From the NCBI RefSeq assembly GCF_003334765.1, contig NZ_QOWT01000002.1: a stretch of DNA of 64,000 nucleotides; one strand, written 5' to 3'. The position numbers and the translations under genes were made by a program. Of this stretch, positions 1-64,000 are shown piece after piece; position 1 is the stretch's first letter, and each line of letters begins with the position of its first letter. Source of the stretch: Escherichia coli. GTDB taxonomy: Bacteria; Pseudomonadota; Gammaproteobacteria; Enterobacterales; Enterobacteriaceae. The notes under the pieces are model-generated. The model made no database searches and was not told the origin of the DNA. It worked only from the letters and a program-made list of their open reading frames with translations.

Positions 1-948
1 GCTGGCACGAGGATCAATATTGCCTGCTGCCCCCTGCAAGGCCAGTTCGGTGGCTAATTTCGCCATTGAAGCAATGGGATAACGCACGGTCGTTAATTGC
101 GGGTCGGTGTAACGGGCGATGGGAATATCATCGAAACCGATGATTGAGAGATGTAACGGAATCGCAATGCCATTATCTTTTAATGCTGTCAGTGCGCCAG
201 CGGCCATATTGTCGTTATAAGCAAATACAGCGGTAAGTTGTAGATTGCGCCCCAGCAGTTCAACCATCGCCGCCTCACCGCCCGGCATGTCCGGCGTACC
301 AGCGCCAATCCAGCTTTCCGGCGGAATAATATCCTGCTCTTTCAACGCACTCATCCAGCCTGCTTTACGCATGGCGTCATCTTCAATGCCGTGGCTGGAA
401 GAAAGATAACCAATACGTTGATGACCGTTATTCAGCAACATGCGCGTCGCCATTCGGGCACCGCTGAGATTATCCAGGCAAACGCAACGATGGGCGTACC
501 CCGGCACAACGCGGTTGATTAACACCATACCGGGAATGTTATCCATAAATTGCGCCAGTTCATCGTCACTCAATGCTTTTGAGTGAACAATCAACGCATT
601 ACAACGCTGGCGAATTAACACCTCAATGGCGTGACGCTCTTTTTCCGCTTCATGATAGCTATTGCCGATTAGCACGTATTTCTGATGCTGCTGAGCGACC
701 AGATCCACCGCTTTTACCAGCGCGCCGAAAAACGCATCAGAAACGTCCATCACCACCACGCCAATGGTGTCGCTAACCTGAGTTGCCAGCGCCTGGGCAT
801 TGGCGTTTGGCCGATAATCCAGCTCACTCACGGCTTTCATTACTGCTTCACGCGTGTCGGCACTGACCAGCGTGCTGTTATTGAGCACCCGGGAAACCGT
901 TGCCACAGAGACGCCAGCCTGACGCGCTACATCACGAATGGTGATCAT
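1..948 (-). CDS. galS: GalS, LacI-family galactose isorepressor; start codon at 946-948, C-terminus runs off the window start (partial)
   Basis: Reverse-complement translation from 948 reads [24 protein letters not shown]..., an HTH LacI-type N-terminus; no stop before coordinate 1, so absent from the ORF track. Confidence 0.9.
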
Positions 949-1089
949 ATTCACTACCTGTTATGAGATTGCAGTAAATGACTGCTTGCTGGCGGCTATT
1001 TTGTCAGCACTGAATACAGGACTTCGTGAATCGAGTCACAGCAATGGAAACGGTTACAGCCGTTTTGTTAACGAATGTGATCCAGATCG

Positions 1090-2247
1090 TTATCTTGATG
1101 TTTTAGATATTGCCGGTCCGGCAGCACGCAAAGTTAACTGACGCCAGAGCCATTCCACCGGCCCCTGGCGGAAGTAACGCAGCCAGATAACAGAGAAGAG
1201 GATATTCGCCAGCCATACCGGAATAACAAACGCCAGCAGCTCCAGGCGGTCAAAATGCATAAACAAACCGAGGTGGTAAAAAAGCGTGGTACAAATCAGC
1301 GTTTGCAATAGATAGTTGGTCAGCGCCATCCGTCCGACGCAGGCGATCGCAAGCACCAGCTTAAAGCGGCTCAATTGCGGCCAGAAGCCATAAAACAGCG
1401 ACGCATAGCCAATCGCCTGAAACGGCGCACTCAGTTCCCGCGGCATTTGAAGTAAGAAGGCACACCAGCGATACGCCCAGTCCAGCTGCCATTGCAGGGC
1501 GATGGCAGGAAGGTTAATGGTCACCCCAATCGCCACCAGCACAAAACCAGTACGACGATAGTGACGTAAGCTGAACTGCCCTTTCAGCCAGCCGCTGCGC
1601 ATCAGCGCCGCACCAATGAGCATCATCCCTGCCAGTTGCCAGCCATACTGTGCGCCCAGTGCCAGTAAACTGTTGCCAACACCATCGGCACGATAACTGA
1701 TCGCTTCAACGCCGCCGTGAAGCTTCCAGTATTTTTCATACAAAATAGCCGATGCATCCGGCGTCCAGGCGCGGCTGGTCTGGCTGTCGGAAATCAGCCC
1801 CAATAACAGCAAAACGCCAAGCCCCACCAGATAAAGCATGACGCCTGTATTAAACAGGCTTTTTACCGATGGCGCATCGCGCACCAGCCGCCAGCAGATT
1901 AAGCCCACCAGCCCGTAAGCCAGCAAAATATCGCCGTCCCAGAACAATAAACCGTGAATAAAGCCCAACAAGACTAACAGCGTTAACCGCGACTGGATCC
2001 AGCGTCTGCCACGGGGCAGCAACATTTGCAGGCCCGCACCAAACAGTAGCGCAAAAAGCGTGAGGAATTTCACCTGGCCGATGAGATCAAGAAATGCCCA
2101 AGTCCATGCATCCCGCGGCGTAATAGCACCGTACCAGGCGGGATTGAGATAAGCCGCCTTTGGTAGCCCAAAGGCGCTGATGTTTAATAGCAGGATCCCC
2201 AGAATGGCGACGCCGCGAACAAAATCGAGCGTGACGTTGCGCTCCAT
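1090..2247 (-). CDS. yeiB: Inner membrane protein YeiB (DUF418 family), 385 aa
   Basis: ORF track 385 aa, hydrophobic multi-pass profile, position between galS and folE. Confidence 0.9.
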   Translation of the reverse strand: MERNVTLDFVRGVAILGILLLNISAFGLPKAAYLNPAWYGAITPRDAWTWAFLDLIGQVKFLTLFALLFGAGLQMLLPRGRRWIQSRLTLLVLLGFIHGLLFWDGDILLAYGLVGLICWRLVRDAPSVKSLFNTGVMLYLVGLGVLLLLGLISDSQTSRAWTPDASAILYEKYWKLHGGVEAISYRADGVGNSLLALGAQYGWQLAGMMLIGAALMRSGWLKGQFSLRHYRRTGFVLVAIGVTINLPAIALQWQLDWAYRWCAFLLQMPRELSAPFQAIGYASLFYGFWPQLSRFKLVLAIACVGRMALTNYLLQTLICTTLFYHLGLFMHFDRLELLAFVIPVWLANILFSVIWLRYFRQGPVEWLWRQLTLRAAGPAISKTSR

Positions 2248-2263
2248 GGTTCCTGCCTTTTAA

Positions 2264-2932
2264 TCAGTTGTGATGACGCACAGCGCGCAGAAACTCGTGG
2301 CGCGTATTCTGACTGGATTTGAACAATCCACCAAGAGAGGTCGTTGTCGTGGCACTGGTTGCATCGCGGATGCCACGCGCCTTCACGCAGTAATGCACCG
2401 CGTCGATCGAGACAGCCACGTTATTGGTGCCCAGCAGCGTTTGTAGCGCAATAAGAATTTGCTGCGTCAGACGTTCCTGCACCTGCGGACGCTGGGCAAA
2501 GAACTGCACAATGCGGTTAATTTTTGACAGACCGATCACCGAATCTTTCGGGATATAGGCCACCGTCGCTTTGCCATCGATGGTAACAAAATGGTGTTCA
2601 CAGGTGCTGGTCAGAGTGATATCGCGCACGGTGACCATTTCATCGACCTTCATTTTGTTTTCAATGAGGGTGATTTTCGGGAAATTGGCGTAATCCAGAC
2701 CGGAGAAAATTTCATCGACATACATTTTAGCGATGCGATGCGGCGTTTCCATCAAACTGTCATCAGCCAGGTCGAGATTCAGCAGCTGCATGATTTCGGT
2801 CATATGACCAGCAATAAGGCTTTTGCGCGTTTCGTTATCCATTTCATGCACGGGCGGGCGCAGCGGTGTTTCCAGTCCTCGCGCAACTAACGCTTCATGA
2901 ACCAGGGCCGCTTCTTTACTGAGTGATGGCAT
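2264..2932 (-). CDS. folE: GTP cyclohydrolase I, 222 aa
   Basis: ORF track 222 aa, recognised FolE sequence ([13 protein letters not shown] motif). Confidence 0.95.
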
Positions 2933-3156
2933 TTATGATTTCTCCTGCAGGTGTGACGCCTCCGCCCTGCGTGGGGGCAAAGTTATTAAGCTGATTTACA
3001 GCCTGATTATTGTGCGTGAGGCGGCGCACATAATCCAGTATTCACAGCGATAATTATTGTAATTGCCGCTGCCTTTCATCAGCAGATGTTAAAACATCGT
3101 TATGCAAATACGGAAGTGAAAGTTACTCACAGCACATTGAATAAACGGTATGATGA

Positions 3157-4026
<870 letters not shown>

Positions 4027-4032
4027 AAGTCC

Positions 4033-4048
4033 GCCCGGTTCGCCGGGC
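4033..4048. terminator. GC-rich hairpin GCCCGG-TTCG-CCGGGC between convergent yeiG and cirA; likely bidirectional terminator
   Basis: Perfect 6-bp stem with tetraloop seen in sequence between two convergent stop codons; flanking U-tracts weak. Confidence 0.5.
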
Positions 4049-4057
4049 ATCTTCTCA

Positions 4058-6049
4058 TCAGAAGCGATAATCCACTGCCATAAAGTAACGACGTCCGTCT
4101 TCGTTATAGCTGTAGTCGTCACGACTGAGATCCTTGTCGCCAAGGTTCAGCACGCCTGCGCGCAGTTTGACGTCTTTAGTCACCTGCCAGGCCGCGCCGG
4201 TATTCCAGATGGTATAACCGCCCGGTGTTTTAGCCGTCGCGCTGTCGGCGCGTTTCTGCCCGGTATAGTGCCCAGAAACATAGAATGACCAGTCTTCCAG
4301 CGCCAGCGGTTTCCAGTCCAGCGTACCGTTAGCAGTATGGAACGGCAGATCGGATAGCGGTTTGTTTTCGCCGTTGCTGACATCACGACCATCGTTGTAG
4401 GTGTAGTTGATCGACAGTTTCCATTCATCGTTGAACGGAATTTTCAGTTCGGTTTCCACGCCCTGAATACGAGCTTTGTTAACGTTGTAGTAGCTAAATA
4501 CCGGTATGCGCCGTCCGTTAGCGCCCGTCTCAAAACCAACAAAGTTTTGGTAGCCCGGTGCAGCGTTGACGTCAGACGTACGGCTGATGCTGATACGATC
4601 TTTCACATCGTTACGGAAAACGGTAACGCTGGATTCAACCCCTTCCAGCCAGCCTTCTTCACCCATGTAGTAAAGCCCCAGCTCCCAACTTTCGCTGGTT
4701 TCTGGTTTCAGATCCGGGCTACCCACAATCTTACATGCGCCACGGCAGGAATTGCTCGTCCAGTCAGGGCTAAGTTGCAACAGAGAAGGTGCTTTAAATG
4801 CCGTCGCCCAGCCCCCTTTCACCGTTACGGTGTCGGTGGCGTTATAAACCAGGTAGGCACGCGGACTCCAGTGTTCACCGTAGGTTTCGTGATCGTCCAT
4901 ACGCACGCCGGTCGTCAGCGCCAGCGGCTCGAAGATCCGCCATTCATCTTCCACAAACAGCGCGTACTGGCTGGCAGACGTTTTGGAGCTGGTTCCCCCG
5001 GTCAGGTTCACCGCATCGCTAAGTTTGTCGTGACGCCATTCACCGCCAACCGTGAGAAACTGATTAATCGCCGTCAGCGGCAACGTGTATTTGCCGTCGA
5101 CCGTATTGCTTTCGGAAGTTATCGGGCTGCTGTTGCCAGGGTTTTTGTTCTCGACTTTCTCACCGTAGTATTTCAGTTCGCTGGTGCCGTAATCCCAACG
5201 CCCATTATGGCTGACGGAGTAGTTCTGGCGTTCCAGGCGGTTTTTGTCCAGCGAGTCGGAATCACGATCCTGACGGTCGAAACCGTATCCGGCAGTAAAA
5301 TCGTGATTTTGATTCGGTGTCCAGGCAAATTCGACATTGCCGTCGCGGCTGGAGAATCCTTCAATACGCGGCGTTTCTCCGGTATCGGTGGTCGTTGAGT
5401 TTTGCGGGTCATCCTTTTCACGTTTTGCCAGGCTGCCGTAAGCTTTCATTCCCAGCACACCATCAATTAATGGTCCACTGGTAAAGAACTGACCGTTATA
5501 GGTGTCACCGCGATCGCGATGTTCCTGAATGGTGGTATCGACGGTAACGGTACCCGACCATTTCTGACCGATTTTTTTGGTGATGATATTCACTACACCG
5601 CCGAGCGCATCGGAACCGTACAGCGACGACATCGGGCCACGGACCACTTCAATACGTTCGATGGAATCGACCGGGATCCAGTTCAGATCGAAATCATTGT
5701 GGCGGAAGACGGCATTGCGGGAGTTCACGCGTTTACCGTCGACGAGAATCAGGGTATAGCTGCTGTCCAGACCACGAATACTAACGCCCTTACGGTTATC
5801 CCCTTCGTTCGTCAGTTGTACGCCAGGCACTTCTTTGAGGACATCCTTCAGATTCTGTACCGGTTTTCGCTGCAGGTCTTCCTGGGTAATGACGCTGATA
5901 CTGGCAGGTGCATCTTTAAGATTTTGTTCCACGGAAGATGCAGTGACAACCATCGTTTCGCCATCATCATCGACCGCTAACACAGGCCATGCACAAGAAA
6001 TAGCGGACAAACACAGCCCGACCCGTACGAAAGGGTTCAACCTAAACAT
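4058..6049 (-). CDS. cirA: TonB-dependent outer-membrane receptor CirA (catecholate siderophore / colicin I receptor), 663 aa
   Basis: ORF track 663 aa; signal peptide, TonB-box region, C-terminal ...VDYRF. Confidence 0.95.
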
Positions 6050-6219
6050 TCCATATCTCCATGAGGTAACTACGAAAATAAAATGGGTTATCGCTCACAT
6101 CTTCTTCACGTCCCCTTGCGTACGGCAGCATCGCGGTGGACTTATTTTTTATGCAGGTGATCATCCCAGAAAGCCGGAACAGCCTCTGATTTGTCAGCCT
6201 TTTTTGATTGCGGCGTAAC

Positions 6220-6247
6220 GATAATGCAAACGATAACAATTATCAAT
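6220..6247 (-). promoter_or_regulatory. Fur-box-like sequence (GATAAC-A-ATTATC core) upstream of cirA
   Basis: gataatgcaaacgataacaattatcaat resembles the Fur consensus GATAATGATAATCATTATC; cirA is a known Fur-repressed gene. Confidence 0.6.
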
Positions 6248-6295
6248 CCAAATGTTAAATTTTATATCCGCATGATTTGTCAGGGAAATGGAATT

Positions 6296-6321
6296 GAAAA
6301 AGCCCTCTCGGTTGAGAGGGC
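6296..6321 (-). terminator. Rho-independent terminator downstream of lysP (hairpin GCCCTCTC..GAGAGGGC followed by a T-run on the minus strand)
   Basis: Inverted repeat plus A-run on the plus strand (T-run on the minus strand) immediately after the lysP stop. Confidence 0.7.
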
Positions 6322-6342
6322 TTAGCAAGGAAGGGAGGAAAC

Positions 6343-7812
6343 TTATTTCTTATCGTTCTGCGGGAACTTCATTTCGCTGTAGCGTACGAAGTGAGTTCCT
6401 TTAATCAGCTTGTAGCCGAACCAAATAATCAGGAACAGCGGGATACCAATATACGTTGCCGCTACGCCGCCCCAGTCAATAGTATCTTTCAGGAACGCTT
6501 CGTAGTTCTGGCCCAAAGTGATAATCAGACACAGAATGAATGCGAAGATCGGCCCCAGTGGGAAGAAACCTGAACGGTACGGCAGATCGTTAATGTCGTG
6601 TCCCTGCAATACGTAACCGCGACGGAAGCGATAGTGGCTAATGGCAATCCCCAGCCAGGCGATAAAACCCGTCATCCCGGAGGTGTTCAGCAGCCACAGG
6701 TATACCGTCTGGTTGCCAAACATGGAGGTCAGGAAGCACAGACCGGCAATCACCGTCGTCGCATACAGCGCATTACGCGGCACGCCACCACGCGACAGTT
6801 TAGCGAAAATGCGCGGCGCTTTACCGTCACACGCCAGGGTGTACAGCATACGAGTAGACGCATACATACCGGAGTTACCCGCTGACAGCACCGCCGTCAG
6901 AATAACTGCGTTCATCACCGCCGCCGCAGAGAGCAGACCCGCGTGCTGGAACACCAGGGTGAACGGACTAACGCTGATGTCTTTAACATCGTTACGCAGC
7001 AGGCTCGGATCGGTGTACGGAATAATCAGGCTGATAATCAGGATCGCGAACACATAGAACAACAGGATTCGCCAGAACACCTGACGTACCGCGCGTGGAA
7101 TGTTTTTCGCCGGATCTTCGGACTCGCCTGCAGCAATACCGATCAGCTCGGTTCCCTGGAAAGAGAAGCCGACAATCATAGCTACGCCGATCATCGCCGC
7201 AAAACCACCAGCAAACGGCGCTTCGCCGATTGTCCAGTTGCTCCAGCCCGCAGGCTGCGCGCCTTTGAAGATACCGATAATCATCAGCACGCCAACGATG
7301 ATAAAGACAATAACTGTCGTGACTTTGATCAGTGAGAACCAGTATTCCGCTTCACCAAAGCCACGAACTGAGATGTAGTTCAGCAGGAAGATAACGCCGA
7401 GGAACAACGCACTCCAGATCCAGCCCGGTGTATCCGGGAACCACCAGCTCATGACCAGCTGAGCTGCAACCAGGTCAACGGCGATAGTCACCGCCCAGTT
7501 GTACCAGTAGTTCCAGCCCAGCGCGAAGCCAAAGCCTTCTTCAACATAGTTCTGACCGTAAGTGGCAAACGAACCGGAAACCGGCATATATGCAGCCAGT
7601 TCACCGAGACTGGTCATCAGGAAGTAAACCATCAGGCCAATCAGCATATACGAGAGCAATGCCCCGCCCGGACCTGCCTGAGAAATCGTTGCGCCAGAGG
7701 CAACAAAAAGACCTGTACCGATGGAACCGCCAATGGCAATCATCGTCAGGTGACGCGCCTTTAATTCACGGCGTAAGCCCGGCGCTTCTGTGGTTTTAGT
7801 TTCGGAAACCAT
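6343..7812 (-). CDS. lysP: Lysine-specific permease (APC family), 489 aa
   Basis: ORF track 489 aa, recognised LysP sequence. Confidence 0.95.
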   Translation of the reverse strand: MVSETKTTEAPGLRRELKARHLTMIAIGGSIGTGLFVASGATISQAGPGGALLSYMLIGLMVYFLMTSLGELAAYMPVSGSFATYGQNYVEEGFGFALGWNYWYNWAVTIAVDLVAAQLVMSWWFPDTPGWIWSALFLGVIFLLNYISVRGFGEAEYWFSLIKVTTVIVFIIVGVLMIIGIFKGAQPAGWSNWTIGEAPFAGGFAAMIGVAMIVGFSFQGTELIGIAAGESEDPAKNIPRAVRQVFWRILLFYVFAILIISLIIPYTDPSLLRNDVKDISVSPFTLVFQHAGLLSAAAVMNAVILTAVLSAGNSGMYASTRMLYTLACDGKAPRIFAKLSRGGVPRNALYATTVIAGLCFLTSMFGNQTVYLWLLNTSGMTGFIAWLGIAISHYRFRRGYVLQGHDINDLPYRSGFFPLGPIFAFILCLIITLGQNYEAFLKDTIDWGGVAATYIGIPLFLIIWFGYKLIKGTHFVRYSEMKFPQNDKK

Positions 7813-8016
7813 ACAAAAATGCTATCCATCTTAAAAATGAGGCGCGATTGTAGCAGACGATTGGCAATCCTTCCGGCAGAAATTCACGGTTATAAGACAC
7901 CTTCATGATCGCCCAGGGATTATAAGTAAAGCAGCCAATCTCTTTTCTGGCGAATGCATGCTGAAGGCGCTGCGTCACGAAATCGACACAGCACCAGCAT
8001 GTTCTTGTACAGCAAC

Positions 8017-8898
8017 TTAACGCGGCACATTTGCGGGATCGCAATAGTCCAGAAAGCGCCGTAGCGCGTTGGAAAGGTGTTTTTGCCGATGATGTATACG
8101 CCACAACGTACGCATCAGGCGCGGCAGAGGGACCGCAACTTCACTTAATGTGCCTGCCTGCAATTGATCTTCAATCACACGTCGCGACAGGCAACTAATT
8201 CCCAACCCATGACGCACCGCATGTTTGATTGCCTCGGAGTTACCTAATTCCATCGCCATCTCAAACTTCGGTAAATGTGACAGCAACAGATAATCGACAA
8301 TCTCCCGCGTGCCGGAACCGCGTTCACGCAGGATCCACGGCGCAGCGGCCAGCTGTTCTAAGGTGACCGGACCACGGGCCAACGGCGAAGTCGGCGCGGC
8401 GAAAACCACCAGCTCGTCTTCCAGCCACGGTTCAGAAATGATTTCAGTGCTGTGGCACGGTCCTTCAATAAAGCCAATATCAACGCGGAAATCCAGCACC
8501 GCTTGCATCACGTCCTGGCTATTCCCAACGCTAAGTTCAATCGGCAACTGCGGATAATCATGGCGATAACGGGCGATAACTGCAGGCAGAATGTAGTTAC
8601 CGATGGTACTACTGGCATAGATACGAATCGCGCCGTTGTCTTCGCGAAACAGTTGTTCGATTTCAACCGCCTGTTCAAGCAATGCCAACGCACGCGGATA
8701 GAGCAGCCGCCCGTGTTCATTAACAACCAGTCTTTTCCCCACGCGATCAAACAGTTGCACGCCAAGCTGCCCTTCCAGGTCGGTCAAGGCTGCGCTCACT
8801 GCTGATTGCGACAACGCCAGCATCACCGACGCCTGGGTGGTTGATCCACTTTTCAATACTTCTGCAAAAACTTCCAACTGCCGGAGGGTGATGTGCAT
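8017..8898 (-). CDS. yeiE: LysR-family transcriptional regulator YeiE, 293 aa
   Basis: ORF track 293 aa; N-terminal LysR HTH ([20 protein letters not shown]). Confidence 0.93.
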
Positions 8899-8996
8899 AG
8901 TCGCTTACCACTTATAAAGATTAATTATAAATATATAATCAATTTTATTTTTAAACCAGTTAGTCGTAACCTTATGCCCGGTTAAAGGAGAGGGTT

Positions 8997-10046
8997 ATGA
9001 CGAATATCACCTTACAGAAACAACATCGTACACTGTGGCATTTTATTCCGGGGTTAGCCCTGAGTGCAGTTATCACCGGGGTCGCCCTGTGGGGTGGTTC
9101 CATTCCCGCGGTTGCGGGTGCCGGGTTTAGTGCCCTCACCCTCGCAATCTTGTTGGGGATGGTTTTAGGCAACACCATCTATCCGCACATCTGGAAAAGC
9201 TGTGACGGTGGTGTGCTGTTTGCCAAGCAATATTTATTACGTCTGGGTATCATTCTTTATGGCTTCCGTCTGACGTTCTCGCAAATTGCCGATGTCGGTA
9301 TCAGTGGGATCATCATTGACGTGTTGACGCTGTCCAGTACCTTCCTGCTGGCTTGCTTCCTGGGGCAGAAAGTGTTTGGTCTGGATAAGCACACCAGCTG
9401 GTTGATCGGTGCCGGTAGCAGTATCTGTGGTGCTGCCGCGGTACTGGCGACTGAGCCGGTAGTGAAAGCGGAAGCCAGTAAAGTAACCGTGGCTGTTGCA
9501 ACCGTTGTTATCTTCGGGACCGTCGCGATTTTCCTCTACCCGGCGATATATCCGCTGATGTCTCAATGGTTTAGTCCGGAAACTTTCGGTATCTACATTG
9601 GTTCTACTGTGCACGAAGTGGCGCAGGTGGTGGCGGCAGGTCATGCCATCAGCCCGGATGCGGAAAACGCAGCAGTTATTTCCAAAATGCTGCGCGTGAT
9701 GATGCTGGCTCCGTTCCTCATCCTGCTGGCGGCGCGTGTTAAACAGCTGTCTGGGGCGAACAGCGGCGAGAAAAGCAAAATCACTATTCCGTGGTTTGCC
9801 ATCTTGTTCATCGTAGTTGCCATCTTTAACTCGTTCCACCTGTTACCGCAGAGCGTGGTGAACATGCTGGTAACGCTGGATACCTTCCTGCTGGCAATGG
9901 CGATGGCGGCGCTGGGTCTGACCACTCACGTCAGCGCGCTGAAAAAAGCTGGGGCGAAACCTCTGCTGATGGCACTGGTACTGTTTGCCTGGCTGATTGT
10001 TGGTGGTGGTGCGATTAACTATGTGATTCAAAGCGTCATCGCATAA
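8997..10046 (+). CDS. yeiH: Inner membrane protein YeiH (UPF0324), 349 aa; divergent from yeiE
   Basis: ORF track 349 aa, multi-pass membrane profile, good RBS (aaaggagagggttATG). Confidence 0.92.
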
Positions 10047-10060
10047 ACCACTACATCTTG

Positions 10061-10112
10061 CTCCTGTTAACCCGCTATCATTACCGTTTTCCTCCAGCGG
10101 GTTTAACAGGAG
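10061..10112 (+). promoter_or_regulatory. Long hairpin (about 16-bp stem with one bulge) whose 3' arm includes the nfo Shine-Dalgarno AGGAG
   Basis: ctcctgttaacccgct (10061-10076) pairs with agcgggtttaacaggag (10096-10112); nfo ATG at 10120. Confidence 0.5.
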
Positions 10113-10119
10113 TCCTCGC

Positions 10120-10977
10120 ATGAAATACATTGGAGCGCACGTTAGTGCTGCTGGCGGTCTGGCAAATGCCGCAATTCGCGCCGCCGAAATCGACGCAACC
10201 GCGTTTGCCTTGTTCACCAAAAACCAACGTCAGTGGCGTGCCGCACCGCTCACGACGCAAACCATCGATGAATTCAAAGCCGCCTGTGAAAAATATCACT
10301 ACACATCGGCGCAAATTCTTCCCCACGACAGTTATCTGATTAACCTCGGACATCCGGTCACTGAAGCTCTGGAAAAATCGCGCGATGCCTTTATAGATGA
10401 AATGCAGCGTTGCGAACAGCTGGGGCTTTCTTTGCTCAACTTCCACCCTGGCAGCCATCTGATGCAGATTTCAGAAGAGGATTGCCTTGCGCGTATTGCC
10501 GAATCCATCAACATTGCGCTGGATAAAACTCAAGGTGTGACAGCGGTGATAGAAAACACCGCCGGTCAGGGCAGTAACTTAGGGTTTAAATTCGAACATC
10601 TCGCGGCGATTATCGACGGCGTGGAAGATAAATCCCGCGTCGGCGTCTGCATTGATACCTGCCATGCTTTCGCTGCCGGGTATGATTTGCGTACTCCAGC
10701 CGAATGCGAGAAAACATTCGCGGATTTTGCCCGTACTGTCGGCTTTAAGTATCTGCGCGGGATGCACCTTAACGATGCGAAAAGCACCTTTGGCAGCCGC
10801 GTTGACCGCCATCATAGCCTCGGTGAAGGCAATATCGGTCATGATGCGTTCCGCTGGATCATGCAGGACGACCGTTTCGACGGCATTCCGCTGATCCTCG
10901 AAACCATCAACCCGGATATCTGGGCAGAAGAGATCGCCTGGCTGAAAGCGCAACAAACTGAAAAAGCGGTAGCCTGA
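10120..10977 (+). CDS. nfo: Endonuclease IV (AP endonuclease), 285 aa
   Basis: ORF track 285 aa, recognised Nfo sequence. Confidence 0.95.
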
Positions 10978-10979
10978 AG

Positions 10980-12068
10980 ATGAATAACCGGGAAAAGGAG
11001 ATCCTTGCAATTTTACGGCGTAACCCGCTGATTCAGCAGAACGAAATTGCGGACATGCTGCAAATCAGCCGTTCGCGCGTTGCGGCGCATATTATGGATT
11101 TAATGCGCAAAGGCCGGATTAAAGGCAAAGGTTACATTCTCACCGAGCAGGAATACTGCGTAGTGGTGGGGACAATCAATATGGATATTCGCGGGATGGC
11201 GGATATCCGTTACCCGCAATCGGCTTCTCATCCCGGTACAATTCATTGCTCAGCGGGCGGCGTGGGACGCAACATCGCCCACAATCTGGCGCTGTTAGGC
11301 CGTGACGTCCATTTGCTTTCAGTGATTGGCGATGACTTTTATGGCGAAATGCTCCTGGAAGAAACGCGCCGTGCCGGCGTGAATGTCTCCGGCTGCGTTC
11401 GTTTGCATGGTCAAAGCACATCGACGTATCTGGCAATTGCCAATCGAGACGATCAAACCGTGCTGGCGATTAACGATACCCATCTGCTGGAACAGTTGAC
11501 ACCGCAACTACTGAACGGGTCGCGCGATTTACTTCGTCATGCGGGCGTGGTACTGGCTGATTGCAACCTGACAGCCGAGGCGCTGGAATGGGTCTTTACC
11601 CTCGCTGATGAAATCCCGGTGTTTGTCGATACCGTTTCAGAATTCAAAGCGGGCAAAATCAAACACTGGCTGGTGCATATTCACACCCTGAAACCCACTT
11701 TACCGGAGCTGGAAATTTTATGGGGACAGGCGATCACCAGCGATGCTGACCGTAATACCGCAGTGAATGCATTGCATCAGCAAGGTGTTCAGCAACTGTT
11801 TGTTTATTTGCCCGATGAGTCAGTTTATTGCAGCGAAAAGGATGGAGAACAATTTTTGCTGACCGCGCCAGCGCATACGACAGTAGACAGTTTTGGTGCT
11901 GACGATGGTTTTATGGCGGGCCTGGTATATAGCTTTCTTGAAGGATACAGTTTCCGCGACAGCGCCCGTTTTGCGGTAGCCTGCGCGGCAATTTCGCGCG
12001 CCAGCGGCAGCTTAAACAACCCTACCCTGTCTGCCGATAACGCGCTTTCATTAGTGCCAATGGTGTAA
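10980..12068 (+). CDS. yeiI: YeiI, N-terminal HTH domain fused to a PfkB/ribokinase-family sugar kinase, 362 aa; substrate unknown
   Basis: ORF track 362 aa; kinase part aligns by eye with PsuK (GGVGRNIA.NLALLG, HTLKP); 2-nt gap after the nfo stop suggests co-transcription. Confidence 0.9.
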   Translation: MNNREKEILAILRRNPLIQQNEIADMLQISRSRVAAHIMDLMRKGRIKGKGYILTEQEYCVVVGTINMDIRGMADIRYPQSASHPGTIHCSAGGVGRNIAHNLALLGRDVHLLSVIGDDFYGEMLLEETRRAGVNVSGCVRLHGQSTSTYLAIANRDDQTVLAINDTHLLEQLTPQLLNGSRDLLRHAGVVLADCNLTAEALEWVFTLADEIPVFVDTVSEFKAGKIKHWLVHIHTLKPTLPELEILWGQAITSDADRNTAVNALHQQGVQQLFVYLPDESVYCSEKDGEQFLLTAPAHTTVDSFGADDGFMAGLVYSFLEGYSFRDSARFAVACAAISRASGSLNNPTLSADNALSLVPMV

Positions 12069-12074
12069 CAATGT

Positions 12075-12167
12075 TGCCGGATGCGACGCTTAACGCGTCT
12101 TATCCGGCCTACAAATCAGGCAATTTCAGCAAGTAAATGTAGGCCTGATAAGCTTGCGCATCAGGCA
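12075..12167. repeat. REP pair (BIME-like) between convergent yeiI and nupX
   Basis: gccggatgcgacgc...cttatccggcctac and gtaggcctgataagc...gcatcaggc imperfect palindromes, typical REP. Confidence 0.8.
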
Positions 12168-12174
12168 ATGACAC

Positions 12175-13425
12175 TCAAGCTAAACCAATAAAGAACCCGG
12201 CAATGGTCGCACTCATCAAGTTGGAAAGCGTCGCCGCCGCCAGCGCCCGTAAACCAAGCTGGGCGATTTCCGGCGCACGGTGTGGCGCAACCGCAGAAAA
12301 CGCCCCCACCACCACCCCGATAGAACCAAAGTTAGCGAAACCGCACAACGCGAAGGAAATAATCGCCACAGTTTTAGCATCGAGAGTGCCAGCCGTTTGC
12401 AGATAGGGTGAGAAATTGAGATAAGCGACAAATTCATTTATTGCCAGTTTCTGTCCAATCAAACTCCCGGCAAGATTCGCATCACTCCAGTCCACACCCA
12501 TCACCCACGCCAGTGGAGCCAGCAGGTAACCTAAAATGGACTCCAGCGAGGCATGTTCAAAACCAAACCAGCCACCAACGCCGCCGATAATACCGTTAAT
12601 CAACGCAATTATTGCAACAAATGCCATCACCACTGTTGCCACACCTGCGGCGATTTTCAGCCCGGTCATTGCCCCTGTCGCAGCGGCTTCAATAATGCTT
12701 TTTGGCGGTGTTTCGGTGAAAGAGAGGTTATTAAAGGAAACCTGCGAAGATTCCGTTGCCGGGCTTAACAGGCGGGCAAACAAGATCCCGCCAGGGATCG
12801 CCATTAATGATGCCGCCAGCAGATATTCCACAGGCACGCCCAGTGCGGCGTAACCAATCATTGTCGAACCAGCAATCGAGGCCATGCCACTACAAATCGC
12901 TGTAAATAATTCATTGCGATTCAGACGATCGATAAAGGGTTTGACGATTGCCGGAATTTCGTTTTGCCCGAGGAAAATGGTGGTGACCGCGACGAATGAC
13001 TCGATCTTGCTGATATTTAATGCTTTCTGGAAGATACCGCCGAGAATTCGAATTAAAATCCCCATCACACCGATGTAGTAGAGAATACTCACCAGCGCGG
13101 TGACGAAGATAATTGCCGGTAACACCCTGAAACCAAAGATAAATCCTGCACCATCAAATAAGGTATCCATTTTCGGTCCGACCAGAGAACCGAAGATAAA
13201 TGCGCTACCCGCGTCGCTGTACGCCATCACTTTATGCACGCCAAAAGCGACTTTTTCAGCGACCCAACGCCCTGGCGGTAACCAAAGCATAATGCCGCCA
13301 ATCACGACCTGTAACACTAACGCCGCGCCAACGGTACGCAGGCTGATCTTCTTCTTGTTTACTGACAGTAAAAACGCAATCGTCAGCAATACCACCATTC
13401 CCAGAACACTTCTCATGACATCCAT
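12175..13425 (-). CDS. nupX: Concentrative nucleoside transporter (CNT family) NupX/YeiJ, 416 aa
   Basis: ORF track 416 aa; highly similar to the psuT product in this window. Confidence 0.92.
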   Translation of the reverse strand: MDVMRSVLGMVVLLTIAFLLSVNKKKISLRTVGAALVLQVVIGGIMLWLPPGRWVAEKVAFGVHKVMAYSDAGSAFIFGSLVGPKMDTLFDGAGFIFGFRVLPAIIFVTALVSILYYIGVMGILIRILGGIFQKALNISKIESFVAVTTIFLGQNEIPAIVKPFIDRLNRNELFTAICSGMASIAGSTMIGYAALGVPVEYLLAASLMAIPGGILFARLLSPATESSQVSFNNLSFTETPPKSIIEAAATGAMTGLKIAAGVATVVMAFVAIIALINGIIGGVGGWFGFEHASLESILGYLLAPLAWVMGVDWSDANLAGSLIGQKLAINEFVAYLNFSPYLQTAGTLDAKTVAIISFALCGFANFGSIGVVVGAFSAVAPHRAPEIAQLGLRALAAATLSNLMSATIAGFFIGLA

Positions 13426-13524
13426 AGTGATTATCTCTTCATGTCATATTGGGCGACGGCTTTCTGCCCATCAGAAATAGCCAGGCCTGCATCTTGCGAT
13501 ACCGGCCCGGCTTGTTATCAACAC

Positions 13525-14466
13525 TTAATGGGTTTTGATGTAGCCGCGCACGCACTCTTCGACTAATCCCCAGAACCAGTCTGTATCAATAGTGATGCCG
13601 ACTTTGGTATTGGCGGGCTTGCCAAGAACGCCCAGCTCGTCGCAGACGGTACGCCCATAGCAAGGGCCACTGTTGACGTCCACTTCGACGTACATCTCCT
13701 GGGTTTTAATGCCATCAGGGTTAATCAGATAACCGATGCAGGTGGCGTCGTGCACCGGGCCGCCAGCAAGGCCGTAGTTTTCGAACTGCGTTTTGAGAGT
13801 GAAGTTCATGATGTCGCTGAACAGCTCTCCGGCGGGGCCGCCTGCCCTTTCCATCCGAGCAATCACGTCCGGGGTGCAAACGGTCTGGTTGGTGAGATCG
13901 AGGCCCATCATCACTAATGGAACGCCGGAGGTGAACACTACGCGTGCGGCTTCCGGGTCGGCAAAGATGTTGAACTCGGCAGATGGCGTGAAGTTGCCTG
14001 TACCGTAAGCGCCGCCCATTAGCACAATTTCACGGATTTTGGGCAGGATCGCGGGTTGCATACGCATTGCCACCGCGATATTTGAAAGCGGACCAACCGG
14101 CACCAGAGTGATATCGCCATCGCTTGCCATCAGGGTATCAATGATATATTTCACCGCATGAGTGCTTTCTGCCTGGCGGGTCAGCGGCTCGAATACCGGG
14201 CCATCCAGTCCGGTTTCACCGTGAATATTATCGGCAACGATTTGTTGACGCATAATGGGCTGCGGCATCCCCGCATAAACCGGAACATTAATCTCCAGTT
14301 TCTGGCAAACATTCAGGCCATTAATTAATGTTTTATCAAGCGTCTGATTACCCGCTACAATAGTGATGCCTAATAAATCTATTGCCGGATGTTTCGCCGC
14401 CATCATTATAGCAATAGCATCATCATGACCCGGATCACAATCCAGAATAATTTTTCTCTTTTCCAT
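13525..14466 (-). CDS. rihB: Pyrimidine-specific ribonucleoside hydrolase RihB (IU-NH family), 313 aa
   Basis: ORF track 313 aa; N-terminal [12 protein letters not shown] nucleoside hydrolase motif. Confidence 0.94.
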
Positions 14467-14634
14467 TGTTTATTTCCTCTGTTTCCAGTTGCGTTATTTT
14501 TCCTACAGCAAAGAAAATTCGACCGGGCCGATGATTGAATCTTAACAACAGCGTACGTATGCTAAATATGAGAAATCTCATAGCGGATAAACATCGTGAA
14601 AGAAATCCACAATAATGATCTTAAGCAGCAATTG

Positions 14635-15294
14635 ATGAGTGAATCCGCGTTTAAGGATTGCTTTTTAACGGATGTTTCAGCCGATACGCGGCTGTTTCAT
14701 TTTTTAGCGCGTGACTACATTGTGCAGGAAGGGCAACAGCCGTCCTGGCTGTTTTACCTGACGCGAGGCCGCGCCAGGCTTTACGCCACGCTAGCTAATG
14801 GTCGCGTGTCGCTGATCGATTTCTTTGCCGCCCCCTGTTTTATTGGCGAGATTGAGTTAATCGATAAAGACCATGAACCGCGTGCGGTGCAGGCTATTGA
14901 AGAGTGTTGGTGCCTTGCGCTCCCTATGAAACATTACCGTCCGCTGTTATTAAACGACACGCTATTTTTACGAAAACTCTGCGTCACCTTAAGTCATAAA
15001 AATTATCGTAATATTGTTTCTTTAACTCAGAATCAATCATTTCCGTTAGTGAATCGCCTGGCAGCATTTATATTACTCTCGCAGGAAGGTGATCTTTATC
15101 ACGAAAAGCATACGCAAGCGGCAGAGTATTTAGGCGTTTCTTATCGACATCTTTTATATGTTCTCGCGCAGTTCATTCACGACGGTTTATTAATTAAAAG
15201 CAAGAAAGGGTATCTCATTAAAAACAGAAAGCAGTTGTCAGGACTGGCGCTGGAGATGGACCCGGAGAATAAATTCTCCGGGATGATGCAGTAA
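14635..15294 (+). CDS. yeiL: CRP/FNR-family transcriptional regulator YeiL (conventional start [10 protein letters not shown]...); track ORF begins 13 codons upstream at 14596
   Basis: ORF track 232 aa; cNMP-binding-like fold plus C-terminal HTH; start choice between 14596 and 14635 is uncertain. Confidence 0.85.
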
Positions 15295-15316
15295 AAATTA
15301 TTTTCAATAGCGCGAT

Positions 15317-15354
15317 TGCCGGATGCAACGCTTAATACGTTTTATCCGGTCTAC
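15317..15354. repeat. REP element downstream of yeiL and psuT
   Basis: tgccggatgcaacgcttaatacgttttatccggtctac, REP-type imperfect palindrome. Confidence 0.75.
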
Positions 15355-15364
15355 AAATCGAGCA

Positions 15365-16615
15365 TTACGCCAGACCAATAAAGAACCCGGCAATAGTCGC
15401 ACTCATCAGGTTGGAAAGCGTTGCTGCTGCCAGCGCCCGTAAACCAAGCTGGGCGATTTCCGGCGCGCGTTTTGGCGAAATAGCCGAAAATGCGCCAACG
15501 ACAACACCGATAGAACCAAAGTTAGCAAAACCACAAAGCGCAAAGGAGATAATCGCAATGGTTTTCACTTCCAGCGTGCCGCCCGTTTGCAGGTATGGGG
15601 AGAAACTCAGGTAAGCGACGAATTCGTTAATCGCCAGTTTCTGCCCAATCAGGCTACCCGCAAGATTGGCATCACTCCAGTCCACACCCATGATCCACGC
15701 CAGCGGTGCCAGCACATAGCCAAAAATACTTTCCAGAGAGGCATTGGCGAAACCAAACCAGCCGCCAATTCCGCCGATAATGCCGTTGATCAGCGCAATA
15801 ATTGCGACAAACGCCATTACCACCGTCGCCACACCAGCGGCGATTTTTAGCCCGGTCATCGCACCGCTCGCCGCCGCTTCGATAAAGCTTTTTGGCGGCG
15901 TTTCGCTGAACGACAGATTTTCAAATGTGACCTGCGAAGGCTCGGTTGCCGGGCTAAGAATACGTGCAAACAAAATCCCGCCAGGGATCGCCATCAGCGA
16001 TGCCGCTAACAGGTAGTCAATTGGTACGCCCATTCCGGCATAACCAATCATCATCGAACCAGCAATGGACGCCATCCCGCTACAAATTGCGGTAAACAAC
16101 TCGTTGCGATTCATGCGATCGATAAACGGTTTAACGATCGCCGGGATCTCATTTTGCCCGAGGAAAATAGTAGTAACCGCAACAAAAGATTCGATTTTGC
16201 TGATGTTGAGGGCTTTCTGGAAAATGCTGCCAAGGATGCGAATCAGCAGCCCCATCACGCCAATGTAGTACAGCAGACTGATGAGCGCAGTAACGAAAAT
16301 AATCGCCGGAAGTACGCGAAAGGCGAAGATAAAACCCGCACCGTCAAACAGGACATCCATTTTCGGCCCAACCAGCGAACCAAAAATGAAGGCGCTACCG
16401 GCATCACTGTAAGACATCACTTTATGAACGCCTAATGCCGCCTGTTCTACTGCCCATTTTCCCGGTGGGAAGTAGAGCATGATGCCACCAATAGCGATTT
16501 GCAGCAGCAGTGCGGCTCCAACCGTGCGCAAACTGATGCTCTTTTTATTCACTGACAACAGAAATGCTATTGCCAGTAACACCACCATCCCCACAACACT
16601 TCTCATTATATCCAT
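15365..16615 (-). CDS. psuT: Putative pseudouridine transporter (CNT family) PsuT/YeiM, 416 aa
   Basis: ORF track 416 aa; paralog of nupX; last gene of the psuK-psuG-psuT unit. Confidence 0.92.
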   Translation of the reverse strand: MDIMRSVVGMVVLLAIAFLLSVNKKSISLRTVGAALLLQIAIGGIMLYFPPGKWAVEQAALGVHKVMSYSDAGSAFIFGSLVGPKMDVLFDGAGFIFAFRVLPAIIFVTALISLLYYIGVMGLLIRILGSIFQKALNISKIESFVAVTTIFLGQNEIPAIVKPFIDRMNRNELFTAICSGMASIAGSMMIGYAGMGVPIDYLLAASLMAIPGGILFARILSPATEPSQVTFENLSFSETPPKSFIEAAASGAMTGLKIAAGVATVVMAFVAIIALINGIIGGIGGWFGFANASLESIFGYVLAPLAWIMGVDWSDANLAGSLIGQKLAINEFVAYLSFSPYLQTGGTLEVKTIAIISFALCGFANFGSIGVVVGAFSAISPKRAPEIAQLGLRALAAATLSNLMSATIAGFFIGLA

Positions 16616-16708
16616 AATGATTTTCCCTTCATGCCGGTAAATCCGGCGTCAGCGCCAGGTTTTGGTATGCTTGATGAGTACGGGCGACGGCTTTCTGCCC
16701 GTCAGAAA

Positions 16709-17647
16709 TTAACCCGCGAGACGCTGATATTCTTTGGCAATTTCGCTCGCCAGAATGGCGTTGTTGAACACCAGCTGGATGTTGGATTTCAGGCTGTCAC
16801 CGCCGGTCAGTTCAGCAACGCGCGCCAGCAGGAATGGCGTACTTTCTTTACCAATGACTCCCTGAGCTTCAGCTTCAGCTACCGCCTGATCGATCGCCGC
16901 ATTGATAGTGTGTTCCGGCATAGCAAACTGTTCCGGGATCGGGTTCGCTACCACGAGGCCACCGTTCAGACCGCTTTGCCATTTCACCGCCATTGCACGG
17001 GCAATTTCGCTGGCGCTGTCGAGACGAATGCTGACGTCAAACGGGCTGGTGCGGCAGAAAAACGCAGGCAGCGCTTTAGTCTGATAGCCAATTAACGGCA
17101 CACCGAAGGTTTCTAAATACTCAGTGGTTAATCCTAAATCGAGAATAGATTTCGCCCCGGCACAAACAACGGTGACATTAGTATTTGCCAGTTCTTGCAA
17201 ATCGGCAGAAATATCGAAGGTATGTTCCGCCCCGCGATGCACACCACCAATTCCCCCGGTGGCAAATACTTTAATTCCGGCAAGCGCCGCAATAATCATC
17301 GTTGAAGCCACAGTGGTTGCGCCATTTTTTCCGGCGGCAACAACAAAAGGTAAATCGCGACGACTAACTTTGGTCACGTTATGCCCTTCACGACCCAGTA
17401 ATTCAATTTCTTCTTTGCTTAACCCCACTTTCATCACGCCGCCAATAATGGCGATCGTGGCAGGTACAGCGCCCTGTTTACGAATAGTTTCTTCAACTTC
17501 AATTGCGGTCTGGGCATTTTGTGGGAACGGCATCCCGTGAGAAATAATGGTCGATTCCAGCGCCACAACCGGTTTTTTGTTTTTTAAAGCGTCCTGCACT
17601 TCCGGGGAAATTTGTAATAATTCAGGGGAAATTTTTAATTCAGACAT
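16709..17647 (-). CDS. psuG: Pseudouridine-5'-phosphate glycosidase PsuG/YeiN, 312 aa
   Basis: ORF track 312 aa; recognised YeiN/indigoidine-synthase-A-like sequence. Confidence 0.93.
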   Translation of the reverse strand: MSELKISPELLQISPEVQDALKNKKPVVALESTIISHGMPFPQNAQTAIEVEETIRKQGAVPATIAIIGGVMKVGLSKEEIELLGREGHNVTKVSRRDLPFVVAAGKNGATTVASTMIIAALAGIKVFATGGIGGVHRGAEHTFDISADLQELANTNVTVVCAGAKSILDLGLTTEYLETFGVPLIGYQTKALPAFFCRTSPFDVSIRLDSASEIARAMAVKWQSGLNGGLVVANPIPEQFAMPEHTINAAIDQAVAEAEAQGVIGKESTPFLLARVAELTGGDSLKSNIQLVFNNAILASEIAKEYQRLAG

Positions 17648-18576
17648 TCTGCGTTCTCCACTAACGATATAACGTTGGCAATCGATAAATCGGGGTTATT
17701 GGTGTATTCACAGGAGAGCGCCATTGACGAACATCCCTGTGCGAAACGAACAGATTCGGCAAACGGCATTCCGTCTACCCAACACGAAGCAAGTCCCGCC
17801 ATCATGGCATCGCCCGCTCCGGTAACATTAATAACATTGGTTTTGATCGGCGCAGACCAGCCACTTTCACCGCTGATATCGCTGTAATAAACGCCGTCGC
17901 CGCCCATGCTCAATACCAGTCGGTTCAGGCCATGTTGATGGAACCAGGCAGCAACTTTTGCCACATCTTCACGCCCTGACAGCGCAATCCCACTCAGGGT
18001 TTCCGCTTCAAGGCGGTTTGGCTTGAGAGTGTGGATCTGATTTAGACGGTCGCGCACTTTGACACATTTCCATGCCGAAACCGGATCGACAAATACGGGT
18101 ACGTTGGCGGCATTATCCAGAATCCATGCCAGTGCCTCTTCACTGATATTACAGTCCGCGACAATGACCTTTGCCCTCTGAATAAATTCACCGTGCTGTG
18201 CGAGATATTCAGCTGTAATAGCGTTGCTAATATTCATGTCATTTATAGCAACCAGCATTTCACCGGTATTATCGAGTAATGATAAATAACTCGACGTATT
18301 TTCTCCCGGCACAATCAGGCATTTATCGACATAAACGCCAGATTGATTGGTTTGCGTTAGCAGCGATTGACCATAAAAATCACTGCCTACGGCGCTCAGT
18401 AGCCAGGCTTTGTTACCCAGCAACGCCAGGTTTTGTGCAATATTGCGCCCTACTCCACCAGGCGTAAATTTTATTTTACCTGGATTTGAATCCGCATAAT
18501 TTAATGATTCATGTGAATATCCGGCGACATCAATATTCGCCGAACCTATAATTACGACATAATCCTTTTCGCGCAT
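17635..18576 (-). CDS. psuK: Pseudouridine kinase PsuK/YeiC (PfkB family), 313 aa; overlaps the psuG start by 13 nt
   Basis: ORF track 313 aa; GGVGRNIAQNLALLG and TGAGDAMMAG ribokinase motifs. Confidence 0.93.
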   Translation of the reverse strand: MREKDYVVIIGSANIDVAGYSHESLNYADSNPGKIKFTPGGVGRNIAQNLALLGNKAWLLSAVGSDFYGQSLLTQTNQSGVYVDKCLIVPGENTSSYLSLLDNTGEMLVAINDMNISNAITAEYLAQHGEFIQRAKVIVADCNISEEALAWILDNAANVPVFVDPVSAWKCVKVRDRLNQIHTLKPNRLEAETLSGIALSGREDVAKVAAWFHQHGLNRLVLSMGGDGVYYSDISGESGWSAPIKTNVINVTGAGDAMMAGLASCWVDGMPFAESVRFAQGCSSMALSCEYTNNPDLSIANVISLVENAECLN

Positions 18577-18643
18577 AGCACGTCCTCTGGTAAAAAATTA
18601 CCAACCCTGTCAATCCACAAGAATATAGATACTGCAAAGACGG

Positions 18644-18679
18644 TTTAAACATGTGTTCATATTTAAACATGTGCTCATA
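18644..18679. promoter_or_regulatory. Tandem direct repeat of an 18-bp unit (TTTAAACATGTG[T/C]TCATA x2), 68-103 bp upstream of the psuK start codon; candidate operator
   Basis: Two adjacent 18-mers differing at one position, seen directly in the sequence. Confidence 0.4.
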
Positions 18680-18823
18680 GTATGCATGTTTTACGTAAAG
18701 TAAATTACCGCCAGAGAGGCAAAATGGGCAGATTTGAGCAGGCTCACAAAATGCGATTAAATGCCTGAATTACAAAAGCGAGGAATTTGTGACGGGATGC
18801 ACAGAACAGAACAATAAAAAAGG

Positions 18824-18852
18824 GCAGAAAATAATCTGCCCTTGAGGAAATA
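18824..18852 (-). terminator. Rho-independent terminator for the fruBKA operon (hairpin GGGCAGA..TCTGCCC with U-run on the minus strand)
   Basis: aaaaaagggcagaaaataatctgccc on the plus strand is a hairpin followed by a T-run on the minus strand, about 150 bp downstream of the fruA stop. Confidence 0.7.
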
Positions 18853-18998
18853 ACCTGAGTGTTTGATGAACGTTTGAAGTTTCTACTGAAAGATAAAACC
18901 ATTTAAATTCATAAAATTACATTCACAAACCGGTCATTCTCTTTGCGCTCATCAAATGTTACAGGACAGGAAATTTCTGCCCTGTAACACACCTTTTA

Positions 18999-20690
18999 TT
19001 ACGCTGCTTTCGCTACTGCGTCCACTTCCGGACGTTTCAGGAAGGCATAGGCCAAACCCGCCACCAGCGTACCGGCAATAATTGCTACCAGGTAACCCAA
19101 TACCGGCGTAATAGCGCCAGGGATCAGCAGAACAAACAGACCACCGTGCGGTGCCATCAGTTTCGCACCAATCGCCATTGAGATTGCGCCAGTCAGCGCC
19201 CCACCCACGATACAGCACGGCAGCACACGCATCGGATCACGAGCAGCAAACGGAATTGCACCTTCCGAAATGAAGCACAGTCCCAATACCAGAGCGGCTT
19301 TGCCACCTTCCTGCTGCGCTTTGTCGAATTTGCGACGCGCCACCATTGTTGCCAGACCCATTGCCAGCGGTGGCACCATACCTGCCGCCATAATCGCCGC
19401 CATCGGGCCATAGGTTTGAGTACTCAGCAGACCCACACCGAATGCGTACGCTGCTTTGTTTACCGGACCGCCCATGTCAGTACACATCATGCCACCGAGG
19501 ATCGCCCCCAGCAGAACCGCATTCGCAGTCCCCATGGTCTGCAGCCAGTGAGTCAGCCCTTCGAGAATGCCAGCAACTGGTTTACCGATCAGGTAGATCA
19601 TCGCCAGACCGACCACCAGACTGGAAATTAGCGGAATGATCAGGATCGGTTTCAGCGCCTCCATACTCTGTGGCAGTTTCAATTGCGTACTGATTAACTT
19701 CGCAATGTAACCAGCCAGGAAGCCCGCAATAATACCACCAATGAAGCCAGAACCGGTGCTGACCGCCAGCATACCGCCAATCAGACCCGGAGTGAGGCCC
19801 GGACGATCGGCAATGGAAAAGGCAATATAACCTGCCAGTACCGGCACCATCAGCGCAAAGGCTGAACCACCACCAATCTGCATCAGCGCCGCAGCCAACG
19901 TACCCGGCTCTTTAAACGCTTCGATACCAAAAGCAAAAGAAAGCGCGATACACAGACCACCTGCAACGACCATCGGCAGCATGTAAGAAACGCCCGTCAG
20001 CAAGTGACGGTATGCGCCTGCACTCTCTTTCTTACTTTCAGTGGTCGCCGTTTGAGCTTTGCCCGCCGGTTCATACGGCGTTGCTTCAGCAACCGCTTTA
20101 TCCAGTTCCTGCGCGGTTTTCTTCAGCGCCAGACCGGTAGAGGTACGATACATCGGTTTACCAGCAAATTTCGCCAGATCCACTTCGATATCTGCCGCCA
20201 CAATCACCAGATCCGCTGCTGCGACTTCTTCGGGAGTGATTGCATTACCCGCGCCAACAGAACCACGGGTTTCAACTTTCACCCACCAGCCACGTTTTTT
20301 CGCTTCGGTTTCAATGGCTTCAGCCGCCATAAAGGTGTGTGCTACGCCAGTCGGGCAAGCAGTCACCGCAACTACGCGTTTCGGACCGCTGGCGGCAACT
20401 GGTGCTGTCGCAGCGACCGGCGCAGTGTAAGGTTTCGCATGGCCTTTGGCTTCACTCAGGAACAGCTCAGGGTGCGCAACTGCCCGGGAAATATCGCCCA
20501 GCCAGACATTTTTACCGTTCAGCGCGCTGTCGTTCGGGATGGAATCACCGAGAACAATCGCCATTTCAGCGTCGTTCGGATTGTCGATGATTTCCAGTTT
20601 TGCTTTTCGCGCCGCCGCGCCCAGCAGGGTCTTCGCCATATAGGCGCGTGCCTGACCGAGATTAGCGTCAATAATCAGCAGCGTTTTCAT
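18999..20690 (-). CDS. fruA: PTS fructose-specific EIIB'BC component, 563 aa
   Basis: ORF track 563 aa; recognised FruA sequence. Confidence 0.95.
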   Translation of the reverse strand: MKTLLIIDANLGQARAYMAKTLLGAAARKAKLEIIDNPNDAEMAIVLGDSIPNDSALNGKNVWLGDISRAVAHPELFLSEAKGHAKPYTAPVAATAPVAASGPKRVVAVTACPTGVAHTFMAAEAIETEAKKRGWWVKVETRGSVGAGNAITPEEVAAADLVIVAADIEVDLAKFAGKPMYRTSTGLALKKTAQELDKAVAEATPYEPAGKAQTATTESKKESAGAYRHLLTGVSYMLPMVVAGGLCIALSFAFGIEAFKEPGTLAAALMQIGGGSAFALMVPVLAGYIAFSIADRPGLTPGLIGGMLAVSTGSGFIGGIIAGFLAGYIAKLISTQLKLPQSMEALKPILIIPLISSLVVGLAMIYLIGKPVAGILEGLTHWLQTMGTANAVLLGAILGGMMCTDMGGPVNKAAYAFGVGLLSTQTYGPMAAIMAAGMVPPLAMGLATMVARRKFDKAQQEGGKAALVLGLCFISEGAIPFAARDPMRVLPCCIVGGALTGAISMAIGAKLMAPHGGLFVLLIPGAITPVLGYLVAIIAGTLVAGLAYAFLKRPEVDAVAKAA

Positions 20691-20706
20691 TATGCCTCTC
20701 CTGCTG

Positions 20707-21645
20707 TCAGTTAAAAGGTTGTAAGTCGACGCGCGCCATCATTGCGGCCAACTGCGGACGATCGGTAATACCCACATTGCTTTGACTTACCGCCAGGGCT
20801 GCAACAGCTGTCGCCAGACGCAGTGTGTGTTCACTGGATTCACGCATCAGCAAGCCATAAATCAGGCCACCAACCATAGAATCCCCTGCGCCAACGGTGC
20901 TTACGACATCGACTGACGGTGGTTTGGCGATCCATTCGCCGGAGGCATTAACCCAAAGCGCGCCTTCGGCACCCAGTGAAATAACAACATGCGCGATGCC
21001 TTGTTCACGTAGCGCATGTGCAGCTTCAATCACATCTTTCATTTCAGGCAGTTTACGGCCTGCCCAGATTTCCAGCTCGCGGCGGTTAGGTTTCACCAGC
21101 CACGGTGCCGCTTTCAAACCTGCTACTAACGCTTCACGGCTACTATCAAAGATAATGCAAGGACACTGACTACGCAGGCGAGTCATCCAGTCGGTGAACG
21201 CTTCCGGGCTGACGCCTGACGGTAAGCTTCCGCTGACACAGACCATATCGAACTGACCGAGCCAGCTCAGAGAATCAGTCACAAAGCGTTCCCAGTCGGC
21301 GGGGGTGACTTCAAAACCCGAGAAGTTGAAGTCGGTCACTTCGCCGTCTTTTTCCGTCAGCTTAACGTTAATTCGGGTGCGCCCCTGTACAACCTGGAAA
21401 CGGTTGGCAATGCCCAGCTCGCTGAACAGTTGCTGAAAACCATCCTGATTGTCTTTACCCAGGAAGCCGCCAACGGTGACATCAATTCCCAGGTCTTTTA
21501 ATACTTTGGCCACGTTGATGCCTTTACCCGCCGCATGCAGACCGGTGGTTTTCACCAGGTTCACTTCGCCGCGTTCAATTTCCGGGCAGAAACCAACAAG
21601 GTCATAAGCCGGATTAAGGGTGATAGTAGCAACACGTCTGCTCAT
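20707..21645 (-). CDS. fruK: 1-phosphofructokinase, 312 aa
   Basis: ORF track 312 aa; PfkB family, position between fruB and fruA. Confidence 0.95.
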   Translation of the reverse strand: MSRRVATITLNPAYDLVGFCPEIERGEVNLVKTTGLHAAGKGINVAKVLKDLGIDVTVGGFLGKDNQDGFQQLFSELGIANRFQVVQGRTRINVKLTEKDGEVTDFNFSGFEVTPADWERFVTDSLSWLGQFDMVCVSGSLPSGVSPEAFTDWMTRLRSQCPCIIFDSSREALVAGLKAAPWLVKPNRRELEIWAGRKLPEMKDVIEAAHALREQGIAHVVISLGAEGALWVNASGEWIAKPPSVDVVSTVGAGDSMVGGLIYGLLMRESSEHTLRLATAVAALAVSQSNVGITDRPQLAAMMARVDLQPFN

Positions 21646-22775
21646 TATGCGCCCTCCCCAAGACCAGCAGCGATAGCGTCGCCGATTGCTTTCAGCGCCT
21701 GTTCAGCATCTGCACCCTGGGCGGTAAAGCGTAGGCGATGACCTTTCTTAACGCCAAGTGCCACAACTTTCATCAGACTACGTCCGTTTGCCGGTTTGCC
21801 GGTACCATCAAGGTTTGTCACGGTAATATCACTGTTAAATTGTTTAATGGTATTGACCAGCATGGTACCTGGACGAGCATGCAGGCCGTGTTCATTGCGC
21901 ACCACAAACTCCGCGCTTAACACGTCGTCGGTCGGCGCATCATCGCTGGTCAGCAGCGCCAGCAACGTTGCCGCATCCGCTTTCAGCAAGCGGTCAGCTT
22001 TATTGTCGAGCAATAAATCAGCGAGACGCTTAAGAACCGCGATGGGCTGATCGTCATTCATCGCCACACTCACCAGCATGGCTGCCGTTTCGCCGTCCAC
22101 ATCAAAAGCATTTGCCGCACGGCTTACCGCAATCGCGCTACGCAGATTGCCTTCGGCGCTATCGCTCAGCCAGATACCCTGTCCGAGATTCAGCGGTTGT
22201 TCATTGATGGCTTTGGTGACGAAAGTGGCGTCAACTGCCCCCGCCTCTTTCAGACGCGCAGCGTTCAGCGCCTGAAGAGTCAGCAGATCGCTGGCGACGA
22301 TATCCAGTGTCAGCATTTCGTTGTCGAGCTTCAGCTGCTCACTCTGCTTTTCGCCCATCAGTAATGCGCGAAGTTCTTCTGCTGTTGTTGCTGACTTCAG
22401 TTGTTCAGCAACGGAATCATCGCTCAGTACGTGGGTCAGCTGGCGTAGCAGGCCCAGATGTTCATCCGAGCTGGCAGCAATACCGATTGCCACGTACGCT
22501 ACCTGACCGTCACCCCAGGTGACGCCTTCCGGGAACTGAAATACCTGAACGCCGGTTTTCAGCACCTGATCGCGGGTGTCGGTAGTGCCGTGTGGAATAG
22601 CAATACCATTGCCGAGGAACGTTGAGGTTTGCTGTTCGCGCGCCAGCATGCCATTGACGTAGCCTTCTGCTACATTACCGGCCTGCACCAGCGCCGCAGC
22701 GACCTGGCGAATCGCCTCTTCTTTGTCTCCGGCCTTTTCGCCCGGATGGATGTCCTGTACGGATAACTGGAACAT
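21645..22775 (-). CDS. fruB: Fructose PTS multiphosphoryl transfer protein (EIIA-M-FPr), 376 aa
   Basis: ORF track 376 aa; C-terminal HPr-like domain. Confidence 0.95.
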
Positions 22776-22789
22776 AGTTCTCCTCTCTT

Positions 22790-22810
22790 GCTGAATTGAA
22801 ACGATTCAGC
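22790..22810. promoter_or_regulatory. Cra (FruR) operator, 21-bp palindrome GCTGAATTGAAACGATTCAGC just upstream of the fruB RBS
   Basis: Perfect inverted repeat gctgaat...attcagc around a TGAAACG core; matches the Cra consensus GCTGAAWCGWTTCAGC. Confidence 0.8.
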
Positions 22811-22861
22811 CTCTATGAGAAAAAAAGCGCCAACCTGGCTTAGGGTTAAAGACAAGATCGC

Positions 22862-22875
22862 GCTGAAACGTTTCA
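22862..22875. promoter_or_regulatory. Second Cra operator GCTGAAACGTTTCA in the fruB promoter region
   Basis: TGAAACGTTTCA is a perfect 12-bp palindrome matching the Cra consensus. Confidence 0.8.
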
Positions 22876-22969
22876 AGAAAGCATAATACTTCTGTTTCAG
22901 CACGCAAGGAAAGCCGTAAAGTTATGAGCAAAAGTTTGATGTGCTGCACAATTTTTTGCCATTTTTCCT

Positions 22970-23002
22970 AATTGCTGATGGGAAAATCCGTTATCAGCAA
23001 TT
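22970..23002. promoter_or_regulatory. Perfect 10-bp inverted repeat AATTGCTGAT-N13-ATCAGCAATT between the divergent fruB and setB promoters; candidate regulator site
   Basis: Seen directly in the sequence; no protein assigned. Confidence 0.35.
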
Positions 23003-23142
23003 TCATTTCAGCAGCGTCAGCAGCCAATCAGCAACAGTGAAATGGCATTTTGACTATTCGTGGCGCTTTTGATTTCGCTGTCTGTTTATTTTCTGACAAG
23101 CAGCGTAAACTCCGCGTCTTCCTCTTCCAGTGATCGACCAGC

Positions 23143-24324
23143 ATGCATAACTCCCCCGCAGTCTCCAGCGCGAAATCGTTTGACCTGACCTCGACGGCGT
23201 TTTTAATCGTTGCCTTTCTCACCGGTATTGCGGGCGCTCTGCAAACCCCGACACTCAGTATTTTTCTTACCGATGAAGTACATGCCCGTCCGGCGATGGT
23301 GGGATTCTTCTTTACCGGCAGCGCTGTCATTGGGATTCTGGTAAGTCAGTTTCTCGCCGGGCGCTCTGATAAGCGCGGCGATCGCAAATCGCTGATTGTC
23401 TTTTGCTGCCTGTTAGGCGTGCTGGCCTGCACCCTTTTTGCCTGGAATCGCAACTACTTTGTTTTGCTATTCGTTGGCGTCTTTCTTAGCAGCTTTGGCT
23501 CGACCGCTAACCCGCAAATGTTTGCCCTTGCCCGTGAACATGCCGACAAAACCGGACGTGAGGCGGTGATGTTCAGCTCTTTTTTACGCGCTCAGGTTTC
23601 ACTGGCATGGGTCATTGGCCCACCGCTGGCTTATGCCTTAGCGATGGGTTTCAGCTTTACGGTAATGTATCTGAGCGCAGCGGTAGCGTTTATTGTTTGC
23701 GGTGTGATGGTGTGGCTGTTTTTACCGTCGATGCAAAAAGAGCTTCCGCTGGCGACCGGCACGATCGAAGCGCCGCGCCGTAACCGTCGCGATACGCTGC
23801 TGCTGTTTGTCATTTGTACATTGATGTGGGGCTCGAACAGCCTGTACATCATCAACATGCCGCTATTTATTATCAACGAACTGCATCTTCCCGAGAAACT
23901 GGCCGGTGTGATGATGGGGACCGCCGCCGGGCTGGAAATCCCGACGATGTTGATTGCCGGATATTTCGCCAAACGTCTGGGTAAGCGTTTCTTAATGCGC
24001 GTTGCTGCCGTGGGTGGCGTCTGTTTTTACGCAGGAATGCTGATGGCGCATTCACCTGTCATTCTGTTGGGCTTGCAGCTGCTAAATGCTATTTTTATTG
24101 GCATTCTGGGCGGCATCGGGATGCTCTATTTTCAGGATCTGATGCCCGGTCAGGCGGGTTCAGCCACCACGCTCTATACCAACACTTCGCGCGTGGGCTG
24201 GATCATCGCAGGATCAGTGGCGGGCATCGTCGCCGAGATCTGGAATTATCACGCTGTGTTCTGGTTTGCGATGGTGATGATTATCGCCACTCTGTTTTGC
24301 TTACTGCGGATTAAAGATGTTTAA
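23143..24324 (+). CDS. setB: Sugar efflux transporter B (MFS), 393 aa
   Basis: ORF track 393 aa; MFS 12-TM profile. Confidence 0.93.
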
Positions 24325-24575
24325 GGCGCGGTCAGCATTTCCAGATCGATAAGCCAGGTCATGGCCTGCTGACGCGAGTTACCGCACATTTCAGCGCTGG
24401 CTTGTAAGCCTGCACAGACTTTCGGTCGCAGTGGCGAGGTGAAAATTTTACAGCGTTGCTGTTCATCAAGCTGAATGCAGGGCGTATTGGCGGGCTTGCC
24501 ATCTGGCATACCGGGAATAGGGCTGGAAATTGAAGGGGCAGTGCAACACGCCCCGCAACCCGGACGGCATTCCAT
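24321..24575 (-). CDS. yeiW: Small cysteine-cluster protein YeiW (UPF0153), 84 aa from [11 protein letters not shown]...; track ORF extends 44 codons further upstream
   Basis: Cys-rich N-terminus (CxxxCxxCC); conventional start is internal to the 128-aa track ORF; stop codon overlaps the setB stop. Confidence 0.8.
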
Positions 24576-24729
24576 ACGTTGTTCTCTTAAGGTTAACCAC
24601 CGGATTGATGAGCGCGCACAGTACCACCTTTTTTGCACCAGCAAAAGTGCGAATACCACTTGCCCGAAAGGCCCGTCGCGAGTACTTTGTCGCGATATTT
24701 TTGACATTTTCGACTACAGGAATTTTTCG

Positions 24730-25302
24730 ATGCCAAGAGCGAACGAAATTAAAAAAGGTATGGTACTGAATTACAACGGCAAACTGCTGCTGGTTAAGGA
24801 TATTGATATTCAGTCGCCCACTGCCCGCGGTGCCGCTACGCTGTACAAAATGCGTTTTTCTGATGTCCGTACCGGGCTGAAAGTAGAAGAGCGTTTCAAA
24901 GGTGATGATATCGTTGACACCGTGACGCTGACCCGCCGTTACGTTGACTTCTCCTATGTCGATGGCAACGAATATGTCTTTATGGATAAAGAAGACTATA
25001 CCCCGTATACCTTCACCAAAGATCAGATTGAAGAAGAGTTGCTGTTTATGCCAGAGGGCGGCATGCCGGACATGCAGGTGCTGACCTGGGACGGTCAACT
25101 GCTGGCGCTTGAGCTGCCGCAGACCGTTGATCTGGAAATCGTTGAAACCGCACCAGGCATCAAAGGGGCATCTGCCAGCGCCCGTAACAAACCGGCGACA
25201 TTGAGCACTGGTCTGGTGATTCAGGTACCAGAATACTTAAGCCCGGGCGAAAAAATTCGTATCCATATCGAAGAACGCCGTTATATGGGGCGTGCTGACT
25301 AA
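24730..25302 (+). CDS. yeiP: Elongation factor P-like protein YeiP (EfpL), 190 aa
   Basis: Internal ATG of the 275-aa track ORF gives [24 protein letters not shown]..., an EF-P-like KOW/OB fold. Confidence 0.92.
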
Positions 25303-25321
25303 CTTCAGCCGCATGCAGAAA

Positions 25322-25348
25322 AGGGATAGCTCAGGCTGTCCCTTTTTT
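25322..25348 (+). terminator. Rho-independent terminator after yeiP
   Basis: Hairpin AGGGAUAGC-UCAG-GCUGUCCCU followed by TTTTTT. Confidence 0.75.
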
Positions 25349-25524
25349 AATTTATTATACCAATCTTCTATTTTGCGCTTCCTGAACACCTTACGCCCTC
25401 AATTTTCACTCGTTGATTGATCGCCCTCACACTTCATCGCATTAACAATCCAGACCAATTTCAATTGCTGTCATATAACTTTACACTGTCGTTGTTAATT
25501 AATCGTTACTAAGACGTGACTCCT

Positions 25525-26991
25525 ATGAATACAATCGCCTCCGTTACGCTCCCGCATCATGTACACGCTCCACGCTATGATCGCCAGCAGTTGCAATCAC
25601 GTATCGTTCATTTTGGCTTTGGAGCCTTTCACCGCGCTCATCAGGCGTTACTGACCGATCGTGTGCTGAATGCCCAGGGCGGCGACTGGGGGATCTGTGA
25701 AATCAGCTTGTTCAGCGGTGATCAACTGATGAGCCAGCTCCGCGCACAGAACCATTTATATACCGTGCTGGAGAAAGGTGCGGACGGCAATCAGGTGATA
25801 ATTGTCGGTGCCGTTCACGAATGCCTTAATGCAAAACTGGATTCCTTAGCGGCAATTATTGAGAAATTTTGCGAGCCACAGGTGGCAATTGTTTCCCTGA
25901 CGATTACCGAAAAAGGCTATTGTATTGACCCGGCCACCGGTGCACTCGACACCAGTAATCCGCGGATTATTCACGATCTACAAACCCCTGAAGAACCTCA
26001 CTCCGCACCGGGTATTCTCGTCGAAGCACTGAAACGCCGCCGTGAGCGCGGCCTTACACCGTTTACCGTGCTCTCCTGCGACAATATTCCCGACAATGGT
26101 CATGTGGTGAAAAACGCGGTGCTGGGAATGGCAGAAAAACGTTCGCCAGAACTCGCCGGGTGGATAAAAGAGCACGTCAGTTTTCCGGGAACCATGGTCG
26201 ACCGCATTGTTCCGGCTGCAACCGACGAATCACTGGTGGAAATCAGCCAGCATCTGGGGGTGAATGATCCCTGCGCGATTAGCTGCGAACCGTTTATCCA
26301 GTGGGTGGTGGAAGATAACTTCGTCGCTGGGCGTCCTGCCTGGGAAGTCGCAGGTGTACAAATGGTGAATGATGTCCTGCCATGGGAAGAGATGAAACTG
26401 CGGATGCTTAATGGCAGCCACTCTTTTCTCGCTTATCTGGGTTACCTCTCAGGATTCGCCCATATCAGTGATTGCATGCAGGATCGCGCATTTCGCCATG
26501 CCGCCAGAACATTAATGCTGGATGAGCAAGCGCCGACACTGCAAATTAAAGATGTCGATTTAACACAATATGCGGATAAGTTAATTGCACGTTTTGCTAA
26601 TCCGGCGCTGAAACATAAGACCTGGCAAATCGCGATGGATGGCAGCCAGAAATTACCGCAACGCATGCTGGCAGGTATTCGCATACATCAGGGGCGCGAA
26701 ACGGACTGGTCGTTGCTGGCATTAGGCGTTGCAGGCTGGATGCGTTACGTCAGCGGCGTTGATGATGCCGGAAATGCCATTGATGTTCGCGATCCGCTTA
26801 GCGATAAAATTCGCGAACTTGTTGCGGGCAGCAGCAGTGAACAACGCGTAACCGCCCTGCTTTCCCTGCGTGAAGTTTTCGGTGATGATCTGCCAGATAA
26901 CCCGCATTTTGTGCAGGCCATCGAACAAGCCTGGCAACAAATCGTACAATTCGGCGCACATCAGGCGCTATTAAACACCCTCAAAATTTAA
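25525..26991 (+). CDS. yeiQ: Mannitol-dehydrogenase-family (long-chain) oxidoreductase YeiQ; ATG at 25525, track ORF starts at GTG 25516
   Basis: ORF track 491 aa; resembles mannonate/altronate oxidoreductase family. Confidence 0.9.
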   Translation: MNTIASVTLPHHVHAPRYDRQQLQSRIVHFGFGAFHRAHQALLTDRVLNAQGGDWGICEISLFSGDQLMSQLRAQNHLYTVLEKGADGNQVIIVGAVHECLNAKLDSLAAIIEKFCEPQVAIVSLTITEKGYCIDPATGALDTSNPRIIHDLQTPEEPHSAPGILVEALKRRRERGLTPFTVLSCDNIPDNGHVVKNAVLGMAEKRSPELAGWIKEHVSFPGTMVDRIVPAATDESLVEISQHLGVNDPCAISCEPFIQWVVEDNFVAGRPAWEVAGVQMVNDVLPWEEMKLRMLNGSHSFLAYLGYLSGFAHISDCMQDRAFRHAARTLMLDEQAPTLQIKDVDLTQYADKLIARFANPALKHKTWQIAMDGSQKLPQRMLAGIRIHQGRETDWSLLALGVAGWMRYVSGVDDAGNAIDVRDPLSDKIRELVAGSSSEQRVTALLSLREVFGDDLPDNPHFVQAIEQAWQQIVQFGAHQALLNTLKI

Positions 26992-27108
26992 CGATTTCTG
27001 CGGTTAAAGCGGATGAAGCTCACCTTCGTCCGCTCTCCCCTTCTCTTTTCTGCCTTTTTTAGCCAGGATTAACGCTCAGTTAACTTACCAGAGTATTGCG
27101 GAGCCGTT

Positions 27109-28095
27109 GTGACCAGGACCAACCTCATCACCGGTTTTCTCGGCAGCGGGAAAACCACGTCGATTCTTCATCTGTTAGCCCATAAAGATCCCAACGAAAA
27201 ATGGGCGGTACTGGTTAATGAATTTGGGGAAGTCGGAATTGATGGTGCTTTGCTCGCCGATAGCGGCGCATTGCTGAAAGAGATCCCCGGCGGCTGCATG
27301 TGCTGCGTTAATGGTTTACCCATGCAGGTAGGGTTGAATACCTTACTGCGTCAGGGAAAACCAGACCGCTTGTTGATAGAGCCGACCGGGCTGGGCCATC
27401 CGAAACAGATCCTCGATCTGTTAACCGCACCAGTCTATGAACCGTGGATAGATCTGCGCGCCACCTTGTGCATTCTCGATCCGCGCTTGCTGCTGGACGA
27501 AAAAAGCGCCAGCAATGAAAACTTCCGTGACCAGCTGGCTGCCGCAGACATCATTGTCGCCAATAAATCCGACCGTACGACGCCCGAAAGTGAGCAAGCG
27601 CTACAGCGTTGGTGGCAGCAAAATGGTGGCGATCGACAATTAATTCACAGTGAGCATGGGAAAGTTGACGGTCATCTTCTGGATTTGCCGCGTCGCAATT
27701 TAGCCGAGTTGCCCGCCAGCGCCGCGCATTCTCATCAGCATGTCGTGAAAAAAGGGTTAGCAGCGTTAAGCCTGCCAGAGCATCAACGCTGGCGTCGCAG
27801 TCTGAACAGCGGGCAAGGATATCAGGCCTGCGGCTGGATATTCGACGCTGATACGGTATTCGACACCATTGGCATTCTGGAATGGGCGCGACTTGCACCG
27901 GTGGAACGCGTCAAAGGCGTGCTGCGTATTCCCGAAGGGCTGGTGCGAATCAACCGTCAGGGCGATGACCTGCACATTGAAACGCAAAACGTTGCGCCAC
28001 CGGACAGCCGTATTGAGCTGATTTCCAGCAGCGAAGCTGACTGGAATGCCTTGCAGAGCGCGCTGTTGAAGCTTCGTTTAGCGACTACCGCGTAA
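27109..28095 (+). CDS. yeiR: COG0523-family GTPase YeiR (putative zinc metallochaperone), 328 aa
   Basis: ORF track 328 aa; P-loop GFLGSGKTT and CxCC motif (GGCMCCVNG). Confidence 0.92.
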   Translation: MTRTNLITGFLGSGKTTSILHLLAHKDPNEKWAVLVNEFGEVGIDGALLADSGALLKEIPGGCMCCVNGLPMQVGLNTLLRQGKPDRLLIEPTGLGHPKQILDLLTAPVYEPWIDLRATLCILDPRLLLDEKSASNENFRDQLAAADIIVANKSDRTTPESEQALQRWWQQNGGDRQLIHSEHGKVDGHLLDLPRRNLAELPASAAHSHQHVVKKGLAALSLPEHQRWRRSLNSGQGYQACGWIFDADTVFDTIGILEWARLAPVERVKGVLRIPEGLVRINRQGDDLHIETQNVAPPDSRIELISSSEADWNALQSALLKLRLATTA

Positions 28096-28133
28096 GGTTG
28101 CCTGCGTTTTTCAGTAAGATAATTAGAGAAAAT

Positions 28134-28847
28134 ATGATTAAAAATTTGCCGCAAATAGTGTTGTTGAATATTGTCGGCCTCGCGCTGTTTCTTTCCTGGT
28201 ATATCCCCGTTAATCATGGATTCTGGTTGCCGATTGATGCGGATATTTTTTATTTCTTTAATCAGAAACTGGTCGAAAGTAAGGCCTTTTTGTGGCTGGT
28301 TGCATTGACCAACAATCGCGCCTTCGACGGTTGTTCACTGCTGGCGATGGGTATGTTGATGCTGAGTTTCTGGCTGAAAGAAAACGCCCCTGGCAGACGA
28401 CGTATCGTGATTATTGGTCTGGTCATGCTATTAACTGCAGTGGTATTAAACCAGCTGGGTCAGGCATTAATTCCTGTAAAACGGGCCAGCCCAACATTGA
28501 CTTTTACCGATATTAACCGCGTCAGCGAACTGCTCTCTGTTCCCACGAAAGATGCCTCACGAGATAGCTTTCCCGGCGATCACGGCATGATGCTGCTTAT
28601 TTTTTCGGCATTCATGTGGCGTTATTTCGGCAAAGTTGCAGGCCTTATCGCCCTTATTATTTTTGTGGTTTTTGCATTTCCCAGAGTAATGATTGGCGCA
28701 CACTGGTTTACTGACATCATTGTCGGTTCGATGACCGTGATATTGATCGGTTTGCCCTGGGTGTTGCTGACGCCATTAAGTGATCGATTAATCACCTTTT
28801 TTGACAAATCACTACCAGGAAAAAACAAACATTTCCAAAACAAATAA
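28134..28847 (+). CDS. lpxT: Lipid A 1-diphosphate synthase LpxT/YeiU (PAP2 family), 237 aa from MIKNLPQIV...; track ORF starts at TTG 28098
   Basis: ORF track 249 aa; PAP2 phosphatase membrane protein. Confidence 0.9.
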   Translation: MIKNLPQIVLLNIVGLALFLSWYIPVNHGFWLPIDADIFYFFNQKLVESKAFLWLVALTNNRAFDGCSLLAMGMLMLSFWLKENAPGRRRIVIIGLVMLLTAVVLNQLGQALIPVKRASPTLTFTDINRVSELLSVPTKDASRDSFPGDHGMMLLIFSAFMWRYFGKVAGLIALIIFVVFAFPRVMIGAHWFTDIIVGSMTVILIGLPWVLLTPLSDRLITFFDKSLPGKNKHFQNK

Positions 28848-29258
28848 CTCACAGTAATTAACATCATCAGGGTTATTTTTATAGTGAGGATAATCCTGAT
28901 GATGCGCACCGTGCTTTCATCTATCGAACGCAAAAATCATTCTCTAAGTAAATGAATGGATTGCATGCGTTTCACTCAATTGTACTTTAATTGACCAACC
29001 CCACTTATTAACTTTCTGTATCACTTTTTCTTATAAAAAATCATGTAAAACCGCTCGCCAAGACCGCACCAATCGGGTAATCTCGAACTCGTTTTGCCTC
29101 GGCGGTAGATTATCCTCACAGCATATAATTTTGTGCGTTAGTCCACAGATTTGGCCTTAAGGAATTGTTTCAACATGCCCAGGTAATTAGTCTCGTGTCG
29201 CTTGGCATTTTTTTATAACGATATTTGTCGTTAAGGACTTCAAGGGAAAACAAACAAC

Positions 29259-29825
29259 ATGGTCAAATCTCAACCGATTTTGAGATATATCTTGCGCGGG
29301 ATTCCCGCGATTGCAGTAGCGGTTCTGCTTTCTGCATGTAGTGCAAATAACACCGCAAAGAATATGCATCCTGAGACACGTGCAGTGGGTAGTGAAACAT
29401 CATCACTGCAAGCTTCTCAGGATGAATTTGAAAACCTGGTTCGTAATGTCGACGTAAAATCGCGAATTATGGATCAGTATGCTGACTGGAAAGGCGTACG
29501 TTATCGTCTGGGCGGCAGCACTAAAAAAGGTATCGATTGTTCTGGTTTCGTACAGCGTACATTCCGTGAGCAATTTGGCTTAGAACTTCCGCGTTCGACT
29601 TACGAACAGCAGGAAATGGGTAAATCTGTTTCCCGCAGTAATTTGCGTACGGGTGATTTAGTTCTGTTCCGTGCCGGTTCAACGGGACGCCATGTCGGTA
29701 TTTATATCGGCAACAATCAGTTTGTCCATGCTTCCACCAGCAGTGGTGTTATTATTTCCAGCATGAATGAACCGTACTGGAAGAAGCGTTACAACGAAGC
29801 ACGCCGGGTTCTCAGCCGCAGCTAA
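29259..29825 (+). CDS. mepS: Murein DD-endopeptidase MepS/Spr (NlpC/P60 lipoprotein), 188 aa
   Basis: ORF track 188 aa; lipobox LLSAC, catalytic Cys in DCSGFV. Confidence 0.95.
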
Positions 29826-29870
29826 TAAACCGTTTGGATGCAATCCCTTGGCTATCCTGACGAGTTAACT

Positions 29871-29900
29871 GAAAGCACTGCTTAGGCAGTGCTTTTTTGT
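29871..29900 (+). terminator. Rho-independent terminator after mepS
   Basis: aagcactgc-ttag-gcagtgctt hairpin followed by TTTTTTGTTTT. Confidence 0.85.
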
Positions 29901-30005
29901 TTTCATTCATCAGAGAAAATGATGTTTCCGCGTCTTGATCCAGGCTATAGTCCGGTCATTGTTATCTTTTAAATGTTGTCGTAATTTCAGGAAATTAACG
30001 GAATC

Positions 30006-31562
30006 ATGTTCATACGCGCTCCCAATTTTGGACGTAAGCTCCTGCTTACCTGCATTGTTGCAGGCGTAATGATTGCGATACTGGTGAGTTGCCTTCAGTT
30101 TTTAGTGGCCTGGCATAAGCACGAAGTCAAATACGACACACTGATTACCGACGTACAAAAGTATCTCGATACCTATTTTGCCGACCTGAAATCCACTACT
30201 GACCGGCTCCAGCCGCTGACCTTAGATACCTGCCAGCAAGCTAACCCCGAACTGACCGCCCGCGCAGCGTTTAGCATGAATGTCCGAACGTTTGTGCTGG
30301 TGAAAGATAAAAAAACATTCTGTTCATCTGCGACCGGTGAGATGGACATTCCACTCAATGAATTGATTCCGGCGCTCGACATTAATAAAAACGTCGATAT
30401 GGCGATCTTACCCGGCACGCCGATGGTGCCGAACAAACCCGCAATCGTCATCTGGTATCGCAACCCTTTGCTGAAAAATAGCGGCGTCTTTGCCGCTCTG
30501 AATCTCAACCTGACGCCTTCACTCTTTTATAGTTCACGGCAGGAAGATTACGATGGCGTCGCCCTCATTATTGGCAATACTGCGCTATCTACCTTTTCTT
30601 CACGTTTGATGAACGTTAACGAATTAACCGACATGCCAGTCCGTGAAACTAAAATTGCGGGCATTCCTCTGACCGTTCGGCTTTATGCAGATGACTGGAC
30701 ATGGAACGATGTGTGGTACGCATTTTTACTGGGCGGCATGAGTGGAACTGTCGTTGGCCTGCTCTGCTATTACCTGATGAGCGTACGTATGCGCCCCGGC
30801 AGAGAAATCATGACCGCCATCAAGCGCGAACAATTTTACGTGGCGTATCAACCGGTGGTGGATACACAAGCTTTGCGAGTAACGGGCCTGGAAGTACTGC
30901 TACGCTGGCGGCATCCTGTCGCGGGAGAAATTCCCCCGGATGCCTTCATTAACTTTGCCGAATCGCAAAAGATGATTGTGCCGCTGACTCAGCACCTGTT
31001 TGAGTTAATTGCCCGCGATGCCGCAGAATTAGAAAAAGTGCTGCCGGTAGGCGTCAAATTTGGTATTAACATTGCGCCGGACCATCTGCACAGCGAAAGC
31101 TTTAAAGCAGATATCCAGAAACTGCTCACTTCCCTGCCCGCACACCATTTCCAGATTGTGCTGGAAATTACCGAGCGCGATATGTTGAAAGAGCAAGAAG
31201 CCACACAACTCTTCGCCTGGCTGCACTCGGTCGGCGTAGAAATTGCTATTGATGACTTCGGCACCGGGCACAGCGCGCTTATCTATCTTGAGCGTTTTAC
31301 GCTCGATTATCTGAAAATTGACCGTGGATTTATCAACGCCATCGGTACGGAAACGATCACTTCCCCCGTACTTGACGCGGTGCTGACGCTGGCGAAACGC
31401 CTCAATATGCTGACGGTTGCTGAAGGGGTCGAAACGCCGGAACAGGCGCGATGGCTAAGCGAACGCGGCGTTAATTTCATGCAAGGCTACTGGATTAGCC
31501 GCCCGTTACCGCTGGACGATTTTGTTCGCTGGCTAAAGAAACCGTATACGCCGCAGTGGTAA
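30006..31562 (+). CDS. rtn: c-di-GMP phosphodiesterase PdeN/Rtn (periplasmic CSS domain + EAL domain), 518 aa
   Basis: ORF track 518 aa; N-terminal TM and periplasmic domain, C-terminal EAL domain (EVLLRW variant). Confidence 0.9.
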   Translation: MFIRAPNFGRKLLLTCIVAGVMIAILVSCLQFLVAWHKHEVKYDTLITDVQKYLDTYFADLKSTTDRLQPLTLDTCQQANPELTARAAFSMNVRTFVLVKDKKTFCSSATGEMDIPLNELIPALDINKNVDMAILPGTPMVPNKPAIVIWYRNPLLKNSGVFAALNLNLTPSLFYSSRQEDYDGVALIIGNTALSTFSSRLMNVNELTDMPVRETKIAGIPLTVRLYADDWTWNDVWYAFLLGGMSGTVVGLLCYYLMSVRMRPGREIMTAIKREQFYVAYQPVVDTQALRVTGLEVLLRWRHPVAGEIPPDAFINFAESQKMIVPLTQHLFELIARDAAELEKVLPVGVKFGINIAPDHLHSESFKADIQKLLTSLPAHHFQIVLEITERDMLKEQEATQLFAWLHSVGVEIAIDDFGTGHSALIYLERFTLDYLKIDRGFINAIGTETITSPVLDAVLTLAKRLNMLTVAEGVETPEQARWLSERGVNFMQGYWISRPLPLDDFVRWLKKPYTPQW

Positions 31563-31643
31563 GGTGTGCTTACGTCCCTTATTATTCATAGTGAAAGCAT
31601 GCCGGATTGCGGCTAATGATGAGTAAAAGGAAATCCGTTGCAG

Positions 31644-33458
31644 ATGATTGTGCGCATACTGCTGCTGTTTATCGCTCTGTTCACCTTTGGTGTGCAGGCG
31701 CAGGCTATCAAGGAAAGCTATGCCTTTGCCGTGCTGGGCGAACCCCGGTACGCGTTTAATTTCAACCATTTTGATTATGTGAACCCCGCCGCGCCAAAAG
31801 GTGGGCAGATAACGTTGTCAGCCCTCGGCACCTTCGATAATTTCAACCGCTATGCACTGCGCGGCAACCCGGGCGCACGCACCGAGCAGCTGTACGACAC
31901 GCTATTTACGACTTCCGATGACGAACCAGGCAGTTATTACCCGCTGATTGCTGAAAGCGCACGCTATGCTGACGATTATTCCTGGGTGGAGGTCGCTATT
32001 AATCCGCGCGCCCGTTTTCATGATGGTTCGCCCATTACTGCCCGCGATGTAGAGTTTACTTTTCAAAAATTTATGACCGAAGGCGTGCCGCAATTTCGTC
32101 TGGTCTACAAAGGCACCACCGTCAAAGCCATTGCACCGTTAACCGTGCGCATTGAGTTAGCTAAACCCGGCAAAGAAGATATGCTGAGTCTGTTTTCGCT
32201 GCCGGTATTTCCAGAAAAGTACTGGAAGGATCACAAACTTAGCGACCCGCTCGCCACGCCTCCGCTTGCCAGTGGTCCGTACCGCGTTACGTCCTGGAAA
32301 ATGGGGCAAAATATTGTCTATTCCCGTGTGAAAGATTACTGGGCAGCAAACTTACCGGTAAACCGTGGACGCTGGAATTTCGACACCATTCGCTACGATT
32401 ATTACCTCGATGATAATGTCGCCTTTGAAGCATTTAAAGCAGGTGCCTTTGATTTGCGTATGGAAAACGACGCCAAAAACTGGGCCACGCGTTATACCGG
32501 TAAAAATTTCGATAAAAAATACATCATCAAAGATGAGCAAAAGAACGAATCAGCCCAGGATACGCGTTGGCTGGCGTTTAATATCCAACGTCCGGTATTC
32601 AGCGATCGCCGGGTCCGGGAAGCTATCACTCTCGCCTTTGACTTTGAATGGATGAACAAGGCGTTGTTTTACAATGCCTGGAGTCGCACGAACAGTTATT
32701 TTCAGAATACCGAATACGCGGCCAGAAATTACCCCGACGCCGCGGAGCTGGTGCTTCTGGCACCAATGAAAAAAGATCTACCGTCAGAAGTCTTCACACA
32801 AATCTACCAGCCGCCGGTATCCAAAGGCGATGGCTACGATCGTGACAACCTGTTAAAAGCCGACAAACTTCTCAACGAAGCGGGCTGGGTGCTGAAGGGT
32901 CAGCAACGCGTTAATGCCACAACGGGTCAGCCACTCAGCTTTGAATTATTGCTTCCCGCAAGCAGCAATAGTCAGTGGGTATTGCCGTTCCAGCACAGCC
33001 TGCAACGGCTGGGTATCAACATGGACATTCGCAAGGTGGATAACTCGCAAATCACTAACCGCATGCGCAGTCGCGACTATGACATGATGCCGCGCGTATG
33101 GCGGGCGATGCCGTGGCCCAGTTCCGATTTACAGATTTCCTGGTCATCGGAATATATCAATTCCACTTATAATGCCCCCGGCGTGCAAAGCCCGGTTATC
33201 GACTCGCTGATCAACCAAATTATTGCCGCGCAGGGAAATAAAGAAAAATTACTGCCGTTGGGGCGAGCACTGGATCGCGTATTAACGTGGAATTATTACA
33301 TGCTGCCAATGTGGTACATGGCGGAAGACCGTCTCGCCTGGTGGGATAAATTCTCCCAGCCGGCCGTGCGCCCCATCTATAGCCTCGGTATCGATACCTG
33401 GTGGTATGACGTCAATAAAGCGGCCAAACTGCCGTCCGCCAGCAAACAGGGAGAGTAG
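31644..33458 (+). CDS. yejA: ABC transporter periplasmic substrate-binding protein YejA (peptide / microcin C uptake); ATG at 31644, track ORF starts at TTG 31638
   Basis: ORF track 606 aa; signal peptide, SBP family 5. Confidence 0.92.
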
Positions 33459-34553
33459 ATGGGCGCTTACCTGATTCGCCGTCTGTTGCTGGTGATCCCA
33501 ACATTATGGGCGATTATCACCATCAACTTTTTCATCGTGCAAATTGCGCCTGGCGGTCCGGTCGACCAGGCCATCGCCGCCATTGAGTTTGGTAATGCCG
33601 GAGTATTACCCGGCGCAGGCGGTGAAGGTGTTCGTGCCAGCCATGCGCAAACGGGTGTCGGCAATATCAGCGACAGTAATTACCGTGGCGGACGCGGATT
33701 AGATCCAGAAGTGATCGCTGAGATCACTCATCGCTACGGTTTTGATAAGCCGATCCACGAACGTTACTTCAAAATGCTCTGGGACTACATCCGCTTTGAT
33801 TTTGGCGATAGCCTGTTTCGCAGCGCCTCGGTGCTGACGCTGATTAAAGACAGTCTGCCGGTTTCCATCACCCTCGGATTGTGGAGCACGCTGATTATCT
33901 ATCTGGTGTCGATTCCGTTAGGCATTCGCAAAGCTGTTTATAATGGGAGCCGCTTTGACGTCTGGAGTAGCGCATTTATCATCATCGGCTACGCCATTCC
34001 GGCCTTTTTGTTTGCCATCCTGCTGATTGTCTTCTTCGCGGGCGGCAGCTATTTCGACCTGTTCCCTCTACGCGGCCTGGTTTCCGCTAACTTTGATTCG
34101 CTGCCGTGGTATCAGAAAATCACCGATTATCTGTGGCATATCACGCTGCCGGTGCTGGCGACAGTGATTGGTGGCTTTGCGGCGCTGACCATGCTGACAA
34201 AAAACTCATTCCTTGATGAAGTGCGCAAGCAATACGTGGTGACCGCGCGTGCGAAAGGGGTAAGTGAAAAAAATATTCTCTGGAAACATGTGTTCCGCAA
34301 CGCCATGCTGCTGGTGATTGCCGGTTTTCCGGCGACGTTTATCAGCATGTTTTTTACCGGCTCGCTGCTGATTGAGGTGATGTTTTCACTCAATGGTCTG
34401 GGCTTACTGGGCTACGAAGCGACCGTCTCGCGCGATTATCCTGTAATGTTTGGTACCTTGTATATTTTCACCCTGATTGGCCTGCTGCTGAATATTGTCA
34501 GTGATATCAGCTATACGCTGGTTGATCCGCGTATTGATTTTGAGGGACGTTAA
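33459..34553 (+). CDS. yejB: ABC transporter permease YejB, 364 aa
   Basis: ORF track 364 aa; immediately follows yejA. Confidence 0.92.
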
Positions 34554-45669: not shown

Positions 45670-48261
45670 TCAGAACGTCCAGACCACACCCGCCTGAGTA
45701 TTCCACGGCGATTCTACCCCTGCGCCATTGCCATAGCTGACTGACAAATGACCGCTTAACGTCGGGGTAAACGATGACCTTATACCAGCCTGATAAACGC
45801 CACTGGTTCCAGCCACATCATTATTAAATTTGCCATCGTCATTAACTTTCACCTGGTTAGAATCGGCGTATTCCTGACGCACGGCCGCTTTCAGCCAGGG
45901 TTCCAGCGTCGTACCGTTTTGCAGGTCCATGTGATAGCTTACCGCCGTTCCCGCTTCAGCGCGTAATATCCGGGTATTTCCCACATCCGCGCGCATGCCG
46001 TTTGATAACGTGTAGTCCTGACCATCTGTGGTAAAGCCGGTAAAGGCCAGATAGGGTCTAACACTCCACAATCCGTCAACCCAACGGAACCCGCTCTCAA
46101 CATGAGCACCCGCGCCGTTACTATTGTAATCGCCAAACGCTGTTGCCCCATTACTCATCTTGCCATGGATGGTGTTGGCAAAACGGTCAACTTTCACCAC
46201 CCCATCAACATAGGCACCGTTCTGATGCTCCCAACCGGCATAAGCCCCCAGGGTATAGCTATCGATATTACCTTTGCCGCCGCGATCAAAACCAATATCA
46301 GAATGAGAGTAACCAAAGATCAAGCCGCGAATTGTACTGCTTTCTTCACGGGAGAAACGGCTATCGATACCGAGCGTCAGGCCCGTCAATGTTTGCTCAA
46401 AACCAGCTCCCGCATCAGTGGTCACGTTGTTGCGGGTGTTAATTGCCGAACTCCACATCGCCGTATCGTAACTAACGCCTTTTACGCTACCAAGACGCTC
46501 ACGCACGGTGTCCAGTTCTGCATCAAATACCAGCGGTTGTGCGGCCGCCATATTCAGCACATCAGTGGTTGAAGGGGTAATTTGCGCGCGATTCTCTGCC
46601 AGACTCCAGCTATGGTTGCCATTATCCAGCAAGGTATATTCATACGTACCGATATCAACAACGCCTCCGGCATTGCCCAACGTAAATGCAGCATCACCGC
46701 CGCCCGTTGTTACCAGTGTAAGGCTATCTCCTGCTGCCGGGCTGGCACCGGTGTCCGTCACGAATATTTTGAAATCACCTGTTGCCTGACCGGTGACGTT
46801 GAGCTGATCGCTCTGATGATTAGCCATATCGGTACGCATATAAAAATTGCCGTTTCCCGACAGGGTATTGGTGGTCAACGTAATGAAATTTTCCGCACTT
46901 GCCGTCACTGATGAACGAGTCACTGGCTCATCCATCATAATCACATTTGCGTCAGACATCGCAAGGTTGGCTAAGTTGAGGAGGGTGTTTTGGTTCGTCG
47001 TAGTGATATCGGCAATGATGGTCCATACGCTATTTTCGAGCGAAACGTCCGCTTTGCTGGTATCCACGGCACCATGCGTTCTAAAAGAAGCGCCCTCAGA
47101 AACCACTACCTTACCCACCAACATTGCGGGTGCATAATTTATTTGCGGCTTCATGACCTCAAGAATGCCATCATTCCCTCTGACTGAAACGTTAACCATT
47201 GTGCCAGCCCAGACGTTAGCGCGGCCATTGTTGATAACCATATTTTCAGAGATGGCTTTTGAGGAATACGTGATACTTCCATTCTGATATGATCGACCGA
47301 GATCATATACCGCATTTGCCTGCACTTTCGTACCAGTATCCTTTCCCAGCGATTGCATAGTGGCATGCTTATCAAGGATAGTATCAATGGCCTGCGTGTC
47401 CTCCATAACAATGAGCCCGGAACCATCATCCAGTTCATAATTTTTTGACACACCATCTTTTATACTAAATTGGCCTTTACTGTTTGGACCACTCACTTCC
47501 AGCGCATTCGTTGAGACAATTAATTTTCCGCCTGCTTTTTTATCAACGCCAGTTACAGTCCCGCCATCCATAACCTCCAGTAAGCCGCCACTATCTACAG
47601 TGGTATTATAAGCGAAGTCATTTTCTTCAACTCGCAAACTTCCGCCGTTTTCCAACAACATATTATTAGCAATACCATTCTTGATATCGAACTGACCGAG
47701 ACGGTTTGTTCCGAATACCTCCATGGCCCGCGTGGTTGTTTTAATAGCACCGCCTGCTTTCTGATCTACCGCAAATGCAAATCCCCCCTCTTTAACCTCC
47801 AGTAGTCCTCCCTTTTCGATAGCGACAAAGACGGCCCCCCCATCTTTTTCAACGATTAAGCGCCCGCCTTTAATCGTGGTATCATTCGCTGCGCCATAAA
47901 CCTGTAGCACACCATTATTGAGCGTAGTCTGGTTTGCCGCGCCACCCATTTGAACAATTTGATAACCGTCATTTAATACTGAGTATTCTGCGGCGCCATT
48001 CATTTCAATGTACTGATACCCTCCGTTAATTTCAGTATTATTACTTACACCAAATTCTTTTATATGCTGTTCTCCGCCAGGATTGATTTTCGTATTATTG
48101 GCGGTCCCATAAACCAGCTGGATATCTTTTTCCAGGACAACACCATCAACTGTCTCACCATACTCAACAGTTGATGCCAATGCTATGGGTGAATATAACG
48201 CTGTAGCCACCAGAACAGATATTGCGGAACGACAAAGAGAAACAGAACCAGATTGATGCAT
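45670..48261 (-). CDS. yejO: Autotransporter (type Va) adhesin-like protein YejO, 863 aa, apparently intact
   Basis: ORF track 863 aa; N-terminal signal peptide, repetitive passenger domain, C-terminal beta-barrel ending ...AGVVWTF; AT-rich upstream region. Confidence 0.85.
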   Translation of the reverse strand: MHQSGSVSLCRSAISVLVATALYSPIALASTVEYGETVDGVVLEKDIQLVYGTANNTKINPGGEQHIKEFGVSNNTEINGGYQYIEMNGAAEYSVLNDGYQIVQMGGAANQTTLNNGVLQVYGAANDTTIKGGRLIVEKDGGAVFVAIEKGGLLEVKEGGFAFAVDQKAGGAIKTTTRAMEVFGTNRLGQFDIKNGIANNMLLENGGSLRVEENDFAYNTTVDSGGLLEVMDGGTVTGVDKKAGGKLIVSTNALEVSGPNSKGQFSIKDGVSKNYELDDGSGLIVMEDTQAIDTILDKHATMQSLGKDTGTKVQANAVYDLGRSYQNGSITYSSKAISENMVINNGRANVWAGTMVNVSVRGNDGILEVMKPQINYAPAMLVGKVVVSEGASFRTHGAVDTSKADVSLENSVWTIIADITTTNQNTLLNLANLAMSDANVIMMDEPVTRSSVTASAENFITLTTNTLSGNGNFYMRTDMANHQSDQLNVTGQATGDFKIFVTDTGASPAAGDSLTLVTTGGGDAAFTLGNAGGVVDIGTYEYTLLDNGNHSWSLAENRAQITPSTTDVLNMAAAQPLVFDAELDTVRERLGSVKGVSYDTAMWSSAINTRNNVTTDAGAGFEQTLTGLTLGIDSRFSREESSTIRGLIFGYSHSDIGFDRGGKGNIDSYTLGAYAGWEHQNGAYVDGVVKVDRFANTIHGKMSNGATAFGDYNSNGAGAHVESGFRWVDGLWSVRPYLAFTGFTTDGQDYTLSNGMRADVGNTRILRAEAGTAVSYHMDLQNGTTLEPWLKAAVRQEYADSNQVKVNDDGKFNNDVAGTSGVYQAGIRSSFTPTLSGHLSVSYGNGAGVESPWNTQAGVVWTF

Positions 48262-48580
48262 TGAGCTTTCATCCTATGAAATTAATTGCTGTTAAAAGCA
48301 TTGGGTACAGAAAATACCCATAGCTCCATACCCGGAGTCAGTTTTTAAAAACTGTTTAAAGAAATGCACAAGTATTGTGATTGATTTTTTAGTTGTTTTT
48401 CTTGATGAGAAGCTGATGCAAAATTCCGTCTTTATAATGAAAATGATGCCAAAGCGAACGACAAGGTTGTAGTTTTCACTACATGTCCATACATAAAATG
48501 GGGTAACATTCACGCGCCTGGTAGCGTTACCAACGCTACGCTCAAACATAATGATTCTAATAAAACCTCAGGAGACTACT

Positions 48581-49228
48581 ATGCCTGAAGCAACGCCTTT
48601 TCAGGTGATGATTGTGGATGATCATCCACTTATGCGACGCGGTGTTCGTCAGTTACTGGAGCTTGATCCTGGCTTTGAAGTGGTCGCCGAAGCGGGCGAC
48701 GGCGCGAGCGCTATCGATCTGGCGAATAGACTGGATATCGACGTGATCTTGCTGGATCTCAATATGAAAGGTATGAGTGGCCTGGATACTCTCAATGCCT
48801 TGCGCAGGGATGGCGTTACCGCGCAAATTATTATCCTGACCGTATCCGATGCCTCCAGCGATGTCTTTGCGCTGATAGACGCAGGCGCAGACGGTTATCT
48901 GTTGAAAGACAGCGACCCGGAAGTATTGCTGGAAGCGATTCGTGCCGGAGCGAAAGGCAGCAAAGTCTTTAGCGAACGCGTCAATCAGTACTTACGTGAA
49001 CGTGAAATGTTTGGCGCGGAAGAAGATCCCTTCAGCGTGCTGACGGAGCGCGAGCTGGATGTTCTGCACGAGCTGGCACAGGGGCTGTCAAATAAACAGA
49101 TTGCCTCGGTGTTGAATATTTCCGAGCAGACAGTAAAAGTACATATTCGCAATCTGCTGCGTAAACTCAATGTCCGCTCACGCGTGGCGGCCACCATTCT
49201 GTTCCTGCAACAACGCGGGGCACAATAA
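48581..49228 (+). CDS. narP: Nitrate/nitrite response regulator NarP (NarL/FixJ family), 215 aa; track ORF begins 10 codons upstream
   Basis: Receiver domain (MIVDDHPLMRRG) plus LuxR-type HTH; RBS aggag 7 nt upstream of the ATG at 48581. Confidence 0.93.
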   Translation: MPEATPFQVMIVDDHPLMRRGVRQLLELDPGFEVVAEAGDGASAIDLANRLDIDVILLDLNMKGMSGLDTLNALRRDGVTAQIIILTVSDASSDVFALIDAGADGYLLKDSDPEVLLEAIRAGAKGSKVFSERVNQYLREREMFGAEEDPFSVLTERELDVLHELAQGLSNKQIASVLNISEQTVKVHIRNLLRKLNVRSRVAATILFLQQRGAQ

Positions 49229-49232
49229 AAAT

Positions 49233-49257
49233 AGCCCGATGGATTTATCATCGGGCT
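49233..49257. terminator. Hairpin (GCCCGATG..CATCGGGC) just after the narP stop; T-run on the minus strand, so likely the distal terminator of the nap-ccm transcript
   Basis: Inverted repeat seen in sequence; paired with a similar hairpin at 49410-49441. Confidence 0.5.
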
Positions 49258-49280
49258 GAGATTTATGACAAACGCAAAAC

Positions 49281-49380
49281 TGCCTGATGCGCTACGCTTA
49301 TCAGGCCTACGTGGATCGATCAATTTATTGAATTTACACAATTTTGTAGGCCGGATAAGGCGTTCACGCCGCATCCGACA
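49281..49380. repeat. REP pair (BIME) between convergent narP and ccmH
   Basis: tgcctgatgcgctacgcttatcaggcctac and gtaggccggataaggcgttcacgccgcatccgaca. Confidence 0.85.
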
Positions 49381-49409
49381 TAAACTAAGCGCACTTTGTC
49401 AACAGTCTA

Positions 49410-49441
49410 GCCCGATGGCATCACCATCGGGCCTCTTTTTA
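49410..49441 (+). terminator. Hairpin GCCCGATGG..CCATCGGGC followed by CTCTTTTTATTT on the plus strand; likely narP terminator, overlapping the ccmH stop
   Basis: Seen in sequence. Confidence 0.6.
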
Positions 49442-50491
49442 TTTACTCTCCTGCGGCGACAAATGTTGCATCGCCTGCGCGATACTACGTTCAATCACCG
49501 CACGGCGAGTATCGTTGGCAGGTAAGAGTTTCAACATCATCTCCCACGCGGCAACGGCTTCGCCAAATCGCTGCTGCTCAAAGGCATTAAACGCATACAT
49601 GCTTAGCACACGGATATTGCTATGGTCCGTTCTCACCAGCTGACGTAGCAGTTCACCGCCGAGGCGGTTGTCGTTGGGATCAGATGAACGAGTCAACGCT
49701 TCAGCGTATCCCAGTGCAGCATCACTGTTTTTCGGATCGAGGCGATACGCAGTGGCGTATGCATCGGTGGCGATACTGGCGTTACCCAGCGCCATGCCAA
49801 CGCGGCCCAACATAATCCAGCCTTCTATATCTCCCGGATTTTTTTGCAGTTGAGTACGCATCCCCAGCGCAAGACGCGACATCTCTTCTTCGTTGAGCGG
49901 ATCGGCTTTCGGATCCAGCGCCCTGTCCAGCAACGCCGGAGCCTGTGCCGTGGCCTGCTGCCAGATTTTCACCTGCTGATAATTGCCAGTCTGGTAGTAG
50001 CTGACGCCAGCCACAATTAACGCCACCACAATACCCGGCAGATAAACAACATATCCGGCACGCTTACCTTCCGGCACGCTTTGTTCAGGAAACGCTTCCG
50101 GCACCACGCGTACCCGACGCCGCGAGCGGGCGTATATGACCCAACCGCCAATGCCAATAGCCACTACTGGCAGCACCCACAGCAGCACGGTCAGCGGCGT
50201 TAACGGCGGATCGTAAGTGACGAAGTTGCCGTAACGCGCCACCATATAATCGACAATCTCTTTTTTACTTTTACCTTCCTGCATCAGTTCATACACTTTC
50301 TGACGCAGGTCGGTGGCAATCATCGAGTTGGAATCGGCAATGCTGTTGTTCTGGCATTTCGGGCAGCGCAGTTCTTCAGTGAGCTGACGGAACTGTTGTT
50401 CCTGTGCTTCATCTTTAAACTGCAACACATCGATGGTCGCCAGCGCTGAGCCGGAGATCATCAGCATCAGCACGCCCAATAAAAACCTCAT
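49439..50491 (-). CDS. ccmH: Cytochrome c maturation protein CcmH (thiol-disulfide / TPR-like), 350 aa
   Basis: ORF track 350 aa; LRCPKCQNNSIADS motif. Confidence 0.93.
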   Translation of the reverse strand: MRFLLGVLMLMISGSALATIDVLQFKDEAQEQQFRQLTEELRCPKCQNNSIADSNSMIATDLRQKVYELMQEGKSKKEIVDYMVARYGNFVTYDPPLTPLTVLLWVLPVVAIGIGGWVIYARSRRRVRVVPEAFPEQSVPEGKRAGYVVYLPGIVVALIVAGVSYYQTGNYQQVKIWQQATAQAPALLDRALDPKADPLNEEEMSRLALGMRTQLQKNPGDIEGWIMLGRVGMALGNASIATDAYATAYRLDPKNSDAALGYAEALTRSSDPNDNRLGGELLRQLVRTDHSNIRVLSMYAFNAFEQQRFGEAVAAWEMMLKLLPANDTRRAVIERSIAQAMQHLSPQESK

Positions 50492-51045
50492 TGTGCGGCC
50501 TCCTTACTGTATTTCTCCCACAGCGGCTTGATCTCTTCTTCCCAGACGCGAGGATTCAGATCGCCCGCATGGCGATAGCGAATGATGCCGTTGCCGTCAA
50601 TAAGAAACGTTTCTGGCGCGCCATAGACACCGAGATCCAGCCCTAACATGCCATCGCCATCAAACAGGCTTAGCGCGTAAGGATTGCCCAGCTCTTTCAG
50701 CCAGCTGATTGCCTTCTGGCGATCGTCTTTATAGTTCATGCCGACCACGCGGATGCCCTGCGCAGAAAGCTGATTCAGATATTGATGTTCCGCACGGCAG
50801 GTCGGACACCAGGTCGCCCAGACGTTAAGCAGTACTGGTTTGCCCTGAGTCAGCACATCCGCCTGATAAAACTGCCCCGGATTGTCCAGTGATTCGAGAC
50901 GAAACTTCGGCACAGGCTTGCCAATGAGCGCCGATTCCAGATTGGTCGGATCATCCCCTTCGGCATTACGCGCCAGCTGCCACAGCAGCGCCGCGGCAAT
51001 CGCCAGGAAGATAATCAACGGAATTAACAATACTTTGCGCTTCAT
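50488..51045 (-). CDS. ccmG: Thiol:disulfide interchange protein CcmG/DsbE, 185 aa
   Basis: ORF track 185 aa; thioredoxin WCPTC motif. Confidence 0.94.
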   Translation of the reverse strand: MKRKVLLIPLIIFLAIAAALLWQLARNAEGDDPTNLESALIGKPVPKFRLESLDNPGQFYQADVLTQGKPVLLNVWATWCPTCRAEHQYLNQLSAQGIRVVGMNYKDDRQKAISWLKELGNPYALSLFDGDGMLGLDLGVYGAPETFLIDGNGIIRYRHAGDLNPRVWEEEIKPLWEKYSKEAAQ

Positions 51046-52985
51046 ACGGCCTCCGGCGCAGTTTTTTGCGGACTCACGCGCTTACGATAGCGAGGATCAA
51101 ACAGACACAGCAGTCCGCCCAACGCCATCATCAGCCCGCCCGCCCAAATCCAGCGAACAAATGGTTTGTAGTAAAGACGCACGGCCCACGCGCCGTTTTC
51201 CAGCTCTTCACCGAGGGCCGCGTACAGGTCACGCGTGATGCCGCCGTCAATTGCCGCTTCGGTCATCATCGACCCGGCAGTGTTGTAATAACGTTTTTCC
51301 GCATACAGCACCGTTTCCGGCTTGCCATCGCGCGTTACGCCGATAGTCGCCACACCGCCACGCCAGTTCGGGCCAGTCACCTCTTTGACATCACGGAAGG
51401 TGAAGCGATATTCATGAATATCGACGCTATCGCCGGACTTCATGCGCACATCACGCTCAACGCTATAGTTCTGGCTAAAGGCAATGCCAACAATTGTCAC
51501 TGCCAGCCCAAGGTGAGCCGCCACCATCCCCCAATAACTGAAGGTGGTTTTCGTGCCGCGTGAAATACGTAGCGCAGCTTCCGCAATTGCCAGCACCGCA
51601 ATCCAGCAGGCCATTGCCAGGCCGAGCACCGTCATCGCCACAACTTTGCTTTCGAACAGCCACGGCAACAGCAGCGACAGCACCAGCGTAGAGATGAAGG
51701 CGATAATCAATAAATTGCGGATCTTACGCGGGCGATCCCGCCCCCAGCGCACCAGAGGACCGACACCAAGCAGTAGCGCAAACGGCACCATCAGCCAGGT
51801 AAACATGGTGTTGAAGAACGGTTCGCCAATCGAAATACTGCCCAGTCCCAGTTGCTTATGCACCAACGGCAGCAGCGTCCCCAGCAACACCACCAGCATC
51901 GCAGCGACCAGCAAAACATTGTTCGCTAACAGCAAAGATTCCCGCGACCACAGCGCATTGTTTACGCGTGAGCGAACTTTGTGTCCACGCGCGGCAAACA
52001 GCAGCAGCGAACCGCCAATCACCAGCACCATAAAGGCGAGGATAAACATACCGCGCGCCGGATCAGACGCAAACGCGTGTACCGATACCAGCACGCCGGA
52101 ACGCACGAGGAAAGTCCCCAACAGACACAACGAGAAGGCACTGATTGCCAGCAGTAATGTCCACGCTTTGAAGCTGGCGCGTTGTTCAGTGACCGCCAGT
52201 GAGTGCATCAGCGCAGTCCCCACCAGCCACGGCATAAACGAGGCGTTTTCTACCGGATCCCAGAACCACCAGCCACCCCAGCCGAGTTCGTAATAGGCCC
52301 ATGCGGAACCGAGCACGATGCCGAGCGTCAGGAAGATCCACGCTGCCAGCGTCCACGGACGAGTAAAACGCGCATAAGTGCTGTCCAGACGCCCGCTCAG
52401 CAAAGAAGCAATGGCAAAAGCAAACGCCACCGAGAAACCCACGTACCCCATATAAAGCAGAGGCGGATGGAAGATCAGCCCCGGATCCTGCAATAGCGGG
52501 TTAAGATCGCGACCTTCAATCGGGAAGTTCGGCAACGTGCGAGAGAACGGGTTAGAGGTAAAGAGAATGAACAGCAAAAAGCCGACACTGACCATCCCCA
52601 TTATCGCCAGTACACGGGCCACAATATCCAGCGGAATACGCTGACTAAAAATCGCCACCGCAAAGGTCCAGCCGCTCATCAGCAGCACCCACAGCAGTAG
52701 CGAGCCTTCATGCGCGCCCCAGGTAGCCGCCACGCGATACCACACCGGAAGCTGGGTATTGGAGTTGCTGGCAACATAGGTGACGGTGAAGTCGTTGACC
52801 ACGAAAGCATTGACCAGCACCAGAAATGCGCCAGCCACAGACATAAACAGCAGCCAGGCAAACAAGCGGGAAGACGCCATCATGCGCGCATCTCCGCGCG
52901 CCACGCCCCATAGCGGATACACGGACAGCAGCAGCGCAATTCCCAGCGCCAGGCACAGCAGTCCGTTACCAATTTCTGGCATCAT
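51042..52985 (-). CDS. ccmF: Cytochrome c heme lyase subunit CcmF, 647 aa
   Basis: ORF track 647 aa; polytopic membrane protein. Confidence 0.94.
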
Positions 52986-53461
52986 GATGCTGGGTCCTTA
53001 TAAACACTCGCCGGGCGACGGTGGTTAGCTTCCATCGCTTTCTCAACTTCTGGCGGCGTATAGTTTTCATCGTGTTTCGCCAGCACTTCTTTCGCGAGGA
53101 TATGATTGCCTTTTTCCAGTTCGCCCTGCACCACAACGCCCTGCCCTTCACGGAACAGATCCGGCAAAATGCCTTCGTAAGAGACATCCACTGAGCCTTC
53201 AGCATCGTAAATGGTGAAGGTCACTTTCAGCGAATTGGGATCGCGCTGCACACTACCCGGCATCACCATCCCGCCAACGCGCAGACGCTGACCGACTTCC
53301 GGCATTTGCTGAGTTTCACGCTTGCCGTAGAGAATTTCCCCCGGCGTATAAAAGAGATCGATATTCGAGCGCAGCGCATATAGCACCAGACCGATAGTCA
53401 GCGCCAGCCCTGCCAACACGGCACAGGCAATCCACAAGCGGTTTTTACGGCGAATATTCAT
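52982..53461 (-). CDS. ccmE: Heme chaperone CcmE, 159 aa
   Basis: ORF track 159 aa. Confidence 0.94.
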
Positions 53462-53667
53462 GCAGCCTCCTGCTGTTGCGCAGCACGTAAACGCGCCTCA
53501 CGCGCCCGCTGTTGCGCCACGCCACGCAGAATTGCGCGATGTTGCATCACCGAGTGCACGACCAAAACCACCAGCGGAATAACGGTCATCACCACCGCCA
53601 GCCAGACAAAAAAGGCGTAACCGCCCATTGCGAAAAATTCATTCCAGGAAGCAAATGCAGGGGTCAT
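53458..53667 (-). CDS. ccmD: Heme exporter protein CcmD, 69 aa
   Basis: ORF track 69 aa; 4-nt overlaps on both sides. Confidence 0.9.
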
Positions 53668-54401
53668 TTACGGCCTCTTTTCAGTATCAGTTCACTCACC
53701 CACGGACGGCGTTTTTCCATCAGCAAAATCAAATTACGCATCCGCATCAGCGTCAGCGTGGCAGACAGGAGCAGGAAGCCAAAAATCGACCAGCGCAGCG
53801 GCGAACGCATCGCCGGATCGATACTTTGCTGCATCCGCGTTGATCCCTGATGCAGGGTGTTCCACCACTCCACGGAGTAATGAATAATCGGCAGATTCAC
53901 CACGCCAATCAGCACCAGGATACCTGCCGCACGGCCCGCCAGACGGCGGTCGTCGAAGGCGTGCCACAGGGCAATCACACCCACATACAAAAACAGCAGC
54001 ACCAGTTCAGAAGTCAGACGTGCATCCCATACCCACCAGGTGCCCCACATCGGTTTTCCCCATGCAGAGCCGGTAACCAGGGCAATAAAGGTAAACACGG
54101 CACCAATGGGGGCCATCGCCGCCACCGCCAGGTTGGCCATTTTCATCTGCCAGACAAGGCCAATAAACGCTGCCACTGCCATTGATGCATAAATGCCCAT
54201 CGACCAGATCGCCGCAGGCACATGCAGGTAGATAATGCGGTAGCTATTTCCCTGCTGATAATCAGCCGGAGCAAAGCCGAATCCCCAGATCCAGCCGACG
54301 GTAAGCACGACCACACTGGCAATTGCCAGCCACGGTATAAACCAGCCACAGATTTGATACAGCCGTGGTGGGATCGCCAGTTGATGCAGTGTTTTCCACA
54401 T
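53664..54401 (-). CDS. ccmC: Heme exporter protein CcmC, 245 aa from MWKTLHQLAIPPR...; track ORF extends 8 codons upstream
   Basis: WGxxWxWD tryptophan-rich motif (WGTWWVWDARL). Confidence 0.92.
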   Translation of the reverse strand: MWKTLHQLAIPPRLYQICGWFIPWLAIASVVVLTVGWIWGFGFAPADYQQGNSYRIIYLHVPAAIWSMGIYASMAVAAFIGLVWQMKMANLAVAAMAPIGAVFTFIALVTGSAWGKPMWGTWWVWDARLTSELVLLFLYVGVIALWHAFDDRRLAGRAAGILVLIGVVNLPIIHYSVEWWNTLHQGSTRMQQSIDPAMRSPLRWSIFGFLLLSATLTLMRMRNLILLMEKRRPWVSELILKRGRK

Positions 54402-54442
54402 AGTTTCGATACCAGACTCGAACAAAAATCAGTAATCCAGCG

Positions 54443-55105
54443 TTATTGAATGCTGATTCGTAACGCTGCCGCCGTCGCAAAAGGACTTAATGTCGCGGTG
54501 CCTGCCAGCAACGCGCCTAAAATTGCCAGATACCCGTCAACGGGCAAATGCATAGAAGCCGCGTCCATCGCGGCGGTGGCAAAGATGAGTAATGGGATAG
54601 TCAGCGGTAACACCAGTATGCTGAGCAGCACACCACCGCGCTTAAGTCCCACTGTCAGCGCCACGCCCGGTGCACCGAGAAAGCCAAGCGTAGGCGTTCC
54701 CAGCAGCAGCGTCAGCGCCATCACTTGCCAGCCATAAACATCCATTCCCAGTAGCATTGCTACCAGTGGCGAAAGGATGAGTAACGGCAGACCGGTTACC
54801 ATCCAGTGCGCCATCACCTTCGCCAGCACAACGGCGGGCAAGGGTAACGGCAACAACATCAATTGTTCAAGACTGCCGTCCTGCAAATCGTCACGGAACA
54901 GTCGTTCCAGCGCCAGCAAGGATGAAAGCAGCGCAGCAACCCAGATAATGCCCGGTGCAATACGCGCCAGCAGTTGCGGCTCCGGACCGATACTGAGCGG
55001 AAAAAGGGTAATTACAATCAGGAAGAACCACAGCGGGTTGGCGATTTCGGCGCTATGGCGAAACGCTACACGCAGCTCAAGACGGAAAATGCGCCAGAAC
55101 ATCAT
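54443..55105 (-). CDS. ccmB: Heme exporter permease CcmB, 220 aa
   Basis: ORF track 220 aa. Confidence 0.93.
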
Positions 55106-55725
55106 GCGGCCCTCGTTTGCGTCAGTGAAATGCGGCGAATTTTACTTTCAGCAACGTTGAGCGGCTGGTGGGTAGTCAGAATCACAATCCCCCCCTGCTC
55201 CGTATGCTGCGCCATACGCTGGGTCAGACGATCGACACCGTTAACGTCAATCGCGGTAAAAGGCTCGTCGAGGATCCATAACGTGGCACGGGTCAGCCAC
55301 AGACGCGCTAAAGCGACGCGGCGTTGTTGCCCGGCCGAGAGCTGATTTACAGGAATATCTTCGAATCCGGCAAGCCCGGCCTGCGCCAGGGCTTCCAGAC
55401 ATTGTGCGGTATCGCCATCGCGATGATAAAAGTGCAGATTTTCTAACGCCGTCAGCCGGGTTTTGATCCCCGGCTGATGGCCTATCCATAACAGGTTTTG
55501 ATGGTAGCTGTCGCGTACCTGATGCAAGGGCTGCCCTTGCCAGAGAACCTCGCCTGCGTCAGGGCGAGACAACCCCGTCAGCAAACGGAGAAGCGTTGTC
55601 TTCCCCGCGCCGTTGCTACCGGTGATTTGTACCCACTCTCCTGCGTTCAGCGTAAATGACAAGCCACTAAATAAGGTTCGTTCATCCCGCTCACAAAGTA
55701 ACTCTCTGGCTTCAAGCATACCCAC
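55102..55725 (-). CDS. ccmA: Heme exporter ATPase CcmA, 207 aa
   Basis: ORF track 207 aa; Walker [10 protein letters not shown]. Confidence 0.93.
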
Positions 55726-55737
55726 GCAATAACCCTG

Positions 55738-56340
55738 TTAAAAACCTGGCTCGACTTCACGCATATCGGGCAGCTTGTGCGCTATCCCTTTATGGCAATC
55801 AATACAGGTTTGCCCATCTTTCACCGCCTGGTCATGCATCTTCGCGGCAACCGATTTCTGGGCGGTTGTATCCATATACTCGAAGTTGTGACAGTTACGG
55901 CACTCCTGCGAGTTATTGTCCTTCATGCGCCGCCACTCATTCTGTGCCATCGTCAGACGATGAGCTTCAAATTTCTGCGGCGTGTCAATAACGCCAAAAA
56001 TTTTACCATACAGCTCTTTACTTGCTTTGAGCTTGCGTATCATCTTCGGCACAAACTCGTGCGGAACGTGACAATCCGGACAGGTCGCACGGACGCCGCT
56101 ACGGTTGTTGTAGTGCACGGAATCCATGTATTCCTGATACACCGTGTTGCGCATTTCGTGGCAGCTAATGCAGAACTCTTCGGTATTGGCTTTTTCCATC
56201 CCGGTGTTAAAGCCACCCCAGAAGACGATGCCGCCAACAAAACCGATCAACAGCAGCGTCCCCAGCGCCAGACGGCTGGGGGTACGCCACCATTTCCACA
56301 GGCGCTTAATCAGACCAGGCTTACGGTCAGAATTTCCCAT
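55738..56340 (-). CDS. napC: Membrane-anchored tetraheme cytochrome c NapC, 200 aa
   Basis: ORF track 200 aa; four CxxCH motifs. Confidence 0.94.
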   Translation of the reverse strand: MGNSDRKPGLIKRLWKWWRTPSRLALGTLLLIGFVGGIVFWGGFNTGMEKANTEEFCISCHEMRNTVYQEYMDSVHYNNRSGVRATCPDCHVPHEFVPKMIRKLKASKELYGKIFGVIDTPQKFEAHRLTMAQNEWRRMKDNNSQECRNCHNFEYMDTTAQKSVAAKMHDQAVKDGQTCIDCHKGIAHKLPDMREVEPGF

Positions 56341-56349
56341 AATAACCTC

Positions 56350-56799
56350 TTATTTCCCGTAACCTTTTGATGGGGTAAAGGTATTCCCCACGATTGGCGC
56401 GGTATCGGCCTGCGGTACGTGACATTGCAGACAGAAATAACGACGCGGAGCCACTTCCGCGCCCACTTTGCCGTCGCTGTCCATAAAGTGAGTAGGACTG
56501 ATACGCGGCGCGCCAGTGGTGCGATAGCTTTCGACACCGTGGCACTGCAAGCAGCGATTGGTATTGGTCGTTACCTGATAACCTTCAACGCTATGCGGGA
56601 TCATTGGCGGCTGATTCACATAGTTCAGCGGCATCCGATCCTGCTCTTTTGGCATCCGAATGGCCCCTTCCTGTGTCCCGGATACTTCCGGCGACTGGCT
56701 AAAATCGACGCCATTAGCCGCCCAAACCGCGCCGCTTACCACCAGGGCCAGCATCGCCGTCCATTGACACAGCGCTTTCTTCAGGTCATGGCTTTTCAT
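56350..56799 (-). CDS. napB: Diheme cytochrome c NapB, 149 aa from MKSHDLKK...; track ORF extends 7 codons upstream
   Basis: Two CxxCH motifs (CLQCH x2), signal peptide; 4-nt overlap with the napH stop. Confidence 0.93.
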   Translation of the reverse strand: MKSHDLKKALCQWTAMLALVVSGAVWAANGVDFSQSPEVSGTQEGAIRMPKEQDRMPLNYVNQPPMIPHSVEGYQVTTNTNRCLQCHGVESYRTTGAPRISPTHFMDSDGKVGAEVAPRRYFCLQCHVPQADTAPIVGNTFTPSKGYGK

Positions 56800-57659
56800 G
56801 ATTTCGCTCCCGAACTCCATCGTGTAGTTATTGTAAATACATCCTCAGAACAGACATCCACGCAGCGACCGCACGTCATGCAATCGCGGCTGGTGACCTG
56901 CACCGGGCTTTGTTCATCCAGCACCGGGGCACGTAGCACATGCGGTTCCGGGCAAACATGAAAACAATCCATACAGCGGTTACATTTCTGCCGATCGGTG
57001 GCCGCAACGGTAATCACACCTTTGCTACCCAGCACGCCATACAGCGCGCCAACCGGACAAATGTGCCCGCACCAGCCGTGTTCAACGACCAGTAGATCAA
57101 ATAAAAACAGCGCGAGAATAAGCAGCGCGCCGCTGCCGAAGCCCATTACCAGGCTACGCCCCATCAGAGAAACGGGGTTGATCCATTCCCAAATGAGCGT
57201 GCCAGTTAAGGCTGATCCCACCAGAATGACCACCAACAGCACGTAGCGAATGTGGCGAGGGATCGTCGCAGACTGATTGAGGTCAAAGCGCCTGCGTAAC
57301 CAGTTCGCTAAGTCGGTAATCGGGTTCAGCGGGCAGACCCAGCTGCAAAATAATCGCTTTCCCGCCAGGGCGTAGAGCACGGTGATAATCACCGCACCGG
57401 TCAACGCCACCGTGGCAGGCAGATGACCACTGGCAAGACTTTGCAGCGTCATCAGCGGATCGGTCAGCGGAACGGTGTCGAATAACAGGCTACTGCTGTA
57501 GTTGCCGTGCAAGATCCACACACCAAACCATGGACCGCTCAAAAACATCCCCAGCACGAAGAACTGACAAAGGCGACGTAACACCAGCCAACGGTGACTG
57601 CGCCACCAGCCTTTTTTCTCCAGCGCCTCGCGCCCGGCGTCACGTTTACGATTTGCCAT
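56796..57659 (-). CDS. napH: Membrane ferredoxin-type protein NapH, 287 aa
   Basis: ORF track 287 aa; TM helices plus C-terminal 4Fe-4S Cys clusters. Confidence 0.93.
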
Positions 57660-58341
57660 TGTTCCCCTCCAGCCAGCCGAAGCGGTAATGGTGACCTAAC
57701 TCCCCTTTCGCCAGTGACAGCGGTAACACCTTGATTGCCGGTTGTTCCAGCACGCATACTTTTTCGCACTTACCGCAACCGGTACAGGCGTCGCTGTGAA
57801 CCGTCGGCAGAAAGCGGGCGTGCTTACCGGTACGCGTGTTGCGCTCCAGCTCCAGGGTGATGGCCTCATCAATTTTCGGGCATTCGCGATAACAAACATC
57901 GCAGCGCAGCCCCTGAAAGTTGAGACAGTTTTCCTGGTCCACCAGTACCGCCAGCCCCATCCGCGCGTCGTCGATCGATTCAATCTCACGATCCAGCGCA
58001 CCGCTTGGGCACACTTTGGCGCACGGAATGTCCTCACACATTTCGCAAGGAATATCCCGTGCGACAAAATATGGCGTGCCCGCCGACAGACCAGAGGCCA
58101 GCGTCGCCAGTTTTAAGGTGTCGTAAGGGCAAGCCTGAACACACTGACCGCAACGCACACAGGCACTGGCAAAGGCGTTCTCGTTTATGGCTCCGGGCGG
58201 GCGCAACCGCACGCCAGATGCGCGTGCGGTTTGCTGTTGTAACCCCAGCGCCACACCCACGGCAGCCAGCCCGCCTGCTGTGCGAACGACATCGCGCAGA
58301 AAGCGGCGGCGACCATTTTGAGGTTTCGCTGACCGGGACAT
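57646..58341 (-). CDS. napG: Periplasmic ferredoxin-type protein NapG, 231 aa, twin-arginine signal
   Basis: ORF track 231 aa; RRRFLR Tat motif; multiple CxxCxxCxxxCP clusters. Confidence 0.93.
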
Positions 58342-58347
58342 AATGGC

Positions 58348-60834
58348 TTACACCTTCTCCAGTTTGACCGCGCACTTCTTGAAGTCCGTCTCTTTCGAGA
58401 GCGGATCGGTCGCATCCAGCGTCAGTTTGTTAACCAACTGTGCGGCGTCGAAGAACGGCATGTACACCAGGCCCTGTGGCGGACGGTTACGACCGCGCGT
58501 TTCAACAATCGAGATCACTTCGCCACGGCGAGAAACCACTTTCACTTTGTCGCCACGGCGCAGATCGCGCGCTTTCGCATCCAGCGGGTGAATAAACAGG
58601 ACCGCTTCCGGGAAGGCGCGGTGCAGTTCTGGTACACGGCGAGTCATACTGCCGGTGTGCCAGTGCTCCAGAACGCGTCCGGTAGAGAGCCACAGGTCGT
58701 ACTCTTCATCCGGTGCTTCCGCCGCCGGTTCGAATGGCAGTGCGAAGATCACCGCTTTGCCATCCGGTTTACCGTAGAACTTATAGCCTTCGCCCGCTTT
58801 CACGTACGGGTCGTTACCTTCGCTGTAACGCCACTGCGTTTCTTTACCGTTCACCACCGGCCAGCGCAGACCGCGCGCTTTGTGGTAGTCATCGAACGGT
58901 GCCAGATCGTGACCGTGACCGCGACCAAACCATGCGTACTCTTCGAACAGCCCTTTTTGCAGATAGAAGCCCAGCTCGCGGGATTCATCGTTCAGCTGAT
59001 CTTCCGCCAGTTCGGATACCGGGAATTTGCTCACTTCCGGTGTGGCATACAGCACTTCGTACAGCGTTTTGCCACGCAGTTCCGGTTTCTTCGCCAGCAG
59101 ATCTTCCGGCCATACTTCTTCAGTTTTGAAGCGGCGGGAGAACTGGACTAACTGCCAGAGATCCGATTTCGCTTCGCCCGGTGCCTGTACCTGTTGACGC
59201 CAGAACTGAGTACGGCGTTCGGCGTTACCGTAAGCGCCCTCTTTCTCTACCCACATTGCGGTCGGCAGGATCAAGTCGGCGGCCAGCGCACTGACTGTCG
59301 GATACGGATCGGAGACGATGATGAAGTTGCGCGGATCGCGCCAGCCCGGCATACGCTCTTCATTGATGTTCGGCCCGGCCTGCATGTTGTTGGTACACAT
59401 GGTCCAGTAAACATTCAGTTTGCCGTCTTTCAGCGCACGGTCTTGTGCCACCGCGTGCAGACCGATTTTCGCCGGAATGGTGCCGCTCGGGATATTCCAC
59501 TTCTTCTCGCAGATATCACGGTGTTTCTCGTTGGTCACCACCATGTCCGCAGGCAGACGGTGAGCAAAGGTGCCCACTTCACGCGCAGTACCACACGCAG
59601 AAGGTTGCCCGGTCAGGGAGAACGGACCGCAACCCGGCTGGGAAATTTTGCCGGTCAGCAGGTGCAGGTTGTAGACCAGGTTGTTAGCCCACACGCCACG
59701 AGTATGCTGGTTGAAGCCCATCGTCCAGTAGGAGATGACTTTCTTGTTCGGATCGGCATACAGCTGCGCCAGTTGTTCTAACTGGTCTTTCGGCACGCCG
59801 GTCATTTCGGCAGTTTTTTCCAGCGTATACTCGGCAACGAAGGCTTTGTAATCTTCAAAGCTCATCGGTTCGGAGGCGTCAGAACCCGGATTCTTCGCTG
59901 CTTTTTCCAGCGGATGGGTCGGACGTAAACCGTAGCCGATGTCCGTCGCCCCTTTGCGCAGGTTAACGTGCTTGCTGAAGAAGTCCTGATTTATCGCATT
60001 GTTTTGAATGATATAGTTGGCGATGTAGTTCAGGATCACCAGGTCAGATTGCGGCGTAAAGATGATGCCGTTATCCGCCAGCTCGAAGCTACGATGCTGG
60101 TAGGTAGAAAGCACCGCCACGGTGACGTTCTGGTTAGAGAGACGACGGTTAGTGATGCGCGACCAGAGGATCGGGTGCATTTCCGCCATGTTTGCGCCCC
60201 ACAGCACAAACGCGTCAGCCTGCTCGATGTCGTCATAGCAGCCCATCGGCTCATCCATACCAAAGGTACGCATAAAGCCAACTACTGCCGACGCCATACA
60301 GTGACGCGCGTTCGGGTCGATGTTGTTCGAACGGAAGCCCGCTTTAAACAGCTTGGACGCGGCATAACCTTCCCAGATAGTCCACTGACCAGAACCGAAC
60401 ATACCGATCGATTCCGGCCCTTTTTCTTTCAGGGCGGTTTTGAATTTCTCTTCCATCACATCGAAGGCCTGATCCCAGGTGATTGGGGTAAATTCGCCTT
60501 CTTTGTCATATTTACCGTTTTTCATACGCAGCAGCGGCTGCGTCAAACGGTCTTTACCGTACATGATTTTGGGCAGGAAATAGCCCTTAATGCAGTTCAG
60601 GCCACGGTTAACCGGTGCGTCCGGGTCGCCCTGACAGGCCACCACACGTCCCTGCTGCGTTCCGACCAGAACGCCGCAACCAGTACCGCAGAAACGGCAC
60701 GGCGCTTTATCCCATTTGATGGCTTCCTGCTGACCAACAACGGCGCGGGCAACGCCCGGCACGCTGAGACCGGCAGCCGCCGCAGCGGCCGCAACGGCGT
60801 TAGCTTTCATAAAGCTACGACGACTGAGTTTCAT
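58348..60834 (-). CDS. napA: Periplasmic nitrate reductase catalytic subunit NapA (molybdopterin), 828 aa
   Basis: ORF track 828 aa; Tat signal SRRSFMK; N-terminal Cys cluster CRFCGTGC. Confidence 0.96.
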
Positions 60835-61094
60835 GGTGTTTCCTCACCTTGCTCTTCCTGCTGGTGATAAACCAGCGACACCGCCAGCACGCCCTCTACG
60901 TTGCGTACTGACTCAATGGTTTGGATCAGCGTTTCGCTGTCTTCTGCTTCCACCACCACAATCAACTGACCGCTCGGCGCGTCGCTGACAGCAACTTCAC
61001 AGCCGGGAAAGGCGTTCAGTTGGGTGCTGATGTCTGAAATTCGTTCGCTTTTGGCCTGCACGACCAGGCTGCAAACTTGCCAGTTAGTGTGCAT
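60831..61094 (-). CDS. napD: NapA chaperone NapD, 87 aa
   Basis: ORF track 87 aa; overlaps napA start by 4 nt. Confidence 0.92.
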
Positions 61095-61578
61095 GGAGAT
61101 ACTCCGCAGTTATGGCTGATACCGGACAGCTGGCTGCACATGCTCCACATCCGTTGCAAAGTTGGCTATTAAGTTGCGGCTGGTAGATCCCGGAGAGCGT
61201 CGGGCGAAAGATAATTGCCATTGGCTCACAGCTATCCTGACAGCGGCGGCATTCAACTGACTGATACGCCAGGCACGCGTCCCCGATGGTGAACTGCAAA
61301 TCCCAGGCCCTGGTGTGGCGCGGAGAAAATAGCGATTCGGGGCAAGCCTGCGCGCAGGCGTAACAGAAGCTGCACTCGTTATTTTTGAAATTAACGCTCG
61401 GATAGCCGCCCGCGCCGCGTTGCAGAATGTTGTTTTCACAAGCATTAATACAGGCGTCGCAGCGGGTGCAATGGGTCAGAAAATGAGATTCATCACCGGA
61501 CCAGGGCGGACGGATACCGTTACTGGCTTTGCGCCAGCGACCAGTGAGTATGCCCCGACGGGATGCATCAATCTTCAC
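61084..61578 (-). CDS. napF: Ferredoxin-type protein NapF, 164 aa
   Basis: ORF track 164 aa; several CxxCxxCxxxCP motifs. Confidence 0.93.
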   Translation of the reverse strand: MKIDASRRGILTGRWRKASNGIRPPWSGDESHFLTHCTRCDACINACENNILQRGAGGYPSVNFKNNECSFCYACAQACPESLFSPRHTRAWDLQFTIGDACLAYQSVECRRCQDSCEPMAIIFRPTLSGIYQPQLNSQLCNGCGACAASCPVSAITAEYLHAH

Positions 61579-61686
61579 ATTGACCTTCCATCATTAACGC
61601 GCTCTGAAAATTGAGAGCGACCAAATAAACCGCATAATTAATAAGCCATTTTTATAGCCGCTAAGATATTAAAGGATGTGTCAAAG

Positions 61687-61851
61687 ATGCATACCCCGAT
61701 CGGGGTAAAACCTGTAGCAGGATCAAAAGAGTGGCGGGAAGCGTGGCAAAAACGGGCTTTTGCTCACATTTCAAATGGTTATAAATATATTTATATAGCG
61801 ATTGATTCACCAGAGATATTTCTGCTGGTTTGCTCTCTCATTAGAATTTAA
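61687..61851 (+). CDS. yojO: Small 54-aa ORF (MHTPIGVKPVAGSKEWREAWQKRAFAHISNGYKYIYIAIDSPEIFLLVCSLIRI) overlapping the napF control region; I recall a small annotated ORF (yojO) at this location in K-12, but expression and function are doubtful
   Basis: My own translation, below the ORF-track length cut-off; start codon lies inside the NarP palindrome; no obvious RBS. Confidence 0.3.
   Translation: MHTPIGVKPVAGSKEWREAWQKRAFAHISNGYKYIYIAIDSPEIFLLVCSLIRI
61692..61707. promoter_or_regulatory. NarP/NarL 7-2-7 binding site TACCCCG-AT-CGGGGTA in the napF promoter
   Basis: Perfect 16-bp palindrome matching the NarL/NarP heptamer consensus TACYYMT in inverted-pair arrangement, about 115-130 bp upstream of the napF start. 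Confidence 0.8.
61714..61727 (-). promoter_or_regulatory. Probable FNR site (TTGATcctgCTACA on the minus strand) about 21 bp upstream of the NarP site
   Basis: One perfect TTGAT half-site and one degenerate half-site; spacing from the NarP site is consistent with the known napF promoter architecture. Confidence 0.5.
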
Positions 61852-61985
61852 CACTAAAAGAGCAGGTAAAATTGTCTGAATGTTCTTTAAGTTATTCATA
61901 AAGCAAATTAATAAATCTGATGAATATGTTAACCTTCAGCGACATCATCGGTGAAAACCTATAAATGAAGAAGGAAAGCAAAAAA

Positions 61986-62474
61986 ATGAAGACCATTCTA
62001 CCTGCAGTATTGTTTGCCGCTTTCGCTACCACTTCCGCCTGGGCGGCAGAAAGCGTCCAGCCACTGGAAAAAATCGCGCCTTATCCACAAGCTGAAAAAG
62101 GGATGAAGCGTCAGGTGATTCAGTTAACCCCGCAAGAAGATGAATCTACCCTGAAAGTAGAACTGTTAATCGGTCAGACGCTGGAAGTCGATTGCAATTT
62201 GCATCGTCTCGGCGGGAAGCTGGAAAACAAAACGCTGGAAGGCTGGGGCTATGATTATTATGTCTTTGATAAAGTCAGTTCCCCGGTTTCAACGATGATG
62301 GCCTGCCCGGATGGCAAGAAAGAGAAGAAATTTGTCACCGCGTATCTGGGCGATGCTGGAATGCTGCGTTACAACAGCAAGCTGCCGATCGTGGTGTATA
62401 CGCCAGACAATGTAGATGTGAAGTACCGCGTCTGGAAGGCGGAAGAGAAAATTGACAACGCGGTAGTTCGCTAA
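61986..62474 (+). CDS. eco: Ecotin (periplasmic serine protease inhibitor), 162 aa from [10 protein letters not shown]...; track ORF begins 7 codons upstream
   Basis: Signal peptide; recognised ecotin sequence. Confidence 0.94.
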
Positions 62475-62476
62475 AC

Positions 62477-63070
62477 TGCCGTGAAGTGCGGCACCCCGTA
62501 GGTCAGACAAGGCGGTCACGCCGCATCCGACATCCAACGCCCGAGCCGGTTGCCTGATGCGACGCTGGCGCGTCTTATCAGGCCTACACCGCTGTGAAGT
62601 GCTCCACCCCGTAGGTCGGATAAGGCGGTTACGCCGCATCCGACATCTAACGCCCAAGCCGGTTGCCTGATGCGACGCTGGCGCGTCTTATCAGGCCTAC
62701 ACCGCTGTGAAGTGCTCCACCCCGTAGGTTGGATAAGGCGGTTACGCCGCATCCGACATCCAACGTCCGAGCCGGTTGCCTGATGCGACGCTGGCGCGTC
62801 TTATCAGGCCTACACCGCTGTGAAGTGCTCCACCCCGTAGGTCGGATAAGGCGGTTACGCCGCATCCGACATCTAACGCCCAAGCCGGTTGCCTGATGCG
62901 ACGCTGGCGCGTCTTATCAGGCCTACACCGCTGTGAAGTGCTCCACCCCGTAGGTTGGATAAGGCGGTTACGCCGCATCCAACATCTAACGCCCGAGCCG
63001 GTTGCCTGATGCGACGCTGGCGCGTCTTATCAGCATACGCCACATCCGGCATACCATGCCGGATGTGGCG
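62477..63070. repeat. Large BIME: five tandem 113-bp units, each a pair of inverted REP palindromes, ending in a perfect 15-bp-stem hairpin (63038-63070) adjacent to the mqo stop
   Basis: tgcctgatgcgacgctggcgcgtcttatcaggcctac recurs at 62551, 62664, 62777, 62890 and 63003 (period 113 bp), alternating with gtaggtcggataaggcggttacgccgcatccgaca-type REPs. Confidence 0.9.
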
Positions 63071-63075
63071 CATCA

Positions 63076-64000
<925 letters not shown>

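Follow-up and report, generated by a model that had tools for sequence, protein, structure and literature searches.

Positions 49439-61578 of the window (the whole 64,000-nt stretch of Escherichia coli DNA analysed here) are the napFDAGHBC-ccmABCDEFGH locus of E. coli K-12, already documented and in its ordinary arrangement. Seven genes code for the periplasmic nitrate reductase system, and the other eight for System I, the machinery of cytochrome c maturation. We hold with high confidence the model in which, at this K-12 locus, all 15 genes could be transcribed from the napF promoter into a single mRNA of about 12.4 kb, translation would be coupled within three blocks of genes, and ccm transcripts would be supplied by a further promoter that sits within coding sequence 5' of ccmA.

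Identity of the locus and its start sites

Over its full 12,140 nt, the region shows 100% identity to E. coli K-12 MG1655 (megablast); in the same search, 5418 of the 5426 complete E. coli genomes carried it at a coverage of at least 80%. RefSeq annotates 15 consecutive CDS across it, all on the minus strand, with the order narP, ccmH...napF, yojO, eco, which leaves 15 genes between narP and yojO/eco (Table 1). On re-translation from the window, each of the 15 CDS stays in frame and has one stop, at its end; for 14 of the 15 products, the score exceeds the curated NCBIfam cut-off of the Nap or Ccm family to be expected. CcmH combines the Pfam domains CcmH PF03918 (residues 7-130, E=4e-50) and TPR_CcmH_CycH PF23914 (residues 173-330, E=2e-60). 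The System I set is complete, with CcmA, B, C, D, E, F, G and H all encoded; the published component list has CcmI fused or separate (PMC12285233). Comparison with the K-12 operon (aeg-46.5, b2208-b2194), given in the literature as napF--ccmH or napFDAGHBC-ccmABCDEFGH (PMC3946193, PMC2634741), reveals the same locus, the same 15 genes and the same junctions, without any difference. The identity to MG1655, the RefSeq annotation and the family profiles thus bear out the gene identities, order and strand proposed in the first-pass annotation, and the full match to the K-12 locus its description of a known arrangement.

Table 1. Features of the nap-ccm cluster and its flanks. Profile scores are followed by the family cut-off; the last column gives the junction with the next gene downstream, as read from the window sequence.
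Feature	Position	Strand	Basis	Junction
napF control region, FNR-type site TTGATCCTGCTACA	61713-61726	-	motif search	
napF control region, perfect NarL/NarP 7-2-7 palindrome TACCCCGATCGGGGTA	61692-61707	-	motif search	
napF, ferredoxin-type protein, GTG start, 164 aa	61084..61578	-	TIGR00402, 248 vs 102 bits	overlap 11 nt
napD, NapA chaperone, 87 aa	60831..61094	-	NF007840, 168 vs 113 bits	overlap 4 nt, ATGA
Excess synonymous conservation, napD codons 61-87 and napA codons 1-28	60751..60914	-		
napA, catalytic molybdoenzyme subunit, 828 aa	58348..60834	-	TIGR01706, 1654 vs 931 bits	gap 6 nt
napG, ferredoxin-type protein, 231 aa	57646..58341	-	NF007012, 416 vs 269 bits	overlap 14 nt
napH, quinol dehydrogenase ferredoxin subunit, 287 aa	56796..57659	-	NF007013, 471 vs 234 bits	overlap 4 nt, ATGA
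Excess synonymous conservation, napH codons ~226-287 and napB codons 1-14	56758..56981	-		
napB, dihaem cytochrome c subunit, 149 aa	56350..56799	-	NF008609, 328 vs 230 bits	gap 9 nt
napC, tetrahaem quinol dehydrogenase, 200 aa	55738..56340	-	NF007906, 463 vs 349 bits	gap 12 nt (18 nt if ccmA starts at ATG 55719)
Best sense-strand promoter-like site of the cluster, in napC, AAAGCA-17 nt-TAAAAT	56000..56028	-	relaxed scan, prediction	
ccmA, ABC ATPase, 207 aa from GTG	55102..55725	-	NF010061, 333 vs 195 bits	overlap 4 nt, ATGA
ccmB, ABC permease, 220 aa	54443..55105	-	TIGR01190, 317 vs 156 bits	gap 41 nt
ccmB-ccmC spacer, 41 nt, minimal REP-free form	54402..54442	-	spacer sequences from 27 loci	
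ccmC, haem-handling membrane protein, 245 aa	53664..54401	-	TIGR01191, 282 vs 186 bits	overlap 4 nt, ATGA
ccmD, 69 aa	53458..53667	-	TIGR03141, 67 vs 26 bits	overlap 4 nt, ATGA
ccmE, haem chaperone, 159 aa	52982..53461	-	NF009635, 322 vs 264 bits	overlap 4 nt, ATGA
ccmF, haem lyase subunit, 647 aa	51042..52985	-	TIGR00353, 1016 vs 569 bits	overlap 4 nt, ATGA
ccmG (dsbE), periplasmic thioredoxin-like protein, 185 aa	50488..51045	-	NF011941, 422 vs 359 bits	overlap 4 nt, ATGA
ccmH, fused CcmH-CcmI, 350 aa	49439..50491	-	Pfam, two domains	
3' end region common to convergent narP	49233..49432	-	terminator scan, sequence, other genera	

As the re-description of a textbook operon this result matters little in itself, and its main use is as a consistency check on the annotated starts, all of which are consistent, ccmA being the sole ambiguous one. 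Indeed, ccmA could start at GTG 55725 or at ATG 55719, two codons downstream, and GTG and ATG alternate between species at this place. A longer ccmC from TTG 54425 is unsupported, the ATGTGGAAA start being invariant across genera while the sequence 5' of it varies; a longer napB from ATG 56820 is likewise unsupported, the NapB model NF008609 aligning 1-149 to 1-149. Shine-Dalgarno (SD)-like sequences are present at 13 of the 15 starts, the strongest of the cluster at ccmH (-12.1 kcal/mol), so that independent initiation is possible too, which counts against a coupling model. No SD was detected at the ccmA start, where the SD energy equals background under two anti-SD models, and ccmC has at best a weak one; therefore, translation is probably set at a lower level for Ccm than for Nap.

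Junction distances and translational coupling

Every overlap and gap size listed in the first-pass annotation matches the re-translated window sequence. Overlaps of 4 nt are found at 8 of the 14 cluster junctions and at none of the 24 other same-strand adjacent pairs in the window (Fisher P=6e-5), and overlaps of any length at 10 of 14 versus 3 of 24 (P=4e-4). The density of 4-nt overlaps in the nap-ccm cluster is non-random. With the exception of ccmB/ccmC, the junction distances are kept in about 25 loci of Escherichia, Citrobacter, Leclercia, Intestinirhabdus, Silvania and Trabulsiella, and the napC-ccmA spacing stays at 12-20 nt throughout the nap-ccm clade. The ccmB-ccmC spacer, for its part, ranges from 28 to 149 nt across species and carries REP inserts in Citrobacter, its 3' ~18 nt forming a conserved leader (GAGTCTGGTATCGAAACT in K-12). 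Judged from the REP inserts, from the lack of ccmAB at this position in Providencia and from the same spacer in Pectobacterium (see below), ccmB/ccmC is an old evolutionary seam that tolerates REP insertions and the loss or relocation of genes.

More distant relatives have rearranged the cluster. Providencia retains the nap gene order of E. coli and its -11, -14 and -4 nap junctions, as well as the -4 overlaps from ccmC/D to F/G, ccmD/E to G/H being the same as in E. coli, but there ccmCDEFGH follows napC, and ccmA and ccmB are absent between napC and ccmC and within 10 kb. The Providencia napC-ccmC spacer (136-686 nt) contains a hairpin and a conserved FNR-like box, TTGTG-N4-ATCAA, with a TATTGT -10-like hexamer 21 nt downstream of the box; ccmC-H thus probably forms a transcription unit of its own in this genus. 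In Pectobacterium and Samsonia, nap and ccm are neighbours, and the ccm spacing resembles that of E. coli (A/B -1, B/C +67/68, C/D to F/G -4), but CcmH and CcmI, fused in E. coli, are apparently separate genes (PMC3349551), and ccm lies on the opposite strand, convergent with nap, which makes co-transcription impossible. Collectively, the comparison resolves the operon into three blocks of overlapping or near-abutting junctions, joined by three non-overlapping ones.

In native E. coli gene pairs, termination-reinitiation works only where the genes overlap or leave a very short gap, with hardly any of it left at about 20 nt; pairs of the +9 to +12 spacing class are thought to initiate mostly independently (PMC10666635, PMC6728339). 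We applied a range of about -8 to +6, in which the start codon either overlaps the upstream stop or is only a few nt away from it (PMC10666635). Nine of the 14 junctions fall within this range (eight at -4, and napA/G at +6), whereas napB/C (+9), napC/ccmA (+12) and ccmB/C (+41) lie outside it, and the overlaps of napF/D (-11) and napG/H (-14) are longer than the usual coupling range. Since reinitiation fades with distance, the chain would be broken at napB/napC, napC/ccmA and ccmB/ccmC. The claim that coupling extends across the whole unit was thus overstated under the published distance rule: it is plausible within napF-napB, ccmA-B and ccmC-H but not across the +9, +12 and +41 gaps. Termination-reinitiation would couple translation in napF-D-A-G-H-B, ccmA-B and ccmC-D-E-F-G-H, and the three gaps suggest that napC, ccmA and ccmC initiate mostly de novo. 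The block boundaries fit functional modules, with CcmAB as ABC release complex, CcmCDE in haem delivery and CcmFH as synthetase (PMC12285233).

An unbroken coupling chain, in which ribosomes loaded at napF drive translation of all 15 genes down to ccmH, could be read from the 10 overlapping junctions, the three further gaps of at most 12 nt and the near-invariance of all distances but ccmB/ccmC across genera. Nevertheless, we regard it as highly improbable, for reinitiation drops steeply as the distance grows, so that hardly any is left at about 20 nt, and +9 to +12 spacings are read as independent initiation (PMC10666635), while the ccmB/ccmC gap, already 41 nt here, reaches 149 nt and tolerates REP inserts in relatives, and in Providencia ccmC-H stands behind a hairpin and an FNR-like box without ccmAB upstream. 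Since this gap is variable and Providencia lacks ccmAB there, ccmC translation cannot generally depend on ccmB translation.

Conversely, the overlaps could play no part in coupling and be a by-product of compact operons, in which ATGA arises easily, each gene being initiated independently by its own SD. The SD-like sequences 5' of most starts are compatible with this explanation, as are the -4 spacing being the commonest genome-wide in E. coli (PMC10666635), the ccmD-H junctions being free of extra synonymous constraint and the ATGA pair bioBF being uncoupled (PMC6728339). We consider it unlikely, though less so than the unbroken chain, since five ccm junctions in a row keep the -4 overlap without exception, all the way from Escherichia to Providencia and Pectobacterium, where only the true spacer drifts in length, and since -4 junctions are far more numerous in the cluster than among its neighbours. 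Furthermore, four of the five native ATGA pairs tested in E. coli are coupled (hyfHI, astDB, ydbH/ynbE as well as menDH; PMC6728339). These four resemble the nap-ccm junctions in their ATGA start/stop overlap with the SD inside the upstream gene, but their coupling was established by experiment, and the pairs tested include no nap or ccm pair. Overlaps are also enriched among genes of heteromeric complexes (PMC10666635), and Nap and Ccm are both heteromeric.

Promoters and transcript end

Upstream of napF, the centres of the FNR-type site and of the NarL/NarP palindrome are 20 bp apart, a spacing that matches the positions -64.5 and -44.5 which Darwin et al. reportedly assigned to the napF sites in 1998. 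An FNR ChIP-seq peak at napF and co-activation by NarP have been described (PMC3688515). As for an internal promoter, it had been proposed to sit in the 12-nt napC-ccmA gap or in the ccmB-ccmC gap, put at about 40 nt. A sigma-70 promoter occupies about 35 nt 5' of the transcription start and needs a leader as well; both gaps are too short for it, and neither contains a promoter-like motif, so this placement has to be dropped. Since the gaps of 12 and 41 nt are too short, any internal promoter would have to lie inside coding sequence. The check suggested in the first-pass annotation itself, inside napB-napC, already places it there. Tanapongpipat et al. are said to have mapped a ccmA promoter within napC in 1998. 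A secondary source (PMC1698476) describes a "ccmA operon" promoter as anaerobically induced, without detectable FNR or ArcB/ArcA regulation.

Promoter and terminator scans detected no strong sigma-70 consensus and no strong terminator signal on the sense strand within the cluster. The best sense-strand site, in napC, has a TG two bases before its -10 hexamer (extended -10), but is weak (8.5 on the relaxed scale), and its synonymous sites are unconserved in other genera; we put it forward as a candidate for the ccmA promoter that has been reported. A second ccm promoter would be expected because other c-type cytochromes need Ccm also when napF is off. At the other end of the cluster, the hairpin 49410-49432 has a T-run on the plus strand only, and REP/BIME-like palindromes separate it from the hairpin 49233-49257, which lies about 180 nt past ccmH and leads into a T-run on the minus strand, ATTTTTATT. 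The hairpin 49233-49257 is the likely terminator of the nap-ccm transcript.

A different organization, in which nap and ccm only adjoin each other as functionally distinct transcription units, ccm owing most of its expression to one or more embedded promoters of its own with incidental read-through from napF, seems doubtful to us, though somewhat less so than overlaps devoid of any coupling role. It would agree with the "ccmA operon" promoter in PMC1698476, with the adjacency without co-orientation of nap and ccm in Pectobacterium and Samsonia, with the many genera that lack nap-ccm linkage inside 10-kb flanks and with the apparent terminator-like hairpin and FNR-like box between napC and ccmC of Providencia. 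However, in E. coli the napC/ccmA gap is merely 12 nt and the terminator scan found no terminator-like hairpin between the two genes, their 12-20 nt spacing is kept clade-wide, a conserved promoter signal was not seen in the 3' end of napC, and databases and array papers take the 15 genes as one unit (PMC3946193, PMC2634741).

Synonymous-site conservation within the nap genes

Two blocks of excess synonymous conservation overlap nap junctions. In the napH/napB block, 17 of 40 codons are identical among genus-level representatives versus a baseline of 0.176 (P=2e-4), with an RNA fold z of -1.09; this conservation is absent in distant genera and confined to the clade in which ccm is fused downstream of nap. 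The napD/napA block (P=9e-7 and 1e-3), on the other hand, persists in distant genera, where ATG AAA CTC AGT CGT CGT is near-invariant. No excess synonymous constraint was found at the ccmD-ccmH junctions, where the ATGA itself is the sole mark. We tentatively raise the possibility, itself rather speculative, that the napH/napB block of about 220 nt is an undescribed embedded element uncoupling napBC-ccm from the napF promoter, and that the napD/napA block is a translation-control element of napA. The former could be an internal promoter/operator, or an RNA processing or translation-control site. If these blocks were regulatory, the advance would be modest and locus-specific, but they would account for the way in which other cytochromes obtain Ccm while napF is repressed.

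Gene content, junction spacing and start codons

Over all 12,140 nt, the cluster is identical (100%) to that of E. coli K-12 MG1655, and it is found at a coverage of at least 80% in 5418 of the 5426 complete E. coli genomes. At least one E. coli genome has two places for the cluster, and one E. coli record holds a second, plasmid-borne match at 60-80% identity. RefSeq places fifteen consecutive genes on the minus strand, in the order napF, napD, napA, napG, napH, napB, napC, ccmA, ccmB, ccmC, ccmD, ccmE, ccmF, dsbE (ccmG) and ccmH, with narP as the convergent neighbour and yojO/eco as the divergent ones. When re-translated from the window, all 15 genes were in frame with a single terminal stop; GTG is the start codon of napF and ccmA, and ATG that of the other 13. 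The curated NCBIfam cut-off of the expected family was exceeded by 14 of the 15 products. CcmH has only a sub-threshold NrfF match in NCBIfam; in Pfam, a CcmH domain (residues 7-130) is followed by a CcmH/CycH TPR domain (residues 173-330), and this product is the fused CcmH-CcmI form.

The cluster is an already known E. coli operon, and the first-pass annotation of it is confirmed as an observation and partly supported as an interpretation. Indeed, when the junctions were measured on the window sequence with the genes re-translated, every overlap and gap size that it had listed proved right. All eight 4-nt overlaps have the sequence ATGA. Such overlaps occupy 8 of the 14 cluster junctions and none of the 24 other same-strand adjacent gene pairs of the same 64-kb window (Fisher P = 6e-5), while overlaps of any length occur at 10/14 and 3/24, respectively (P = 4e-4). 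Since -4 is also the commonest spacing genome-wide in E. coli, where 24% of same-direction pairs lie within -8 to +6 (PMC10666635), the cluster is enriched in overlaps, yet of a common kind.

The one real start ambiguity concerns ccmA. K-12 carries both the annotated GTG and, two codons further on in the same frame, an ATG; in related species one of the two is present, often not both. Longer reading frames of napB and ccmC are unsupported: the NapB model and the 149-aa form align over their full lengths, and the ATG and next codons of ccmC are invariant across genera while the upstream length varies.

Junctions and other features of the cluster and its surroundings in the window
Feature	Position	Strand	Observation
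nap-ccm cluster	49439-61578	-	15 genes
napF/napD		-	overlap 11 nt
napD/napA		-	overlap 4 nt
napA/napG		-	gap 6 nt
napG/napH		-	overlap 14 nt
napH/napB		-	overlap 4 nt
napB/napC		-	gap 9 nt
napC/ccmA		-	gap 12 nt from GTG, 18 nt from ATG
ccmA/ccmB		-	overlap 4 nt
ccmB/ccmC	54402-54442	-	gap 41 nt
ccmC/D, D/E, E/F, F/G, G/H		-	overlap 4 nt each
ccmA starts	55725; 55719	-	GTG (annotated); ATG
Longer napB frame	56820	-	from ATG
Longer ccmC frame	54425	-	from TTG
napC promoter-like site	ends 56000	-	extended -10 (TG, one base, TAAAAT)
napB hairpin	56442-56463	-	terminator-like, 8 pairs (6 G-C), then GTTATTTCTG
napA antisense site (predicted)	59990-60017	+	TTTATC-16 nt-TATAGT, extended -10 TG
Site facing yojO	61611-61638	+	promoter-like, TTGAGA-16 nt-CATAAT
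naRNA4 matches	62501-62923	+	four in tandem (RF02564, 64-76 bits)
napD/napA block	60751-60914	-	identical codons: napD 61-87, 14/21 (P = 9e-7); napA 1-28, 11/24 (P = 1e-3)
napH block	56758-56981	-	identical codons: napH 226-275, 17/40 (P = 2e-4)
ccmH-narP spacer	49229-49438		hairpins at 49410-49432 and 49233-49257
IS5 transposase gene	about 47146-48126		interrupts yejO autotransporter pseudogene

Proposed translational coupling and transcription of the unit

Of five ATGA junctions from native E. coli pairs, four proved coupled in reporter experiments (PMC6728339). Reinitiation drops steeply with distance, nearly all of it being lost at about 20 nt, and the +9 to +12 spacing class has been read as independent initiation (PMC10666635). 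When these published distance rules are applied to the spacings of the cluster, three blocks emerge within which coupling would be plausible, namely napF-D-A-G-H-B, ccmA-B and ccmC-D-E-F-G-H, and napC, ccmA and ccmC would need their own initiation. The coupling proposed in the first-pass annotation along the whole unit would thus be plausible inside the blocks and break at these three starts. The coupling blocks match the Ccm functional modules, i.e. the release ATPase (CcmAB), haem delivery (CcmCDE) and the synthetase (CcmFH; PMC12285233). Furthermore, no Shine-Dalgarno sequence was detected at the ccmA start, GTG or ATG, under either of two anti-SD models. At ccmC, the weakness is clear with a 9-nt anti-SD and only moderate with the 13-nt tail; Shine-Dalgarno weakness is firm for ccmA only, not for ccmC. 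Translation of Ccm is probably lowered relative to Nap at the ccmA and ccmC junctions.

A motif search upstream of napF revealed a perfect NarL/NarP 7-2-7 palindrome whose centre lies 20 bp from that of an FNR-type site, consistent with the FNR ChIP peak and the NarP co-activation reported for napF (PMC3688515). From the napF promoter, one mRNA of about 12.4 kb could be made. A consensus promoter scan gave no sense-strand match in the cluster, and a relaxed scan of the minus strand (49300-61800) gave 0 sites at a score of at least 9 vs 6.2 ± 2.2 in mononucleotide shuffles, so that the sense strand carries fewer promoter-like motifs than these shuffles. Given this lack of sense-strand matches, an internal promoter is not placeable from sequence alone. 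The first-pass annotation had located it in the 12- or 41-nt gap, which size alone excludes; neither gap has a promoter-like motif. Tanapongpipat et al. 1998 reportedly mapped a ccmA promoter within napC. A secondary source (PMC1698476) describes the ccmA operon promoter as anaerobically induced, with neither FNR nor ArcAB control detectable. napC does contain the promoter-like site that scores best on the sense strand of the whole cluster; this site is weak and lacks conservation in other genera. A conserved promoter embedded in the 3' end of napC or the 5' end of ccmA was rejected, since synonymous conservation at both, as at the ccmD-H junctions, is at baseline. An E. coli-specific promoter in this region is possible.

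Terminator-like hairpins inside the cluster show no convincing excess (22 vs 14.7 ± 4.4), and the one within napB has no notable synonymous-site conservation. An Rfam scan of 48000-63000 gave no match inside the cluster; its only matches, to naRNA4, lie between eco and mqo and are a repeat array of the nucleoid-associated ncRNA/REP325 type. Divergent from napF, a promoter-like site faces yojO, and its hexamers are those of a constitutive promoter listed in PMC3946193. Raghavan et al. 2012 (PMC3419515) name napA as one of just 17 genes whose antisense RNA is conserved in both E. coli and Salmonella; for napA (58348-60834), the table gives the best predicted promoter-like site on the antisense strand.

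Synonymous-site conservation and the 3' end

Codon alignments of K-12 and 20 loci from the fused clade, i.e. enterobacteria in which ccmA follows napC, show that about 35% of third positions across the cluster are at least 85% conserved. Conservation peaks at the junction of the napD 3' and napA 5' ends (0.80 and 1.00) and over the last 60 napH codons and the napB start (0.75-0.80), with further peaks at both napG ends, the napC start and the ccmC ends. Tested with one representative per genus against a cluster-wide baseline of 0.176, the blocks kept their significance (table). The napD/napA block has near-invariant nucleotides across Enterobacterales, synonymous positions included, and the invariant stretch contains the codons ATG AAA CTC AGT CGT CGT of the napA twin-arginine signal peptide. 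In distant genera this block persists, whereas the napH block vanishes.

The napH block includes the first 14 napB codons. Between K-12 and Salmonella arizonae, napH identity is 80% over codons 1-225 vs 93% over codons 226-275. RNA structure was rejected as its cause, the fold z-score of -1.09 being not significant. The only promoter signal is a -10-like hexamer, TACAAT, whose -35 is poor. The alternative frames are stop-free for 21-63 codons, which says little about a hidden ORF given how short and conserved the stretch is. No significant RNA structure, clear promoter or informative overlapping ORF was found that would explain the napH block.

Downstream, a hairpin with a T-run is present on the minus strand about 180 nt past ccmH. 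In the ccmH-narP spacer, two hairpins with an identical stem (GCCCGATGG/CCATCGGGC) flank REP/BIME-like palindromes. Since the T-run of each hairpin belongs to the strand of the more distant gene, the 3' UTRs of ccmH and narP would overlap antisense by ~200 nt. The pair resembles a single bidirectional terminator that a REP-containing insertion has split or duplicated. The two-hairpin arrangement recurs in E. albertii and in another E. coli. In Leclercia, Silvania and Trabulsiella, the two stop codons are separated by only ~18 nt. Just past narP, an IS5 insertion was observed (table).

Junctions compared across species

The 15 genes were mapped onto 80 loci from other species, anchored on NapC. 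ccmA follows napC in Escherichia, Citrobacter, Leclercia, Intestinirhabdus, Silvania, Trabulsiella and an Enterobacter sp. With the exception of ccmB/ccmC, distances in this fused clade are almost invariant: -11, -4, +5/6, -14, -4, +9, +3 to +20, -4, and then five times -4. Occasional larger values at other junctions (e.g. loci L009, L023, L025 and L026) come from start-calling, a different NapH C-terminus or assembly frameshifts. In L023 (Citrobacter koseri NCTC10786), napA, ccmC, ccmF and ccmH matches are partial and several nap/ccm genes are seemingly broken, which probably reflects assembly frameshifts, not biology.

Comparison of the window with 17 of these loci showed that the ccmB-ccmC spacer is the sole junction of variable length (28-149 nt). 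Where the spacer is longer, in Citrobacter, Intestinirhabdus and an Enterobacter sp., REP-like palindromes make up the difference; they were inserted ahead of a leader of ~18 nt (GAGTCTGGTGACTGAACT-ATG) that is conserved before ccmC. E. coli has the minimal, REP-free form.

Other genera are organized differently. In the 11 Providencia loci, napFDAGHBC is directly followed by ccmCDEFGH, and neither ccmA nor ccmB was found within 10 kb. Their spacer (136-686 nt, at about 10600-11300 in each locus) carries a hairpin, then a conserved FNR-like box, TTGTG-N4-ATCAA, and 21 nt further downstream a TATTGT hexamer, a spacing that would fit a class II FNR promoter. In the six Pectobacterium and Samsonia loci, ccm lies just downstream of nap on the opposite strand, in convergent orientation, with spacings of -1 (A/B), +67/68 (B/C) and -4 (C/D to F/G), and CcmH and CcmI appear as separate genes. 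No ccm was found after nap within the 10-kb flank in Yersinia, Serratia, Edwardsiella, Hafnia, Pantoea or Atlantibacter. From the spacing across genera, the -4 overlaps within ccmC-G are old and stable. The ccmB/ccmC boundary is an old seam, and the 15-gene nap-ccm fusion characterizes one enterobacterial clade.

Follow-up and report, generated by a model that had tools for sequence, protein, structure and literature searches.

The napF–eco intergenic spacer

The stretch of DNA analysed here, hereafter the window, comprises 64,000 nucleotides from Escherichia coli. Positions 61579–61985 are the intergenic spacer between napF and eco, and the napF-proximal 220 bp of this spacer are the established, already known control region of napF. 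The first gene of napFDAGHBC, napF, occupies 61084–61578 on the minus strand, with a GTG start at 61578 according to the list of open reading frames (RefSeq K-12 b2208, 2303003–2303497); eco (ecotin), the next gene downstream on the plus strand, occupies 61986–62474 (RefSeq K-12 b2209). The 407-bp spacer shows 100% identity with that of E. coli K-12 MG1655 (window position = NC_000913.3 coordinate − 2241919), although the larger segment 60001–63500 has no exact match in that genome. A megablast search found positions 61400–62100 in 5,422 of the 5,426 complete E. coli genomes, with an identity of at least 98% in all except one, and the annotation in these genomes reads napF, yojO (or "hypothetical protein") and eco. 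The adjacency of napF and eco extends to Escherichia, Citrobacter and related metagenome contigs. A search against Rfam gave no match between napF and eco. This control region, also known as aeg-46.5, has reportedly been studied in a series of papers (Choe & Reznikoff 1993; Darwin & Stewart 1995; Darwin et al. 1998; McNicholas & Gunsalus 2002; Stewart et al. 2003, 2009).

Binding sites and their conservation

A preliminary description of this DNA had recognized the spacer as the control region of napF, holding a site for NarP/NarL and, next to it, one for FNR, an identification that is borne out by the identity with K-12, by published work (PMC4549865; PMC3688515) and by conservation across genera. 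The cross-species footprint was drawn from at least seven enterobacterial reference loci (one divergent Escherichia, E. albertii, four Citrobacter and Leclercia), six diverse E. coli genomes and 21 metagenome contigs, the latter retrieved with an invariant 18-base core pattern; together, these spacers yielded 29 distinct sequences in the footprint. Fifteen of the 36 metagenome matches to the core pattern were attributed to chance and discarded, and one sequence, L051, was excluded for looking error-ridden. The sample contains neither Salmonella nor any sequence labelled E. fergusonii. Three segments are nearly invariant in the 29 sequences, namely 61662–61681, 61690–61709 (which holds the 7-2-7 site described below) and 61713–61731 (which holds the FNR site); positions 61758–61800 are moderately conserved, and conservation collapses after about 61805, inside the yojO open reading frame.

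The sequence TACCCCGATCGGGGTA at 61692–61707 is a perfect 16-bp palindrome, made of the inverted heptamers TACCCCG and CGGGGTA spaced by 2 bp (AT), exactly as the preliminary description had it. This 7-2-7 element, which has no strand, is centred at about −44.5 with respect to the napF promoter and lies 114 bp upstream of the napF start codon. Each heptamer fits the TACYYMT consensus at six of seven positions, the only mismatch being at position 7. Such a match is not significant by itself: with up to two mismatches, TACYYMT-N2-AKRRGTA occurs twice in the window versus 2.4 occurrences expected; perfect 7-2-7 inverted repeats number 10 in the window compared with about 3.8 in shuffled sequences. 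The TACCCC and G(G/A)GGTA arms are kept in 29 of 29 sequences, the variation being limited to heptamer position 7 and one G-to-A change; the centre reads CGATCG, CAATTG, CAATCG, CGATTG or CGATAG, with the central GATC missing in many species. Arms that are kept around a variable centre form the pattern expected of a site for a dimeric protein. Binding of phospho-NarP and phospho-NarL has reportedly been published for exactly this sequence (Darwin & Stewart 1995; Darwin et al. 1998).

The napF NarL/NarP 7-2-7 site has been located at −40 to −49 (PMC4549865), and NarP activates napF while NarL antagonises this activation (PMC9262595). Setting the centre of the 7-2-7 site (61699.5) at −44.5 according to PMC4549865 puts the probable +1 of the napF P1 promoter at 61655 on the minus strand, in which case the napF 5′ UTR would extend over 61579–61655. 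The putative −10 element of P1, TATCTT or ATCTTA on the napF strand (about 61662–61669), would then be part of the block TAAGATATTnnAGGATGTGT (61662–61681, minus strand), which covers the predicted −10 region and the spacer and is unchanged in the 29 distinct sequences.

Further upstream of napF, the FNR site TTGATCCTGCTACA (61713–61726, minus strand, centre at about −64.5) was read from the sequence and is conserved across genera. It reads TTGAT-CCTG-CTACA and its centre lies 20 bp from that of the 7-2-7 site (61719.5 versus 61699.5). The first half, TTGAT, is perfect, but the second, CTACA, is poor compared with ATCAA (two of five positions); the preliminary description, which had set an FNR-like pair of half-sites about 21 bp upstream of the palindrome, was thus correct as to the presence and the side of the site, though slightly off as to the distance. 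Overall, 7 of 10 consensus positions are matched, and the window holds 307 FNR-like matches with three mismatches or fewer. The GGATCAA half is nearly invariant across genera, the exception being Leclercia (AGATCAA). We take the offset from the older to the current K-12 coordinates to be approximately +1977. An FNR ChIP-seq peak assigned to napF, a promoter activated by FNR and NarP, is centred at 2301675 in the older coordinates (PMC3688515), which converts, approximately, to window position 61733, about 14 bp from the FNR site. Altogether, the NarL/NarP and FNR sites are credible because of their conservation across species and the published experiments, not because of motif statistics.

Two additional candidate sites lie beyond the FNR site. 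The first is found in a conserved block (61753–61774, no strand, centre at about −105), in which the Crp-like site reads CGGGC-TTTTGC-TCACA here and TGTGC-TTTTGT-TCACA in the sequences L057, L058 and L060. Set against the consensus TGTGA-N6-TCACA, the right half, TCACATTT, is perfect and conserved; on the left, E. coli has a poor match (CGGGC) and relatives a better one (TGTGC). The sequence TTTGCTCACATTTCAA is kept in Escherichia, Citrobacter and related metagenome sequences and is missing in Leclercia. We tentatively assign this block to Crp on the basis of the motif and of a site upstream of the napF FNR site that we take to be the published one (Stewart et al. 2009). The second candidate, the ModE-like operator GGTTATAAATATATTTATATAGCG (61777–61800, no strand, centre at about −133.5), has arms, GTTATA(T/A)A and TATATA(A/G)CG, that are kept across genera, around a 6-nt spacer that varies freely. 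With its inverted arms, of the GTTATAT/TAYATAACG type, it resembles the K-12 modA operator CGTTATATTGTCGCCTACATAACG. The positions of the FNR site (−64.5) and of the ModE-like operator (−133.5) presumably coincide with those of the published map (Darwin & Stewart 1995; McNicholas & Gunsalus 2002). ModE is known to activate nap, and IscR to repress it (PMC8139620).

The yojO open reading frame

The yojO open reading frame (b4604) occupies 61687–61851 on the plus strand (K-12 2303606–2303770), which corresponds to −32 to −196 of the napF promoter. The ORF list and the sequence both confirm what had been described, a frame of 54 codons that is divergent from napF; its 54-aa product is MHTPIGVKPVAGSKEWREAWQKRAFAHISNGYKYIYIAIDSPEIFLLVCSLIRI. 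The ATG had been placed inside the palindrome, which is not the case: the start codon (61687–61689) ends 2 nt before it (ATG CA TACCCC...). The overlap between frame and palindrome is nevertheless real, since codons 2–7 cover it, and from there the frame runs through all four sites, i.e. the 7-2-7, FNR, Crp-like and ModE-like ones. A weak Shine–Dalgarno-like AAGGA is present at 61672–61676, 10 nt upstream of the ATG, so that the earlier remark on the lack of a convincing Shine–Dalgarno sequence was fair without being absolute. On a hypothetical plus-strand yojO mRNA, positions +6 to +21, which hold the palindrome, would fold into a hairpin with a 6-bp G+C stem.

This frame is already annotated, as "uncharacterized protein YojO" in K-12 and as "protein YojO" by RefSeq in most E. 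coli, and Pfam lists a family named YojO (PF28594). The preliminary description had missed this annotation, as well as the Crp-like and ModE-like sites that lie under the frame. YojO homologues, 29–87 aa in length, were found in Escherichia and Shigella only, all carrying a precomputed PF28594 label; the local copies of Pfam-A and NCBIfam contained no model matching YojO, and the PF28594 label comes from precomputed tables. The literature searched held no report on the expression or function of yojO/b4604, and its mentions of the gene were confined to tables from SELEX work, one table of codon bias and a listing of genes for which array probe design had failed; the Ribo-seq and RNA-seq supplements that were searchable do not mention it.

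A consensus scan also picked out a sigma-70 promoter-like element, TTGAGA-16-CATAAT, at 61611–61638 on the plus strand (10 of 12 positions), inside the napF leader and directed toward yojO. Genomic SELEX performed in vitro with the RpoD holoenzyme gave a peak in the napF/yojO spacer for which the same hexamers are listed (PMC3946193). Note that this peak may equally reflect the napF promoters. The TTG of the −35 hexamer is found in E. coli proper only, the hexamer being CTGAGA in L030 and L063 and CAGAGA in E. albertii and L002, a divergent Escherichia. The lineage with the TTG is roughly the one with an open yojO frame, except that L030 and L063 keep the frame and yet have CTGAGA.

Tests of coding capacity

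Across species, the yojO frame is not maintained. A length of 54 in-frame codons is observed only in E. coli-type sequences; the frame is cut to 20 codons in E. albertii and L002, 33 in E. marmotae (by a TAT-to-TAA change), 16–17 in most Citrobacter and in L045, and 15 in Leclercia, and it runs for 44 codons in some other enterobacterial contigs. Outside Escherichia, the start codon is replaced by GTG, or by GAG in C. werkmanii-type sequences. The stops appear in the linkers between the sites, while the residues of YojO that look conserved sit on the sites themselves: HTPIGV corresponds to the 7-2-7 element, AGSK to the FNR site, AFAHIS to the Crp-like site and GYK.IYIA to the ModE-like operator. 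The last two sites, lying as they do under the frame, thus explain the apparent conservation of the middle part of YojO.

Substitution patterns give no sign of purifying selection either. Compared with the two divergent Escherichia sequences in which the frame stays open, pN/pS is 0.56 and 0.51 in the yojO frame versus 0.54 and 0.48 in the frame shifted by +1; with 9–14 differences per pair the sample is small, and weak selection remains compatible with these values. The neighbouring genes have pN/pS values of 0.09 (napF, against L030) and 0.04–0.06 (eco), the pN of yojO being about ten times theirs. Among seven E. coli sequences, the 12 polymorphic sites of yojO are spread 4/3/5 over the three codon positions, i.e. 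without any third-position bias, whereas nine of the ten polymorphisms in the napF and eco flanks fall at codon position 3. Eight of the 12 variable sites lie in the last 47 nt, and no part of the spacer is more variable than the 3′ third of the ORF. As to its length, when the dinucleotides of the 407-bp spacer were shuffled 2000 times, 385 of the shuffles (19%) contained an ATG-initiated ORF of at least 54 codons.

Among natural strains, two frameshift alleles are on record. One, a 1-nt deletion in an STEC lineage, yields a 63-aa product and is listed for 316 contigs; the other, found in a sequence type that bears the name Shigella flexneri, is a 1-nt insertion and yields 71 aa. The ORF is nonetheless intact in nearly all of the 5,426 complete E. 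coli genomes, where the deletion allele occurs exactly in only two, with ten related matches. Given this rarity of frameshift alleles among complete genomes, the integrity of the ORF within the species is uninformative and is not evidence against coding. The checks that the preliminary description had called for, on conservation and dN/dS of the small ORF, thus point in the direction it anticipated, namely that yojO is probably no real gene: in none of the comparative tests did the ORF behave as coding sequence, with a frame that is not maintained and a pN/pS equal, in this small sample, to that of the shifted frame. Judging from these sequence comparisons, yojO is most likely not a functional protein-coding gene.

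Interpretation of the locus

The reading that we favour, with a probability of about 0.88, is that the spacer is the known napF control region and that yojO is a stop-free frame across its binding sites, most likely no functional gene. In this account, the identity of the locus, its anatomy, its conservation and the coding tests come from the present analysis, and the binding proteins and the regulatory logic come from the literature or from general background. The region would work as follows. Under anaerobiosis, an FNR dimer would occupy the site at about −64.5; upon exposure to nitrate or nitrite, phospho-NarP bound to the perfect 7-2-7 element at about −44.5 would co-activate P1; at high nitrate, phospho-NarL would compete for the same palindrome and antagonise this activation. 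The Crp-like (about −105) and ModE (about −133.5) sites may add carbon-source and molybdate inputs, respectively. The fixed spacing between these sites would keep the yojO frame in register and the sites would hold its "residues" constant, while stop codons would come and go in the unconstrained linkers.

An alternative that leaves the ORF out of consideration is that a non-coding plus-strand transcript starts in the napF leader and crosses the napF promoter, acting by occlusion or interference, or reads through into eco. The 10/12 promoter-like element at 61611–61638 on the plus strand and the in vitro RNA polymerase binding peak in the spacer (PMC3946193) are consistent with such a transcript. 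However, the −35 hexamer already varies within Escherichia, the napF promoters alone may account for the SELEX peak, and eco has its own predicted promoter downstream (PMC3946193). We consider this transcript unlikely; if it exists, it would be compatible with the stop-free-frame reading and would not replace it.

A second alternative grants yojO the status of a genuine, very young, E. coli-specific de novo gene, transcribed from TTGAGA-16-CATAAT, translated from the ATG at 61687 and overprinting the napF regulatory region. Nearly every complete E. coli genome keeps the ORF, as do two divergent Escherichia metagenome sequences, RefSeq lists it and Pfam has a family for it, the full −35 TTGAGA is limited to E. 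coli proper, the RpoD holoenzyme SELEX peak comes with a promoter predicted toward yojO (PMC3946193), and the SD-like AAGGA lies 10 nt upstream of the ATG. Retention within the species is, however, expected even without selection because divergence there is only about 1–2%, and an ORF of this length is expected by chance. The pattern of change also argues against a gene: pN/pS is that of the shifted frame, changes are spread evenly over the codon positions, variation in the spacer is highest in the stretch for the C-terminal third, and frameshift or nonsense alleles break the frame in E. albertii, E. marmotae, STEC and the sequence type that bears the name Shigella flexneri. The hairpin that the palindrome would form near the mRNA start (6 bp of G+C, +6 to +21) and the lack of any expression or function report in the literature searched weigh in the same direction. 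A genuine gene here strikes us as very unlikely, and the fuller version, in which yojO arose in the E. coli lineage no more than a few million years ago and would be expressed reciprocally to napF, as slightly more doubtful again; the predicted reciprocity follows from the fact that NarP, NarL and FNR bind across the yojO start and its first 14 codons.

That the palindrome is instead a structural element (a terminator, an RNA hairpin, or a restriction- or Dam-related GATC palindrome) has a negligible probability: a 6-bp G+C stem with a GATC loop is possible and a Dam site does lie inside it, but no T-run follows the palindrome on either strand, the terminator scan made no call, the central GATC is lost in many species whose TACCCC and GGGGTA arms are kept, and the position is that of the published NarL/NarP site (PMC4549865).

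Returning to the reading of yojO as a frame held open over binding sites, its biological consequence is small, the napF promoter being a textbook case of FNR and NarP co-activation with NarL antagonism. What is mildly new concerns annotation: from the sequence comparisons, what best explains the YojO "protein family" is operator DNA that is conserved and is read in a single frame, and a protein named by RefSeq and the family PF28594 would appear to owe their "conservation" to transcription-factor sites. Surveys of pan-genomes, small proteins or de novo genes can be led astray by ORFs such as yojO. Should yojO prove to be translated after all, it would offer a clear instance of a gene that originated on top of a functioning operator array.

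Comparison with known systems

The E. coli K-12 napF (aeg-46.5) control region has the same sequence and the same flanking genes as the one analysed here, with no difference at the spacer, and shares with it the 7-2-7 element at −40 to −49 and the control by FNR, NarP, NarL and ModE. A NarL/NarP 7-2-7 site upstream of an FNR-dependent anaerobic respiratory promoter is also found at nrfA, nirB and fdnG, and NarL is an activator at several other 7-2-7 promoters, in contrast to its role as antagonist at napF. Like the napF element, those of other 7-2-7 promoters, for instance yeaR (PMC4549865), consist of inverted TACYYMT-like heptamers with a 2-bp spacer; unlike them, the napF element is a perfect palindrome and lies between the FNR site and the core promoter. 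As for yojO, it resembles the chance or overprinted "phantom" y-genes, which are short, species-restricted, devoid of a coding signature and located over functional non-coding DNA. It differs from other phantom y-genes in its unusually convincing "conserved N-terminus", which stems from several operators at fixed spacing: whereas annotation treats YojO as a protein, the comparative evidence gathered here suggests that what is conserved in the family is the DNA beneath it, with its NarL/NarP, FNR, Crp-like and ModE-like sites.

Conservation of the operator sites in the napF control region

Two Dam GATC sites lie in the operator region of napF, one centred exactly within the NarL/NarP palindrome (61698–61701) and the other within the FNR half-site (61721–61724). 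In our cross-species comparison, the former is missing from many relatives; the latter is invariant, because it overlaps the TTGAT-C of the FNR half-site. The palindrome itself shows natural variation: O157:H7, E. albertii, Leclercia and some metagenome sequences carry a G-to-A substitution at position 61703, which turns GGGGTA into GAGGTA and makes the palindrome asymmetric. This variant could tune the affinity of NarP/NarL for the site. Elsewhere in the window, a single sequence, TACTCCACCAGGCGTA (18451–18466), comes within two mismatches of the NarL/NarP 7-2-7 consensus, a match expected by chance.

A second perfect 16-bp palindrome, TATAAATATATTTATA (61780–61795), is found within both the ModE-like operator and yojO, an annotated 54-codon ORF. 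Its perfection is allele-specific: position 61786 is a T in K-12 and O157:H7 and a C in the remaining five of the seven E. coli sequences sampled. The same cross-species comparison delineated a conserved block, TTTGCTCACATTTCAA (61753–61774), which is present in Escherichia, Citrobacter and their relatives and absent from Leclercia. The right half of this block is a perfect Crp half-site, and the left half is a better match in relatives, where it reads TGTGC. We take the block to be, probably, the Crp site reported for the catabolite control of napF.

The region upstream of napF in Leclercia (L008 in our comparison set) lacks the ModE-like part, the Crp-like part and eco; read by eye, the sequence that aligns there looks like a tRNA gene. 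Because Leclercia lacks the ModE-like and Crp-like parts, the distal half cannot be regarded as a universal component of the napF control region.

Features of the napF leader

The region encoding the napF 5' UTR contains, on the plus strand and hence antisense to the UTR, a sigma-70-like promoter, TTGAGA-16-CATAAT (61611–61638), which is included in an RpoD SELEX study (PMC3946193); its -35 element is restricted to E. coli proper in the cross-species comparison. On the minus strand, the leader contains two structures (61599–61633), namely a small stem-loop with a T-run after it (61633–61617) and an adjoining CGCUCU/AGAGCG hairpin. An interaction between ArcZ and the napF mRNA has been detected by RIL-seq, according to a review (PMC8139620).

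Sequences flanking eco

Upstream of eco, two motifs, AATTAATA and GAATATGTTAACCT (61906–61935), are kept across Escherichia and Citrobacter and presumably belong to the promoter or regulatory sequences of eco. For eco, the SELEX study gives a predicted promoter, GCGACA-15-TATAAA, located approximately at 61938–61964, and it also flags H-NS (PMC3946193).

The eco–mqo interval (62501–63035, plus strand) contains five tandem matches to the Rfam family RF02564, naRNA4 (CssrE), all scoring above the gathering score. The repeated 78-aa 'ORFs' that appear in this interval are artefacts of the repeats. The repeats form a REP/BIME cluster, which we take to be REP325.

Follow-up and report, generated by a model that had tools for sequence, protein, structure and literature searches.

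BIMEs fall into two classes (Ton-Hoang 2012). A BIME-1 consists of a z1 and a y REP, is found in single copy and has a long L linker that often contains an IHF site. A BIME-2 consists of z2 and y REPs; its copies are multiple and tandem, the linkers vary, and strains differ in the number of copies at a given locus. The BIME-2 class was defined in the 1990s. BIME-1 elements are depleted in gyrase sites, with 3 observed and 9 expected (Sutormin 2019, supplement). The same study found that gyrase cuts Y REPs far more often than Z2 REPs, and that the gyrase signal at REPs persists under rifampicin; with transcription blocked it goes up, not down.

REP325 is a BIME-2 array between yjdM and yjdN, associated with naRNA1-6. 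For naRNA4 a part in HU-dependent condensation of the nucleoid was proposed, and it was suggested that REP325-homologous sequences could do the same (Qian 2015). A recent preprint found no measurable compaction by REP325, which it describes as a partly Rho-dependent attenuator and mRNA stabiliser that produces a ladder of hairpin-ended transcripts (Harris 2026). According to the same preprint, expression is higher in convergent gene pairs with REPs between them than in pairs without REPs, and REPs have no general effect on mRNA half-life, the effects being widely spread.

Bidirectional intrinsic terminators can lie between convergent genes. In this class both mRNAs have their 3' ends at a single GC-rich hairpin, and flanking A/U tracts are typical.

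The array described here lies between eco and mqo in a window of 64,000 nucleotides of Escherichia coli DNA. It is a BIME-2 array, annotated as REP161 in EcoCyc, and as such is already known and ordinary; for the K-12 locus there are published data on gyrase cleavage, on RNA 3' ends and on Rho dependence. It is among the largest BIME-2 arrays in E. coli and makes a clean worked example. The locus is very probably best explained as a REP161 BIME-2 array accompanied by a locus-specific hairpin, which is a gyrase site in DNA, a structured 3'UTR with shared mRNA ends in RNA, and which varies in 113-bp steps. The observations of a preliminary description, made from the sequence of the window, were confirmed in every detail, and its interpretation was right except in regard to IHF.

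The spacer and its repeat units

The spacer between the convergent genes is 601 bp long (62475-63075), from the eco stop codon at 62472-62474 to the mqo stop codon at 63076-63078 on the minus strand. The gene names come from the annotation of the 100% identical locus of E. coli strain 300709; 1,885 bp at the locus are 100% identical to strains 300709 and NCTC86. The genes and repeat elements are as follows.

61986..62474, plus strand: eco (ecotin) coding sequence, 162-aa form starting at 61986, in an ORF of 61965..62474
62475..62497, plus strand: leader spacer, a variant of the 23-nt Z2-to-Y spacer (ACTGCCGTGAAGTGCGGCACCCC), from unit alignment and fold
62498..62531, plus strand: Y REP 1, the most divergent copy, GTAG-first
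62552..62587, minus strand: Z2 REP 1 (iREP on the plus strand), exact consensus; IS621 target ATCAGGCCTAC at 62577-62587
62611..62644, plus strand: Y REP 2
62665..62700, minus strand: Z2 REP 2; IS621 target at 62690-62700
62724..62757, plus strand: Y REP 3
62778..62813, minus strand: Z2 REP 3; IS621 target at 62803-62813
62837..62870, plus strand: Y REP 4
62891..62926, minus strand: Z2 REP 4; IS621 target at 62916-62926
62950..62983, plus strand: Y REP 5
63004..63039, minus strand: Z2 REP 5, with a degenerate tail (..TTATCAGCATACG), lacking CTAC and the IS621 target
63076..64000, minus strand: mqo (malate:quinone oxidoreductase), last 307 codons and stop; the gene runs past the end of the window

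The start codon of eco differs between RefSeq records, being placed either at 61965 (510 nt) or at 61986 (489 nt, MKTIL..). Over its last 307 codons mqo encodes the same amino acids as in K-12, and the frame is open up to 64000. The truncated mqo implied by a 257-aa ORF with a GTG start (63076-63849) was therefore rejected as an artefact of ORF listing.

Tandem Repeats Finder reports a single array at 62481-63033 with a period of 113, 4.9 copies, 95% matches, 0% indels and a score of 1015. In a repeat search, the copies of a 226-nt repeat are spaced start to start by exactly 113, 113 and 113 nt. The spacer is thus almost entirely made of a 113-bp unit repeated five times, with the regular 113-bp period that had been described. 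Each of the five units contains two REPs in opposite orientation, again in agreement with that description. A unit consists of a Y REP of 34 nt (GTAG-first on the plus strand), a linker of 20 nt, an inverted Z2 REP of 36 nt and a spacer of 23 nt.

The REPs were compared with the Z2 and Y consensus sequences quoted in PMC11208160. The Z2 consensus GCCTGATGCGACGCTGGCGCGTCTTATCAGGCCTAC has four exact matches here and none in 100 shuffles of the window. The Y REP differs from the published Y at 3 of 34 nt, and two of these mismatches form a compensatory pair in the stem. On the plus strand GTAGG precedes all five Y REPs, and CTAC follows four of the five Z2 REPs. The fifth Z2 tail has GCATACG in place of GGCCTAC.

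There is no difference between units 2 and 4, and four positions distinguish unit 3 from both, so that units 2-4 differ among themselves at 0-4 positions; unit 1 is the most divergent, with nine differences. Unit 3 resembles unit 5, and there is a weak super-period of 226 bp (62588-62813 compared with 62814-63039). This pattern would be expected if a two-unit block had been duplicated, and the alignment of the units suggests such a duplication.

All of the sequence features by which BIME-2 is defined in Ton-Hoang 2012 are found in the array. It is composed of y and z2 REPs (four exact Z2 and one with a degenerate tail), the REPs and iREPs are inversely oriented with GTAG 5' of the palindrome, the tandem copies are well conserved (4.9 copies at 95% identity), and the copy number varies from strain to strain (1 to 7 units). 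The likeness to BIME-1 or RIB/RIP elements is that both have a Y REP with an inverted Z-type REP and lie at the 3' ends of transcription units. However, BIME-1 has Z1, a long L linker with an IHF site and a single copy, none of which is seen at eco–mqo, and the depletion of gyrase sites is a feature of BIME-1, not of this array. The preliminary description had stated that such arrays bind IHF. This statement does not hold, because the IHF site belongs to the L linker of BIME-1 whereas the array is a tandem BIME-2 of y and z2, and because the IHF consensus WATCAANNNNTTR, which has 4 matches in the 64-kb window, has none in 62475-63075. An IHF-binding BIME-1 (RIB/RIP) element shares with this locus only a general likeness to REP clusters; the second REP here is Z2 rather than Z1, the L linker and IHF consensus are missing, and BIME-1 occurs singly (Ton-Hoang 2012). 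We give this identification practically no chance of being correct.

REP325 is the closest sister array. Like the eco–mqo array it is a tandem series of Y, linker, inverted Z2 and spacer, with Y first in the sense of the upstream gene. It has six units in K-12, and the units of both loci pass the naRNA4 covariance model. The two arrays differ in their period (100 bp in REP325, 113 bp here), in the linker (13 and 20 nt) and in the spacer (17 and 23 nt). REP325 also lies between co-directional genes and has no terminal locus-specific hairpin, whereas eco and mqo are convergent.

The Rfam family naRNA4 (RF02564) matches all five units on the plus strand, with scores of 76, 76, 74.2, 63.7 and 61.9 bits, all above the gathering threshold of 59.5 bits; on the minus strand the score stays below it, at no more than 41.6 bits. 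The model represents one BIME-2 unit of REP325, so the matches reflect shared repeat ancestry and not function. The array could alternatively be a gene cluster for naRNA4-like small RNAs, in which Y-Z2 RNAs would bind HU, bridge DNA cruciforms and condense the nucleoid. The plus strand, on which the five matches lie, is the strand transcribed from eco, and the proposal for REP325-homologous sequences (Qian 2015) would extend to this locus. The Rfam model, however, is simply one REP325 unit, the linker of the present array exceeds that of naRNA4 by 7 nt, and the function of naRNA4 is disputed even for REP325 (Harris 2026). Such a cluster seems very improbable to us, and naRNA4 matches in annotation should be read as marking BIME-2 units, not a specific small RNA gene. 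The attenuator and stabiliser described for REP325 would be the best available model for the eco–mqo array at the RNA level.

The 'replication risk sequences' (RRS/TRIP1) were also considered. These are GC-rich repeats of 222 bp about 650 kb from dif; the array has a double unit of 226 bp and lies about 715 kb from dif. This identification was rejected, as the RRS/TRIP1 sequences lie at dusC and lysO and not at eco–mqo.

The regularity of the repeat also produces a chain of overlapping ORFs across the array (37, 55, 67, 78 and 122 aa), which had been called spurious. They are annotated in none of the 18 RefSeq records fetched for the locus, and each frame of the array contains 6-12 stops. The period is not a multiple of three (113 mod 3 = 2), and each gain or loss of a unit would therefore shift the frame. 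On these grounds the ORFs were rejected as protein-coding: they are artefacts of the GC-rich repeat and should be treated as such in annotation.

The whole spacer folds far better than shuffled sequences, with z = -7.6 on the plus strand and -9.0 on the minus strand. The leader spacer forms a small 6-bp hairpin at 62477-62493 in the fold. A promoter scan found none in the array.

Other REPs are present in the window. A Z-type tail and a Y head at about 49300-49381 are probably another BIME. There is a Y-like head at about 42188-42202, and a Z-type tail on the minus strand at about 12139. The Rfam search also found, above threshold and unrelated to the array, a tRNA gene at 45491-45564 and an L25 (rplY) ribosomal-protein leader at 41750-41775.

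Copy number among strains

The length of the spacer was determined in 18 records, anchored on the stop codons of eco and mqo. Alleles of 1, 2, 3, 4, 5, 6 and 7 units were verified, which bears out the proposal that copy number varies between strains.

1 unit, spacer of 148-149 bp: O157:H7, E2348/69, IAI1
2 units, spacer of 262 bp: D9
3 units, spacer of 375 bp: CEC15
4 units, spacer of 490 bp: EC6
5 units, spacer of 591-601 bp: the window, 300709, G8
6 units, spacer of 714-716 bp: MG1655, DOC14, HS, strain 38, LR882493
7 units, spacer of 829 bp: a BL21(DE3) derivative, C288, 23CRST042

NCTC86 has five units, as judged from the 1,885-bp span at 100% identity. Isolate 372_BP0083 has one unit in a spacer of 139 bp, with a 10-bp deletion within its (last) Z2 REP.

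A one-unit query covers 3,565 of 5,424 genomes (66%) contiguously, which corresponds to one unit or, rarely, two; the remaining genomes are multi-unit. With a five-unit query, an evenly spaced sample of 60 rows contained 37 with one unit and four with five units. The five-unit allele is therefore a minority form. Several units are present in K-12, HS and B-like genomes. The reference strains with one unit we take to belong to phylogroups B2, E and B1. With the phylogroups assigned in this way, expansions seem to be concentrated in phylogroup A.

REP161 of K-12 MG1655 and W3110 has the same locus, flanking genes, unit sequence and terminal hairpin as the array of the window. It differs in having six units in a spacer of 714 bp, compared with five units in 601 bp. 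In K-12 the counterparts of units 1-5 of the window are units 1 and 3-6, and the extra copy there is a duplicate of unit 1.

Changes in copy number always involve whole units, which fits slippage or unequal exchange between the repeats. TnpA-REP has the cleavage motifs TGCC/TGAT and GGCC/TACA (Ton-Hoang 2012), with the stroke at the cleavage position. The first motif occurs five times and the second four times in the array, once per unit, so that a route through TnpA-REP also fits; the data fit both mechanisms alike. Changes of 113 bp at a time would arise from slippage or unequal recombination of the near-identical units, from the action of TnpA-REP, or from both.

The sequence ATCAGGCCTAC is the natural bridge-RNA target of IS621 (Durrant 2024). 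Four targets lie in the array on the plus strand (62577, 62690, 62803 and 62916), and the window has two more, at 49300 (plus) and 12139 (minus). In the three-unit allele of NZ_CP195377.1, IS621 is inserted within the tail of a Z2 REP, at spacer positions of about 224-1506. The insertion point reads ..ATCAGGCCT, then IS621, then AC.., with CT at both junctions.

The multi-unit array might have no function for the host. It would then be a selfish or neutral expansion of the REP doublet, drifting in one lineage, with the effects on gyrase and RNA as by-products. The prevalence of essentially one unit (66% of genomes) fits this, as does the distribution, with one unit in the B2, E and B1 reference strains and several in K-12, HS and B-like genomes. 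The 0-4 differences among units 2-4 point to recent amplification, and the IS621 insertion in the array is tolerated. However, a one-unit core of Y, Z2 and hairpin is kept in every genome examined, and the gyrase cleavage and mapped RNA ends described below are biochemical activity at the locus. We consider an expansion without host function possible, though on balance not the probable explanation, and retain the reading of the array as a gyrase site and structured 3'UTR.

The terminal hairpin and transcript 3' ends

A hairpin closes the array on the mqo side.

63035..63073, no strand assigned: terminal hairpin, with a perfect 15-bp stem at 63038-63052 / 63056-63070 and the loop ACC
63031..63076, no strand assigned: convergent-transcript overlap zone, transferred from MG1655 2305063-2305108 with the mqo stop as anchor

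The hairpin cgccacatccggcat-acc-atgccggatgtggcg (63038-63070) was located exactly where the preliminary description had placed it, with its perfect 15-bp stem ending 5 nt before the mqo stop. A stem of 18 bp forms if one mismatch on the plus strand is allowed; in mqo-sense RNA this mismatch becomes a G-U pair. Folding energies are -29.8 kcal/mol (plus) and -34.0 kcal/mol (minus), with z of about -7. The hairpin is found at one place per genome, always at the mqo end, in 3,184 of 3,184 closely matching genomes, and it adjoins mqo in every allele examined.

This hairpin does not belong to the REPs: the stem is perfect, GTAG is absent, and the element is single-copy and locus-specific. That it is a non-REP element, already listed as the eco:mqo bidirectional terminator, had been missed in the preliminary description. 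Its arms resemble the 3' arm of the Y REP: Y copies at other places in the window match them over 15 nt with 2 mismatches, and the canonical Y arm differs at 1 position in 15. Given this resemblance, we infer that the hairpin may be REP-derived, with two Y 3' arms joined foot to foot. An outgroup search of genome contigs with the exact 22-mer of the hairpin found nothing. With the 17-mer core, the matches listed were only chance ones in unrelated taxa, with no palindrome or REPs.

The stem varies between strains. In K-12 it is perfect over 18 bp (GGCGTAT, compared with GGCGCAT in the window); it has 14 bp in O157, 13 bp and a loop of 5 nt in B2, and a CC bulge in B-type genomes. Compensatory double changes in the stem were not seen among the alleles examined, so it is conservation and not covariation that supports the stem. 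Strain G8 (NZ_CP060057.1), which has five units, carries a 10-bp deletion between CATAC direct repeats, equivalent to 63040-63049 of the window. This deletion removes most of the left arm and makes G8 a natural hairpin-less variant. With about one unit in 66% of genomes and no left arm in G8, the extra units, and perhaps the perfect stem, would be dispensable.

Table 16 of Harris 2026 lists the hairpin as bidirectional terminator no. 365 (eco:mqo, REP161, 'Convergent', MG1655 2305063-2305108), with a stem of 18, a loop of 3 and -33.4 kcal/mol. There are 2 A and 2 U in its 8-nt flanks. The table re-uses reference 47 of the preprint, a study of 306 bidirectional terminators. Transferred from MG1655, the 3' end of the mqo mRNA lies at about 63031 on the minus strand, about 4 nt beyond the stem, and that of the eco mRNA at about 63076 on the plus strand, about 3 nt beyond the stem. 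The study of 306 terminators is, we believe, that of Ju et al. 2019. Since the eco mRNA ends at the hairpin, the whole array is eco 3'UTR. This 3'UTR ranges from about 149 to 829 nt between alleles, and the mqo side is constant.

A scan for canonical intrinsic terminators found none in the spacer on either strand; the hairpin has the stem but no U tract. It resembles the bidirectional terminators in marking the 3' ends of two convergent mRNAs. It differs from that class in lacking the flanking A/U tracts and in its unusually long perfect stem of 15-18 bp. With few U in the 3' flank and no canonical terminator, the 3' ends may be due to processing or protection as much as to termination, and the 'terminator' may really be a processed end.

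The proximity of the hairpin to the mqo stop codon raises a translational reading. In this, the terminating ribosome must unwind the stem and would stall, so that less Mqo is made. The stem starts 5 nt (15-bp form) or 2 nt (18-bp form, in mqo-sense RNA) after the UAA, its position next to mqo is kept in every allele examined and in the 3,184 genomes, and such an effect has been described for REPs no more than 15 nt from a stop codon. According to Liang et al. 2015, as cited in PMC12306157, a REP lowers translation of the gene upstream of it only when fewer than 16 nt separate it from the stop codon of that gene. At mqo the hairpin begins 2-5 nt beyond the stop, and at eco the first Y REP begins 24 nt beyond it. 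By this rule a brake on translation would be plausible for Mqo but not for ecotin. Against it, the hairpin is not a REP, mqo does not appear as a tested case in the accessible literature, and the natural variants weaken the stem (13-14 bp, bulge, arm deletion) with no evident compensation. That the hairpin acts chiefly on translation is accordingly doubtful in our view. Such an action is compatible with the preferred reading, in which the hairpin defines shared mRNA ends, and does not exclude it.

Gyrase, Rho and the role of the array

The experimental data on the eco–mqo locus are all from K-12 derivatives with six units. In the Topo-Seq data of Sutormin 2019 (supplementary DS3), the locus is listed as BIMEs2, 654 bp, eco>-<mqo, with 11 cleavage sites with ciprofloxacin, 7 with rifampicin and ciprofloxacin, 2 with microcin B17 and 5 with oxolinic acid. 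This published in vivo cleavage in K-12 upholds the suggestion that gyrase acts on the array. The same data set cites 'Espeli, Boccard 1997: 6 cuts' for this BIME-2, and six is also the number of Y REPs in K-12.

Rho-dependent termination has been mapped at the eco side of the locus.

~62455, minus strand: Rho-dependent termination peak, mqo-sense, antisense to the last 20 nt of eco, transferred from MG1655 2304374

At minus-strand position 2304374 the Rho score is 4.64 (p = 1.5e-5), and downstream reads number 38 without BCM and 238 with BCM (Adams 2021, supplementary file 2). The region is antisense to eco, and therefore some mqo-sense transcription passes the hairpin and crosses the array. 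Adams 2021 contains no mqo entry at the locus, only this antisense-eco Rho region. REP161 is absent from the table of the Rho-binding screen of Harris 2026, its sole occurrence in that work being Table 16.

These data suggest how the array would act at two levels. In DNA, for the K-12 allele, the Y units are sites of strong, transcription-independent gyrase cleavage, and the array is therefore a gyrase loading site where the converging positive supercoils meet. At the RNA level the mRNA ends are seen in K-12: the eco mRNA carries the entire array as a highly structured 3'UTR and ends at the hairpin, and the mqo mRNA stops at the same hairpin from the opposite side. As the hairpin has no U tract, these ends would probably result from inefficient termination, from arrest of exonucleases at the stem, or from both. 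Transcripts that read through in the mqo sense are halted by Rho within the array or just past it.

The polymorphism of 1 to 7 units may further be imagined as a heritable dial, which would set the length of the eco 3'UTR (about 149-829 nt) and the number of gyrase sites, combined with an invariant hairpin that would throttle the termination of Mqo translation. We rate this combination as improbable. If it were true, the number of repeats alone would make strains differ in the expression of ecotin and Mqo, or in their local supercoiling. The alleles from 1 to 7 units, together with the hairpin-arm deletion and the IS621 insertion at a bridge-RNA target, form a natural allelic series, which is a convenient test bed for the effects of tandem REPs on a convergent gene pair.
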